Source: an uncultured Verrucomicrobiae bacterium
GTDB taxonomy: Bacteria; Verrucomicrobiota; Verrucomicrobiia; Chthoniobacterales; Chthoniobacteraceae
NCBI GenBank assembly: GCA_963769025.1
Contig: CAVYKI010000009.1
Coordinates: forward strand, 192,001 to 256,000
DNA length: 64,000 nt
Reading direction: 5' to 3'
A program made the translations under genes and the position numbers. Shown here piece after piece: positions 1 to 64,000 of the stretch; the first letter of the stretch is position 1, and each line of letters opens with the position of its first letter. The notes beneath the pieces were generated by a model. The model saw only the letters and a list, made by a program, of their open reading frames with translations. It was not told the origin of the DNA and did not search any database.

Positions 1-412
1 GCGGCTCCGCCTCGCCATGCTGAAGCTGGCGATCGCGGGCGAGCCGGGCTTTGAATGCGATTCGTCGGAGGTGGAAAGGAAGGGGCCGAGCTATTCCGTC
101 GAGACCGTCGAGGCGTGGCGTGCGAAGGCTCCGGGCGACGAATTCTTCTATCTCATCGGCGAGGACAATGTGCGCGAACTGCACACCTGGCGGCGCTACG
201 AGGAGCTGCGCGGCATGGTGCAGTTCGTCGTCTTCGGGCGCGACACCTCCGCGCATCCGCACGACTTCCCCTGCGTGAAACGCCGCGTGGATATTTCCGC
301 CACCGAGGTGCGCAAGCGCGTTGCGGAAGGCCGCAGCATCCGCTATCTCGTCCCGGAGTCGGTGCACGAAATCATCGAATCGCACCATCTTTACCAAGGA
401 GACACCCATTAA
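1..412 (+). CDS. nadD: Nicotinate-nucleotide adenylyltransferase (5'-truncated by window edge)
   Basis: Motifs SYSVET, YLIGEDN, W..YEEL, DISATEVR, IRYLVP; frame open back to position 2; upstream of rsfS as usual. Confidence 0.93.
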   Translation, partial: RLRLAMLKLAIAGEPGFECDSSEVERKGPSYSVETVEAWRAKAPGDEFFYLIGEDNVRELHTWRRYEELRGMVQFVVFGRDTSAHPHDFPCVKRRVDISATEVRKRVAEGRSIRYLVPESVHEIIESHHLYQGDTH

Positions 413-749
413 ATCAGACAAACTCGCCAAGCTCTGTGCCAGCATCGCCGCCGACAAAAAGGCGGAGAACATCGTCATTCTCGACCTGCGCAAGCTTTCC
501 TCTTTCACCGATTTCTTCGTCATTTGCACCGGCGCCTCGGAGCCGCAGCTCAAGGCCATCGCGAACGAAATCGAGGACCGCATCAAGACCGATCACAAGC
601 GCAGCCCGCTCAATACCGACGGCTTCCCGCTCAGCCAGTGGATCATCGCGGATTACGGCGACGTGGTCGTGCACATCTTCCATCCTTCGAAGCGCGAGGT
701 GTATCGCCTCGAGGATTTGTGGAATGACGCGCCGCGGCTGAAGGTCTGA
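408..749 (+). CDS. rsfS: Ribosome silencing factor (Iojap/RsfS); probable ATT start
   Basis: DKKAENIVILDL, DFFVICTG, WIIADYGDVVVHIF, YRLEDLW; AAGGAG 6 nt upstream of in-frame ATT at 408. Confidence 0.92.
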   Translation: MKSDKLAKLCASIAADKKAENIVILDLRKLSSFTDFFVICTGASEPQLKAIANEIEDRIKTDHKRSPLNTDGFPLSQWIIADYGDVVVHIFHPSKREVYRLEDLWNDAPRLKV

Positions 750-758
750 CGCTCGCGG

Positions 759-944
759 ATGAACTATATCGTCGAGACGGATGTGGTCTGCCCGTACTGC
801 GGTGAGGAGTTTTCGATGGCGGTGGACACCTCGGAGGGCGAAGTGAGCACGATCGAGGACTGCACGGTCTGCTGCCGGCCGATCGCGCTGGTGTTTGAGT
901 GCGCGCCGGGCGAAGTCATCTCGGTTGATTCCTCGCGCGCGTAA
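759..944 (+). CDS. CPXCG-motif cysteine-rich small protein (zinc-ribbon-like)
   Basis: CPYCGE and EDCTVCCRP motifs, 61 aa. Confidence 0.85.
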   Translation: MNYIVETDVVCPYCGEEFSMAVDTSEGEVSTIEDCTVCCRPIALVFECAPGEVISVDSSRA

Positions 945-967
945 CGCCGGACTTTCGCGCGACGCGT

Positions 968-1627
968 TCAGCGCTCGCGCACTCCGGCGGGCGGGCAGAA
1001 GTTCAGCAGGCTGACCTCGGTGGCGGGCGTGTTTTCCACGGGGACCAGCACGGAGGTCACGCTGCCGTAGTCCATCCGGAAACAGCCGATCTTGGAAAAC
1101 GGAAGCTCCATGAGGATGGCGAGGATCGCGCGGACAATGCCGCCATGGCAAAAGACGGCGGCGTTCGCGTAGCCGGGCGTGGCGAGGATCCGCGCCACGC
1201 AGGGGCGCACGCGATCGAGAAGACCCGCGGCGGATTCGCCATTCGGCAGGCCGGGATGGTCGAGGACGTGCAGCCAGTTCATGGCGGTGATGCCGAGGCG
1301 TTCGCGAACCTGTTCCCAGCGGAGACCGGTGAGGTCGCCAAAGTCCACCTCGCGCAACCCGTCGAGGAACATCGGCTCGATCGGCTGGCGCTCGAGCAGC
1401 GGCGCCATGGTCTGCCGCACGCGGCGCATGGGGCTGGAAAAGATGGTGTCGATTCTCCTCCCGCCGAGCCAGTCGGCGAGCGCGGCGGCCTGCGCGTGGC
1501 CCGCGGGCGACAGCTCCATGTCCACCCGCGAACCCCCGAAGACGCCCTTCCATCCATCCTCGACTTCGCCATGGCGGATGAGGTGGAGGCGGACGGTGCG
1601 GAGCGGTTTCGTGTTCAAGCGGCGCAT
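968..1627 (-). CDS. Histidine phosphatase (phosphoglycerate mutase) family protein
   Basis: LIRHGE, FSSPMRR, LREVDFG, NGES, CHGG; exact start uncertain. Confidence 0.88.
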   Translation of the reverse strand: MRRLNTKPLRTVRLHLIRHGEVEDGWKGVFGGSRVDMELSPAGHAQAAALADWLGGRRIDTIFSSPMRRVRQTMAPLLERQPIEPMFLDGLREVDFGDLTGLRWEQVRERLGITAMNWLHVLDHPGLPNGESAAGLLDRVRPCVARILATPGYANAAVFCHGGIVRAILAILMELPFSKIGCFRMDYGSVTSVLVPVENTPATEVSLLNFCPPAGVRER

Positions 1628-1811
1628 TTGATGAGCGAGCAGGCGAGCGCCTGTCCAGCACGGCGTCGGATGTTGCGCGACTCACGCTGCACAGAGTTTC
1701 ACATCGGAGATCGGACGCCTCCGCGGAAAGCGAGGCGCAGTTGCCATTCGCGCCGGCTTTCGTGCTATCTGTCCCTCCTTCCTGTTTCAGCTTCTCCACC
1801 TCGCATCGCGT

Positions 1812-2519
1812 ATGACTCCATTCACCCCGGCCTCCGGCTCCGACTCCATCAGGCTGGTGAAGAGCTTCCATGAACTGCTCACGACGCCGTTTCGCGACGG
1901 CGTGAATGCCCTCTGCTGGGAGCGCGCGCTGGCGGGCGATTTTGCCGAAGTGGTCCGGCAGCTCGGCGCGGGCGAGGGGATCGTCGCGCTCGATGAGGCG
2001 CGCCTCCGCAGTCTCCCGGTGAGCGTGGCGGGAAAGGCGGCCATCGGCATCCTCCTCGAAGACCAGCGGCTGCTCCGCGAGCGGGAACTCGACCCCGTCC
2101 TCAACTGCATCCACGCCTATCCGCGCGACGACGAGGGACCCGTGCCCACCGACGTCTTTTCCTTCCACGTGGACAGCGCCCCGGTGGAGGCGGACACGTG
2201 GCTCTGCACCTACCACGGCCCGCCGAGCGAAGGCCTGCGCAACCACGAGGCGCAGCGCCGCGTGGACATGCCCGCCACCCGCGCCGAACTGCTCCGCCGT
2301 TTCGGCGGAAAGGATGACGCCGCCTTTCTCGAATACCTCGGCGAGAATTGCTACGACCTCCACTACGCGCCGCTTCCGGACGCGCGGCCCTATTCCTTTG
2401 GCATCGGACACCTCTGGCGCATCGCCACGGAATGGCCCGGCAGTCCCGTCCCGCCCTGCATCCACCGCGCCCCCGCGACCGGCCCCGGTGACCCGCCGCG
2501 GCTGCTGCTCATCAGCTAG
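1812..2519 (+). CDS. DUF1826-like protein (cupin/2OG-Fe(II)-like fold)
   Basis: FHVD, LCTYHG and IHRAP..RLLL motifs. Confidence 0.7.
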   Translation: MTPFTPASGSDSIRLVKSFHELLTTPFRDGVNALCWERALAGDFAEVVRQLGAGEGIVALDEARLRSLPVSVAGKAAIGILLEDQRLLRERELDPVLNCIHAYPRDDEGPVPTDVFSFHVDSAPVEADTWLCTYHGPPSEGLRNHEAQRRVDMPATRAELLRRFGGKDDAAFLEYLGENCYDLHYAPLPDARPYSFGIGHLWRIATEWPGSPVPPCIHRAPATGPGDPPRLLLIS

Positions 2520-2601
2520 CAACGCGGACGCAAGGGGGAGTGGACGGCAGCGGTTTCCGTCTACAGAGCGATTTCAAAAAGCCTCGTCCTGAGAGCGCTT
2601 A

Positions 2602-2665
2602 GGAAGGCGGAAAGGCAGGAAGCCACTTTTGGGAACTTCGGGATTTTCCTGCCTTCCCGCCTTCC
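2602..2665. repeat. REP-like 20-bp inverted repeat between convergent genes
   Basis: GGAAGGCGGAAAGGCAGGAA (2602-2621) versus TTCCTGCCTTCCCGCCTTCC (2646-2665), one mismatch. Confidence 0.75.
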
Positions 2666-2689
2666 CAAGCGGCCTTTTCAACATTCCTC

Positions 2690-3934
2690 TCAATGCCTGC
2701 GCCCGCGCCTTTCCGCATACATGGTCAAGGCCACCGCGATGGAGGAGCCGATCACCGCGAGGCCCATGTCCCATTGCGCATCCCACACGTCGCCCTGCGT
2801 GCCGAGGTAGGCCTGTCCGAGTTCCGGATGCACGAGCTGCGCGACGATCGCCTCGATCACTTCAAAAAACCCGCTCCACGCCACGATCACCATCGCCGGG
2901 AGAAACCCCGCCCAGAACGTCCGCAGCCGATCCATGCGCGTGATATCGCGCAGCGGATACGTGATCAGCAGTCCCCACGATAAGTGCACGATGCGGTCAA
3001 AGTGATTCCGCTCCATGCCGAGGACGTCCTTCAGCCAGTAGCCCAGCGGCACTTCCGAATAGGTGTAGTGCGCCCCGGCGGCGTGCATCAGCAGGAAGAC
3101 CAGGATGAGCCCGTAGGAGACATCCGACATGGGACGCTTCCGGTAGGTCAGCACCAGGAAGGGCAGCCATGCGAAGACGAGGAGATTTTCCAGCAGCCAG
3201 TCCGCACGCGACACCGGCCCGATCGCCGCGATCACCCACGCGACCGCGTAGACCACGCACATCGCATGGAGCAGCCGCCGCTGGCGGAAAGGCCGCGCCT
3301 GTCCTGCGGGCGGAGGAGCGGCCGGCGCAGTGCCGCGCTCGCGCCACCATGCCACCAGCAGCGTGAAGCCCGCGCCCACGGTCGCCATCAGCATGTCCTG
3401 CTGCGCGTCCCATTCGTCGCCCTGCGCGCCGAGCCAGTCCGGGCCGGTGCCCGCGCTCACGGTTTCCGCCACGATGGATTCCACGACCTCGAACACCGAG
3501 CTGGCCGCCATCACCAGCGCCCACGCCAGCCACCCTGCCGCCTTGCGGCTCACGCCCGCCCCGCGCAGCAGCATCTCGCGCATCGGATACACCAGCAGCA
3601 GCCCGAACGCGCAGTGGATCACCCGGTCGAAATAGTTCCGCCGGAGGTCAAACGCCGCCTTCGCCCAGTCGCCCGCCGGGGTGTGCGCATAGCCATACCG
3701 CGCGCCGTACGCGTGCAGCCCGAGGAAAATCGCGATGAACAGATACGAGGCGTTGGAAAATGGAAACCGCCGGTGCGTCGCCACGAGGATGGCGACTGCG
3801 GCGACCACCAGCAGGTTCTCGAGCGCCCACGTCGGCCAGTCGCGCACCCCGATTGCCATCACTGCCCAAAGCGCCCCATAGATGCCGAGCAGCCAGAGCG
3901 GAAAGCGATTTGCAGCCGGGGGAGCAGTGGCCAT
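2690..3934 (-). CDS. Membrane protein with two tandem DUF2238 (YjdF-like) domains
   Basis: Duplicated W.LEN / H..GA.Y.Y / RN.FDR..H / LG.QGD.WDAQ.DM blocks; start at MATAPP. Confidence 0.85.
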   Translation of the reverse strand: MATAPPAANRFPLWLLGIYGALWAVMAIGVRDWPTWALENLLVVAAVAILVATHRRFPFSNASYLFIAIFLGLHAYGARYGYAHTPAGDWAKAAFDLRRNYFDRVIHCAFGLLLVYPMREMLLRGAGVSRKAAGWLAWALVMAASSVFEVVESIVAETVSAGTGPDWLGAQGDEWDAQQDMLMATVGAGFTLLVAWWRERGTAPAAPPPAGQARPFRQRRLLHAMCVVYAVAWVIAAIGPVSRADWLLENLLVFAWLPFLVLTYRKRPMSDVSYGLILVFLLMHAAGAHYTYSEVPLGYWLKDVLGMERNHFDRIVHLSWGLLITYPLRDITRMDRLRTFWAGFLPAMVIVAWSGFFEVIEAIVAQLVHPELGQAYLGTQGDVWDAQWDMGLAVIGSSIAVALTMYAERRGRRH

Positions 3935-4210
3935 CGGGCCGGGACTATGCGCCCGCACGTGGGAGACAGAGAAGCGAATTTGTCCCCCGGCATCCGCTTC
4001 GGGAAAAATGTCATCCGCGTTTCGGCCCGCGGGATCGTCCCGTTCCCATGCGGACCGTCGGCGCGGGCGCATTGCTCGGCGAGGAATCCCGGAACCGGGG
4101 CGCCGCGATTCCGACACTCCCGGGAAGTCAGTCGTTTTCGGCCACTCGAGGGCTATGCGGCTTTCGGGTTGATCCGCGCCATTCGCGTTGGCAGATGCTT
4201 TTGCAATCCC

Positions 4211-5784
4211 ATGAACCTCCGTCCCCCTTCATTGCTGATCGTTCTCGCGGCTTGCGGTTTTTGCCTGGGCCTTGTGCCTGCGCGGGCAGGGGAGCGGGTG
4301 CTGTTTGCGTTCGATGACCACGGCATCCCGTGGCAGCACAATCTGAAGGTGACGCTGGTGCCGGCGACGAAGCATCCGGGGAATCCGGTGCTGCGACGCG
4401 GGGCGGAGGGGACGCCGGATCAGGGGCATGCGATTCTGTACGGCACGGTGATCAAGGTCGGGGACACTTTCCGGATGTGGTATCTGGGGATGTTCGAGGC
4501 GGAGATCGTGAAAGGGCCAGGCACCGGGGATGTGGCGGCCGATGTGTTATGCGGAGAGCAAGGATGGCATCCACTGGACGAAGCCGGAGCTCGGGCTGGT
4601 GGAGTTCCGCGGCAGCAGGAAGAACAACATCTGCCTGATCGAGGGCGAGCCGTTCTCGCTGACGCGGGTGAATGACTTCCTCTCGGTGCTGCATGAGCCG
4701 GAGGATCCGGATCCGGCGCGGCGCTTCAAGGTGGCCTACATCGCGCACGTGCCGGTGACCGAAATCCCCGGCGGGATGAGCAAGCTGGGCACGAAGGAAC
4801 GGCTCATCTGCTCGACGATTTGCGCGACGAGCGCGGATGGGCTGACGTGGAAGGTGGACGGGGATCGTCCGGCGAATGCGGGCGGGGAACGCTTTGAGGT
4901 GAGCGCGCTGTACCGCTTCGGTGACTTCTACTACACGACGGGGCAGCTCCTCTCGCCGTGGTCGTGGCTCGCGGATGGGAGCAAGGCGGGGCGCGTGATG
5001 CTGGCTTACCGGTCGCCGGATTTCAAAACGTGGTCGCAGGCGAAGGCGTTCGCATTTGCGCGGCCGGGGCAGCTCGCGAACCCGCCGGTGAAGGGTCAGC
5101 AGACGCACATGGGCGCGGGGATGTGGAATCGCGGCAACGTGCTCGTGGGGCTGTACGGCATGTGGCAGGACGCGGCGGAGCCGCCGGCGAAAGGGGAGTC
5201 CTTCAACAAGGGCGTGCATGTGGATCTGGGGCTGATCGTGAGCAACGACGGCATCCATTTCCGCGAGCCGGTGCCGGGATTCAAGGTGATCGAGCGCGGA
5301 CCGGAAGGGGCGTGGGATGACACGGCGCTGCTGCAGGGGCATGCCTTCGTGAACGAAGGGGACAGGACGATGATCTGGTATTCGCACTGGGACACGGGCG
5401 GGAAGATGAAGACGATGGAGATCGGGCTGGCCACGCTGCGGCGCGACGGCTTCGGCTATCTGTCGGCGATGAAGGAGGACAATGACGCGCATTTCGTGAC
5501 CGCGCCGCTCACGGCCGGCGAAGGGCGGCAGGCTGTGGATCAATGTCGATGGCATCACGCCCGAGGCGCCGCTCACGGTGGAACTGCTCGACGGGCGGGA
5601 CCAGCCGCTGGCGGGTTATTCCGGGGCGGACGCGGCGAAGGTCTCGGTGAGCGGAATCCGGCAGGAGATCGTGTGGCCGGGGACCGGGACGGCGTCGGTG
5701 CCGGCGGAGCAACCGATCGAGATCCGGGTGAAGCTGCCGGCAAACAGCAAGGCGCGGGTGTTTGCGATATATCTCGAGGATTAG
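4211..5784 (+). CDS. Secreted beta-propeller glycoside-hydrolase-like protein (frameshifted near 4520 and 5525)
   Basis: Signal peptide; KHPGNPVL, FRMWY, YAESKDGIHWTKP, SNDGIHF, GLATLRRDGF spread over three ORF pieces. Confidence 0.7.
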
Positions 5785-5864
5785 CGTGGAAGGGACGGCC
5801 GGAGCGTTCTTAGATCCCGCGAACTTGAGACAGCCGGGCTGTCGCAGGAGCCGATTCAGTCGAT

Positions 5865-6185
5865 ATGAATACACATCCTTTTTCGCGGAAAGTCCTGATG
5901 ACCGCCGCTGTGGCGGGCCTTGCCGCGCCGTCGTCCTGCCTGCCGCCTCCGCCGCCCGGACCTCCGGGAAGCAGGGCGGTCGTTCATGGGCCTGGGTTCT
6001 ATCACAGGCTGCCGCCCCGCTATGCTGGCGAATACTATTTGCACGGGGGGCGCTATTACTACGGCGGGCGGCATGAGCTGGGGCGTTTCCGTTACGAAGG
6101 CCGCTACTATCCGAGCCGCTACTCGCACGGCGGGAGGTACTACTACGGAGGACTTTTCTCCCCGCCGCCGCCCCCGCGTCCGTAG
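5865..6185 (+). CDS. Small Tyr/Gly/Arg/Pro-rich putative lipoprotein
   Basis: Signal-like N-terminus ending SSC, poly-Pro tracts, HGGRYYYGG twice. Confidence 0.55.
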   Translation: MNTHPFSRKVLMTAAVAGLAAPSSCLPPPPPGPPGSRAVVHGPGFYHRLPPRYAGEYYLHGGRYYYGGRHELGRFRYEGRYYPSRYSHGGRYYYGGLFSPPPPPRP

Positions 6186-6382
6186 TGGGAAAGGCCGTGC
6201 GGGAGACGAGTTGGGGGACTTTCGTATTTGCCGGTGGCGATTCGAAGAGGCGCGCCCGGCGGACACCTTCCCACCCGGCGGGGAAGTGGGCGCGGGGCGG
6301 GAGATGAGGCGATCTGCGGCACAGGATTTGCATTACAAGGGCCCGCAACAATGTCTATCAGCCCAAGCCCGCAAGCCAACTC

Positions 6383-8266
6383 GTGGTGAACCCATCCATC
6401 CAACCGGTGGCTGGCTCGGAATCAGGCTTTCCGGATGATGCCTGCGAGCTGTTCCGCGCCATTGCGGATGCGGGGGAGGAAGCTATCCCGAAGCCGGCGG
6501 CTGTCCCTGTAACGCGCACGGGACGGGCGTTGTTGATCGAGGCGAATCCGTTTTTCCGCGAGACGATCAAGGAGGCGCTGGTAGAGCACGGCTACACCGT
6601 CATCGCTGTGTCGGACTGCCAGGAGGCGTTGAGGGAATTGATGATCGGCGATTTCACGCTGGTGCTTTACGATCCGACGGTGCCGGGCATGCGGGGAGAC
6701 ATGTTCTACAGCGCCGCGGAACGGATCGATCCTGAGGTTTGCGAGCACTTCGTGTTCATGTGCGGCAGCCGCGTGGATGCGAATACTCAGGAATTCATCA
6801 GGAGCATCAACGGGCTCATGGTGAGAAAGCCCTTTGAGGTGGATGATCTGCTGGCTGCGCTGGTTCGGATCGGGCCGCACGACGCGTCGCAAAGTGCTCG
6901 TCGCACCGGGCGGATGAACCCGGCTCTTGCCGGTGTTTTCCGGCCGGAAGAGGATCAGCCGGTGGAGAACCTCCCAGCCGAAAATGCCGCCGGCATCCTT
7001 GTGCGACCTCAGGCCGATCTTTCTGATGATGGTTTCGCGGCTTCGTTCGAGGAATCGGACGCGGCGAGGGAAATCCAGCCGGATCTGGAGACTGCTGCCA
7101 CGCTGCAACGGGGGCGGCTCTTGTTGCTCGAGGCCGAGCCTTCCCAGCGGGAAAATCTCGCCGGGTGCCTGGTCAGGAATGGCTATACGGTCGTGGCGGT
7201 CCGCGACGCGGCGGAAGCCCTCCGGGAACTGCTGAGCGGCGATTTCGCGCTCGTTCTTTACGATCCCCGGATGGCCGGGATGTCGGCGGCGAAATTTTTC
7301 CATTCGCTCAAGCGGATCGAACCGGACCTCTGTGAACGCTTCCTGTTCATGATCGATGAGGGCCTTTCCCGGAGCACGAATCACTTCATCCGCAAGGTCG
7401 ATGGGTTCGTCCTCCGGAAGCCGTTTGAGCCGATGGATCTTCTCGATGCGCTCTTCTCGGCCGAGACCCGTGGCTCATTTCAGGACACCATCGGACGTGC
7501 CTCCGCCGATCCGATCCTTTCGCAACTGTCGCCGCACTTGGAGGATTTTCCGGAGGAGGAGAACCATGCCCCGCAGCCGTCCGGCGTTGTGGAAAAAGAG
7601 CCGGCGAACGGCCAGGCAGTCGTCGCACCGCTCCTGTTCCGCCGGATCGAGGCGCAGGAGGAAAGTGAGGCGCCGGCCGGCGCGGGCGGATTCATGCGGG
7701 CGCTTGCGCTTGCGGCGCTCATTCTCATCGTCGCCATGGTGACCGGGCTGTGGACGCGGCATGCGGATGCGCGGGATCGGTTCGAGGCCGCGTCGGCGAG
7801 GCGTTCCGCGCTGGTCACGGAATGGACGGCCATTTCGCGGAACCTGGAGGAAGCCATCTCCCTGCGCGCGAATCTCGATCTTCCCGAGATGCTCTGGAAG
7901 CGAATCTCGGCATTCCAAACGCAGGAGCGGTGGACGCCTGTCCTTTCCTCCCTCATCCCGAACGACTCCATGATCGAGCCTCTCGAGATCGAGGCGCGCG
8001 GAGAGACGGAAAATTCGGGCGCGTGGGAAGTGCGCATCCACGGCCTGGCCGGCGGGCCTTCGCCGAAGGAGACTGTCGATCGGTTCCGGATGGAGCTGGA
8101 GAAAGCGCTGAGAAGGAAGGCGAACGGACGCACCGTGAGCACGCGGTTTGAACAGATCGGGAACAAGGACGCGAAGCCTCCGGCGGGGGAGCGACATCGG
8201 TTTACGCTGATCGCCACGCTCGGCCTGCCCGAGTCGTCCGTGGCTGCAGCGAAGGAGGAACGCTGA
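6383..8266 (+). CDS. Fusion of two response-regulator receiver domains, a TM helix and a PilN-like periplasmic domain
   Basis: Two LL.E..GYTV.AV.D..EAL..VLYD...KPF repeats; TM ALALAALILIVAMVTGLW; coiled coil; RWTPVLSSL..VRIHGLA..VDRFRMEL..FTLIATL; start uncertain. Confidence 0.75.
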   Translation: MVNPSIQPVAGSESGFPDDACELFRAIADAGEEAIPKPAAVPVTRTGRALLIEANPFFRETIKEALVEHGYTVIAVSDCQEALRELMIGDFTLVLYDPTVPGMRGDMFYSAAERIDPEVCEHFVFMCGSRVDANTQEFIRSINGLMVRKPFEVDDLLAALVRIGPHDASQSARRTGRMNPALAGVFRPEEDQPVENLPAENAAGILVRPQADLSDDGFAASFEESDAAREIQPDLETAATLQRGRLLLLEAEPSQRENLAGCLVRNGYTVVAVRDAAEALRELLSGDFALVLYDPRMAGMSAAKFFHSLKRIEPDLCERFLFMIDEGLSRSTNHFIRKVDGFVLRKPFEPMDLLDALFSAETRGSFQDTIGRASADPILSQLSPHLEDFPEEENHAPQPSGVVEKEPANGQAVVAPLLFRRIEAQEESEAPAGAGGFMRALALAALILIVAMVTGLWTRHADARDRFEAASARRSALVTEWTAISRNLEEAISLRANLDLPEMLWKRISAFQTQERWTPVLSSLIPNDSMIEPLEIEARGETENSGAWEVRIHGLAGGPSPKETVDRFRMELEKALRRKANGRTVSTRFEQIGNKDAKPPAGERHRFTLIATLGLPESSVAAAKEER

Positions 8267-8268
8267 AT

Positions 8269-8844
8269 ATGGGAACCACGAAGAGCTGGATGTTGTTTCG
8301 CGGGCTCGCAGCCTGCGGCCTCGCGCTGATGGCCGGGCGGGAATTTTACAAGCGGTCGATCGTTTCGTTGCGGGAGCAGGAACAGGAGGTTCTCCGGGAC
8401 ATTGGGGATCTGCCTGAGCGCGTCGAGAGCGCCAAAGGGAAGCTTGCGGAGATTCATGCGCAGGGAAGACAGGAAGGGGCTGCCGCGAACGAAACGGAAC
8501 TGGATGGACTTCCGCAAGGCCTGATGCCGACTGCCGTGCCGGCGCTTGTGAGCGGGCACTTCGCGAAGTTCGGACTCGCTGCGCCGACGATCGTGAATAC
8601 TGCAACGGCGGAGGCCCCCGGGGTTCCACACTACGAGATCAGTTCCTGGCGGCTGACCGTGCCGGTCGCGAAGGACGTCCAGAATTTCGCGTCGCTGCTG
8701 CGTGCGGCGGAGGCCCTCGGTCCGGGAGGTTCGGACATTCAGGTCCGCGATTTTGTCCTCTGGCCTGACCCGGAGGATTCCGCGCGGCAACGCGCGACGA
8801 TCCGTTTTGACGTCCTCGCGAAGCGAACGGAAGCCGCCCGGTAA
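8269..8844 (+). CDS. PilO/GspM-like membrane-anchored protein
   Basis: N-terminal hydrophobic helix, coiled coil, then WRLTV..FASLLRAAEAL..IQVRDF..ATIRFDVL; 2 bp after the PilN-like gene. Confidence 0.62.
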   Translation: MGTTKSWMLFRGLAACGLALMAGREFYKRSIVSLREQEQEVLRDIGDLPERVESAKGKLAEIHAQGRQEGAAANETELDGLPQGLMPTAVPALVSGHFAKFGLAAPTIVNTATAEAPGVPHYEISSWRLTVPVAKDVQNFASLLRAAEALGPGGSDIQVRDFVLWPDPEDSARQRATIRFDVLAKRTEAAR

Positions 8845-8955
8845 TCTACGGGCACGGCGGGGGTGATGGGCCCGGAAGGGAGCGTTCGTCCGTCCCTTCG
8901 CCCCGTGCCCTCGAAGCACGGCGGAGCGATGCGTTCCGCCTTTTGGAAAGCCGCG

Positions 8956-10485
8956 CTACAGGTCTCCGCGGGAGTCTTCCAGATAGCTGGCGATATCCCA
9001 ACCGGCGATTCCGGCGTTGTTCCCGAGGGCTTCGTCGTAGTGGAAGCCTCCGTTGCCGCCTCCGTTGATGCGGAAATTCTTCACCACAAAGGATCCTGTA
9101 GTGTCCACGGTTCCGCTGAGCGTGGCCGTGTAGGCGGGGCCGTTGAAGTTCAGAATCTGGACGGCATTGCCCGATGCCGAGTAGGTCGCCGTGCTGGAGG
9201 TGGACACGCCGAAGATCGAGAGACGGGAGGCTACTTTGCTGCTGGTGGCGCCCGAGTTGATGTTGCCGTTGCCGAAGTCGATGTTCCCGTTCACCCAGAT
9301 GTTTGCATAGACGTTCGGCGGAATGGTGATCCCCGCGTTGCCGCCGTTGCCGGTGGCGAGGTTGCCGCTGACGATGATATCGATGTAGCCCGTCGTCGTA
9401 GCGAGCGGAGCGGTCACGGCGAAGGTGCCCAGGTTTCCCGTGATGGCGTAGCGCGTCGGGTTCGCCTTGGTCCCGGTGAGAAATGCCGCAGGACCACTCC
9501 CCGTGTAGGTCGTGGAAGTCCACGTCGGCGCCACGGGCACCGGGATTTCTTCGTCGAAGTCGCTCTTGATCCGGCTTTGGTCGATGCCGCTGTTTCCGGA
9601 GACGTTTTCGTGGGCGGCTGTCGCCGGATCGTCGCCGCCGTTCGTCGTCACCTCGCCTTTGACGACTGCGCCGTTGGCGGCGATCAAGGGCCCGTACGGT
9701 GACGAGGCGGGATTCTCCTTGGCGGTGGCGACATTGCCGTTCGATTGAATCTTGCTGCTGCCCGATCCGGGGTAAATGCCGCCCGCAGTGGTTCCCGGGC
9801 TCGACTTTAACAGGTCCTGCGAGTCGAAGCTGTCCACTTCCCAGTTGGAACTGTTGCCGAGGACGATGTCATTGACCGAGGTGATGGCGCGGCTGGAACG
9901 ATAGCGGGGGCGGACGACGATTTCGACCGTCCGGGTGACGTGCGGGTCCGGGAGCCCGGCGGAGGTTTTCGCGCCGAGCTTCATGCGGCGCAATTCCGTA
10001 TCGCGCGGGTCCTCGGAGACAAACCTGCCGGGAAGGTCGGCCCTTGCCGTGGAGCGGATGCGGTACCACGGATTGGCGGTGGGCGTGAGTCCCGTTCCTT
10101 CGCGGGTGAGGACATCCACGGCGATTTTCGTGACGCGAACATTATTCGGGCCGCCGATGACGGGCAGGTTCGCGGCGGCGAGCGTACGTTCGCCATTGGT
10201 CGCGAAATTCACGGGATCGGTGAGCGTCCACCCACTCGCCGTCCAAGGATAGGCATCCGGAACCGACGTGCTGGCAGTCCAGCTGTTGAGCGTGTTGATG
10301 ACCGTGTCCGCCCCGGCTTCCGCGCCATGCAGCGCTTCCTGCCATGCGACGGCCTGGTGGGTGCCGCGCAGTTTCGGGACGATGCCTTGGAAGTACGCCG
10401 CGACGGAGGCGGCGAGGCAGGCGGTGATCAGCAGGACGACAATCAGCGTGCTGCCCTGGTTTTTTGGGAATGTGCGCATTTTCAT
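8956..10485 (-). CDS. Long PilX/GspK-like minor pilin with Gly/Asn/Thr-rich C-terminal domain
   Basis: QG|STLIVVLLI (no Glu5), ALHGAEAG, YRIRSTA, C-terminal FHYDEAL. Confidence 0.8.
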   Translation of the reverse strand: MKMRTFPKNQGSTLIVVLLITACLAASVAAYFQGIVPKLRGTHQAVAWQEALHGAEAGADTVINTLNSWTASTSVPDAYPWTASGWTLTDPVNFATNGERTLAAANLPVIGGPNNVRVTKIAVDVLTREGTGLTPTANPWYRIRSTARADLPGRFVSEDPRDTELRRMKLGAKTSAGLPDPHVTRTVEIVVRPRYRSSRAITSVNDIVLGNSSNWEVDSFDSQDLLKSSPGTTAGGIYPGSGSSKIQSNGNVATAKENPASSPYGPLIAANGAVVKGEVTTNGGDDPATAAHENVSGNSGIDQSRIKSDFDEEIPVPVAPTWTSTTYTGSGPAAFLTGTKANPTRYAITGNLGTFAVTAPLATTTGYIDIIVSGNLATGNGGNAGITIPPNVYANIWVNGNIDFGNGNINSGATSSKVASRLSIFGVSTSSTATYSASGNAVQILNFNGPAYTATLSGTVDTTGSFVVKNFRINGGGNGGFHYDEALGNNAGIAGWDIASYLEDSRGDL

Positions 10486-10486
10486 G

Positions 10487-11302
10487 TCAGTCGCGGCGGG
10501 GGTTGCGGATTTTCACCTCCACCACGGCGGTGGTCGGTGCGGTGGTGGCTCCGGTGAGGCGGAACCGGGGGGTGAATGAGGACTCCAGGCGGATGGTCTT
10601 GCCGCCATTGAGGCCGCTGACCGCCACGGTGCATGTGGACGTGCTGTCGGTGATGCGCTCGGCGATCTCCCGTGTGGAACTCGGGCTCGTGGCGCCCGAC
10701 GGGTATTCGCTGCGGAGGAAGCACTGGGTCGCATCGGTCGTGGACCGCTGCCCGGTGTAATAGCGGATCTGAAGTTCCCCGGTGCCCGCGCTCACGGGCG
10801 CAAACCGCGTGACGGCCTTGCCGCTGACGGTGGTCTGGGCTTCAGACCACGGGACGATGCCGTTGAGCAGCGGATTGGCGTTGAGGTTGAAAAGCGAGGA
10901 CGTATTGAGCGTGGCCCGCGAGTAGCGCGAGGACTTGTAGGTCGAACCGCCGCTGTTGTTCGGAGTGTTTGATCCGTAGGAATCCGGGACGTGGATGACC
11001 AGGATCGTGGAGCCGCTCACGGTGTAGGCCGTGGCACCGGTGTCCTTGATCGGGGTCGCGGTGCCGCCGGTGAGAACGCTCACGCGCAACGCGCGGCGGA
11101 GATCGACGGTGATCGCGTCAATCATGCGATTCGTGTTGGCCACGCCGACCATGTACTGATCGGTGGCGGTGATGTTTTTGCCGATGCTCATGGACGAGTA
11201 AACGAGCACGCCCATCGCGGTCAGCGCGATGGGAAGGGCGGCCATCAGGTCCACGAGGAGGGCACCGCTCTCCTTCCGGGACTTCAATTTCATGAGTTTC
11301 AT
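10487..11302 (-). CDS. PilW/GspJ-like minor pilin
   Basis: SG|ALLVDLM plus hydrophobic helix, ITVDLRRA, C-terminal VKIRN. Confidence 0.75.
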   Translation of the reverse strand: MKLMKLKSRKESGALLVDLMAALPIALTAMGVLVYSSMSIGKNITATDQYMVGVANTNRMIDAITVDLRRALRVSVLTGGTATPIKDTGATAYTVSGSTILVIHVPDSYGSNTPNNSGGSTYKSSRYSRATLNTSSLFNLNANPLLNGIVPWSEAQTTVSGKAVTRFAPVSAGTGELQIRYYTGQRSTTDATQCFLRSEYPSGATSPSSTREIAERITDSTSTCTVAVSGLNGGKTIRLESSFTPRFRLTGATTAPTTAVVEVKIRNPRRD

Positions 11303-11305
11303 GTG

Positions 11306-11794
11306 CTACAGGCCTCCTTTTGCGATGATGGTGGAAAGCTGCTTGGTGCTCTGCGCCGTGGCGCTGGTCGGCCATGTCGCGGTGACGGTCACTTTCACAA
11401 GGGTGACGATCGGCAGCGTCACGCCGTTGTTGGTGATGCTCCCCGACGCGGAACGGGTGACCACCAGTGCGCTCCCAGTCGGGTAAGGCTGCACCGTGAA
11501 GACTTCCACGGCCCCCGGGAAATTTGCGGCGACCGCACTCGCGGAGCTCATGAGCGATGCGATCCCCGCCGAGGTGGTGATATTGGTCCACGCAGTCGCC
11601 TGCCGGAAAGTCTCGATGCGCTGCTGGACCATCTGACTGGCGGATGAGACCGCCTTGCCTGATCGCGCAATCTTCGTTGCCTGATTGACCGAGGTCGTGA
11701 GGCCGGCGAGGGAAGCGACCGTGACACCCACGGCGACGACGGTCTCCACGAGTGAGATGCCCGCCTGACGGCGGCGGCTGAAGAGCGGTTTCAT
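11306..11794 (-). CDS. PilV/GspI-like minor pilin
   Basis: RRQAG|ISLVETVVAV prepilin motif, QQRIETFR, VTVTATW. Confidence 0.82.
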   Translation of the reverse strand: MKPLFSRRRQAGISLVETVVAVGVTVASLAGLTTSVNQATKIARSGKAVSSASQMVQQRIETFRQATAWTNITTSAGIASLMSSASAVAANFPGAVEVFTVQPYPTGSALVVTRSASGSITNNGVTLPIVTLVKVTVTATWPTSATAQSTKQLSTIIAKGGL

Positions 11795-11877
11795 AGGACG
11801 GTAATTGAGGTATGCGGTGATCTCAGGGGCCGGTCGGTCCCATGGGGTGCGTTGTTGGGACGGTAAACATAATCATT

Positions 11878-11892
11878 TTATAGCAGCTATAA
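11878..11892. promoter_or_regulatory. Perfect 15-bp palindrome, putative operator upstream of the minor-pilin operon
   Basis: TTATAGC-A-GCTATAA in an AT-rich patch; overlaps TATAAT (+) and TATAAAAT (-); core ATAGCAGCTA recurs at 12321-12330. Confidence 0.5.
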
Positions 11893-12499
11893 TGCCAGTG
11901 GGCTGCGCGAGCGCCTGCCCTCTCGGCCCCGTTTTGACGGAGGCCGTTTGCCGGGCTGTGGATTGCGCCCGTCGCAAGGGAAAGCCAAAGCCTGCGGACG
12001 CTGCGAGGGACGCCGGAAAGAATGGCAGCAGCGATGCTTGGCGTGACGCAGCAGCGAGCCGCTTCCCCGAGGACGGGATGGGTCAAATCTCAACGACCGT
12101 TACTGGGTCAGTTTTGCACGAGCGTTGATACCGCCGACCCCGAAATGGGGCGAACTGGATGCTCTCTATTACGTTATCCCGCCGCATTTCCGCGCAGCCC
12201 CGGTGTTTGTCCTTCTGTCTTGCCACCTCGGGCAGGAGGAAAAGCGCGTTGCCAAAGCGGTGCTGTGCGGGACGGTTCTCGCCAGGACATTCAGGTAGCA
12301 CTGTCCCCTGTGCCGGAGTGATAGCAGCTAAGGGTGTTGCCGGAGGGCGGATTCGCTCCGTCCGCTTGTTGGGGGGAAATTGCAGTTCGCAGACAGTGGC
12401 GGACAAGTACGGAAAACAGCGGATGAGTTTGACTTCCGTTTCGAACTCCAGCCGTTTTCTAGGTTCTTTTATTCGTAAGTCCCTCTGGCGGAGGAGGGG

Positions 12500-12570
12500 A
12501 GCGGGTAGAGGGAATCGAACCCTCGTATGCAGCTTGGGAAGCTGCCGTTCTACCATTGAACTACACCCGC
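12500..12570 (-). tRNA. tRNA-Gly (anticodon CCC); CCA not encoded
   Basis: Reverse complement GCGGGTGTAGTTCAATGGTAGAACGGCAGCTTCCCAAGCTGCATACGAGGGTTCGATTCCCTCTACCCGCT folds as a cloverleaf. Confidence 0.97.
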
Positions 12571-12589
12571 ATTTTGCGCCTGATTCGCA

Positions 12590-13294
12590 CTATTGCCAGG
12601 AAACGATGTCGTCCGGTGCTTCGCCGGAGCTGGGTTTGCGGAACTGGCCTTCGTAGCCTTTTCCGCCACGCTTGTTGTCCTTACCCATGGAAAAAGATGC
12701 GGCTGCGACGCGAATGACAGACTGGCTCCCAGCGAGGTCCGAGTAAAACTTGCTCATGTCGATCGTCCCGGCGTCGGCGGCGTCGAGGATGATGCAGTAT
12801 TGCGCGCCCCACGGGTCCATCAGCTGGCCTTGGTTCTTGGTAAACTCATTGCCGTCCACGAAGCCATCGCGCGGATTGCTGGGGTCTTTCGCCTTGCCCA
12901 TTTCGAAATATTTTTGCTGACGCTTGTTCATCGCGTACAGGTTGTTCACGCCGCGGTTGATGGAGCGGAGGATGTCGAAAAGGTTGTCGTTCGTGACCGC
13001 GCAGCCTCCTGCGCTGGTGTCCCCGTAGGCGTAGTAACCGCTGGCATTCACGTTTCCGACAAGCGCGGACTGCACGGGCGGGAACTTGCCGTAGTCGTTG
13101 TAGTAGCTCTTGGAGGCGTTGACGATATTGCGGACGGCGGTGCTTGCAGCGGCGCGGCGCGCTTGTTCCTTGGCTCCTGAAAGCGCGGGAAAAAGGAGGC
13201 CCATGAGGATCGCGATGATGGCGATCACCGTCAGCAGTTCGATGAGGGTGAATGCAGCAAGCGGCGACTGGCGGTGGGAGGTGCGGGCGCTCAT
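12590..13294 (-). CDS. Prepilin/pseudopilin with N-terminal cleavage-methylation motif (GspG-like, PVC type)
   Basis: A|FTLIELLTVIAIIAILMGLLFPA, YYNDYGKFP, DPWG..Y, DDIVSW. Confidence 0.9.
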   Translation of the reverse strand: MSARTSHRQSPLAAFTLIELLTVIAIIAILMGLLFPALSGAKEQARRAAASTAVRNIVNASKSYYNDYGKFPPVQSALVGNVNASGYYAYGDTSAGGCAVTNDNLFDILRSINRGVNNLYAMNKRQQKYFEMGKAKDPSNPRDGFVDGNEFTKNQGQLMDPWGAQYCIILDAADAGTIDMSKFYSDLAGSQSVIRVAAASFSMGKDNKRGGKGYEGQFRKPSSGEAPDDIVSWQ

Positions 13295-13449
13295 GGTGGG
13301 TTCGGACGGAGCAAGCTACCGGGGTGGCCGGTCGTGACAACTAAAATTCCGGCGGTCAACGGAATGTCATCTGCCGGAAGAATCCGCTTGCGCACGCGGG
13401 ACGGCGCGATAGCTTCGCGGCCCTTTTTCCAAATACCCGACCCTTTCCC

Positions 13450-13605
13450 ATGTCTCAACATCGCAGTCTCAAAGGTGCCGCCACGATCGCGGCAAAGCGT
13501 AATGTCCTCAAGCGTTTCGAACGCGTGGAAGTGCTCAAGAAGCGCGGCCAGTGGAAGGCGGGCGACAAGGTGATCGCCCTCCGGAAGACGAAGCCGGACG
13601 CGTAG
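13450..13605 (+). CDS. PVC-superphylum signature small basic protein (51 aa; absent from the ORF track)
   Basis: Hand translation MSQHRSLKGAATIAAKRNVLKRFERVEVLKKRGQWKAGDKVIALRKTKPDA. Confidence 0.88.
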   Translation: MSQHRSLKGAATIAAKRNVLKRFERVEVLKKRGQWKAGDKVIALRKTKPDA

Positions 13606-13635
13606 GCGAAACCGCACGGAGAATCGAGGCCGGGC

Positions 13636-14685
13636 TCAGCCTGCCCGGCATGCCCAGCGGAGCTTTGCAGCGCTGGAACGCGGATTGGAATGCTGCTCGG
13701 CTGGCGTCGGGCGGATGACTCCGTCGCTCACGGCGGCGTAGGTCCCTTCGCGGAGCCCGCCGTCGAAGGCTTTCTTCACGCGGCGATCCTCGCCCGAGTG
13801 AAAGGTCAGGATCGCGGCGCGACCGCCGGGTTTCAGGCAATCCGGCAGATGGCGCAGGAGCGTGTCGAGCGCGGAAAATTCGTCATTCACCGCGATGCGG
13901 AGCGCCTGGAACACGCGGCGGACCGAAGGCGTCACATCGGCGGGAATGACTCCCGAAAGTGCGGCGCGGATCGCGTGCGCAAGGCGGAGGGTGCGGGTGA
14001 TGTTCTTTCCGGCGAGGGCCGAGGCAAGCGCGGCAGCATGGGGCTCGTCGGCGTTTTCGGTGAGCAGCGTGGCGAGCGCTGCGGGGTTGATCTTTTCCAG
14101 CATCGCGGATGCGGGTTGTCCACGATGGGGATTCATCCGCATGTCGAGCGGGCCGTCGAGTTTCACGGAAAAGCCGCGCTCCGGATCGTCGATCTGCATC
14201 GACGAAACGCCCAGGTCCGCGAACACGATATCCGCGCCTGCGATGCCGTGGTCGGCCAGCGCCTGCGCGAGGCCGGCGAAGTTGCTTCGTTTCGCGATGA
14301 ATGATCCCGGGCCAAAACCCAGCTCGCGCAGCCGGGCCTCGGTCTTCGGAAGTTCAACGGGATCGGCGTCGAGCCCGAGCAGCAATCCTCCCGGCTGGAT
14401 GCGCGCGAGGAACTCCTGCGCGTGTCCGCCGTGCCCGAGCGTGCAATCCACCACGACATCGCCGTTTCGTGGCGCAAGCACATCGAGGATTTCCGCGACC
14501 ATGATCGGACGATGGGTGCCGGCGGGAGTTTTCCCGGAAGCGATCACTTTCGCGATGGTGTCCGCGTAGCGCTGCGGGTCGCGCTCTTTGTATTTGTCTT
14601 CGAAACGGCGCGGATTTTTCCCGGAGTAGCGTTTGCGGCGCTTGTGCGGAGTCGCCGGCGATTCGGGCGGGTCGTGTTCGGGCAT
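13636..14685 (-). CDS. rsmH: 16S rRNA (cytosine1402-N4)-methyltransferase, N-terminally extended form
   Basis: DCTLGHGGHA, DLGVSSMQID, PLDMRM, FQALRIAVN, TFHSGEDRRVK, NPRS. Confidence 0.93.
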   Translation of the reverse strand: MPEHDPPESPATPHKRRKRYSGKNPRRFEDKYKERDPQRYADTIAKVIASGKTPAGTHRPIMVAEILDVLAPRNGDVVVDCTLGHGGHAQEFLARIQPGGLLLGLDADPVELPKTEARLRELGFGPGSFIAKRSNFAGLAQALADHGIAGADIVFADLGVSSMQIDDPERGFSVKLDGPLDMRMNPHRGQPASAMLEKINPAALATLLTENADEPHAAALASALAGKNITRTLRLAHAIRAALSGVIPADVTPSVRRVFQALRIAVNDEFSALDTLLRHLPDCLKPGGRAAILTFHSGEDRRVKKAFDGGLREGTYAAVSDGVIRPTPAEQHSNPRSSAAKLRWACRAG

Positions 14686-14867
14686 CGCGGTGAAGTGGAA
14701 GGGTGACCGAACGTAGGGCGGGAGACTGGTGAATCAATTCCGAGTGTCACGGCGGATTGTGTCCCTCCGGATGGGAACCGGATGAACACGCAAGTCCGAG
14801 GCGCATCTACGACGCAGCGTCGCGGCTCACGGATGCGGTCCCGCGACGCAGGGCTGACGGAACCTGC

Positions 14868-15383
14868 TCAGGAAACCTGCATCTGAGTCGCCAGCCACAG
14901 CACCGCGACCGCGGCGAGCGTCGCGACGATTCCGAGCGCGAGGACTGCGATGCCGGCGGTGTCCTTCTTCGCGACGCTCTTCTGAAAGGGCGACGCGTTC
15001 ATGAAGTTCGACGGCTTGATGCTCTTCGACGCCGCGGCGATCGCGCGGTCTTCATTCGATGGCAGTTCCTGCGCGCCAGCCTCCGCATGTTCAGGGTCGA
15101 AAATCGAGTCCACCTTTCCAAAGCGGATTTTGTCGCCGGGTTTCAATGTGTATTCGGTGTCCGGCTGGAGTTCACTGCCGTTGACCTTGGTGCCGTTTGT
15201 CGATCCCAGATCCTTGAGGAGAAAGATCCCTGCGGACGGTGCGATTTGCGCGTGGTGGCTCGAGACGCTCACGTCATCGATCGGGAAGACATTGTCCGGC
15301 GCGCGCCCGATCGTGAGGGTTTCTTCGGTCAGTTCGTGGTCAGTTTGCGAACCGTCGGGGCGAACGATCTGGAGCTTCGGCAT
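14868..15383 (-). CDS. FHA-domain membrane protein
   Basis: [22 protein letters not shown]-terminal TM helix. Confidence 0.9.
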
Positions 15384-15434
15384 GGGAGGGAGATACTGCG
15401 GGGGTGACTTTCAGGAAAGGAGAAATCCGCGGCG

Positions 15435-16607
15435 CTATTTCACGCGGTCGATCAGCTCGGCGAACTGGCGGAAGAAATACGTCGCGTCGTTCGGGCCGGG
15501 CGCGGCCTCGGGGTGGTACTGCACGCTGAAAACCGGCAGCGACTTGTGCGCGCAGTCCCTCGACGGTCTGGTCGTTGAGGTTGATGTGCGTGACCTCGAC
15601 ATCCTGCGGCAGCGACTCGGCATCCACCGCGAAGCCGTGATTCTGCGAGGTGATCGTGACCTTGCCCGTGCGCGAGATCCTTCACCGGCTGGTTGCCGCC
15701 GCGGTGGCCAAACTTCAGCTTGAACGTCTTTCCGCCGACCGCGTAGCCGAGCATCTGGTGCCCGAGGCAGATGCCGAAGATCGGCGTGCGGCCCATGAGC
15801 TTGCGGATGTTTTCGTGGACGTAGGTGAGCGCCGCGGGATCGCCGGGGCCGTTGGAAAGGAAGACGCCGTCGGGCTTCAGCGCGAGCACGTCCTCGGCGG
15901 ACGAAATTCGCGGGCACGACGCTGCACCTGGAAACCTTCCTGCCGCAGCCGGCGCAGGATGTTCGTCTTCATTCCGAAATCATACGCGACGATTTTGTGA
16001 CGCACCGGCGGGAGCTTCTTGAAGACCTCGTTGCCCTCGCGGATTTCCACGCCCGAGCCGTCGCCCTTCACGATCGTCCACTCCGGCGACAGCGTGTCCG
16101 TCCGGATCCCAATCGAATGCTGCCGCGGGCGTCACCTCTTTCACAAAATCCGAGCCCGCCATCGGCGGCGCGCCCTTGGCCCGCGCGATGGCCGCGTCCG
16201 ACATCGAGTCTCGCTCGTGAGGCACGCCTGCATCGCGCCGCGCGAGCGCAGGTGCTTGGTCAGCGCGCGGGTGTCGACGCCCTGGATGCCGGGGATTTTC
16301 CACTTCGCAGATAGTCGTGAGGTCGCCGGTCGAGCGCCAGTTGCTCGGGATGGCGGACAGTTCCTCGATCACAAAGCCGCGCACGTGCGGCTGCAGCGCT
16401 CTCGTCGTCGAGCGCATTGATGCCGTAGTTGCCGATCTGCGGCGCAGTCATCGCGACGATCTGTCCGCGATACGAGGGATCGGTGAGCACCTCCTGGTAT
16501 CCGGTCATCGAGGTGTTGAAACAGACCTCGCCGACCGCGGTCCCGGGAGCACCAAAGGATTCACCGATAAAGTGACGGCCATCTTCGAGAGCAAGGACAG
16601 AGCGCAT
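15435..16607 (-). CDS. carA: Carbamoyl-phosphate synthase small subunit (several indels)
   Basis: [56 protein letters not shown]. Confidence 0.93.
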
Positions 16608-16737
16608 GAGCGCGCGGAACATGCGCAGCCGTGCGGAAAGTGCGAAGAAAAAACTCGCGGAAAATTTGCAGCCCTCGCGCGGGTGCGTAGCGCGGGCAAT
16701 CCTGCCCGCCGGGGGAGGTCGCGTTCGTGGTCACCCT

Positions 16738-16977
16738 CTACCCCTTGTTCGCCACGATCCAGTCGAGCGCCTTCTGGTAGCTCTGCCGCTGGAGATAGTG
16801 CGCGAAGTCGCCCGGAACGGGGCGGGGGAGCGCGGCACCGAGCTGCGTGATCCTCTCCGACACCGCCTTCAGCTTTTCCAAATGCGCCGCCGGATCGCGC
16901 TCGTAAAAGGCGCGGTCGGCGATCACCGCGAGGCGTTCGCGCAGCGCGTCGGCGAGTTCGTCGTAGAGGTCGGGCAT
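16738..16977 (-). CDS. Small hypothetical helical protein
   Basis: 79-aa ORF with coding-like codon use, 6 bp downstream of the oxidoreductase. Confidence 0.65.
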   Translation of the reverse strand: MPDLYDELADALRERLAVIADRAFYERDPAAHLEKLKAVSERITQLGAALPRPVPGDFAHYLQRQSYQKALDWIVANKG

Positions 16978-16983
16978 GGTGTG

Positions 16984-18063
16984 TTATTCGATTTGGATCG
17001 CCGCGGCCTGCGCCTGCAACGACAGCTCGGCGGCGAGGAATGCGTGCTCCTGCGTCATCGCATTCTCGGTGCGGTTCAGGCAGTCGAGGATGAGCTGGCC
17101 GAAATACGGGAAGCCCACTTCGCCGTGGCAGCGGATGTGATGCTCGCCCTTGTTGTCCACGAGGAAAAGGTGATCGCCCTCCGCCTCCGTCGCGACGTTC
17201 AGATACTTCCGCACCTCGATGTAGCCCTCGGTGCCGAGGATGAACGTCCGCCCGTCGCCCCACGTGCGCAGGCCCTGCGGATTCAGCCAGTCCACGCGCA
17301 CGTAATTCGTCGCCCCGTTGTCCGCGATGAGGTTCGCCTGCCCCCAGTCCTCGAACTCCGCGTATTGCTTGTGGTGATAATTCGCCACCGCCGCATGCAC
17401 GATGCGCGCGCTCTTCGCCCCCGTGTAGGTGAGGAACTGCTCGAACTGATGGCTCCCGAGATCGATCAGGATGCCGCCGCATTTCTCGCGGCTCCAAAAC
17501 CACGGCGGGCGCGTGCCCGGATTGCTCCGGTGCGGCCCCATGCCCATCACCTGCACCACGCGGCCGATCGCCCCCTGCTCGATGAGCTGCCCCGCGCGGA
17601 TGCTCGCCTCCACGTGCAGCCGTTCCGAAAAATACACCGCATACTTTTTCCCCGTGCGTTTCACCGCCGCACGCGCCCCGTCGAGCTGCGCCAACGTCGT
17701 GAACGGTGCCTTGTCGGTAAAGTAATCCTTCCCCGCCTCCAGCACGCGGCATCCCAGCGGCCCGCGATCGCTCGGCACCGCCGCCGAAGCCACGAGCTGC
17801 ACGTCGCGTTGCGCGAGCACCTCGTCCATCGAGCGAAGCGCCTTCGCCGCCGGATATTTTTCCCGGAATTTCTCCACCTTCGCCGCATCCGGATCGAACA
17901 CATACCGGCACTCGCCGCCCGCCTCCGTGAGCCCCTGGCATTGCCCGTAGATGTGCCCGTGGTCGAGCGCCGCCGCCGCGAAGACAAACTCCCCCGGCTT
18001 CACCACCGGCGAAGGTTTCCCCACCGGCGCGTAATTCATTCCGTCTGATTTTTGGTGTGCCAT
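16984..18063 (-). CDS. Gfo/Idh/MocA family oxidoreductase
   Basis: LDHGHI, DYFTDKAP, GGILIDLGSHQ; start at MAHQKSDG. Confidence 0.88.
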   Translation of the reverse strand: MAHQKSDGMNYAPVGKPSPVVKPGEFVFAAAALDHGHIYGQCQGLTEAGGECRYVFDPDAAKVEKFREKYPAAKALRSMDEVLAQRDVQLVASAAVPSDRGPLGCRVLEAGKDYFTDKAPFTTLAQLDGARAAVKRTGKKYAVYFSERLHVEASIRAGQLIEQGAIGRVVQVMGMGPHRSNPGTRPPWFWSREKCGGILIDLGSHQFEQFLTYTGAKSARIVHAAVANYHHKQYAEFEDWGQANLIADNGATNYVRVDWLNPQGLRTWGDGRTFILGTEGYIEVRKYLNVATEAEGDHLFLVDNKGEHHIRCHGEVGFPYFGQLILDCLNRTENAMTQEHAFLAAELSLQAQAAAIQIE

Positions 18064-18353
18064 GTCGTGCCGCGGAAAATGAACGCCCCTCCCGCGAATT
18101 GCAACGCGGCGCTGCGGCAGTCCGGCATTCGTAAAAAGCTGGCCCGTCGCAAACCCGCCCGACCCATCCCGTCCCGGATGCCGCCCTCTCCACCTCATCC
18201 CGACGCATTTCGGCATCGTCAAATCGGGGAGCCGGATGGTCACGGGAAGGTGCGAAACCATCCCGCCCCGCTTCGACACGAATCCGTGGCGAAACTGGAT
18301 GGCTTTGATGACGAACCGAATCATCCAGTCGTGGAATGGGATGTTTCAGACAG

Positions 18354-18707
18354 GGAACTGGATCGTTCAGTCGCGGAACTGGATCGTTCAGTCGTGGAAC
18401 TGAATCGTTCAGTCGTGGAACTGGATCGTTCAGTCGCGGAACTGAATCGTTCAGTCGTGGAACTGGATCGTTCAGTCGCGGAACTGGATCGTTCAGTCGT
18501 GGAACTGAATCGTTCAGTCGCGGAACTGGATCGTTCAGTCGCGGAACTGGATCGTTCAGTCGCGGAACTGGAATCGTTCAGTCGCGGAACTGGATCGTTC
18601 AGTCGCGGAACTGGATCGTTCAGTCGCGGAACTGAATCGTTCAGTCGCGGAACTGGATCGTTCAGTCGCGGAACTGGATCGTTCGGTCGCGGAACTGGAT
18701 CGTTCGG
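18354..18707. repeat. 21-bp tandem repeat array, about 17 copies (GGAACTGRATCGTTCAGTCGY)
   Basis: Counted directly; one 22-bp unit at 18564-18585; degenerate 21-mers extend upstream to about 18290; no spacers. Confidence 0.95.
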
Positions 18708-18872
18708 ACAAGGAGCCAAATGACCGGGAAAAGGGGCAAAAACGCCCATTTTCGCGGAAAATGCGGCCTTTTCACACGGCGGATCACTCCTGCGAAGCCG
18801 AAGCTCGCTCCCGATGGGGCCTCAGAACGCCTCCGCAGCGACCGCGGGATCGGCCCATTCAGACCGCGCGTA

Positions 18873-21848
18873 TCAGGCACCCGGGCGGATGCAATCGTCG
18901 GTGAGAAGGCTTTCCGGATTCGGGAAGCCGGCAGGGATGCCGGGCGCGGTGACGGGTTCGCCGTGTTGCGATGCGGGCGGCGACCTGTTGGTTCAGGGCG
19001 AGGAGTTGGGCGAGGAGGTCGGCCTTGGCGGTGAAGCCGTAGGCGGCGAGGACGGCGGCATCGAGGGCGGCGTGGGCGTCCTTGAGCGGGTTGGCGCCGG
19101 GGAGTTCGAGCGTGCGGTAGAGCGCCCTCAGCCCGCCCTTGAGCTTCGGCAACGCCTCCGCACGGATGCGCCGCACCTCCCGCCCGGCGGCGGCGACGGC
19201 GCTCACCGCTTTCGCCTCCGGGCTCTGCGGCCAGGGGAAGGTGTCGAAGACGGATGGCGGCGTGTAGCGGAAGTCTGACTTGAGCTTGCTGCACTTGGTC
19301 ACGAACCACAGCCAGTGCGCGTGCGATTGGAGAATGCCGAAGCTGTAGTCGTCCGCGAATGCGAAACACGTCGAGCGTGTGATCGGGCGAATCGTCCGAG
19401 CGAGAAATGCAAAGATCGGGCGCTTGGTGACGTCGGAGCACGCGATGTAGCGCGGCATCGTTGCGAGATCGCGATCGAGCATTCGCGGCGTCGACCGCAC
19501 GAGCTGCCACCAAGTATCGAGGAATCGGCTTGTGGTGCGCGCGCTTTCGCCTTCCGCAGATCCTTGCTCTGCTCGGCTTTCTTCTCGCCGATCGGGCAGG
19601 ACGCGCTGTTGCACGACAGCGCAACGGGCTTGGATAGCTGACGCCTCGAGCATGTTCCGCGTGCTGGAAGTCGATGACGCACTCGCTCTGGCGAGCCGTC
19701 GCCAGTGAGCAAGTCCGCGCCCGATGAGAAAGGATGAATGACCTCGGCGGTTGCGGGATCGCGCTTGATCAATTCCGCGCGCTCATGCGGCGCTGAGACG
19801 GAAGCCTTCATGCCCGGAGCTCTGACCCTTGAAGCAACGCTTGCGGCTTCGTATTGCATCGCAACGACCTGTGCACCGCCACGTCCGTTTGGTCGGACAG
19901 CGCGGAGTTGATTTGCGCTACGTCGCGGAAGCTCAGTTCGTATTCCTTCGCCGCGCTTTTCCCCTGCGACTTCCACAGCTTCTTCATCGCGGCAGTCGGC
20001 TCGACCTTGAACCACAGCCGCCGCGTCTTCGGCAGCAGCGCGGCGTCCTGCGTCTTCACCCAATTGGCGATGGAGACGTGGACGTTCGCCTCGCCGCTCC
20101 ACGGCTGGTTGTCCACGGCTTCGACGATGGTGCCGTCCTTCACGACGTGATCGAGGCCGCCGACGCGGGATTGGTTGTTGCGGATGTTCTGCGTGCCGAC
20201 GAGGCCCGCGCGCCCGGCCACGGGATCGGCGGCGGTGCAGGTCGCGAGGTGGTCGTGCGCGCGGCGAATCCAATAGACGCAGAAGTCCGCCATGCCGGGC
20301 ACCTCGGGGTAGAGCTTGCGCAGCGTGTTCACGTAGTCGGGGCCGCGCTCGGGCTTGAGCAGCTTCGCGCCGAGGAAGGGCGGATTGCCGATGATGACAT
20401 CGGCCTGCGGCCACGGGGTGCGTGACGGGCTCGCGCCGTCGGGGTCCGGTGGTCGCAGCAGCGCGTCGGTCGGCGCTGAAGTTCTCGTCGAGATTGTCGA
20501 GCGGCAGGGCCTGCTCGGCGATGTGCAGCTCGTCGATGGCGAGCTTGCGGGCGATCATCATCGTGACCTTCGCGAGCTCGACGGCGAAGGGGTTGATGTC
20601 CAGGCCGAAGAAGTTCTGCGCGGTGAGGAAGGAGAGGCGCATCTGGCCCTCGCCCTCGCTGGCGTGCTTCGGGAACTCGGTGTCGATGCGCTCGCAGATG
20701 CGGGCCTCCAGCCGCTTCATCTCGCGGTAGGCGATGTAGAGGAAGTTGCCGCGAGCCGCAGGCGGGGTCGAGCACGCGGAAGTCGTGCAGCCGGTCGCGG
20801 AGTTCGCGCAGGCGCTTGACGGTCTTCGCGCCTTCGATCTGCTCGCGCCACGGCTCGGACGATGGTCGGCCCGACGATCTTCATGATGTCGACCGGGATG
20901 GGTGAAGTGCGCGCCGAAGGCGTGGCGTTCATCGCGCGTGCCTTCCATGCCGCTCGAGCATGCTCGAAGAGGGTGCCGAAGATTTCCGGCTGCACCTTCG
21001 ACCAGTCGAAGCGTGGCGGCCTTGCGCAGGGCGACGAGCTCGTCGGTCGTGCAGCTCCAGCCGCGCGGGCTCGGCGAAGAGGCCGCCATTGAAGTAGGCG
21101 ACGCCCTTGAACCGCCCGCCGGTGGCGCGGCCTTGGTGTTCATCGCCTCGAAGAGGCCGCCGAGCAGGTCGTAGCTGTCGGCGGGCGATGTGCAGTCGTC
21201 GAGGAGCTGGGTGACGAAGTATTTCGGGAGCAGGTCGATGTCCTCGGCGAAGAGGGCGACGAGCATTTGCAGGATGAAGCGCTGGGCGGTGGGCGGTCCA
21301 CGCCGCGCTTGCGGAACTTGCGGAAGCACGTCGGCGAGGCAGTCGGCGGCTTCGCGGGTGACGGCGACGCGGTCGTTGTCGAAGACGGGCTTGGGCTGGC
21401 CGGGGAAGAGGAAAGCCAGCGGGCCGTAGTGCCCGGCGAGGCTGTCGAGCTTCGCGATGCCGACGGGCGAGTCCATCTGCGTCTCGAAGTCGTAGACCTG
21501 GAACTCGTCGAAGTTGCAGAGGACGACGTAGCGCGGGCGGCCGGGGACGAGGCGCGTCCAGTAGTCGAAGGCCTGGCGGTAGTGCTTCGAGAGCACCGCG
21601 CCGCGCTTCTTCATTTCGATGAGGACGACGGGCTTCCAGACGTAGTCGGCGAAGCTGGTGCCGCCGCCGTCCTCGGTGGCCTTGCGGACGCGGAACTCGG
21701 GCTCGCCGCCGACGTCGAGCGAGCCCGCGTGGCCGAAGGCGAGGAAGAGGCGGTCGAGGAAGATCTGCGCCTGGCCTTTTTCGTCGCCGGTGATGTGGGC
21801 CTGCGCCCATGCGGTGAAGGCGGCGAGTTTGTCCGTGGGGCTGTTCAT
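18873..21848 (-). CDS. MmeI-like Type IIL/IIG restriction-modification enzyme (endonuclease + N6-adenine MTase + TRD), many indels
   Basis: ADYVWKPVVLIEMK (PD-ExK), CNFDEF, YFNGGLF, PEIFGTLFE, LDPACGSGNF, IIGNPPFLG, FDTFPWP, AHAALDAAVLAAYG. Confidence 0.88.
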
Positions 21849-21945
21849 GGTTCCAGTGGCGCGGGCTGTAGCAGCGGCGCGGGAAGTTGGCGAGCGCCGC
21901 TTGCCTTGATTGGGGTGGGGGGATAACGACTGCGCTCCGCTTTTC

Positions 21946-24900
21946 ATGAATCCCACCCGCACCGCGCTCCGCCGACCGATGACCGTCCTGGTCGCTGGTG
22001 ATCGCGGTGTGCCTCGGCGGCGTGGCTCGCGATCCAGCGGATGACGCGCGACATCTTCCCGCCGCTCGGCATCCCGACGATCTATGTGGCGCAGCCGTAC
22101 GGCGGCATGGACCCGGCGCAGATGGAGGGCTACCTGACCTACCGCTACGAGTATCACTTTCTCTACATCGCGAACATCGAGCACGTGGAGTCGAAGTCCA
22201 TCCAGGGCGCTTCGATCATGAAGCTGCAGTTTCATCCCGGCACGGACATGTGCCAGGCGATGTCGGAGACGGTCGCGCAGGTGAATCGCTCGCGCGCCTT
22301 CATGCCGCCGGGCACGGTCGCGCCGTTCATCATGCGGTTCGATGCGGGCAGCGTCGCGGTCGGCTATCTCGTCTTCTCCACGGAGGATCCGAACATCACG
22401 CTCGAACCAGATGCAGGACCAGGCGCTGAACCGCGTGCGTCCCGCGTTTGCCACGCTGCCGGGCGTGTCGGCGCCGCCGCCGTTCGGCGGCAGCTCGCGC
22501 GGCATCATGGTGAATGTGAACCCGGACCGGATGCAGGCCTACGGGCTCTCGCCGGACGACATCGTGAAGGCGCTCGCGCAGGGCAACCTCGATCAGCCCG
22601 TCGGGCAACATGAATCTCGGCGGGCAAATATCCCATCGTGGCGATGAACGCGATCGTCACGAATCGTGAAGGACCTCGAGGCGGTGCCGCTGAAGCAGAC
22701 GGCGAACGGCGCGGTCTTCGTGCGCGACGTGGCGACGGTCGCGGACGCGCGCGGACGTGACCACTTCCTACGCGCTCGCGAATGGCAAGCGCACCGTCTA
22801 TCTGCCGGTCACGAAGCGCGCCGAGGCCTCGACGCTCGCGGTCGTGGAGACTGGTGAAGAAGAACATCCCGGAATTCCAGAAGCTGCTGCCGGACGGCAT
22901 CAAGGTGAGCTACGAGTTCGACCAGTCGCCGGTGGTGAACCGCTCGCATCAAGGATCTGCTGAAGGAAGGCGGGCTCGGCGCGATCCTCACCGGCACTGA
23001 TGGTGCTGCTGTTCCTGCGCGACTGGCGCACGCGCGTTCATCGTGGTGATCAACATCCCGCTCTCGCTGCTCGCCGCGGCGTTCGCGCTGTGGATCAGCG
23101 GGCAGAACATCCACCTCATGACGCTCGGCGGCCTCGCGCTCGCGGTCGGCATCCTCGTGGATGAGGCGACGGTCGCGGTGGAAAACATCCACGCGCACCT
23201 CGCGCGCGGCACGTCCGCTCGCGCGCGCGGCGCTCGACGGCACGCTGCGAGACGGCGCTGCCGCGTTTGCTCGCGATGCTGTGCATTCTCGCGGTGTTCA
23301 TCCCGGCGTTCTTCATGGTCGGCGCGGCGCAGGCGCTCTTCGTGCCGATGGCGCTGGCGGTCGGCTTCGCGATGGTCGCGTCGTTCATCCTGTCGAGCAC
23401 GCTGGTGCCGATCCTCAGCGTGTGGTTTCTCCGCGGACACGACGAAGGCAGTCCACGATGCGTCCGTCTGTCGGCAGGCTGCAGTCGCGTCTACGCGGGC
23501 GTGCTCCGCGGCGTGGTCGCGGTGCGCTGGCCGCTGGTGCTGATCTATCTGGTCGCTGCGGGTGCGGCGGTCTGGATCATCGGCGGCCGGCTCGGCACGG
23601 AGATTTTCCCGAAGACGGACACCGGGCAGTTTGCGCTGCGCTTCCGCGCGCCGAGCGGCACGCAGGTCGGCATGACGGAGAGCAATCGCGCAGCAGATCC
23701 TCGCCATCATCGCCCGCGAGGCCGGCGGCGCGGACAAGGTCGAGATGACCATCGGCATGGTCGGCGTGCACAATTCCAGCTTCCCCGTGAATCTCGTCCA
23801 TCTCTGGAACGGCGGCCCCGAGGAAGGCTGGCTCGCGGTGCAGCTCAAGCGCGGCACCGGCGTGCAGATCGAGGCATTCAAGGAGCGGCTGCGCGGCGTG
23901 CTCGCGAAGGAGCTGCCCGACGTGCGCCTGTCCTTCGAGCCGCAGGACATCGTCACGCGCGTGATGAGCTTCGGCTCGCCGACGCCCATCGAGATCGCCG
24001 TCAGCGGCCCGAGCCTCGCCGGCGAGCAAGGACGCACGCGGAGAAGATTGCTCGCGAAGCTGCAAGAAGCTCCCCTTCCTGCGCGATGTGCAGATCGCGC
24101 AGACGCTCGATTTCCCGACCGTGAATGTGAAGATCAACCGCGAGCGCGCCGGCCTGCTCGGCGTGAATGTCGAGGACGTCACGCGCTCGCTCGTCGCCGC
24201 GACGACATCGAGCCGCTTCACCATCGCCGAATCTACTGGGCCGATCCCGGCACGGGCATCAGCTTCAATCTGCAGGTGCAGATTCCCGAGGAGCGCACGC
24301 AGACGCATCGAGGACCTGAAGAACGTGCCGGTCACCGCCGAGCGGCGGCAAGACCGTGCTGCTGCGCAACCTCGCGGACATCGACGACCGGCACCGCCGT
24401 CGGCACCTACGAGCGCTACAACATGGCGCGCGTCGTCAGCATCACCGCGAACATTCACGGCACGGATCTCGGCACCGCGATCGCGCGAAATCCGCAAGGC
24501 GATCGCCGAGGTCGGACCTGCGCCCGACGGCAAGACGAAGGTGGATGTGCGCGGCCAGGTCGTGCCGCTGCGAGCAGCTGCATGGACGGCTTCCGCTCCG
24601 GGCTCATCATCGCGGTGCTCGTGATCTTCCTGATGCTCATGGCGAATTTCCAATCCGTGCGCCTCGCGCTCGCCGTCGTCTCCACGGTGCCCGCCGTGCT
24701 CGCCGGCGTGGTGCTCGCGCTGTGGCTCACGGGCACGACGCTGAACATCCAGTCCGCGATGGGCGCGATCATGGCCGTCGGCGTCGCGGTCGCGAATGCG
24801 ATCCTGCTCGTGACCTTCGCGGAAAAGGCGCGCGTCGCGCAGCGCCGATCCGCAGCGCCGCCGCCATCGAGGGCGCGCGCAGCCGCCTGCGGCCGATCCT

Positions 24901-25154
24901 GATGACCAGCTTCGCGATGATCGCCGGCATGATGCCGCTCGCGCTCGGCCTCGGCGAAGGCGGCGACCAGACCGCGCCGCTCGGCCGCGCCGTGGTCGGC
25001 GGCCTCGCTGCGGCCACGCTCGCCACGCTCTTCATCCTGCCCTGCGTCTTCGCCCTTCTCACGACACGCAAGGTCCGCTCCGCCTCGCTCGATCCCGGAT
25101 GATTCGGAGAGCGCGCATCACGCAATCAGCCAACTCCAAGTCCAGACACCATGA
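21946..25154 (+). CDS. RND efflux permease (AcrB/CusA superfamily), many indels
   Basis: [55 protein letters not shown]; stop inferred at ATGA overlap with the next gene. Confidence 0.9.
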
Positions 25155-26184
25155 AATCTCTCTCGAGCGCCATCTTTTGCATCGCCGTCGCCGCGCACGC
25201 GGCGGATCCGGTGCCGGTGAAATTTGCGAGCGCGAAGCGCGGGGACATCCATCGCTGGATCACGCTGCCGGGCACGCTGAAGGCGAACCAGCAGGCGACG
25301 CTCTATGCGAAGGTCGCGGGCTACCTCGCCAATGTCGCCGTGGACCGCGGCGACACCGTGAAGGCCGGGCAGCTGCTCGGCGAACTCGAAGTGCCCGAGT
25401 TGCTCGCCGACGCGAAGAAATTCGAGGCGGATGTGAAGGTCGCGGAGGTGGAGCTTTCGCGCCTCGTGGAGGCGCAGAAAAAGGCGCCCGACCTCGTCCT
25501 GCCGCAGGCGCTCGACAAGGCGCGCGGCGCGGCGGACGTGGCCCGCGCGACGCTCGAACGCACGAACACGCTGCTCGAATTTTGCGAAAATCACCGCGCC
25601 ATTCGCGGGCATCGATCACGGGGCGCTTTGTGGACAACGGCGCATTCGTCCCGTCCGCGACCGGCGGCAGCGCGGCGCAGAATGCGGCGATTTTCACGCT
25701 CATGGATTTCACCACCATCCGCGCGCAGGTCGCCGTGCCGGAGATCGAGGTGCCGCTCATCCGTCCGGGACTGCCGGTGAAGTTCACGCTGGAGGCGGTG
25801 CCCGGGAAAACATTCGAGGCCACGGTCTCGCGCTCGAACGGCGCGCTCGATGAGGCGACCCGCACGATGCTCGTCGAGGCCGATCTGCCGAATCCCGACG
25901 CGGTGCTGCGCCCCGGCATGTATGCAAATATCCGCATCGCCGTGGAGAAGCACACGGGCGTGATCACGGTCCCCGTCGAGGCGCTGCTCATGGAAAAGGC
26001 GAACGCGTTCGTGTTCAAAGTCGTCGACGGCAAGGCGAAGAAGACCGCGGTGAAGCTCGGCTTCAACGACGGCACGAATGTGGAGATGCTCGAAGGAGCT
26101 CGCCGATGGCGAGGGACTGATCGTGCCGGGAAAGGTGCCGCCTGCGGATGGACAGCCTGTGAAACCGGAGACCGCGCAAAGTAA
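25151..26184 (+). CDS. RND periplasmic adaptor (MFP), frameshifted
   Basis: LYAKVAGYL, VDRGDTVKAGQLL, LDEATRTMLVE, LRPGMYA. Confidence 0.9.
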
Positions 26185-26199
26185 GCTGATCCATCCATC

Positions 26200-27551
26200 A
26201 TGAAAACCGCCCCCATTTTCCTCCTCGCACTCGGCGGTGTCGCACTCGCGGCAAGATGCCCCGCGCAGAAAGAATCGAATCTGCCCGCAGCCGCGTGAAC
26301 CTCGCCGCCGTCATGCGGCTCGCGGGTGCGCGGAATCTCGACATCCGCATCGCGGACGCGCGGCTCGCCGAGGCCTGGGCGCAGCACGAGGCGGCGCGGA
26401 TGCAGTTTTTTCCGTATCTCACGCCGGGCTTCTCATTTCGGCGGCACGAGGGGAACATCCAGACCGTGGAAGGGCCGATCATCGACGCGGACAAGGAGAG
26501 CATCGGCTTTGGTGTCGGGAGTGACGCTCCAGGTCGAACTCGGCGAGGCGTACTACAAGGCGCTGACGACGAAAACGCTCGCGGGTGCCGCCGAGCATTG
26601 CGGTCGAGGTGCAGCGGCGCGAGAGCATCTGGCAGGCGGTGTCGGCGTATCTTGAACTCGTGCGCGCAAAGGCCGCGGTCGCGTGGCGGCGGATGCCGTC
26701 GGCATTTCGGAGGACTACACGCGGCAGGTGAAGCAGGCGGTGGATGCGGGCATCGCTTTCAAAGGCGACGCATTTCGCGCGACGGCGCAGGTGGAGCGGA
26801 ATCAGCTCACGAAAAGCCAGGCGCGCGGGCAGCAACGGATCGCAGCCGCGCGGCTCGCGCAGATCCTGCACCTTCCGGCGAAGATCGAACTTCTCCCCGG
26901 CGACGATGCGGTGACGTTCAGCTTCGGCGATTCGCGGCGCAGCCTCGATTCGCTCATCGCCGCGGCGCATCGCCGCGCGCCCGGAGATGGCCATGAGCGC
27001 GGAGCAGCTCGAGGCCGCGATGAAGAACAGCGAAGCCGCGCGATGGGCGCCGGTGGTGCCGACGTTGAAGGCGGAGTATTACGAGGGCGGGCTTGGCGGC
27101 GGCACATTCAGCGATGGCACCGGCTCGTACAACACCACGAGGGAATACGGCATCGGCCTCACGTGGCGCATCGGGCCGGGCGGACTTTTCGATCCTTCGC
27201 GGACACATCTCGCCGATGCGCGGCAGCGCGGCACCGCCATCGAGCGGGACAAGCTGCGCGAGGAAATCGCGCGGCAGGTCGTGGAGGCGTACACGCTCGT
27301 CCATTCGCTCCAGGATCAGCTCGCCCATGCGCGCGCGGCCCTCGGTGCCGCGGAGAAAACCTCGGAACTCGCACGCGAGCGCCGCGCATTTGCCGTCGGC
27401 GAAGTGCTGGAAAGCATCCTCGCCGAAGCAGGAGCTTTCCCGCGCACGGCTCGACCACCTCACGATCGTGACCGAGCACAACCGCGCGCAATTCCTCCTG
27501 CGCCGCGCGATCGGTGCGGATGCCGGCGAATACGCGCAGCGGAAAAAATAA
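26200..27551 (+). CDS. TolC-family outer-membrane efflux protein, frameshifted
   Basis: Signal peptide, ARNLDIRIA, helical repeats, HNRAQFLLRRAIG; operon context. Confidence 0.85.
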
Positions 27552-27590
27552 TCACGCGCACGGTCTGCGGTGCTGCGTATCGTCGCGCGC

Positions 27591-29377
<1,787 letters not shown>

Positions 29378-29483
29378 GGGCGCGTTGACTACCGATGTGT
29401 ACTGCGCATCTCAAGATATATATGTGGGTGCCGGATAATTTGCCTTCCAAGCCGTTGCGCTTCAGGACACTGTTGCGCCCGCT

Positions 29484-30167
29484 ATGAAATCTCTCCTCCT
29501 CATCGTCCCCCTCATTTTTGCCGCAGCGTTCGCACGCGCGGACATCATCATCGAACAGAAAATGGAGTCCGCCATCATCAATGGCAACGTCACCATGAAA
29601 GTGAAGGGTGACCAGGCTCGCATGGACATGCCGAGCCCGCTCGGCGGAAATGTCACCACGCTCATGAATTTCAAGACCGGGGACATGGTCACGCTGATGC
29701 ATCAGCAAAAGATGGCGATGAAGATGAATCTCTCCGATGTGAAGAAGCAGCAGGAGGCCGGGCAGAAGGCGCTCGGCGTGGACCCGACGAAGATCGAGAA
29801 GCCGAAGTCCACGGGACAAAAGGAGAAGGTCGGCGACTACGACACCGAGATTTTTGAAATGAACCAGGGTTCGCTGCAGGCGAAGATGTGGATCGCGAAG
29901 GATTTTCCCAACGCGCAGGCCATCAAGGACCAGATGATGAAGTTGAGCAGCAGCATGGGTGGCGCGGGGTTTGACCCGAGCAAAGTGGACGTGCCCGGCA
30001 TGGTCGTGAAAAGCGAGGTCAGCACGCCCGTGGGCAAGATGACCATCACCCTCGTGAAGGCCAAGGAAGAGGCGGTGGACGAGGCGGAATTCAAGCAACC
30101 CGAGGGCTATCAGGAAATGAAGATGCCCACGCTGCCAGGAGCCCCGGCGCCCGCCGCGCCGAAATAG
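29484..30167 (+). CDS. Secreted DUF4412-like protein
   Basis: Signal peptide; RMDM, TGQKEKVGDYDTE, MWIAKD, F..PEGYQEM. Confidence 0.7.
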   Translation: MKSLLLIVPLIFAAAFARADIIIEQKMESAIINGNVTMKVKGDQARMDMPSPLGGNVTTLMNFKTGDMVTLMHQQKMAMKMNLSDVKKQQEAGQKALGVDPTKIEKPKSTGQKEKVGDYDTEIFEMNQGSLQAKMWIAKDFPNAQAIKDQMMKLSSSMGGAGFDPSKVDVPGMVVKSEVSTPVGKMTITLVKAKEEAVDEAEFKQPEGYQEMKMPTLPGAPAPAAPK

Positions 30168-30286
30168 CTGCGGGCTGGACCGGACGCGCGTCCGGTTTCC
30201 CCGAAAGTTTGGCCGCAAGCGCGCCGGAATTCCCGGGCAGCCATGCGGGAGCTTGACCCGGTCGCGATTGTGCTGTCTGCAACGGC

Positions 30287-31216
30287 ATGACTTCGCTTCT
30301 TACGGGCACGACACCTGAACTCGACGTTACGGTGCGCGTGGGCTGCAGCCTCGCCTACGAGGCCACGGGTCCGGCCTGGCTGCTTCTGCACTTGAAACCC
30401 CGGCCGGATCGCCGGCATGCCGTGGTCTTCGAGGCGCTGACTCTCGGCAACAATCTTCCCGCCGAGGAATTCACCGACAGCCACGGGAATCAGGTTTACC
30501 GCGTGGCCCTCGCACCCGGCACGAATTGCTTCCGGCACGACGCCATCGTCTCCGTCTCCTCGCAGCCGGACAATCATGATCTCCCTCCGTCCGCGCCGCT
30601 GTCGCCCGGCGAACTGCCGCTCGATGTGCTGCGCTACACGCTGCCCAGCCGCTATTGCGACTCCGACAAGCTGACCAACTTTGCGTGGGAAAAATTCGGC
30701 CAGGTGGAGCACGGCCTGCCGCGCGTGCAGGCCATCAGCGAGTGGCTGCATGAAAACATCGAATACCGCTACTGCTCCGGACGCTCCGACATCTCCGCAT
30801 GGGATGTCCTCCAACGCGGGTACGGCGTGTGCCGTGATTTTGCGCACCTCGCCATTTCGCTCAATCGCACCTTCAACGTCCCGGCGCGCTACGTGACCGG
30901 CCACCTGCCCGACATCGGTTTTCCGGATCCGGAAAACCACATGGATTTCCACGCCTACGCCGAGGTGTATCTCGGCGGTCAATGGTTCACTACGGACGCG
31001 CGCTTCCACGTGCCGCGCATCGGCCGGATCAAAGTCGCCTGCGGCCAGGACGCCGTGGACGGCGCGTTCTCGACGATCTATGGCGGCGCGACGCTCAGCT
31101 ACTTCCAAGTCTGGGCCTACCAGGTCGCGCGCGGCACCGTCGGCGTCGGTGATCCGCTGGATTTTTCCAAGCGTCTCGACAACCAGTGGAAGGTGGTCAC
31201 GGACCCGCCGCAGTGA
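30287..31216 (+). CDS. Transglutaminase-like family protein
   Basis: PSRYCDSD, GVCRDFAHLAI, DFHAYAEVYLGG (Cys-His-Asp triad). Confidence 0.9.
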   Translation: MTSLLTGTTPELDVTVRVGCSLAYEATGPAWLLLHLKPRPDRRHAVVFEALTLGNNLPAEEFTDSHGNQVYRVALAPGTNCFRHDAIVSVSSQPDNHDLPPSAPLSPGELPLDVLRYTLPSRYCDSDKLTNFAWEKFGQVEHGLPRVQAISEWLHENIEYRYCSGRSDISAWDVLQRGYGVCRDFAHLAISLNRTFNVPARYVTGHLPDIGFPDPENHMDFHAYAEVYLGGQWFTTDARFHVPRIGRIKVACGQDAVDGAFSTIYGGATLSYFQVWAYQVARGTVGVGDPLDFSKRLDNQWKVVTDPPQ

Positions 31217-33992
31217 CGCTGAGCACGAGCCCCGGCGGGAGCGATTCGCCGAAGAGGCCCGCCTGATCTGCACCTTCCATCGGCGTGAATGTGCGGAGTT
31301 TTTCCGCCTTCAGCGGCGCAACGCCGGCCTTCTCCAGACGCGAGGCGATTTTTTCACGCAACGCTTTCGGAACATCCCGCGCGCGGTCATCGACCACACG
31401 TGCGGCTCGCAGGAAGAGCGTCTGGATTTCCGCGAGTTCGGGCGCGGCCCAGTCGAGATTTTGCAATGCCTCGCAAGCCTCTCCGACGTGCGCGGGCGGC
31501 AGGACGGCGGCAGGCCCGGCGTAGAGCGGCGCGCGATTGAGCAGGAGCCCGAGGGCGACGAGGAATGGAGCGCAATGCTGCGCACGTGCCGCGAGATCCG
31601 CGGCGGCACCGGTGAAGTTTTCGGCAAGCTCAGCTTTCAGGTCGAGGCCGAGACGTTCGAGCGCGCCGGCGAGGCGGACGAGTTCGGGCGGCGCCTTTTG
31701 CGCGCGGAGTTTCGGCAGTTCAGGAGCAATGAGCGCCTCCTGCCGTTCGCGACTCAGCCCGCCTGCAACGCGCCGCCACGTGATGTATTGCTGGAGCTGG
31801 ATGCGCTTGCCGGCGTTCGCCTGGCCAGCGGTGTGCATCTGCCAAAGCTCATCGATGCGCGCGGCATCGCGCGCCGCGCCGAAGCCAGGGCGCAAAAGGA
31901 AGCCCGCCATGATGAGCCACGTCTCCTCGTGATCGGCGGACTCCGCGCGGCGGTCGAAGCACCCGAAAAGCGCCGGCCACAGTGAGCGGATGAGCGTCCC
32001 GTTCCAGTTGCCCTTCGGCATGCCGAGGATTTTTTCGAGATGCTTGAGCAGGTTGGTCGCGGAGAGCTTTTCGTGGCGGGGGAGCGGTCCGCGAAGATAC
32101 GAGATGATCCGCTCGCGCGCAGATTCCAGCGTCGCTGCATCGACGCCGGGATCAGCGTCCGGCGATTGCGCGGTTGCTGGCGTTCCCGCTTCGGTTGAGG
32201 CTTCGTGCGGACGGAGGTCGAACTCCAGCGGCCACGACTGCTTTACGCGCGGGTCGGCGCTCACGCAAAGCACCTGCAGCAGGCCGAGTTCGTTCATCGT
32301 CGCGGAAAGTCGCACGGGCACGCGGTCCGTGCCGGTTTCGGCGAGGCGACCGGAGAGCTTCGCAGCGGTTTGCAGCGGCGGCAGGGGATGGAACGAGCGG
32401 TCGTCCCATTCGACGAGCGCCCCTGCACGATCCGCGTCGTGGCGGGTCGAATAAAACGGCTGGAACCGCACAGGGCGTCCCACGCAAAGCTCCAGCCCCG
32501 GGAGCGAGACGGAGAATTCCTCATCCGACGCCGCTCCGCGCGGAAGGATGCAGACGAGCTGCCGGCCGGCGCGTCCGCCGTCTCCGGACGAGGCGTGAAC
32601 TTCCAGGTAAATGGCCCGCGCCGCGCCCGCCTCGATGCGCGCCGCGCGTCCGTGCAGGATGCTCCCGAAACGCGCCGCGCCGCGTGCGACGGCAAGATCG
32701 AGTTCAGGGTTTTCGAGAAGGACGGGCGTCGCGCCGCCCTGCCACGCGGCGATCTGGCGTTGCAGCCGTTCCCGCAGCATCGCCGGAGACAGCGATCCCC
32801 CGTTGAAAAGCACGGCATCGACCCGCGGACGCCCGCGCAAAAACTCCGCGAGGTAACGCGTGACCGCGCTGTCGGCGGCGTAGGGAAGCGCCCATTCGCG
32901 GAGCGCGGCTTGGTCGCGTGCCGGCTCGGCGTCGGCGGCGCATTCGGGGAAGAAACCGTCCATCAGGATCGCGTCGATCTCGGCGCGGGCGATGCGCGCG
33001 GTCAGCGTGCCGCCGAGCAGCCCGGAGCCGCGACCGGGAATCGAAACCGAAAACGTCTCGGCGTCCTTGCCGGAACTGGCGAGGCAGCGCTCCTTGAGCT
33101 CACGGCATTGCGCGACGAGGAAATTCCACTGCGCCGGCGCGAGGTCCGTCCCGGCGGGAAGTCCCTGCTGGATGCGATGCGCGAGCGCGAGGTCGATGTT
33201 GTCCCCGCCGAGCAGCAAGTGGTCGCTGACGGCCACGCGCCGGATGCGCGGAACGGGCGAACCGGGCTGCCGCGCAATCTCGAACAGGCTGAAGTCCGAA
33301 GTGCCGCCGCCGATGTCAATGACCACGACGTGCCGCGCGTCGGGGCCATCCGCGGGCAGCGCGTTCCAAAAATCGTCCGGCCTGTCGTGCAGTTCGAGCC
33401 ACCGGTAAAATGCCGCCTGCGGCTCCTCGATGAGCCGGACGCTTTCCGGAAACCCCGCCTGCTTCGCCGCGTCGAGCGTGAGCCGCTGCGCGACCGCATC
33501 GAACGACGCCGGCACAGTGATGGTGATCTCCTGCGCGTCGAAACGGAACTCCGCGCCGTCGCCGGCGAACTTCGCGTCCCATGCCGCGCGCAGATATTTC
33601 AGGAGAATCGCCGACGCATCCACGGGCGAGATGCGCAGTCCCGGGTCGAGCGCGTCCGAGCGCCACGGCAGGAATGGCGCGGAACGATCCACCGTGTGAT
33701 GGCAGAGCCACGACTTCGCCGAGTGCACCACGCGCCCCGGCAGCTCCGCCGCCTGCTTCCGCGCGAAACGCCCCGGCACCCACGCATCGCCACCGAGCGC
33801 AGCCGCCTCGTGTGCCGCCGGCAGATAGAGGAATGACGGAAGCGTCGCCGACTCCGAGAGCGTTCCGGGCTTTTCCCACTGCGGGATTGCGAAGACGTGC
33901 GTGCGCGTATCCGCACCGTCGAGAGGCTCAAACGCCATGGCACAGTTCGTCGTGCCAAGATCGATCCCGATGCTGAATTTTGCGCGAGCCAT
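31197..33992 (-). CDS. Atypical Hsp70-family protein with long C-terminal extension (DUF3731-like)
   Basis: GIDLGTTN, TVPASFD, EEPQAAF, DIGGGTSD, LGGDNID, AVARGAA; helical C-terminal region. Confidence 0.88.
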   Translation of the reverse strand: MARAKFSIGIDLGTTNCAMAFEPLDGADTRTHVFAIPQWEKPGTLSESATLPSFLYLPAAHEAAALGGDAWVPGRFARKQAAELPGRVVHSAKSWLCHHTVDRSAPFLPWRSDALDPGLRISPVDASAILLKYLRAAWDAKFAGDGAEFRFDAQEITITVPASFDAVAQRLTLDAAKQAGFPESVRLIEEPQAAFYRWLELHDRPDDFWNALPADGPDARHVVVIDIGGGTSDFSLFEIARQPGSPVPRIRRVAVSDHLLLGGDNIDLALAHRIQQGLPAGTDLAPAQWNFLVAQCRELKERCLASSGKDAETFSVSIPGRGSGLLGGTLTARIARAEIDAILMDGFFPECAADAEPARDQAALREWALPYAADSAVTRYLAEFLRGRPRVDAVLFNGGSLSPAMLRERLQRQIAAWQGGATPVLLENPELDLAVARGAARFGSILHGRAARIEAGAARAIYLEVHASSGDGGRAGRQLVCILPRGAASDEEFSVSLPGLELCVGRPVRFQPFYSTRHDADRAGALVEWDDRSFHPLPPLQTAAKLSGRLAETGTDRVPVRLSATMNELGLLQVLCVSADPRVKQSWPLEFDLRPHEASTEAGTPATAQSPDADPGVDAATLESARERIISYLRGPLPRHEKLSATNLLKHLEKILGMPKGNWNGTLIRSLWPALFGCFDRRAESADHEETWLIMAGFLLRPGFGAARDAARIDELWQMHTAGQANAGKRIQLQQYITWRRVAGGLSRERQEALIAPELPKLRAQKAPPELVRLAGALERLGLDLKAELAENFTGAAADLAARAQHCAPFLVALGLLLNRAPLYAGPAAVLPPAHVGEACEALQNLDWAAPELAEIQTLFLRAARVVDDRARDVPKALREKIASRLEKAGVAPLKAEKLRTFTPMEGADQAGLFGESLPPGLVLSVTAAGP

Positions 33993-34010
33993 CGTGCGGA
34001 CTGCGCGCCG

Positions 34011-35855
34011 CTATTCCATGCGGACCTGGAACTCGACCTTCCAGCGGCGATCCGAGCGGGTGTGTTTCATCCAGAGTTCGAGGTTGCCGAGTTCGGTGAC
34101 GACCGGGTTGATGTGGACGGGCACGGCCTGTCCCTCAGGGAAGCCATCGATGGGCGGCAGCGTGAGTTCGAGCTGGCTGGATTCTTCGAGATCGCGCACG
34201 GCGTTCGGGATGATCTGCCCCGGCTTGTCGCCGCTGCGCACTTCGGACGCGAAGAACCGGAACACCGCGGGCTGTCCGGTCATCAGGCCAAACTGCTGGC
34301 CGTCGATGAGCAGTTCGCTGCCTTCCTCCATTCCCTGCGGCACGACGCAGAGCGCTTTGATCGGCGGCTTGAATCCAGGAATCGCGGGCATCGAGGATTC
34401 GAGGCCGATGTAATACGAGCGGGCGGTGCCGGCCTTGATGCGGATGCCCTGGCCGGTCGCGCGGTTGCGTCCGTAAATGGCCGCGCCTTTTGCCACGGCG
34501 AGGTCGGGCTGGAAGCCTGCGAGTTCGTGGACGGGCTTGCGGTCGTTCCATGATGCGAGCAGGTCGAGGACTCGCTGGCGGATCGGAGCCGCGTTGAATA
34601 CGCCGCCGTTGAAAAGGATCGCCGTCGGCATGAGGCAGGCGCCCTTCAGCGCCTCGGGCCGCGAATTCACGAGCGCGGTCAGCGTCTCGCTGGCCTTCAC
34701 ATTCATGAGGCTGCGCGTGAGGAATCGCGCGAGGTGCTTGCTCACGACCGGGTCCGACGCGTACGGCAGGCCAAACTCCTGCAAGCCGGCGCCCCGCTTT
34801 TCCTCGGGCAGGTCGGTGACGCGCGTCATCGGGAAAAAGCCGTCGAGCACCACCGCTTCGAGCGTCGCGCGATCGAGCTTGGTGGAGACGGTCTTCGCGA
34901 TGAGCCCTGAGCCGCGCGACGGGACGGCGATGGGCCCGCTCTTGAGCGACTCGTCGTTGAACAACTGCACCTTCGCCCGGCCCGCCGCGTGGATGAGCGC
35001 GAGGAACTGCCATTCGTCGATCGTCTTTCCCGCCTCCTCGAGCTGCGCCTGCAGCGTGTACGCGAGCGCGAGATCCATGTTGTCGCCGCCGAGCAGAATG
35101 TGTTCGCCGACGCTGATGCGCTCGACCTCCAGGTTGCCGTCCTTTCCGGTGATCGCGATGAGGCTGAAGTCCGACGTGCCGCCGCCGACATCGCACACGA
35201 GCACGATGTCGCCCGGGCCGACCTGTTTGCGCCAGTCGCTGCCCGCCTGCGCGGTCCATGCGTAAAATGCCGCCTGCGGTTCCTCCAAGAGCACGACTTT
35301 TCCGAGGCCCGCCGCCTCCGCCGCCTCGGATGTCAGCGTGCGCGCGACTTCGTCGAACGACGCGGGCACCGTGAGCACGACCTGTCCCTCAGCCAAATCC
35401 CATTTGCGCTCGTGCCCGTGCTCGGCGTGGAGAAAGCCCTCGCGCAGTTCTTCGAGGTAGCGCCGCGAGCAGTCGAACGCGGAAAGCTTCGTCTCCCCGA
35501 TGTCCGATTTCCACGGGAGCACGGGCTTTTTCGGGTCGGTGTGAAAGTTCGACAGCCACGACTTTGCCGACGTGACCAGTCGATCCGGGATGAGCGCGCC
35601 GTGCTCGCGGGCGAAGTGTCCGACGACGGTCCTGTCGGACTTCGACGACCACGGCAGCCGCATGGCATCCTTCGGGAATTCGTCCGGGTGCGGCACGTAA
35701 AGCGCCGAGGGCAGCGTCGGCTTTTCACCGGCCTGATTCGGTCCGAGCACCTGCGTGATCTCCACGATCGCCGCGCGGCCACTCTCGAATTCCTCGATGG
35801 CCACAGCGCTGTTGCTCGTGCCGAGGTCGATGCCGAGGCTGAATTTGGTCTTCAT
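34011..35855 (-). CDS. Atypical Hsp70-family protein
   Basis: GIDLGTSN, TVPASFD, DVGGGTSD, LGGDNMD, AVAKGAA; start at MKTKF. Confidence 0.9.
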   Translation of the reverse strand: MKTKFSLGIDLGTSNSAVAIEEFESGRAAIVEITQVLGPNQAGEKPTLPSALYVPHPDEFPKDAMRLPWSSKSDRTVVGHFAREHGALIPDRLVTSAKSWLSNFHTDPKKPVLPWKSDIGETKLSAFDCSRRYLEELREGFLHAEHGHERKWDLAEGQVVLTVPASFDEVARTLTSEAAEAAGLGKVVLLEEPQAAFYAWTAQAGSDWRKQVGPGDIVLVCDVGGGTSDFSLIAITGKDGNLEVERISVGEHILLGGDNMDLALAYTLQAQLEEAGKTIDEWQFLALIHAAGRAKVQLFNDESLKSGPIAVPSRGSGLIAKTVSTKLDRATLEAVVLDGFFPMTRVTDLPEEKRGAGLQEFGLPYASDPVVSKHLARFLTRSLMNVKASETLTALVNSRPEALKGACLMPTAILFNGGVFNAAPIRQRVLDLLASWNDRKPVHELAGFQPDLAVAKGAAIYGRNRATGQGIRIKAGTARSYYIGLESSMPAIPGFKPPIKALCVVPQGMEEGSELLIDGQQFGLMTGQPAVFRFFASEVRSGDKPGQIIPNAVRDLEESSQLELTLPPIDGFPEGQAVPVHINPVVTELGNLELWMKHTRSDRRWKVEFQVRME

Positions 35856-36454
35856 TTCAACTCCACCTCCGCCGGCGCGATGCCCGGCAGGCGCCGCGCG
35901 TCGGTCTTGATGATCCGCGGCAGTTTGACGGTCTCCGTCTTCCATCCCTTGTGGACGAGCGTGCCGCTGAACGGCGGCTCGCCGCACACTTTCCCGAGCA
36001 GCCGGTATTCGTCCGGCGCGTATCCCGCGGGCACCGTGACGCGCGAGCCCTCCGCGGCATCCGAGACGGGCGTGATTTTGAAATGCTCGCGCAACACCTC
36101 GCGGCAGCCTTGATGCACGACCCGAGCCGCCGCGCCGACCTGCGCGTCGTCATACGCCGTCACGTCGTCCATGAGAAAGTCCACGAAGCGTCCCTTTTCC
36201 TGAAGCAATGCAAAGAACGCAACGACCTCCGCGTCGGCCTGATTTACGGCGGAAGCCGGCGGTAGAACTGAAGCCGGTGAAGGCAACTTCGGTGTGTCTT
36301 TCGCACTGCCAAAAAGTGCGAGCATGACGATGGCGAGCGCCAGCATCAGCGCCGCCGCCGCGAGCGGTGTGGCGTATTCGCGCATGGCTGGCACGAGCAG
36401 GAGAGCGTTGAGCGTGGCAACGATCGCCGCGCAAATCAGCAGGCTGTATTTCAT
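35852..36454 (-). CDS. DUF2760-like membrane protein
   Basis: Two N-terminal TM helices; LLQEKGRFVDFL, VGAAARVVH, GTLVHKGW, APAEVEL. Confidence 0.85.
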   Translation of the reverse strand: MKYSLLICAAIVATLNALLLVPAMREYATPLAAAALMLALAIVMLALFGSAKDTPKLPSPASVLPPASAVNQADAEVVAFFALLQEKGRFVDFLMDDVTAYDDAQVGAAARVVHQGCREVLREHFKITPVSDAAEGSRVTVPAGYAPDEYRLLGKVCGEPPFSGTLVHKGWKTETVKLPRIIKTDARRLPGIAPAEVELK

Positions 36455-36614
36455 ATTCAAGAATGTCCCTTTGTGCCGGACCCGCATTCGCGGCGGGTCC
36501 GATTCCCGCGCGCATTGGCCACACCGTTCGCATCATCGCAAGCGCGAAAGCGGCGGGGGATCACCGGCAGTCGGAATGGGTCTCGAGGGCGTGATTGCGT
36601 CGCGTGATTGAGTC

Positions 36615-38702
36615 TCACGGTCCCAGCAGCGGAAGCATGGTGAGGGCGGGGCAGGGGAGCAGTCCGTCGTCGGGCGCAGTCGCCGTTTCCTCCGGGATCG
36701 GTGGAGGGCTGGCGGTGGGGGCGCTTCCAGTCTCGGCGAGACGCGTGATGGCCCCGGCAACGCGTGCGGATTCCTGCTGAAGTTCGTCGGCTGCCCGGAG
36801 GATCGCACCTTGGATATCGAAAGGCACTTGGCGGGAATCGCGTTGGGACGCGAGGTTTTCCCGCAGCGCGCGCAGACCGGCGCGGATGTTTTCCGCCGCC
36901 CCCGTGACATAGCCGTGCGCGATTTTCGCAGCGAATGCCGCCGGCCGCGAGGGGAAGCGATCGCGGATCGCGGTTTCCCACTGCCTTTCGAATTGGGCGC
37001 GGCTTTCCGCTTGCAGGCGGTTCTCCTTTTCGGGCGGCGCAATCTCACTGCCGCCGTCCGGGCCAAACAAACGTTGGCGCACTTTCGCGCGACTGCGGAA
37101 AAGCAGCCAGTCGATGAATGTTTTCCGCACCGGCAGCGACTCCGTATCGAGGGTCATTTTGTAGGAATCCAGCCCGTCATCCGCGCGCACTGCCGCCAGC
37201 GCCTGCTGGCCGGGTTCGCGTGGGGAGAATCCAGAGGCATCGAGATCGGCGACCATTTCCAGCGGCAGATGGGCGCCGGCGTGCTCGGAGCCTTCGAGCC
37301 GTTCCAGGCGCGACCTGCTCTCCTCGGCGAGAGCGCGCGCGGCTTCGGTGAGCGGCGGATTCCAATACCGGTCAGGCAAGGCCCCGAGGCTGTCATTCGC
37401 CTTCATCCATCGCGCAAAACCCTGCCGGAATTCCTCGCGCAGTTGCGCCGTCCGCGCCGTCATCGCTTCATCCACTCCCCGCCGGTGCTCCTCGCGCAGG
37501 TCTTGGAAAAGCGCGACCCAGTCGGCCTGCAAGAGCCGGTCGGTGGCCGCGATCTGCAGGTCGAGAGCGCGGATTTTTTCCGCGAGTGCTCCCTGCCGCG
37601 AACGCAGTGTCGTGACTTCGGAACCTGTGAGGGTCGAGATGAGCTCGCCGCACAGGGTCTTCGCCTGGCGCAGGCTGTCGCGGATGAACTCGTGCGTGTA
37701 GTCGCTGCTGTTCAGGTACTCCATCAGGTCGCTCTGGAATGTGTAGAATTCCGGAAGGCGCATCCGCTCTCCGTCCGCGTGGGCGAGCGTCGTCGAGGCC
37801 GCGCTGAGGAGATCCACGGCGTGAATCCGCACGCGCCCCGCATCGTACGCCGCCTTCATCGGGCCCGCCATCGAGAGCGTCTTGAACGCCTCCAGCACCC
37901 GTTCCGGGTCCTCGCTTTCTGCGCTCGGCCGCAGGCTGCCGTCCGGCGCAAGGTCGCGTTTGCTCGCGTCCACGTTCACCACGATGAAAATCCGGCTGAA
38001 AAGTCCGAGCAGCTGGTTGAACTCCGCGAAGACCTGCTCGAGGAAAAGATTGTCCGTCTTCACCACGAAAACCGCGCATGCGGCGCCGTCGCGGAACTCC
38101 CGCGTGAGCACGTCGTAGCCAAAATTCATCCGGCTGTAGAGGCCGGGAGTGTCCACTAGCACCATCGAGGATTCGCCGAGCGCCGGGACGGGCACCTTGA
38201 TGTCCACGCGCCGGATCGCCTCCGGAAAACTCGTGCCCGGCTCAAATGCCTCCCCGCGCTCTTCACATTCGCGGATCCGTTCGGCGAGCGCCGGGTGCGC
38301 GTCTTCGACCACCGCCTTCAGTTCCATCCCGGTCGAGAAGATCGTCTCACGCCCGTTGTAGCGCGTCACCGAAAAGCGCGACGACTGCGAATCCTGCACA
38401 AAGACCAGGCACGGATAGCCGGGCAGCGACGTGACCTCGCTCACGTACGAACCGCTCATGGCATTCATGAGCGTGCTTTTTCCGCTCTTCAGCGGGCCGA
38501 AAATCAGCAGGTAGGCGTGCTGGTTCTTGAGCTTGTCCGTGAGTGACCGGAGCCGCGCCCGGAGATCGTTCAGCGCCGCGAGCGAATGGTGCAGTGTGCC
38601 GTGGCCACGCTCAAATTGTGTCGCAGCCTTGAGGAGCGCGGCAGGCAGCATTCCCAGGGTTTCTGAGCACACGGAGCAAAACTCGGAAATCTCGGTCTTC
38701 AT
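36615..38702 (-). CDS. Bacterial dynamin-like GTPase
   Basis: G1 GPLKSGKST, G3 LVDTPG, atypical G4 VVNVD; long helical C-terminal stalk; start at MKTEIS. Confidence 0.8.
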   Translation of the reverse strand: MKTEISEFCSVCSETLGMLPAALLKAATQFERGHGTLHHSLAALNDLRARLRSLTDKLKNQHAYLLIFGPLKSGKSTLMNAMSGSYVSEVTSLPGYPCLVFVQDSQSSRFSVTRYNGRETIFSTGMELKAVVEDAHPALAERIRECEERGEAFEPGTSFPEAIRRVDIKVPVPALGESSMVLVDTPGLYSRMNFGYDVLTREFRDGAACAVFVVKTDNLFLEQVFAEFNQLLGLFSRIFIVVNVDASKRDLAPDGSLRPSAESEDPERVLEAFKTLSMAGPMKAAYDAGRVRIHAVDLLSAASTTLAHADGERMRLPEFYTFQSDLMEYLNSSDYTHEFIRDSLRQAKTLCGELISTLTGSEVTTLRSRQGALAEKIRALDLQIAATDRLLQADWVALFQDLREEHRRGVDEAMTARTAQLREEFRQGFARWMKANDSLGALPDRYWNPPLTEAARALAEESRSRLERLEGSEHAGAHLPLEMVADLDASGFSPREPGQQALAAVRADDGLDSYKMTLDTESLPVRKTFIDWLLFRSRAKVRQRLFGPDGGSEIAPPEKENRLQAESRAQFERQWETAIRDRFPSRPAAFAAKIAHGYVTGAAENIRAGLRALRENLASQRDSRQVPFDIQGAILRAADELQQESARVAGAITRLAETGSAPTASPPPIPEETATAPDDGLLPCPALTMLPLLGP

Positions 38703-38904
38703 CGTCGGCAGCGTCCACGCTTTCACGGCAGTGTCAACGCGCCCCTGCGCTTCCTGCCTTCGCGGCACTTTCCGTCGCAACAAACTCACACGGCTTTTAC
38801 AAAAGGATCACAACTCCGTGCGGCGCGCGGGCTACGAAGGGTGCAGCGCGCGGCGTTGCAAGCGCCGGCGCGGCAAAGCACGATTCGATCAACCCCGTCA
38901 TCCC

Positions 38905-41900
38905 ATGAGCAAGCGCACTTCGTTCCACCTCCCGGCAGCAATCGCACTGGTCACTTCACTCGTCCTTCCGGTCTGCTCGTGGGCGGAGAATGAGATCGGA
39001 TTCATTGAGAAATTCGCGCTCGCACCGGACCGGGAGAAGGTCCTCGGCGAACTCGTCCCCGGCACCGAGGACTACTATTTTTTCCACGCGCTGCATTACC
39101 AGAACACGAGCAATGCGGCGAAGCTCGCGGGCGTTCTCGCGCAGTGGAAGAAGCGCTTCCCGGACTCCGACCAGCGGGAGATCATCGAGAACCGCGACGC
39201 ATTGCTCGGCTACGATGCGAATCCGCAGAAGACGCTGGCCTTTCTGCGCGAGCGGCTCGGCCTGCAGTTCAACCACCAGCAGGAGGTGCGCGACAAAAAG
39301 CCGGACCTGCCGAGCACGCTCGACCCGAAGCGCATCGGGCGCGATGTGTTTGAGCGCGACTCGATCAACAATGACCTGGGGTTGGGATCATTTTCCGAGG
39401 AGGCGCTGGAGGCGCTGGTGAGGAGCAAGGTTCCGCTCGACGAACACCGGCGACGGGCATTGCTCGGCAGGCTGAAGCGGCCGGACGTGCCCGGCCTGGT
39501 GGAGCTGATCGTCGCTGACTTGAAGTCGAAGGAATCGCGCGGGTTCGGGGAATTTGCCATCCACCGCGCACTCCTGCCGGAGCAGCTCGATGCGCTGGCG
39601 AAGCAGTCGCCCGGCCTGCCGGTGCAGCAGGCGTTCGTCTTTGCCAGGCTGCGCAAGCTCGCGCCGTCGGCGGATGTGGACGTGGAGTTTGACGCCGTGG
39701 AACGCGAGGCGTGGCTGGAGCGCGTGTGGGCCTACGCGAAGACGCTGTCGCCCACCTACAACACGCTGAAGGCCCACGTGCTCTACCTGCGCTCGATCAC
39801 GATCGGAAGAAGGGCGTCTACGACGCAGCGCGACTGCTCGAGTACCTCAAGCTCCCGCGCTCCATCCACTATGTGAACCCAAAATGGCTGGAACGCGTGC
39901 GCAATTCGCAGCCGATGTGCGACCTGAACGCGAACCTGAGCGAAGGCCTGCTGACGCAGCGCCCTATCGGCGACGACGAGCCGCTGGTGCGGGACTATTT
40001 CCTGAACATTTTCCAGCGCGCGGCTGCGGCGAACCTCGGCGACATCGGCACGGGGATGATGGCGCCTTACACGGAGTATGTGCGCGACACGTGGCTGAAG
40101 CCGGTGCTCGCCGAGGCGCTCATCACGAGCGCGCAGGGCAACGCCGAGCAGTGGGCGTCGCTCATCACGCCGGGGGAATTCCAGCGGCTCAAGGATCGCG
40201 TGGACATCGAGTTTCCCTCGACGAACGCGCCGGTCTTCAAGCCCGCGGGCGGTGTGCAGGCGGGCGATGATGTGCAGTTTGATGTCGTCGTGAAAAACAC
40301 GCCGAAGCTCATCGTGAAAATCTACGAGCTGAATGCGCTGAACTTTTTCCTCACGCAGAAGCGCCAGCTCAACACAGACCTCAACCTCGACGGCCTGGTC
40401 GCGAACAGCGAGCAGACCCACGCGTTCGACACCGGCCCATTCAAGCGCACGCGGCAGACGTTCAAATTTCCCGCGCTGAAAGGAAAACGCGGCGCGTGGA
40501 TCGTGGAGTTCATCGGCGGCGGGCGCAGCAGCCGCGCGCTGGTGCGCAACGGGCAGTGGCAGGTGGTGCAGAACACCGGACCGTCCGGCGATCTGCTCAC
40601 CGTGCTGGATGAAAACGGCGCGCAGGTGAAGGAGGCCGTGGCGTGGCTCGACGGGCGCAAGTTCGTGCGCGACGAGAAGCTCGGCCGCATCGTGGTGCCG
40701 TTCACCGCGCAGCCCGGCATGAAGCAGGTCGTCCTCGCGGATGCGGAGGGCACGTTTGCCACGCTCGCGCAGTTCGAGCATCACGCGGAAAACTACGTGC
40801 TCGACGCGCATTTTCACATCGAGCGCGAGCAACTGCTGGCGCGTCGCGAGGCCACGGTCGCCGTGCGCACGGCGCTGATGCTCGGCGAAGCGCACCTCGA
40901 TCCCGCGCTGCTCACCGAGCCGAAGCTCACCGTGACTTCCACGACGCACGACGGAATTTCCACGACGCGCGAGTTCAAGGACCTGAAGCTCACCGCCGGC
41001 GGCGTGCTCACTCAGGACCTCAGCGTTCCCGAGCGCCTCGCTCAGCTCACCGTCACGCTCACGGGAAAAGTGGATGTCCTCAGCGCCGGCGGGCAGAAGC
41101 GTGACATCTCCGCGAGTCACAACTGGAGTCTGAACGGCATCGAAAAGACCGATGCGACGAACGACGGGCACCTGTCGAAATTCGGCGGCAACTACGTCTT
41201 CGAGCTGCTCGGCAGAAATGGCGAACCGCTCGCGGACCAGCAGGCGGTGTTCACGTTCAGGCACCGCGAATTTGCGCGCACGCAGACGATCGCTCTCCGC
41301 ACGGATGACAAGGGCCGCGTGGAGCTCGGCGCGCTCGGAGGCATCGCGAGCTTCACTGCGCGGATTCCGAACGGACGGCAAAGTTCATGGGAGCTGGATG
41401 ACTTTGAGCGCACGTGGCCCGCGGTGATCCACACGGGGGGCGGGCAACCGGTCCGCGTGCCACTGCCCCCACGGTTCAGCGAGGCGCTCACGCGCTGGAA
41501 CTTCCTGCCGAAGGACTGGCTCCAGCGGGAGGTGTCGTTGCTTCAGGTGAACGCGGGCACGTTTGTCGCCGACCACGGCGGACAGATGGAAATCGTGGAC
41601 GGATTCCTAGTCATCGAGGGCCTCGACGCCCGGCGACTACGCGCTGCGGCTGCGCGACGAGAAGCGCGACATCGCGATCAAAGTGAGCGGAGGCAAGGCG
41701 GGCAGCGGGTGGTATCTCGGCAGCTGCGCGCAACCTGCAGGCGAAGGCAGAGACGATGCTGCACATCACCGGCGTCATCGAGGCGCCGGATGCGATCACC
41801 GTGAAGCTCGCGAACACCTCGCCTTTCACCCGCGTGCATGTCGCCGCGTCGCGCTTCGAGCCGGGGCGCGGAATCTTCGGCGACTTCGGGAGCTTCGTGC

Positions 41901-44900
41901 GCTTCGGCGCGGCTTCCGGCGCGCCCGCACGGCTGCCGAATCTCTACGCGGCCGGTCGCGAGATCGGCGACGAATACCGCTACATCCTCGATCGGCGATA
42001 CCAGAAACTCTTTCCCGGCAACATGCTCACCCGTCCGGGTCTCCTGCTGAATCCGTGGGACAGGCGCTCGACCGAGGTCGAGGATCTCGCGCAGATGGAG
42101 GGTGAAATGGCCGGCGCGACACGCGGTGCGAAGGAATCCCAGTTGCGGCGCGCGTTCGCCGAACCGGCTGAGAAAAAGAAGGCCGGACCCGGCGGCGCGG
42201 CGGCGGAATCGAACCTCGACTTCCTCGCGGTTTCCGCGCCGGCGATTTACAATTTCCTGCCGGACAAGGACGGCACGGTGCGCATCGACCGCAGGATCCT
42301 CGGTGACCGCCAGCACGTTCAAATCTATGCGGAGGACCTCTCGAACGCCGTGTGGCGCTCATTCGCACTGCCCGAGGTGCCGACGAAATTCGCCGACCAG
42401 CGGCTGGTTCGGAACCTCGATCCGGCGAAGCCATTCACGCAGAAAAAGGAGATCACCGTCGTCGAACCGGGCAGGACGCTGACGCTCGCGGACATCCTCA
42501 CGAGCGAATTCGAGACCTATGACACGCTCGGCGGCGTCTTCTCGCTGCTCACGACTTTGAACGGCGACGCGACGCTCGCGAAGTTCGCGTGGGTGCTCGA
42601 ATGGCCGAAGCTCAAGGACGACGAGAAGCGCGCGAAATACAGCGAGTTCGCCAGCCACGAGCTGAACTTCTTCCTCGCGAAGAAGGACCGCGCATTTTTC
42701 GACACGGTGGTGAAGCCGTATCTGGCGAACAAGAAGGACCGGACGTTCATGGACGACTTCCTCCTCGAAAATGATCTCAAGTCCTACCTCCAGCCGTGGG
42801 CCTACGCCCGGCTGAATGTCGTCGAGCGCGCGCTGCTCGGCCAACGCATCGGCGGCGAGGCCGAGGGCGCGGCGCGGCATCTCCGCGAGCTGTGGGAGAT
42901 GATTCCGCCGAATCCGGACGAACAGGATCGCCTCTTCGAGACCGCTCTGCGCGGGCGTGCGCTGCTAGAGGAGACTGCAGATGCGGAAGGACTCGGAGTC
43001 TTCAAGCGCGAGAAGCTCAGGGCGGTTGATGCGCTCGGACGCAGCGAGGCAGCCGCGTCCGCGCCGATGGCACCGCCGCCAGTGAACGCGCCTACGCCGG
43101 CTGTACATTTTGCCGGTGGAATGCTCGCTCCGGAGGGTAGGGCATCCGGTGCCCATGCTGCTGCCAAGGGCGGTGCGGCGCCTTTGAATCAGCTGCAGAA
43201 GAACCTGTCCGACAAGCAGGCTGACAGCCCGGCACCCGCCCGTGACGGCCTCGAACGTGCGAAACGACAGAACCAGGAGCAACTCGAAGACCGGGGCAGG
43301 ATGCTGAGGCTGGGTGCCATTGTCTCGGACCCGAAGCCGGCGGAAGCCGCCGTCCTCGCGACAGACGCGGACGCGCTCTACTTCGGCGGCACGACAGCTG
43401 GCCAGAGCCCGCGGCCTCGTCCGCGCGTATTACCGGCAGATGGGGGCGACGAAGGAGTGGGCGGAGAACAATTATTACCGGCTGCCGCATCGAGCAGCAG
43501 GATGCGGGGCTGGTGACGGTGAACGCGTTCTGGCGCGACTACGCGGCTTGGGTGGGCGGCGGGGCGAAGGGCGCGTTTGTGTCCGGGAATGTCGCGGAGG
43601 CGAGCCGGAATTTCACGGAGATGCTGCTCGCGCTGGCGGTGCTGGATCTGCCGTTCGATGCGCCGAAGCACACGGCGAAGGCGGAGGGCGGGCAGTTCAC
43701 TTTCACGGCGGGCGGCGCGGCGATTGTGTATCACAAGGAGATCAAGCAGGCCGCGCCGGCGAAGGCGGACGCGGGGCAGTTGCTCGTCTCGCAGAGTTTC
43801 TTCCGGCAGAGCGACCGCTACCGGCAGGAAGGGAACGAGAAGTTTGAAAAGTACGTGACGGGGGAATTTCTCACCGGCGCGGTGTACGGGGCGAATGTCG
43901 TCGTGACCAATCCGACGAGTTCGCCGGTGAAGGCGGAGGTGCTGCTGCAAATCCCGAAGGGCGCGCTGCCGGTGCTCGGGAGCAAGGCGACGGACTCGCG
44001 CCGGCTGCGGCTGGAGCCTTACACGACGAAGACGTTCGAGTATTACTTCTACTTCCCGGCGGTGGCGGCGAATGGCGCGAAGTTCCCGCACTACCCGGTG
44101 AATGTCGCGGTCGCGGGCACGAGCGCGGCGGCGGCGAAGGCGTTTGAGTTCAACGTCGTCGCGAAGCTCACGCAGTTCGACAAGGCGTCGTGGGACTACG
44201 TCTCGCAGTACGGGACGGACGCGGAGGTGTTCGACTTCATCGCGGCGAACAACATCGAGTCGCTGAACATGGAGCGCATCGCGTGGCGGTGCGGCAGAGC
44301 GCGGAGTTTTTCAAGAAGCTCACCGGCGTGATGCAGCAGCGGCACGTGTGGAACGACGTGATCTACAGCTACGCGGTCGTGCACAACGACACGGCGGCGC
44401 TGCGCGAATGGCTGAAGCACCGCGATGATTTCGTCGCGCAGTGCGGGCCGTTCCTCGCGTCGAAGCTGCTGCTCATCGATCCCATCGAGCGGCGCGCGTA
44501 CGAGCATCTCGAATACAGCCCGCTGGTGAACCAGCGCGCGCACCGGCTCGGCAGCGAGCGGCGCATCGCGAATCCGGCGGTGCTTTCGCAATACCAATCG
44601 CTGCTCGGCATCCTCGCGCACAAGCCGCAGCTCGACGCGATGGACAGCATGAGCGTGACGTACCAGCTCTTCCTGCAGGACCGCGTGGAGGAGGCGCTCG
44701 CGCGTTTCCGCGCCGTGGATGCGACCGCGCTGCCGATGAAGATCCAGCACGACTACTTCAAGTGCTACGCGGACTTCTACGAGGACAACGTCGCCGGGGC
44801 GCGCGGCATCGCGGCGAACTACGCGGGGCATCCCGTCGCGCGCTGGCGGAACCTTTTCGCCGAAGTCGCCTCGCAGCTCGACGAAGCCGAGGGCAAGGCC

Positions 44901-45617
44901 GCTGCCAAAAAGGACGATGACAAACCCGACCGCGAGAAACAGCAGGCGGAACTCGCCGCGACCGAGCCGACCTTTGATTTGAAGGTCGAGAACCGGAGCA
45001 TCGCGCTCACGTGGAAAAATCTCGGCGAGGTGACGATCAACTACTACCTCATGGACCCGGAGTTTTCGTTCAGCAGCAATCCATTCGTGAGCCAGGACGC
45101 GGGGCGCTTCAGCATCATCAAGCCCACGCAAAGCGCGAAGCACGCGCTGCCCACGGGCAAGGACGCGCTCGACATCCCGCTGCCGGGCGAGTTTGCAAAG
45201 GCGAACGTGCTCGTGGAAGTCGTCGGCGCCGGACAGCGCAAGGCGCAGGCCTACCACGCGAACACGCTGAAGCTCACGCTCACGGAAAACTACGGCCGCA
45301 TCGAGGCGCGCGACAGCGGCAGCAACAAGCCGGTCGCGAAGGCGTATGTGAAAGTGTACGCGCGGCTCAAGAACGGCACGGTGCGGTTCTTCAAGGACGG
45401 CTACACCGACCTGCGCGGACGCTTCGACTATGCGAGCCTGAACGCCCCGGAAAACGTGCAGCCCACCCCGCTCACGAACGAACCCGCCCCCGCCAACGGC
45501 CTCGACTACCAGATGCTCAAGCCGACGGAGCTGAACCACGTGGACAAGCTCGCCATCCTGCTGCTCAGCGACACCAACGGCGCCACCGTCCGCGAGGTGA
45601 ACCCGCCGACGAACTGA
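38905..45617 (+). CDS. Very large (~2,200 aa) secreted hypothetical protein with macroglobulin-like beta domains; about 5 indels
   Basis: Signal peptide, continuous coding signal across six ORF pieces, C-terminal YVKVYARL..FFKDGYTDLRGRFDYASL. Confidence 0.75.
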
Positions 45618-45951
45618 ACGGGCCATCGCGGTGAACCGCGGGGATCGCACGCACCGGCGTCACGCAAACGCGAAGGTTTCCGCCCTCGCCGTCCTGTTCG
45701 AGCGCGGGTCTCCAGCCAATTGCGTCAACACGCAGCGCACGCGCCAGTCGCCGGGCCCGCCGGAATGGAGCAGCACCGACGAGATGATGGCGCCTCGACA
45801 CCAAGAGCGAGGAATCACATGCCATTCTGGACGAGTGCCTGCCCGATTCCATCGCCAAGGCCCTGGCAACGCGCGCCACCCTGATCGCGGAGCACGATTT
45901 CATGACGCAGTTTGCCACGAAGGGTGATTGCCAATGTAGGCAGGGGCACAG

Positions 45952-46638
45952 CTAGAGCGGGCGCGGCTGGGCGAGCCGGTTGATTTGCGCCGCTGCGAAC
46001 GCAGCGCCGAAGCCGTTGTCGATATTCACGACCGTCACTCCGCTGCCGCAGGAATTCAGCATCCCGAGCAGCGCTGCAACGCCGCCAAAGCTTGCGCCGT
46101 ACCCGATGCTCGTCGGCACGGCGATGACCGGTTTGCTCACGAGACCGGCCACCGCGCTCGGCAGTGCGCCCTCCATGCCGGCGACCACGATGACGGCATT
46201 TGCCGCCTCGATGCGGTCGCGGACCGCGAGCAGGCGGTGGATTCCCGCGACACCGACATCGGTGATTCGCTCGACACGATTGCCGAAGATTTCGAGAGTC
46301 ACCGCGGCCTCATCTGCGACAGGGACATCGCTGGTACCTGCGCAGACAACGGCGATGAAACCATCGAGTTTCGCGAGAGGGGTGCGCTCGAGGGTGATGC
46401 ACCGTGCACTCGCATGCCAGCGGGCGTCGGGAAAATGAGCGGCGACCGCGCGCCATTGATCTTCGTTCGCACGGCTGACGAGCAGCACCGGATCATTTTC
46501 CAAGATCGCTTTCGCAATCTCGCCGACCTGTGCCGGTGTCTTGCCAAGACCGAAGATCACCTCCGGAAATCCACAGCGCCTCCGGCGGTCCGTGTCCACC
46601 CGTGCAAAGCCGATATCGGTGAAGCCGCCTGCCGTCAC
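45952..46638 (-). CDS. larB: Nickel-pincer cofactor biosynthesis protein LarB (PurE-like)
   Basis: GFPEVIFG.GKT, AGTSDVPVA, DVGVAGIHRL, AGMEGALPS, PTSIGYG, VVNIDNGFGAA. Confidence 0.9.
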   Translation of the reverse strand: MTAGGFTDIGFARVDTDRRRRCGFPEVIFGLGKTPAQVGEIAKAILENDPVLLVSRANEDQWRAVAAHFPDARWHASARCITLERTPLAKLDGFIAVVCAGTSDVPVADEAAVTLEIFGNRVERITDVGVAGIHRLLAVRDRIEAANAVIVVAGMEGALPSAVAGLVSKPVIAVPTSIGYGASFGGVAALLGMLNSCGSGVTVVNIDNGFGAAFAAAQINRLAQPRPL

Positions 46639-47126
46639 GATTTCGGCAGTGTCGCCGCATCCTTCGTGAGCGGAAGGCGCAGCGGGATCATCTGGCTCTT
46701 GAAGAAACCAAGCTTTTCAAAAAATGCATGCCCCTCCGCATTGATGCGGTCCGTCAGCAGCGTGATCCGGAGGAGTTCCTTTTTCTTCGCGTAATCAATC
46801 ACGTGCTTCAGCAGTTGCGAACCCACGCCTCGTCCGCGGAAATCCACCTGCACGATTACATCCTCGAGCAATCCGACGAAGCCGCCCTCCGCCGTGCTGA
46901 TCGTGAACAGGAGGTTCACCATGCCTACGATGGTGTCATTCCAGCGGCAGACAAAAATGCGCCCCCGGCTTGGTTGCTCGAGGATCAGTCGCAGCCCGCG
47001 CTCCTGCTTCGCACGGTCGGGCACGAAATCTCCCTCCTGCCCGAAAAGTTCGTAGAGAAGATTCACCATCTGCGGCAAATCTTCCATCGTGGCTTGTTCG
47101 ATGATGGTTTCGTTCATCCCGGGCAT
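46635..47126 (-). CDS. GNAT family N-acetyltransferase
   Basis: LEDVIV..FRGRGVGSQLL, FFEKLGF. Confidence 0.88.
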   Translation of the reverse strand: MPGMNETIIEQATMEDLPQMVNLLYELFGQEGDFVPDRAKQERGLRLILEQPSRGRIFVCRWNDTIVGMVNLLFTISTAEGGFVGLLEDVIVQVDFRGRGVGSQLLKHVIDYAKKKELLRITLLTDRINAEGHAFFEKLGFFKSQMIPLRLPLTKDAATLPKS

Positions 47127-47236
47127 GGCCTCCTCTTGGCAGAGGGGTGAACGGCGCGCAAGGCGCGAATGGGCTCCGCAGTGATGAACTGAAGGAGGGT
47201 CTTGTTTGAGTCGGCAATTTCCGGTGAAAATGCTGC

Positions 47237-48334
47237 ATGACACCCCATCGAAGCCATCGCCGTGATTTTCTGAAACTCGCCGGCCTTGCCGGTGCCTCGC
47301 TCGCCTGCACCTGGCTTCCGCTCCGCGCTGCGACGGACAGGGCGAAGCGGCCCAGGATTCGGGTCGGACAGATTGGCACGGCACACGCGCACGCAGGTGG
47401 AAAGATGGACACGATGCGGGCTTCCGATGACTTCGAGGTGGTGGGCGTCGTCGAACCGGATGAGCGCCGTCGTGCTGCGCTTGCGGAGAGCAAGACCTAC
47501 GCGGGAATTCCCGTGATGACCGAGGAGCAACTGCTGAACGCGCCGGGTCTGCAGGCCGTCGCCGTCGAGACGGAGGTGAAGGATCTCGTGCCCGCCGCCG
47601 CACGCTGCATCGCCGCCGGGAAGCACATTCACCTCGACAAGCCCGCCGGTGAATCGCTCCCCGCTCTCCGCCGCCTGCTCGACGACGCCACCGCGCGCAA
47701 GCTCACCGTGCAGATGGGCTACATGCTGCGCTACAATCCGGCTTTCGAACTGTGCCGGAAATTGATCCGCGAGGGCGCGCTCGGCGAAGTCTTCTCGATC
47801 GAGGCGGCGATGGGCAAAATCCAGGGCGACGAGGAACGCCGCGCGCTCGCGCCATACCGGGGCGGCGCGATGTTTGAACTCGGCTGCCACGTCATTGATT
47901 CCGTCGTCGCGATCCTCGGCCGTCCGGAAAAGGTCACGCCGCACAGCCGGAGTTCCTCGCCGCTGAAGGACGGCTTCGCGGACAACCAGACCGCGGTCCT
48001 CGATTATCCATCGGCCATCGCCACGGTGCGCAGCGTGCTCGTGGAATGGGATGGCGGCGCGCGACGGCAGTTCGCCGTGTGCGGGACAAAGGGAACGATG
48101 GACATCCGCCCGATCGAGCATCCCGAGGCGCGCCTCACGCTCAGCGCCGCGCACGGCGAATACAAGGCGGGCAGGCAGGCGCTGACCTTCCCGAAGGGCA
48201 GGGGACGCTACGACGGCGACTTCGAGGATCTCGCAAAAGTGATCCGCGGCGAAAAGGCTCTGGCCTTCACGCCCGCGCACGACCTCGCGACGCACGAGAC
48301 CATCCTGCGCGCGAGTGGGCTGCCGGTGGACTAG
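47237..48334 (+). CDS. Tat-exported Gfo/Idh/MocA oxidoreductase
   Basis: RRDFLK Tat motif; GKHIHLDKP, GGAMFELGCHVID. Confidence 0.88.
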   Translation: MTPHRSHRRDFLKLAGLAGASLACTWLPLRAATDRAKRPRIRVGQIGTAHAHAGGKMDTMRASDDFEVVGVVEPDERRRAALAESKTYAGIPVMTEEQLLNAPGLQAVAVETEVKDLVPAAARCIAAGKHIHLDKPAGESLPALRRLLDDATARKLTVQMGYMLRYNPAFELCRKLIREGALGEVFSIEAAMGKIQGDEERRALAPYRGGAMFELGCHVIDSVVAILGRPEKVTPHSRSSSPLKDGFADNQTAVLDYPSAIATVRSVLVEWDGGARRQFAVCGTKGTMDIRPIEHPEARLTLSAAHGEYKAGRQALTFPKGRGRYDGDFEDLAKVIRGEKALAFTPAHDLATHETILRASGLPVD

Positions 48335-50964
48335 AGGGTCGTGTCGATTTCGGGCGCGTTGGCGTCGAGGGCCCGGGCCTTCAGCATCGCCTTCGCGTCT
48401 TCGACGCTGATCTTCTTCGCCGGCAGCGGCCAGCCGAGCGTGTCGCCGTTCGGCGTGAAGCCGTGGCCGTCGAGATCGACGAAGATCGGATTGTGATAGG
48501 CGAAGGGGCGGATCTTCGCCTGCGCGCTCGTGCCGTAGCCGATGCGAGAGGTCGCTCTTTTCGCCGGCACGCGACGACGATGAGGTGCGCGTCTTCGCTC
48601 AGCGGCACGTCGATGCGTCTCGTCGAATTTCACGACGCCGTCCTTGAACATTCGCCGCGCGCAGTCGCGCGGGTGAAGTTCAGCTCGGGCCGCGCGCGGC
48701 CATTCACCAGCACCTGCACGCGGTCGATGTCGATCCAGTCGGTGCATTGCACGCGGACGTGCGAGCTTCACGCCGCCGCCGATCGGCGCGCGCGGTGTCG
48801 CCGGGGCCGGTGCCGTCGTCGGTGCGTGACCTGGAGAAACGGACCGGTGGTGAGGTAGCTGCGGCCGGCCTTGGCGGCGCGGCAGTTTTCCCGCCAGTCG
48901 ATCTTCGCCGGTTCGTCGCTCGCGCTCGGCATGTACATGCGCCAGCCGCCGACGCCGTTGCCGTAGACGGTGTGCGCGTCGCACACGGCCATGCCGGCGT
49001 AGCGATGGCCGCGGTTCAGCATTTGCAGCCAGATGAATTCGCGGATGATGCTCACGCTTTCCTTCCCGGTCTTCGCGTTCCGGCCGATCGTGAACGGGCC
49101 GCCCGCCGAGGATTTCGCTCGCGCCGTAGTTCTGCGTCTCGACGCCGTCGATGAGCGTCGCGAGCCCGCGGAAGCCGCCGTCCACGCGTCCGTCGCCGTC
49201 GCGCGTCGATGAAGTTTGTCACCATGTCGGGATGATTGATCTGCACCCAGCGATCCGGCTCCGCGCCCTGCCAGTCGCGCAGCGTGATCGCGGTGATGCG
49301 CGGGTCCTTGTTCCAGACCGGCGCGCCGTTGTCCTGCGTGCGCGGCACGGGCTTGAAGGGAAAGGAATTGAAGTGCGCACCGCTGCCGGTGAGTTCCATG
49401 CCGGGCACGGTCTGGATGAACTGCGCGAGGCCGAGCCGGTCGATGTGCGGGCGCCAGTCGTAGAGGCGGTTGTGCTCGGTGGTCGGCGCAAACTCGATGT
49501 GCTCGGCGGCGAGATTGATGATGCGGTCGTCCGTGCCGCAGGTGTTGTCGCCGCTCTGCGTGGAGTGGTTGTGATAGTCGGCGCTCACCCAGCCGCGCGT
49601 GTCCACGAGGCGCTTCAGCGTTCCGGAAAAGGCGAACGTCTCGCCGGCCTTGAGCGTCACCTCCTGCGCGAGGTGCGAATACTCGATGCCGCGCGTGACG
49701 ACGACGCGGTAGCTCGCCGGGCGGGAGCTGCACGCGGAAATCGCCCGCGCTCGCTGTGATACTGGTCGCGGCAGCCGTGCGCGCGCTGCTCCGGGCCGAG
49801 GTTCACCGGGTCGGTGCCTTCCAGCGCGAGGAACTGCGCCTTGCACGGCAGCGTCGCTCCCTTCTCGTCGCGGATGTCAAACTGCACCGCGCTCGCGGCC
49901 GCCATCGTGGCGTCAGCTTCGCCTCGGCATTCGCGGCGACGGTGACTTCCATTTCCACATTCGCGCGTCCGAGGTCGGTGAAGGTGATCACGTAGCTGCC
50001 GGGCGGAAACGAGAACGCGAAGCGCCCCTGCGCATCCGTGGATCCGATCGCCGCCGCTCGCAGCGCCGCACGCGCGAATGCCGTCGGCGCGGATGCCGCG
50101 GGGGTCACGCCTTTGGCCGGGAGATTCTTTGCTGCCTCACGATGAGGTGCGCACCTGCGACCGGTGCGCCGCCCGCGTCCTTCACGGTGCCCGTGATTTT
50201 CCCCGCATCGCCCTGCTTCTCCGCGACGAGGCCCACGGCCTCCGCGGGCGAACGTCCGACGGCGAGGAATCGCGTGAACGTCACGGACGCGCCGGGCGCC
50301 AGTTCGCGCATCGTCTTCGTCGCCGCGTCGTCCTTGTCCTCGGTGAAGCCGGCCGCGTAGCCGCAGCGGTCCGCCGGGTCCACGGATTCCGCCCACTGGA
50401 TTGGGCCGTGCGCGAATGTCGCGCTGCCCGTGCGCACGAAGTTCGTCCACTTGTCGCTGAGCAAAATGTTGCGCGGCTTCGCGCCTTCATTCGTGATCAC
50501 CGTGGTCACGGACACGCCCGACCATCCGTCGCGCAGCCGGTATTGCTGGCTGCGCGAGACGCCGTCGCGCCCGGGGGAAGTCGACACGCATTCGACGAGC
50601 GCCTCGCCGTCCTTGCCGTCCTTCGACACGCGCACCCATGACACCGTGCCCTGCTGCTGCGCGGGTTGGAAAATGGTGAGCTGGTCGTTGTTTTCGCCGC
50701 GCAGCGTGAGGTCGTAGATGCAGCCGGGCGTGACGCCCGTGTCGCCGTAAAACGTGCTCATGTTCGCACGCCGCAGCGGGAGATTGCCCGAGATCACCGC
50801 CTCGATCTTGTCGTTCCGCAAAATGAAATCGCCGATGATCCCATCCGCCTCACGCCCGCCCGGAAGCGCGGATTTTTGATCCGGCCCGACCTCGAACGCC
50901 TCGGGCTGCGGCAATGGCGAACGGTGAAAAGCGCGAGGGAGAAGAGGAGGGAGGGGATTCTCAT
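48331..50964 (-). CDS. CehA/McbA-like PHP metallohydrolase with carboxypeptidase-regulatory-like domains; many indels
   Basis: Signal peptide, [42 protein letters not shown]. Confidence 0.78.
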
Positions 50965-51009
50965 GCGGAAGGCAACCGCGTGGCGTGGCGGGTCTTTGCG
51001 CATTTCGCT

Positions 51010-51086
51010 GGTAGGGCGCTTTCGCCGAAAGCGCCCATTTTTGCTTCCACGAGGGATCAGGGCGCGCTCGGCGAGAGCGTCCTCCC
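51010..51086. repeat. GTAG-type REP doublet (REPIN-like)
   Basis: GGTAGGGCGCTTTCGCCGAAAGCGCCC and inverted partner GGGCGCGCTCGGCGAGAGCGTCCTCCC. Confidence 0.7.
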
Positions 51087-51096
51087 CATGCGAACG

Positions 51097-52075
51097 CTAC
51101 CTCGCGAACTTCGCAGCTTCGCGGATTGTCGCTTCGAGCGCCGCGGCTTTTTCTTCGGCTTCGGCGATGGGGATCCCTTTTGCCATGCCGGGGCGGAGGT
51201 GACCGGCGGCGCGTGAGATACGAGTCGCACAGAACGCGGTTGCGCTTGTGGAGGCTGTCAAAGAATACGCTGCTCTTCGTGCTCGCTGCCCACTCGCTGT
51301 CGAGCAGCTTGAAGAACGCGGGAGCCTTTTCCGGAGACAGTGCGCTGAGGATCGCCTCGGCGATCACGCGGTGGCCGTCGTTGTTCGCGTGGACGCCGTC
51401 CTTCGCGTAGAAGAATCCCGGGTCCGTCTTGCGCTTCTCGGCGAGTGCGGCGGCCATGGCGCTGTGCGTGTCGATCACGCGCCAGCCTTCCGCTTTGCCC
51501 TGCTCGACGAGCCATGCGGAGTAGCGGTCGAGCACGCCGTTGTAGCCCTCGAAGAACTCGCCGTCCTTCACGACGTCGGCGGTTTTGGTGCGCCCCTTGA
51601 GCGGCACGGCGTCGAATACCGGTGGAGTGAGATGGATGATTTTCGCGCCGGCCTTCTCCACCTTCTCGCGCAGCTTGCGGATGCCGGCCTGGTACGCGGC
51701 GAAGCGCTTTTCGTCGAAGGGGAGGTAGATGCCGCAGTTCATGCCGTAGCACGCGAAGACGAGGTCGGGCTTCACCGTGGCGAGCACGCGGTCGAGGCGC
51801 TCATGCACATCTGGGCGCGGAAATTTTCCGCCCGCGTGCCCGGCCTCGCTGAGCCCGCTCACGGTCTCGCTCGGCAGGCCGCAGTCGATCACCTTGATTT
51901 GCCTGTCGGGAAATTGCGTGAAGATGAACGCGTCGAAGAGTTCAGTGTAGCGGCCCGCGTAGGTGATGCTGTCGCCGAGGAAAAGGACGCGCTTCACGCC
52001 GGGCAGGAAGTCCTCGGCAAGGGCGGGGGAGATGAATGCGATGAGGAGGAATGCGAGTGTGCGGAGGGTTTTCAT
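51097..52075 (-). CDS. SGNH/GDSL hydrolase (indel near 3' end)
   Basis: Signal peptide, FLGDSIT, YGMN, DGVH; corrected C-terminus ...EAAKFAR*. Confidence 0.88.
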
Positions 52076-52223
52076 GCGAGGGGCGCGCATTGTGTGGAGC
52101 GCGATGCAATCCGCAAGGGCGAAGCCGCGGAAGAGTCCGCAGATTGCACGGATTTTCGCAGGGGAAGATTGGCCGTGATGCCCAATCTGCGGGAATCGGC
52201 GGAAGGATCCGTGCGAAGCGCTC

Positions 52224-52769
52224 CTACAGCCCGAGCTGTATTTCATGGAGCTGCGTGCTCCACTTTGCGAGGAAGACGAGCGAGGCGAGCAGTGTGGCGA
52301 GTTGTGCAGGTTCGGTCCATTCGCTGCGGAGCGTGGTCATGCACTCCGCCGTTCTCGTCTGGACCTCGGCGACGAGTTCCTCAAGGCGTGAGCGGAATAC
52401 CACCCGCTCGCCTTCCAGCACGGCTTTCGTCACCGGGGAGGTCGCCGCCTCGAGCTTCATTCCAAACTGCTGCGCCGCCTGCCGGAATCCCGCGATGCGC
52501 ATGAACAGGTCCGCGAGCTCCGGCGGCGTTTCACCGGCTGCGGCCAGCGCCTCGGGGTGAACCAACTCGAGGAAATGCCGCAGGCATCCGGCCGGCTCGC
52601 GGAGCGCCTGCCACGCGGCGTTCAGCTCGGTGAATGCCGCTCCGTCGCCGCCCGCAGCATCGGGATGCCGCTCGGCGCTCAGCTTGTGAAAGCGCGACTT
52701 CAATTCCTCCGCATCCACCCACGCCGCCCGCGGGAGGCCGAGCACGGCAAAATGATCCGCCGCGGCCAT
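52224..52769 (-). CDS. HscB-like J-domain co-chaperone
   Basis: DHFAVLGL, HPD motif, LNAAWQAL; directly downstream of the iscA-like gene. Confidence 0.78.
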   Translation of the reverse strand: MAAADHFAVLGLPRAAWVDAEELKSRFHKLSAERHPDAAGGDGAAFTELNAAWQALREPAGCLRHFLELVHPEALAAAGETPPELADLFMRIAGFRQAAQQFGMKLEAATSPVTKAVLEGERVVFRSRLEELVAEVQTRTAECMTTLRSEWTEPAQLATLLASLVFLAKWSTQLHEIQLGL

Positions 52770-53143
52770 CAGGCGGAAAAGCTTTCGCCGCAAGAGCAGT
52801 GCGCCTCGGCGTTCGGGTTGGTCACCTTGAAGCCGCCCTTTTGCAGGTCGTCCGAAAAATCCAGCACGCTCCCGCTCACGAACAGCGCGCTCTTCGGGTC
52901 AATCACCACGCGCACTTCCTGCGAGGTCACGATGATGTCGCGGTTCGCCGGGCCGTCCACGAGGTCCATCTTGTATTGCAGCCCCGAGCAGCCGCCGCCG
53001 ATCACCGCCACGCGCAGCGCGCCTTGCGGGCGGCCCTGCTTGGTGAGGAGCGAGCCGAGCTTGGCACCGGCCTTCTCGGTGAGCTTGAGCAGCTTTTCAT
53101 TGCCGATCTTCGTCTGGATCGGCGCGGCGGTCGTGGTCGTCAT
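52769..53143 (-). CDS. A-type Fe-S carrier (IscA/ErpA/HesB family)
   Basis: [20 protein letters not shown]. Confidence 0.92.
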
Positions 53144-53192
53144 TGCGGGCAATGTAGTTTTCCAAATGCGCGATGTCCAACGCGGGCTGCGA

Positions 53193-53271
53193 TTTTGGAT
53201 TGCCGCCAGGTCCAGGCTGGCGCTTTCCCGTCGCCGGGCCAGAGCGACAGATGGACTGCCGCACTCCAAAA
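53193..53271. repeat. REP-like inverted repeat (TTTGGAGTGCG-type)
   Basis: TTTTGGATTGCCGCCAG ... CTGCCGCACTCCAAAA with an inner GCGCTTT/AGAGCG pair. Confidence 0.55.
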
Positions 53272-53299
53272 GGTCTGCGCGCTCCGATTGCCCGCGTCC

Positions 53300-54591
53300 C
53301 TACTTCCCGCGTGCACGCGCGCCGCGACTTTCAGCCGCAGCGCGTTCAGCGCGATGAAGCCGGTGGCGTCGTTCTGATTGTAGGCCTTCGTCGGGTCGGC
53401 CTCCATCGTGGCGATCTCGGGGTTGTAGAGCGACAGCGAGGATTTCCGTCCGGCGGCGATGATGTTCCCCTTGTAGATCTTCACGCGCACGACGCCGCTC
53501 ACGTTCTTCTGCGACTCCGTCACGAGCGCCTGCAGCGCCTCGCGCTCGGGGGCGAACCAGAAGCCGTTGTAGACGAGCTCCGCGTATTTCGGGATGAGCG
53601 AATCGCGCAGGTGCATCACCTCGCGATCCATCGTGATGCTCTCCATCTGCCGGTGCGCGAAGTGCAGGATGCTGCCGCCGGGCGTCTCGTACACGCCGCG
53701 CGACTTCATGCCGACGAAGCGGTTCTCCACCATGTCCACGCGTCCGCAGCCGTGCTTGCCGCCGAGCTTGTTCAGCACCTTCATCACCCAGTAGGGCGAG
53801 AGCACCGCGTGGTCGTTCGTGTTGAAAGTGAGCGTGCCCTTGTAGCCGAGTTCCTTCAGCACGGCCGCGATCTCGTGGTAGCCGACTGCGGTGCAGTTCC
53901 CGCGCTCGAAGGTCAGTTCCACATACTCCGCCTTGTCCGGCGCCTCCTCGGGCGAGACGGACAGCACGTACATCTCCCGCGCCTTCTCCGCGCTCGCGTC
54001 GTACCACGGGTCCTCGAGGATTCCCGCCTCGAAGGAAATGTGCAGGAGATTGCGGTCCATCGAATACGGCTTCTTCGCCGAAGCCTGAATCGGGATCTGG
54101 TGCTTCTCCGCATACGCGATCATCTCCGCGCGGCCGGGGAATTCCTCGCGGAAACGGTCCTGCCGCCACGGCGCGATCACCTGCAGCTCCGGCGCGAGCG
54201 CCGCCGCGGCCAGCTCGAACCGCACCTGATCATTCCCCTTGCCCGTCGCCCCGTGCGCCACCGCATCCGCGCCCTCGCGCTTCGCGATCTCCACCATCTT
54301 CTTCGCGATGCACGGACGCGCGATGCTCGTGCCGAGAAAGTATTGCCCCTCGTAAACCGCGCCCGCCTGCATCATCGGGAAAATGAAATCCCTCGCGAAT
54401 TCCTCGTTCAGGTTCTCGATGTAGCACTTGCTCGCGCCGGTCTTGAGCGCCTTCTCCTCCAGCCCCGTGAGTTCCTCCTCCTGCCCGACATCGGCGCAGA
54501 ACGCGACGATCTCCGCCTTGTAGGTTTCCTTGAGCCAGGTCATCAGCACGCTCGTGTCGAGACCGCCGGAGTAAGCGAGAACGATTTTCAT
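53300..54591 (-). CDS. argG: Argininosuccinate synthase (stop inferred at about 53300 after a terminal indel)
   Basis: [46 protein letters not shown]. Confidence 0.95.
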
Positions 54592-54663
54592 AAAGGGCGC
54601 GGAGTAAAGCGGCGCACCCCTCAGAGGGCACGCAGAAAATCGCCTATCCGCCCAACTCGGCGG

Positions 54664-55956
54664 CTAGAGGGACCAGACGGTCTTTCCTGCAACGATGGTG
54701 CGGACGGCGCGGCCTTTGAGTTCGCAGGCGTGGAAGGGCGTGTTGCGGCTGCGGGAGAAGCTCTGTTCCTTGTCCACGGTCCATTCGAGGTCGGGGTCGA
54801 TGAGGGTGACATCGGCGATGGAACCGACGGTCAGCGTGCCGCGATCGAGGTTGAGAAGCTTGGCGGGATTCGCGGTGTAAAGTTCGATCAGGCGTTTCAA
54901 GGTGATGGCCTTGCGCTGATGGACGAGGATGTTCAGGAAGAGGCCGAGCTCGGTTTCGAGGCCGAGGATGCCGAACGGCGCGAGGTCAAACTCGACCTCC
55001 TTTTCAAAGCCGGAATGCGGCGCGTGGTCGCTGCCCAGGATGGTGATCGTGCCATCGGCGACGCCCTCGATGAGCGCCTCGACGTGCTCCTGTGAGCGCA
55101 GCGGGGGGTTCATCTTGAAGTTCGTGTCGAAGCCGCGGACGGATTCGTCGGTCAGCGCGATGTGGTGCGGGCAGATTTCGCCGGTGAGCGGGACGCCGCG
55201 CGCGTGTGCCCGGCGGAGGATGCCCACGCTGCCGGCGGCGCTGAGGTGCTGGCAGTGGATGGGCGTGCCGGTGAGTTCGGCGAGGAGCGCGTTGCGGGCG
55301 ACGATGATTTCCTCGCCGATGGCGGGCCAGCCGGGGAGGCCGAGCGCGGCGCTCACCTGGCCTTCGTGCATGACGCCTTTGCCGACGAGATTGTAGTCCT
55401 GGCAATGGTCCATGATGACGAGGCCGAACATGCGCGCGTATTCGCACGCGCGGCGCATGACTTCGTGGCTCTGCACGCAATGGCCGTCATCGGTGAGCGC
55501 GACGACGCCGGCCTTGTGCAGGGAACCGATGGGCGCGAGTTCCTCGCCGGCGAGGCCCTTGGTGATGGCGCCGGTGGGGAGGACGTTCACGCACGACTCG
55601 GCCTTCGCCTTTTCCAAGATCCACGTGACCACGCTGGGCGTGTCCACGGGCGGGGCCGTGTTCGGCATGCAGACGATGGTGGTGAAGCCGCCCGCCGCCG
55701 CGCACTTCGCGCCCGTGGCGATGGTTTCCTTCGCCGACTGGCCGGGCTCGCGGAGGTGGACGTGGATGTCGATGAGGCCCGGGCAGACGACCAGCCCGGT
55801 GGCGTCGATGACGTCGAGGTCGTGCGGGTGTTTCCGCAGCGTGGCGTCGAAGTCGATTTTCGCGATTTTCCCGCCGGTGATGTAGAGGTCGCCGACGCGG
55901 TCGATGCCGTTGGCCGGGTCGATGATGTGGCCGTTGGTGATGAGGGTGGAATTCAT
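54664..55956 (-). CDS. pyrC: Dihydroorotase
   Basis: PGLIDIHVHLREPG, MPNT, KMNPPLR, SDHAPH. Confidence 0.95.
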   Translation of the reverse strand: MNSTLITNGHIIDPANGIDRVGDLYITGGKIAKIDFDATLRKHPHDLDVIDATGLVVCPGLIDIHVHLREPGQSAKETIATGAKCAAAGGFTTIVCMPNTAPPVDTPSVVTWILEKAKAESCVNVLPTGAITKGLAGEELAPIGSLHKAGVVALTDDGHCVQSHEVMRRACEYARMFGLVIMDHCQDYNLVGKGVMHEGQVSAALGLPGWPAIGEEIIVARNALLAELTGTPIHCQHLSAAGSVGILRRAHARGVPLTGEICPHHIALTDESVRGFDTNFKMNPPLRSQEHVEALIEGVADGTITILGSDHAPHSGFEKEVEFDLAPFGILGLETELGLFLNILVHQRKAITLKRLIELYTANPAKLLNLDRGTLTVGSIADVTLIDPDLEWTVDKEQSFSRSRNTPFHACELKGRAVRTIVAGKTVWSL

Positions 55957-56911
55957 TCAGGAAGTTCGCGCGCCTGCGCAGAGGAAGAGAACGGCCATGC
56001 GGGTGGCGAGGCCGTTGGTGACCTGCTCGAGGATGACGCTGCGGCCGCTGTCGGCGATGTCGCTGTCGATCTCCACGCCGCGATTGATGGGACCGGGGTG
56101 CATGATGAGGCAGTCGGGCTTGAGGCGTTCGGCACGCGCCTTCGTGAGGCCGAAGAAGGCGGTGTATTCGCCGAGGCTCGGGAAGTATTCCTTCCGCTGC
56201 CGCTCGTGCTGGATGCGGAGGAGATTCACCACGTCCACCTCGGGCAGCAGGCTGTCAAAGTCGTGGGTGACGGTGACGCCGAGGGCCTCGAGCGAGCGCG
56301 GGACGAGCGTGGGCGGGCCGCACAAGGTCACGCGTGCGCCGAGCTTGAGCAGTGCGTGGATATTTGAGCGGGCGACGCGGCTGAAGAGGATGTCGCCGAC
56401 AATCGCGACATGCAGCCCGGCGATGCTCGCCCTTCTTTTCGCGGACGGTGAACGTGTCGAGCAGCGCCTGCGTGGGATGCTCATGCGCGCCGTCGCCGCC
56501 GTTGATGATGCTGGAGTTCAGCCGCTCGGCGAGGAATTGGGCCGAGCCCGCGCTGCTGTGGCGGAGGACGATGATGTCGGCGAGGAGCGCCTCGAGGTTC
56601 TTCGCGGTGTCCTTCAGCGTCTCGCCTTTGGTGAGGCTGGAGGTGCTCGCGGAAATGTTGATGACGTCAGCGCTGAGGCGGACTGCGGCGACCTCGAAGG
56701 AAATGCGCGTGCGCGTGCTGGGCTCGACGAAGAAATTCACGAGCGTCTTGCCGCGCAGGGCGGGGACCTTTTTCACCTCGCGGGTGCCGACGTCCTTGAA
56801 CGCGGCGGCGGTGTCCAGGATTTGCGTGATTTCCTCCGCGCTGAGATCAGCGATGGAGACGAGGTCTTTGCGGCGCCAGGTGGGCGGGGCTTGCGTGAGC
56901 GGGGCGGTCAT
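55957..56911 (-). CDS. pyrB: Aspartate carbamoyltransferase catalytic subunit (indel near 56430)
   Basis: [41 protein letters not shown]. Confidence 0.95.
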
Positions 56912-57489
56912 TCGGGGATGTTCGAGCCGGGAGTCGTGTCGAGCCACACGGCGTCCTCCGCCGTGCCGTCCGTCGCGCTGAACCGGACAAAGACGCGCTC
57001 GCCGAGCGAGGTCGGGACATTTTTGCCGACGTAATCGGCGCGGATGGGCACTTCGCGATGGCCGCGGTCGATGAGCACCGCGTACTGGATTCGCGCAGGC
57101 CGCCCGAAGTCCGCGAGCGCATCCATCGCGGCGCGGCAGGTGCGGCCGGTGAATGCGACGTCGTCGGCGAGGATGATGGTGCGATTTTCGAGGTCGTACG
57201 GCAGTCGCGTCGGGACGACGGCGGGCACGGGGCGTCGCGCGAGGTCGTCGCGGTGCATCGAGATGTCCACGACGCCGGTTTCCACGCCGCTGCCGGCAAA
57301 CTGCTGGACGAATGCGGCGAGCCGTTCCGACACGACGACGCCGCGCGAGGGAACTCCGATGATGGCGAGCCTTTCCGGCTCGGGATTGCGCTCGATGATT
57401 TCGTGCGCGATGCGCTTCAGAGCGCGTTCGATGGCCGCTGCGTCGAGGAGCAGGCGGGCGGTGGGGCTTGGCGGGTTTGGTTTGCTCAT
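56908..57489 (-). CDS. pyrR: Pyrimidine operon regulator / uracil phosphoribosyltransferase
   Basis: [40 protein letters not shown]. Confidence 0.95.
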
Positions 57490-57497
57490 TTTGGCTT

Positions 57498-57528
57498 CCT
57501 TGTGACCTCGCGGGGTCGGACTTAAAGG
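57498..57528 (-). promoter_or_regulatory. PyrR-binding RNA hairpin overlapping the pyrR ribosome-binding site
   Basis: CCTTTAA-GTCC-GACC-CCGCGA-GGTC-AC-AAGG: CNGNGA hexaloop and CUUUAA element; 3' arm is part of the AAGGAAG SD. Confidence 0.8.
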
Positions 57529-57543
57529 TGCCTGCGGCTCAAC

Positions 57544-57765
57544 TCATGAATTTGCCGCGGTTCGTTGGCCCAGTTGCTCCTGCCTCTTGCGCCGCCAAGT
57601 GGGCCGGTATTTCACGAGCCAGTCGAGCAGGGCCTTTTCAAATCCGACGTCGAATCCCGCCTTCTCGCTCTCCAACCATTTGTGCCGCATGATCTCCTCC
57701 CGCTCGGCAAGGAATTCCTGGTAAAGGCGCGAGCCCTTGAGAAGCTTGGAATCAGCGTCGCTCAT
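57544..57765 (-). CDS. Small conserved protein (DUF4032-like)
   Basis: LYQEFLAEREEIMRHKWLESEKAG.DVGFEKALLDW. Confidence 0.7.
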   Translation of the reverse strand: MSDADSKLLKGSRLYQEFLAEREEIMRHKWLESEKAGFDVGFEKALLDWLVKYRPTWRRKRQEQLGQRTAANS

Positions 57766-57873
57766 TGCGACGAAGTTGTAACGCAGCGGAGGGAACGTCA
57801 AGGCGCTGAATAAAAATATCTGCAATGTCATCGGGGGTTGACGCGCGATGCGGCGCTCGGTTGCGATTCGAGC

Positions 57874-58812
57874 GTGATTTTTTCCACTGATCCCACATGC
57901 AGAAAACATGACGCCGGCGCCGGGCATCCCGGAGCAGCCGGCGCGCTACGATGCGGTGCTGGCGGCATTGAAGGAAGCCGGTCTCCACGCCCGCATGCGC
58001 GAAATGGCGCCGCGGGCCATGCGGCGCGAGGATCTGCTGCTGGTCCACGATCCGCGCTACCTCGATCTCGCGGAGAGGGAAATCCGCGATGGTCGAGAGC
58101 CAACTCAGCACCGGCGATACGGGCGTCGGGCCGCTTTCATGGGACGCAGCGATGGCGGCCGCCGGCTGCGCGCTCGCCGCGACGGAGGCGGTCGTGAAAG
58201 GCGAGGCGAAGACGGCATTCTGCCTCATCCGACCGCCGGGGCATCATGCGGGCGCGGCGCGCGGCATGGGCTTTTGCATCGTGAACAACGTCGCGCTCGC
58301 CGCGCGCCATGCGCAGAAGCGGCTCGGCATCGGGCGTGTGCTGATCGTCGATTGGGACGTGCATCACGGCAACGGGACGCAGGACATTTTCTACGCGGAT
58401 GGCAGCGTCTTCTTTTTCAGCACGCACCAGTCGCCGTGGTATCCCGGCACCGGGCAGCGCCGACGAAACCGGCGAGGGCGAGGGGAAGGGGACGACGCTG
58501 AATTGCCCGCTGCCTGCGCACAGCGGACGGGCGGAGATCTTCGGGTGCTTCGAGCGCAAGCTCGTTCCCGCGATGAAGAAATTCCGGCCGGAACTGGTGC
58601 TCATCAGCGCGGGCTTCGATTCGCGCGAGGGCGATCCGCTCGGCCAGTTTTTGCTGAAGGATGCGGACTTCGCCGACCTCACCCGCATCGTGCGCGACAT
58701 CGCCGACGAGCACGCGAAAGGCCGCGTGGTGAGCATGCTGGAGGGCGGCTACAACCTCCGCGGCCTCGCAAGCGCCGCAACCGCGCACGTCGGCGCGCTG
58801 TTGAAGGACTGA
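57874..58812 (+). CDS. Histone deacetylase family protein (indels; start uncertain)
   Basis: HPEQP.R, RPPGHHA, GFC, DWDVHHGNGTQ, SAGFD, LEGGY. Confidence 0.9.
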
Positions 58813-58817
58813 TCGAA

Positions 58818-58890
58818 GGTAGGGACGGCTCGCCGAGCCGTCCCCGATCTTTCCCGCGAATCACGGCGCGTTCGGCGAACGCGCCCTACC
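58818..58890. repeat. GTAG-type REP doublet (same family as 51010-51086)
   Basis: GGTAGGGACGGCTCGCCGAGCCGTCC ... CGGCGCGTTCGGCGAACGCGCCCTACC. Confidence 0.8.
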
Positions 58891-59530
58891 CAGCCAGCGC
58901 CGCGGCGATTGCGCGGATGCAGCGCCTTTCCAAAACGAACGACGGGTGCATCGACGCCCAAATGCGGACGTTGCGCGCCTGCGGCATCGCGGAGCTGTTG
59001 GCGGGAAGGATGATCGCGTCGAGCGGCGTGAAGAAGCTCGTGAACGGTACGCGCCGCAGCACATCCGCGTCGCTCGCGAGGTCGCGGAGAAAGTCGCTCC
59101 CGGGGCGCATCTGCACCCAGCCGGGAAGTCCCGCCAAGCCGCGCCGCGTGGGTGCCATGTGCGGTGCCGCCATCGTGACGAAACGCGCGACATTCTCGAT
59201 GCCGCCGAGCCGCTGGAGGTAGTAGCGCGTGATCAGCCCGCCCATGCTGAAGCCGACGAGGTCGAAGCGGCGCCCTTGCAGTTCCCGATCGACATATTGC
59301 GCGAACTGCCGCGCGAGATCCTCGAGCGACGCATGGCCGCTGTTCGGCGTGAGCGTCGGCTGGAAGACTTCCCTCGCCTGCGAGCGGAGATGCCGCGCGA
59401 GCCGGTCCATGTCGCCGCCGGTCGAGAAAATGCCGTGGACGAGCACCACCGGACGAAGCGCGGGATCGGGCGCGACTGCCGGCGGGTCGAATCGCGCAAG
59501 CGTCCGTGCGAGGAGGGCGACGATGTGCAT
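58886..59530 (-). CDS. Alpha/beta hydrolase (lipase/esterase)
   Basis: VVLVHGI, GFSMGG nucleophile elbow, Asp and His residues downstream. Confidence 0.88.
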   Translation of the reverse strand: MHIVALLARTLARFDPPAVAPDPALRPVVLVHGIFSTGGDMDRLARHLRSQAREVFQPTLTPNSGHASLEDLARQFAQYVDRELQGRRFDLVGFSMGGLITRYYLQRLGGIENVARFVTMAAPHMAPTRRGLAGLPGWVQMRPGSDFLRDLASDADVLRRVPFTSFFTPLDAIILPANSSAMPQARNVRIWASMHPSFVLERRCIRAIAAALAG

Positions 59531-59542
59531 CGTTGGTGCAGG

Positions 59543-60131
59543 TCAGCCGCGTTTCGCGTTGCGGCGGTAGTGGCGGACCTCGAAGTCCGCGGTCTTCAGC
59601 GCGACGTCCGCAAAATCGAAGAGATGCTCGAACTCCGGAAAGACACGCGTCGCCCTCGACGATGCGCGGCACGACGGTGAGGTAGAGGTCGCTGCACAGC
59701 GGCAGCATCCGCTCGTAGATCTGCGCGCCGCCGATGACGAACACCTCGCGCTGCGGCTGGCATTTTTTGAGCGCCGCGAGGAAGCGGTCGATGCTGCGCA
59801 CCAGCCACACCTCGCGTCCGGCGATGCGCTCAAATCCGAGCTGCGCCGGGCCGCGCCGGAGCCGCGCATTCCAGTGGCCGACGAGCGGGGTCACGCCGCA
59901 GCGCGCCACAAACGCCGGGTCGCGCGCGAGCATCCGCGGCGCACGGGTGAAGACGACATTCGTGCGGTTCGGCAGCGGCTTCGGCAGGCTGAGGAACGTC
60001 TTCCGCCCCATGAGCACGATGCCGCCGGTGGTGAGCTGCTTGAACCACTTGAAGTCCTCCGGCAGATGCCACGGGATCTGTCCGCCGTTCCCGATCACGC
60101 GGTTCAGCGACATGGCGGCGATGGCTTTCAT
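59543..60131 (-). CDS. folA: Dihydrofolate reductase with internal insertion (indel near 59645)
   Basis: IPWHLPEDFKWFK, MGRKTF, PLPNR, VIGGAQIY; downstream of thyA. Confidence 0.9.
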
Positions 60132-60136
60132 CGCGC

Positions 60137-60227
60137 GGTTGAGGGTTGAAAGTTGAGAGTTGAGAGGAGCATCGCCACGCGCGGTCGAACGTAGGGTGCG
60201 CGACCCTCAACCCACAACTCTCAACTC
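60137..60227. repeat. Inverted pair of heptamer tandem tracts (GTTGAGA)n / (TCAACTC)n
   Basis: 60137-60166 and 60204-60227, between thyA and folA. Confidence 0.7.
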
Positions 60228-61020
60228 AGACCGCAATCGGCGCCTTGATCACCGGGTGCGGGTCATAGCCTTCGATGGCGATGTCCTCGAACTTGAACGC
60301 GAAGATGTCCTTCACGTCGGGATTCAATTTCAGCATCGGCAGCGGACGCGGCTCTCGCGAGAGCTGCAGCTTTGCCTGGTCGACGTGGTTCGCGTAGAGG
60401 TGCAGGTCGCCGAAGCTGTGGATGAATTCCTTCGCGCGCAGCCCGCACACCTGCGCGACCATGTGCGTGAGCAGCGCGTAGCTCGCGATGTTGAAAGGCA
60501 CGCCGAGGAAGATATCCGCGCTGCGCTGGTAGAGCTGGCAGCTCAGTTCGCCCTCGCTCACGTAAAACTGGAACAGCGCGTGGCAGGGCGGCAGCGCCAT
60601 GCTTTCGATCTCCGCCGGGTTCCAGGCGCTCACGATGAGCCGCCGGCTGTCCGGATTGCTTTTGATTTGCCCGATGAGCTTCGCAATCTGATCCACGTGC
60701 TTCCCGTCCGCGCCGCGCCAGTCGCGCCACTGCGCGCCGTACACGCGGCCGAGATTTCCCTCGGCGTCCGCCCACTCGTCCCAGATCGTCACGCCGTTTT
60801 CGCGCAGGTAGCGGGTGTTCGTCTCGCCTTTCAAAAACCACAGCAGCTCGTGAATGATGCTCCGCGTGTGGACCTTTTTCGTCGTGAGAAGGGGGAAGCC
60901 AGCGGCGAGGTCGAAGCGCACCTGCGCGCCGAACACGCTGAACGTGCCGGTGCCCGTCCGGTCCGCTTTGAAGCGTCCGTGTTCTTGCACGTGGCGAAGG
61001 AGGTCGAGGTATCCGCGCAT
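60226..61020 (-). CDS. thyA: Thymidylate synthase
   Basis: [45 protein letters not shown]. Confidence 0.97.
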
Positions 61021-61104
61021 CGCGTGCGGGATAAGGGAAGCGGGACGCGCGATGCAAGCATCCTCCGCCGCGGATTGCTGAACAGTTTCAGAAAGCGGGA
61101 CGGA

Positions 61105-61238
61105 TTTGAAACGCCGAGACGCAGAGACGCGGAGAAGAACGTGATGACCCGTGTCCGTCGATCCAAGGCTCTCGGAATCACAGTCGAAGCGGAACCGCGC
61201 ATTCTTCCCTCCGCGTCTCTGCGTCTCTGCGTTTCAAA
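61105..61238. repeat. REP/MITE-like element with 30-bp terminal inverted repeats
   Basis: TTTGAAACGCCGAGACGCAGAGACGCGGAG (61105-61134) versus CTCCGCGTCTCTGCGTCTCTGCGTTTCAAA (61209-61238), one mismatch. Confidence 0.8.
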
Positions 61239-61302
61239 AATATGCCGTGGCCGCTGCAAAAGAATGAACGCCGCCGCGCTGCGTGTGTCCGACAACGCCG
61301 AC

Positions 61303-61881
61303 ATGCGTCTTCCCGTCCTCATCCTCCTCGCCGCCACGCTCCCGCTGCGCGCTGATCTGCCTGAGCCGTCGAGGAAGCTCATCTCCGCCGCACGCTCGCA
61401 GATCGGCGTCACCACGCTCTACGATCCGGCGTACGTGAAGCTCGCCTATCCGGATGGCGACGTGCCGGAGGATCGCGGCGTGTGCACCGACGTCGTCATC
61501 CGCGCTTTCCGCGCGATGGGCCTCGACCTCCAGAAGCTCGTCCACGAGGACATGGCCCGCGCATTTTCAAAATACCCGCAGCACTGGGGTCTCAAGTCGC
61601 CCGACGCGAACATCGACCACCGCCGCGTGCCGAATCTCATGCGCTACTTTGAGCGCGCCGGGAAGAAGCTCGCAGTGACGAAGAACGCCACCGACTACAG
61701 GCCCGGCGACATCGTGACGTGCATCGTGCCGCCACACCTCCCGCACATCATGCTCGTCTGCGACACTGCATCGCCCGCCGATCCTCAGCGTTTCCAGATC
61801 ATCCACAACATCGGCGCCGGCGCGCGCATGGAGGATCGGCTGTTCGATTTTGAAATCACCGGCCACTACCGCTACTGGTAA
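61303..61881 (+). CDS. DUF1287 (YijF-like) secreted protein, NlpC/P60-like
   Basis: YDPAYV.L.YP.GDV, GVCTDVVIRA, NIDHRRVPNL, IIHNIG. Confidence 0.88.
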   Translation: MRLPVLILLAATLPLRADLPEPSRKLISAARSQIGVTTLYDPAYVKLAYPDGDVPEDRGVCTDVVIRAFRAMGLDLQKLVHEDMARAFSKYPQHWGLKSPDANIDHRRVPNLMRYFERAGKKLAVTKNATDYRPGDIVTCIVPPHLPHIMLVCDTASPADPQRFQIIHNIGAGARMEDRLFDFEITGHYRYW

Positions 61882-61884
61882 CCC

Positions 61885-62788
61885 ATGACACGCCGCACCG
61901 CCGTCTTTCGCACCGCGCTCCTGCTCCTCGGCGCTGTCGTGCCTGCACGCGCGCGGCACACGGGCTTGCTGCCGATGAGCACGGTCTTCGTCGGGCGGGA
62001 TCGCTTCGAGGCCCGCGTCCGCCAGCTCCGCTCCGTCGCGGAAAAGGTGCGCGCACTGCCGATCGGCGAACGCGTCGCGTGGTTCGGCCAGGTCTTCCTC
62101 GGCACGCCGTACAAGGGCTTCACGCTCGAGATCGACGACCGTGTCGAGGCTCCCAGCGTGAATCTTCTCGGGCTCGACTGCTGGACCTTCTTCGAGACGG
62201 CCCTCGCATTTGCCCGCATGGTCGAGGAACCCGCCGAGCAGTGGACCCCCGAGACGCTGCTGCGCTACATCGAGATGGATCGCTACTGGGGCGGGGAGTG
62301 CGACGGCACCTACCTCTCACGGCTCCACTACCTCGAAGACTGGCTCCACGACAACGCCCGGCGCGGCCTCGTGCGGGACCTCACGCGCAGCCTCGGCGGC
62401 ATCGGCGTCGCGAATTCCGCGGTCGAGATGACGAACAATTGGAAAAAGTATCGCTACATGCGGAACAGCTCCACCCTGCGCGAAGGGATCGCGGACCTCG
62501 AATCCCGGCTCCGCCGCCAGCCGCTGATGATGATTCCGAAGAGCCCGCGTCCGCGGCATCGAGGACCGGCTTCAGGATGGCGACATCATCGGCATCGTCG
62601 GGCATGACGGCGGCAGGTACGGCACGTCGCATGTCGGCATTGCGATTCGGAAAAATGGCGTCCTCTCCTTCATGCACGCCAGCGCACCGCGCAATTACGG
62701 CAAGGTCGTCATCGAAGCCCGGCTCAGCGACTACCTCGAAAAATACAGGAGCCACGCCGGCATCCTCGTCGGCAGGCCGGTGAAGTGA
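61885..62788 (+). CDS. DUF1460 N-acetylmuramoyl-L-alanine amidase-like protein (indel near 62545)
   Basis: FLGTPY..TLE, LDCWTFFE, SRLHY..DW, SHVGIA, MHAS. Confidence 0.85.
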
Positions 62789-62958
62789 TTTCGGAAAACC
62801 TGGCGCTGCCCGCTGCGACGGGCAGGCGGTGAAACCGTAATTTTCCAATCCGGCCCGCATGGATGCGTCCGGGATCCCATGGCACTATTTCGCGCCGCCC
62901 CCGTCGATTTTTGCATTGAACGGGCAGAATGATAGATTGTCACACTGCCACACCGAAT

Positions 62959-64000
62959 ATGAACCAACGATTCCTCGCCCATTCCCTCCGTCTCGCACTG
63001 CTCGCGCCGCTCGCCTTTGCGACGCTGGCGGGGGCGGAGAACAAGCTTCCGGACATCGTCGTGGATGGGAAGCCGCTGGCACGCACCAGCGAGAACAGCT
63101 ATGCGCCGATCGTGGAAAAGGTGTCGCCGAGCGTCGTCACGATTTCCATCAGCAAGAACATGCGCGATGCGGCCAAGTCGGCGGCCCCGGCGCAAACAAC
63201 CCGCTGCTGAACGATCCGTTCTTCCGCAAGTTCTTCGGCGTGCCGGAGGACGAGCAGGGCGGCGGCAAGGACATCGGCAGGGGCCGCAAGCGCCAGATGC
63301 CCGTCGGCCTCGGCAGCGGCGTCATCGTGAGCAAGGACGGATACATCATCACCAACAACCACGTGGTGGAGCAGGCGGATGAAATCACCGTGACGCTCGC
63401 GGACGGGAGAACGGAGATGAAGGCGACGAAGATCGGCTCGGACCCCGGCAGCGACATCGCGGTCATCAAGGTCGATGCAAAGGACCTGAAGCCGATCACT
63501 TTCACCGACAGCGACACGATCAAGGTCGGGCGACAACGTGCTGGCTGTCGGCAATCCGTTCGCGCTGCGGCAGACCGTGACGCGGGGAATCATCTCGGCG
63601 GTCGGGCGCACGCAGACGGGTCTCTCGGAGTTCGGCAATTTCATCCAGACGGATGCGTCCATCAACCCGGGCAACTCCGGCGGTGCGCTTGTGGATCTCC
63701 TCGGGCGGCTCGTCGGCATCAACTCGGCCATCTTCAGCCAGAGCGGCGGCAACATGGGCATCGGCTTCGCGGTCCCCGCGAACCAGGCGCGCAGCGTGAT
63801 GGAGAGCCTCATCAAGTACGGCAAGGTGATGCGCGGCTTCCTCGGCATCCAGATGCAGGAGCTGGACGAGAAGCTCGCGAAGGAATTCAAGGCGCCGAAC
63901 AAGGATGGCATCCTCGTGGCGGAGGTCGTGCCCGGCGGCGGCGCGGCGAAGGCCGGCGTGAAGAGCGGCGACGTGATCACCGAATTGAACGGCAAGGCCG
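62959..64000 (+). CDS. HtrA/DegP-DegQ periplasmic serine protease (indels; 3'-truncated by window edge)
   Basis: [33 protein letters not shown], start of PDZ domain. Confidence 0.93.

Follow-up and report, generated by a model that had tools for sequence, protein, structure and literature searches.

The closest described counterparts of the locus reported here are two pairs of inner-membrane proteins, GspL/GspM (EpsL/EpsM, XcpY/XcpZ) of type II secretion and PilN/PilO in the PilMNOP complex of the type IVa pilus. The cytoplasmic actin-like domain of GspL binds the GspE ATPase, and in E. coli K-12 the gene order is gspH-I-J-K-L-M. Like GspL, the larger protein of our locus is bitopic, with a cytoplasmic domain, one transmembrane (TM) helix and a predicted periplasmic domain of permuted-ferredoxin fold; as in the gsp order, the gene directly after it encodes a small partner that is also bitopic and has this fold, and genes for minor pseudopilin-like proteins adjoin. 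Unlike in GspL, however, the place of the actin-like domain is taken in this family by one or two receiver (REC) domains. No model of Pfam or NCBIfam is passed, the pilin genes converge on the pair instead of running in its direction, and gspC, D, E, F and O are absent from the scanned ORFs of the window and the flanks of two related loci. With PilN/PilO the pair shares the topology, the long helix and the core of two alpha-beta-beta repeats; the best structural matches of the partner are PilO proteins, and PilN clusters are found among the Atlas look-alikes. It differs from them in lacking an INLLP-type N-terminal peptide and nearby pilM, pilP and pilQ genes, and its proteins do not match PF05137 or PF04350.

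Receiver domains are known on type IV pilus machines as free-standing response regulators, namely PilG/PilH (Pil-Chp) and PdeR (with FimX-PilZ-PilB), which are soluble proteins that are phosphorylated by a known kinase and act through cAMP, c-di-GMP or localisation (PMC11656802). The likeness to our locus would lie in a receiver that controls pilus assembly post-translationally, and the difference in its covalent tethering to an alignment-type membrane protein. Degenerate acid pockets are also found in the N-terminal atypical receiver of TadZ/CpaE and in FrzS of Myxococcus, which are localisation or docking modules for pili; the window receivers have a similarly degenerate receiver-like fold, but other partners and another domain context, and we know of no TadZ/CpaE- or FrzS-type pseudo-receiver fused to a PilN/GspL-type periplasmic module. 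A full-text literature search likewise returned no description of a REC domain fused to such a module, in agreement with the first-pass annotation of this DNA, which knew of no description of the architecture. Finally, Amuc_1100 of Akkermansia muciniphila, whose reported context is a pilus-like gene cluster, is a membrane-anchored protein from the same phylum (Verrucomicrobiota), and its solved core matches the fold of our smaller protein, although single-sequence and profile searches matched the sequence of the latter to none of the PDB chains. A comparison of Amuc_1100 with PilO has reportedly been published.

The window, the 64,000-nt stretch of DNA analysed here, derives from an uncultured Verrucomicrobiae bacterium (Verrucomicrobiota, Chthoniobacterales, Chthoniobacteraceae; assembly GCA_963769025.1, contig CAVYKI010000009.1, positions 192,001-256,000, forward strand). 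Two genes separated by 2 nt encode a 627-aa protein and its 191-aa partner (Table 1). The DNA at the locus is 64% GC and the strand opposite the gene pair also contains ORFs of 320-479 aa, so that ORF length alone has little meaning here. Codon-position GC marks the plus-strand frames of the pair as coding, with GC3 of 0.76 and 0.73-0.74 and GC2 of 0.46 and 0.49 for the 627- and 191-aa frames, respectively. The antisense ORFs 6422-7384, 7475-8629 and 7480-8919 are not supported as coding: two of these have lower GC3 (0.67 and 0.62), and 7480-8919, with a GC3 of 0.75 close to that of the plus-strand frames, was dropped for its high GC2 (0.60) and its position antisense to two genes with homologues. 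Several other genes of the window look split over frames, and the assembly may hold indel errors. ORFs, translation, Pfam, hydrophobicity and AF2 models agree on the domain order of the 627-aa protein and on the closely spaced PilO-like gene, both as previously annotated.

Table 1. Features of the gene pair and of neighbouring minus-strand genes in the window
Feature	Position	Strand	Details
REC-linker-REC-linker-TM-long helix-alpha-beta-beta x2 protein	6383..8266	+	627 aa; GTG start; GC3; collinear homologues
REC1	6521..6862	+	residues 47-160; Pfam Response_reg and purpose-built REC profile
REC2	7112..7453	+	residues 244-357; Pfam Response_reg and purpose-built REC profile
Juxtamembrane linker	7454..7690	+	residues 358-436; ~80 aa; low complexity
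Single predicted TM helix	7691..7753	+	residues ~437-457; hydrophobicity and AF2 helix
Long, coiled-coil-like helix, predicted periplasmic	7754..7921	+	residues ~458-513; AF2
Alpha-beta-beta-alpha-beta-beta domain, permuted-ferredoxin fold	7934..8230	+	residues ~518-616; AF2
PilO/GspM-like partner	8269..8844	+	191 aa; N-terminal TM, long helix, alpha-beta-beta x2
DUF7305 protein, pilin-like hydrophobic N-terminus without Glu5	8956..10485	-	509 aa; largest of the convergent triplet
Protein with degenerate prepilin-like N-terminus	10487..11302	-	271 aa
Prepilin-type protein, G/ISLVE motif	11306..11794	-	162 aa; N_methyl E 0.0074, below cutoff
GspG-like (pseudo)pilin	12590..13294	-	234 aa; T2SSG 3.5e-5; TIGR01710 1.9e-12, below cutoff

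The 627-aa protein has two stretches that match Response_reg (PF00072; E 1.1e-15, score 58.2 bits, cutoff 30.2), and both domains match response-regulator models in Pfam and NCBIfam. With the pocket positions named by CheY numbering (D12, D13, D57, T87, A88, K109), the corresponding columns are E, A, D, C, G, K in REC1 and E, A, D, I, D, K in REC2; in alignments with PDB sequences, E-A of REC1 stands opposite D-D of 3a0r_B, and REC2 was aligned to the FleR receiver 7w9h_A. Neither domain has a complete phosphorylation pocket (two acidic residues behind beta1, Asp, Thr/Ser and Lys): the phospho-acceptor Asp and the Lys are retained in both, the Mg-binding Asp is replaced by Ala in both, and the switch Thr by Cys in REC1 and Ile in REC2. 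The Ala and Cys/Ile residues are also present in the closest relatives (P0004, P0005, P0024 and P0028), and a REC tree built without support values groups the degenerate receivers in a single clade. Of 71 RECs across the family, 51 have Asp at D13 and 55 have Thr/Ser at T87; the orthologue in L002, from a Prosthecobacter MAG, has the canonical pocket E, D, D, T, K. In the related locus L001, from a Chthoniobacteraceae metagenome-assembled genome (MAG), just the last third of REC1 is left, behind an in-frame stop. Judged by these residues, the earlier label "signal-gated" is doubtful for the copy in the window, although atypical phosphorylation may occur, the Asp and Lys being kept; most family members have the canonical residues.

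In the linker behind REC2, the directly following stretch (RASADPILSQLS region) is common to P0004 and P0028, and short motifs between REC and TM are conserved. Kyte-Doolittle values of 1.65-2.35 over 19-residue windows were obtained only for starts at residues 431-443 (span ~431-461). The AF2 model of residues 430-627 (198 residues, mean pLDDT 87.3) consists of one long helix at ~436-513 (model H7-84, pLDDT 92-98) followed by helix-strand-strand-helix-strand-strand. Since REC domains are cytoplasmic by nature, the C-terminal domain would be periplasmic. Hydrophobicity and AF2 thus recover what is expected of a PilN, namely one TM, a periplasmic helix and a core of two alpha-beta-beta repeats; the INLLP-type peptide and an adjacent pilM are missing, the N-terminus being REC-REC, and so is the cytoplasmic actin-like domain expected of a GspL, the cytoplasmic part consisting of two RECs and linkers. 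Foldseek gave no match to the C-terminal module at E<=1e-3, and its best matches were engineered permutants of S6, along with terminators of phage tails, which makes the fold match a generic one. EpsL (2w7v_A, E 6.5e-3, TM 0.63) fell short of the E<=1e-3 level; XcpY was matched with TM 0.55 (5n7l) and 0.64 (6ghu_A). PilN clusters (PF05137) account for 7 of the 30 Atlas feature matches to this module (score 0.90). In Pfam, PF05137 had no match in the window protein at E<=1 or in any of 133 relatives at E<=1e-3, and was absent among the 25 families listed, of 58 matched, for the 58 short members of the family. A relaxed Pfam scan of these short relatives detected GspL_C, the GspL periplasmic domain (PF12693), in two of the 58 (best E 6.9e-5, below cutoff), and hhalign of the C-terminal family profile with E. 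coli GspL gave E 0.41.

The partner shows the structural features of PilO and GspM, an N-terminal TM, a long helix and an alpha-beta-beta x2 core, according to its AF2 model (pLDDT 75.5) and Foldseek. The top two Foldseek matches are Myxococcus PilO (3jc8_Oa, E 1.5e-5) and P. aeruginosa PilO (2rjz_A, E 4.5e-5, TM 0.58); Amuc_1100 was also retrieved (6laf_A, E 1.9e-3; also 6lad_D and 6kny_B), and phage tail terminators likewise rank high. The Atlas also gave leads to T2SSM and T2SSM_b. At E<=1 the partner (P0002) matched no Pfam family, PilO (PF04350) and GspM (PF04612) included, and none was matched in NCBIfam; under relaxed Pfam settings, 6 of 20 members of its family weakly matched T2SSM (best E 0.0016) and one matched the PilO model (E 0.04).

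Neither window protein passed any of the PilN, PilO, GspL_C and T2SSM models in Pfam and NCBIfam. Single-sequence searches of the PDB led to none of these families, profile searches there returned nothing significant (Myxococcus PilN only at E 0.26), no relationship was found by hhalign between the family profiles and the single E. coli K-12 sequences of GspL, HofN, GspM and HofO, and the C-terminal family of the 627-aa protein aligned with the partner family at a probability of 11%. The GspL_C and T2SSM matches among relatives are weak sequence signals that point to the type II secretion pair, and GspL/GspM is a comparator at least as good as PilN/PilO. The previously given names "PilN-like" and "PilO-like" therefore hold by predicted fold, topology and context only, and not by a sequence model.

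Three genomes were available for synteny: the window, L001 and L002 (a Prosthecobacter MAG), the latter two being the related loci retrieved with a 6-sequence alignment. The partner gene is conserved immediately downstream of the 627-aa homologue in L001 and L002, and in all three loci the gene pair faces, tail to tail, a set of three prepilin-like genes, so that the convergence on a minor-pilin triplet noted in the window is borne out there and recurs elsewhere. The 509-aa protein has a C-terminal DUF7305 (Pfam, E 2.8e-11) and counterparts at the same position with 73% identity in L001 and 28% in L002. The L001 orthologues of the 271-aa and 162-aa proteins are 69% and 58% identical, respectively, and the positional counterpart of the former in L002 matches N_methyl (6.1e-7). 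The genes that flank this five-gene module differ per genome and are otherwise unrelated housekeeping genes. A tRNA-Gly (12498-12570) lies between the triplet side and the GspG-like gene, which had no counterpart in the comparison with L001 or L002 and whose tie to the module is uncertain. The ORF 12083-12556 on the minus strand was discarded as spurious (low GC3, overlap with the tRNA-Gly). Pfam scans of 16 neighbouring ORFs and 45 further window ORFs, picked by codon bias, identified no PilM, histidine-kinase or DNA-binding families, consistent with the earlier statement that the operon encodes none of these, and PilM was also absent from the flanks of L001 and L002. ATPase, platform, secretin and prepilin peptidase genes were found neither in the scanned window ORFs nor in the 10-kb flanks of L001 and L002.

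An exhaustive HMMER search with the C-terminal module identified 134 clusters at 50% identity, whereas a word-based homologue search had yielded only one relative of this region, in the near-length band. A purpose-built REC profile detected the domain in 64 of 135 family proteins, seven of which have it twice; Pfam Response_reg was matched by 57 of 133 family representatives. An INLL-type N-terminus occurs in one of 64 short REC-less members, so that this family may never have used PilM; the idea that receivers had replaced a PilM-binding tail is thus only partly fitting. Two independent homologues are collinear with the 627-aa protein, also through positions 7500-7750: P0004 is 60% identical to it over residues 47-627, and P0028 is 43% identical over residues 28-625. 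Because full-length collinear homologues exist, the fusion of REC to the C-terminal module is, on the comparison of sequences, real.

That the fusion might be an artefact of a missed stop, a frameshift or misassembly was a concern of the first-pass annotation, and the split appearance of other window genes speaks for it; with collinear full-length homologues from other sources, REC fused to the module throughout much of the family and codon bias uniform along the whole ORF, we consider it extremely improbable. It is also improbable that the protein has no pilus or secretion role and is a REC protein anchored in the membrane, whose periplasmic domain has a generic ferredoxin-like fold and whose pilin neighbours are there by chance. 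Such a reading would account for the missing significant sequence matches to PilN, GspL, PilO and GspM and for the generic permuted-ferredoxin folds at the top of the Foldseek results for the C-terminal domain, but it is at odds with prepilin-type synteny in 3/3 loci despite unrelated flanks, with the PilO structures heading the matches of the partner, and with the weak family-level GspL_C and T2SSM signals and the PilN clusters among the Atlas look-alikes.

The remaining alternatives concern the direction and chemistry of signalling. Both receivers could be functional phospho-acceptors, in line with the phosphosignalling considered in the first-pass annotation, and the assembly of pili would then be gated from the inside out by an orphan histidine kinase. 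The retained Asp and Lys, the mostly canonical family and the matches to response-regulator models would allow this; the Ala and Cys/Ile substitutions shared with four relatives, the decay of REC1 in L001 and the absence of a kinase from the operon and the scanned window ORFs make this unlikely. Signalling from the outside in, with the periplasmic pair sensing the state of the pilus or envelope and REC conformation informing cytoplasmic partners, is permitted by the topology, and the conserved linker motifs could bind such a partner, but REC domains are normally inputs rather than outputs and no cytoplasmic effector is co-encoded, so that we rate it as very improbable. As a tentative possibility, the family may consist of membrane-tethered response regulators whose output is the TM/periplasmic alignment module, cytoplasmic phosphorylation of canonical members directly switching, across the membrane, how the co-encoded tip complex of minor pilins primes a (pseudo)pilus, with the window copy as a derived, phosphorylation-independent form. 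REC would then replace PilM or the cytoplasmic domain of GspL as the link to the motor, and this two-component output would act through mechanical coupling from the inside out, not through second messengers or transcription.

On the ground of the domain architecture, predicted folds, five-gene synteny and a REC fusion that recurs in many clusters, we propose, with moderate confidence, that the two proteins are a very divergent version of the alignment pair that type IV filament machines have in the inner membrane, and that the RECs of the window serve as pseudo-receivers for docking or dimerisation. The GspL/PilN-like and GspM/PilO-like pair and the three minor (pseudo)pilin genes would constitute a compact module serving a type IV pilus or a type II secretion-like machine. 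With the RECs in the cytoplasm and the C-terminal domain in the periplasm, the two proteins would pair in the manner of PilN/PilO and GspL/GspM, through TM segments, helices and core domains alike; the 2-nt gene spacing and the conserved adjacency are in line with such a putative heterodimer, which may position or prime the tip complex of minor pilins. The REC part would sit in the place of the PilM-binding peptide of PilN and of the actin-like domain with which GspL binds the ATPase, and for that reason it is probably a cytoplasmic docking or control surface towards a motor ATPase or platform encoded elsewhere. The canonical receivers of most family members suggest post-translational control of assembly in these, exerted by an orphan kinase through phosphorylation, while in the window subclade, where both pockets are degenerate, the RECs are most likely phosphorylation-independent docking or dimerisation domains. 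The number of RECs appears to be evolutionarily labile.

Post-translational on/off switching of type IV pili and type II secretion is only partly understood, and the known examples involve soluble regulators whose target is the ATPase. The REC-fused alignment-type protein recurs in related bacteria and seems to have escaped description. If our reading is true, a receiver inside the alignment protein would connect two-component signalling with the machine by the shortest route possible, and phospho-mimic or phospho-ablative mutants of one protein would offer a simple experimental handle. It would also assign a role to proteins of Verrucomicrobiota that Pfam and NCBIfam either fail to recognise or label just as "response regulator". 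Moreover, the family represents a natural series, from members without REC through those with one canonical REC or two RECs to those with degenerate RECs, in which the transition from receiver to pseudo-receiver may be studied.

A 627-aa protein with two receiver (REC) domains, a predicted membrane-spanning stretch and a C-terminal module is encoded directly ahead of a 191-aa partner, as described in the first-pass annotation (coordinates in the table). In this DNA, with a GC content of 64%, ORFs of 320-479 aa are also present on the opposite strand, so that ORF length alone is no proof of a gene. The forward frames are backed by codon-position GC, with GC3 of 0.76 in the REC gene and 0.73-0.74 in the partner gene versus GC2 of 0.46 and 0.49, respectively. 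The architecture was confirmed by two Pfam Response_reg matches (58.2 bits, cutoff 30.2), by hits of a family-built REC profile at residues 47-160 and 244-357, and by residues about 437-457, the sole strongly hydrophobic stretch. The 427-aa ORF upstream has no Pfam or NCBIfam match, and is not kept beside the module in either related locus described below; no convincing ORF occupies the next 570 nt.

Features of the module and its surroundings in the window
Feature	Position	Strand	Description
Upstream ORF	4530-5813	+	427 aa; good codon bias
REC protein gene	6383-8266	+	GTG start; 627 aa
REC-TM linker	7454-7690		low-complexity apart from its motifs
Partner gene	8269-8844	+	191 aa; 2-nt gap after REC gene
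Largest convergent gene		-	509 aa; hydrophobic pilin-like N-terminus, DUF7305 (2.8e-11)
Second convergent gene		-	271 aa; degenerate prepilin-like N-terminus
Third convergent gene		-	162 aa; G/ISLVE motif
Mechanical ORF	12083-12556		rejected as spurious; overlaps tRNA-Gly
tRNA-Gly (CCC)	12498-12570	-	between minor-pilin triplet and GspG-like pilin gene
GspG-like pilin	12590-13294	-	234 aa; classic FTLIEL N-terminus
FHA-domain protein	14868-15383	-	small; also matches cytoplasmic domain of T3SS YscD-type proteins
Carbamoyl-phosphate synthase small-chain piece	16260-16622		
MmeI-type enzyme pieces	18859-19653, 19299-22508		apparently split over frames
AcrB-family pieces	22041-22613, 23745-24902		apparently split over frames
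Gene run	31197-38789	-	DnaK-related protein with DUF3731, HSP70-like protein, DUF2760, dynamin-family GTPase; may be a conserved chaperone-like cluster

The C-terminal module, initially called PilN-like, matched no Pfam or NCBIfam model. Its AF2 model (mean pLDDT 87.3, 111-sequence alignment) consists of one long helix, comprising the TM segment and about 55 more residues, followed by helix-strand-strand-helix-strand-strand. Foldseek against the PDB returned nothing at E<=1e-3; among the best matches were ribosomal protein S6 in engineered, circularly permuted forms (2.3e-3), tail terminator proteins of phages, the periplasmic domains of two GspL proteins, EpsL (2w7v_A; 6.5e-3, target TM 0.63, rmsd 3.6) and XcpY (5n7l and 6ghu_A; TM 0.55 and 0.64), and a Myxococcus PilO model (1.6e-2). 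PF05137 PilN clusters made up 7 of 30 ESM Atlas feature matches, which is no more than a lead (score 0.90, with 155 features in common), and GspL_C was matched by 2 of 58 short relatives (best 6.9e-5, below cutoff). Profile searches of the PDB sequences returned no significant match, Myxococcus PilN scoring E 0.26, and neither GspL nor HofN of E. coli was matched in hhalign comparisons with the family. Because fold leads exist while these searches were null, the module is GspL/PilN-like in predicted topology and fold, an assignment based on predicted structure with modest Foldseek scores, but a demonstrable sequence member of neither family.

The "PilO-like" label of the partner likewise stands on fold but not on sequence. 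No Pfam or NCBIfam family and, by profile, no PDB sequence was matched. A word-based profile search found 17 relatives; T2SSM was weakly matched by 6/20 family members and PilO by 1/20, and the ESM Atlas leads include T2SSM_b and T2SSM, which each cover <20% of cluster members. The AF2 model (pLDDT 75.5) shows a long N-terminal helix and a core of two alpha-beta-beta units, and its top two Foldseek matches are PilO (3jc8_Oa, 1.5e-5; 2rjz_A, 4.5e-5, TM 0.58), with phage tail terminators and Akkermansia Amuc_1100 (1.9e-3) ranking next.

Between 16260 and 24902 several genes, AcrB and MmeI pieces among them, appear broken up between frames, as either pseudogenes or assembly indel errors, and assembly error was therefore also considered as the source of the REC fusion. 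This explanation is countered by relatives collinear with the window protein across both linkers, namely P0004 (643 aa, 60% identity over residues 47-627) and P0028 (620 aa, 43% over residues 28-625), and by the size of the family: residues 440-627 retrieved 134 clusters at E<=1e-3 in an exhaustive HMMER search. Pfam Response_reg was found in 57 of the 133 representatives scanned, and our own profile detected REC in 64/135 family proteins, with one REC in 57 and two in 7, the latter including the window protein and one with a remnant REC only. Members lacking REC are mostly 170-245 aa long and have little or no cytoplasmic tail, and some are plainly fragments. The fusion is thus borne out as genuine.

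The roles of the receiver pocket residues (CheY numbering; D13, T87) are well established. Across 71 aligned REC domains of the family, Asp stands at D13 in 51 and at the phospho-acceptor site in 67, T87 is Thr or Ser in 55 and the Lys is kept in 70, so that the family at large looks phosphorylatable. The window pockets read E, A, D, C, K (REC1) and E, A, D, I, K (REC2), with E-A aligned to the D-D pair that a Thermotoga receiver has in the PDB; the proposed signal gating fits most family pockets and is doubtful for those of the window. These losses are shared by P0004, P0005, P0024 and P0028, whose domains cluster with those of the window, N-terminal and membrane-proximal copies each grouping together, in a FastTree tree without support values (indicative only). 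Two-REC members with canonical pockets (P0048 and P0131) fall elsewhere on this tree, which suggests that duplication probably occurred more than once. In the orthologue from L001, a Chthoniobacteraceae MAG locus, only the last third of REC1 remains (L001 positions 9026-9047 and upstream), with an in-frame stop just upstream and an abutting porphobilinogen deaminase gene, which reads as a natural REC1 loss. Together with the pocket losses, this decay makes the window domains look like pseudo-receivers or atypical receivers.

Two motifs recur across the family in the REC-TM linker: AEVRxTFxSVF immediately follows REC, KVAxILAR lies closer to the membrane, and RASxDPxLSQ marks the window's subclade; these could be partner-binding peptides. 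The receivers would occupy the place of the PilM-binding tail that they had been thought to replace, but an INLL-type N-terminus occurs in just 1 of 64 short relatives, the most distant one (P0136, starting MAIHINLL, a PilN-type motif), which suggests that the family is probably independent of PilM altogether.

Three minus-strand genes converge on the pair. A scan of genome contigs yielded two related loci, L001 and L002 (Prosthecobacter debontii MAG), both with a REC protein, the partner immediately downstream, and a convergent DUF7305 gene followed by further genes. All five L001 proteins match those of the window (47-73% identity); L002 has three matching proteins, and N_methyl motifs occur in the two genes that come next. 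The previously noted minor-pilin triplet is upheld, with prepilin-like N-termini. As pair and convergent set recur while the flanking housekeeping genes differ in each of the three genomes sampled, the five genes, which encode a pair of alignment-type proteins and a set of three minor (pseudo)pilins, are read from gene order as a conserved unit, similar in content to gspI-J-K-L-M (the order seen in E. coli K-12). The GspG-like pilin lies beyond the tRNA-Gly gene, outside this set, and weakly matches GspG and 'Verru_Chthon cassette protein D/C' models (NCBIfam), the latter pointing to a Verrucomicrobiota origin. No PilM, PilB/GspE, PilC/GspF, secretin, prepilin peptidase or histidine kinase family was detected among 61 window ORFs and 29 ORFs of L001 and L002, in agreement with the reported absence of pilM or a kinase beside the pair.

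Architecture, predicted folds, synteny and the receiver residue pattern are the observed part of the proposed mechanism. The receivers would be cytoplasmic and the C-terminal module, for that reason, periplasmic, where REC protein and partner may pair as PilN/PilO and GspL/GspM do and would serve the co-encoded minor pilins; in known systems, minor pilins prime filament assembly. As REC would sit where PilN has its PilM-binding peptide or GspL its ATPase-binding domain, it would be the probable contact to the motor.

The receiver-type pilus regulators described in the review PMC11656802 (PilG, PilH and PdeR) are soluble, whereas the window receivers are tethered to an alignment-type protein. 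Within the non-subscription full-text literature covered, no account of a PilN- or GspL-type protein carrying a fused REC was found, consistent with the earlier view of the architecture as undescribed. The type of machine is familiar; within that literature, neither the tethering of receivers to its alignment protein nor the conserved module of five genes appears to have been described.
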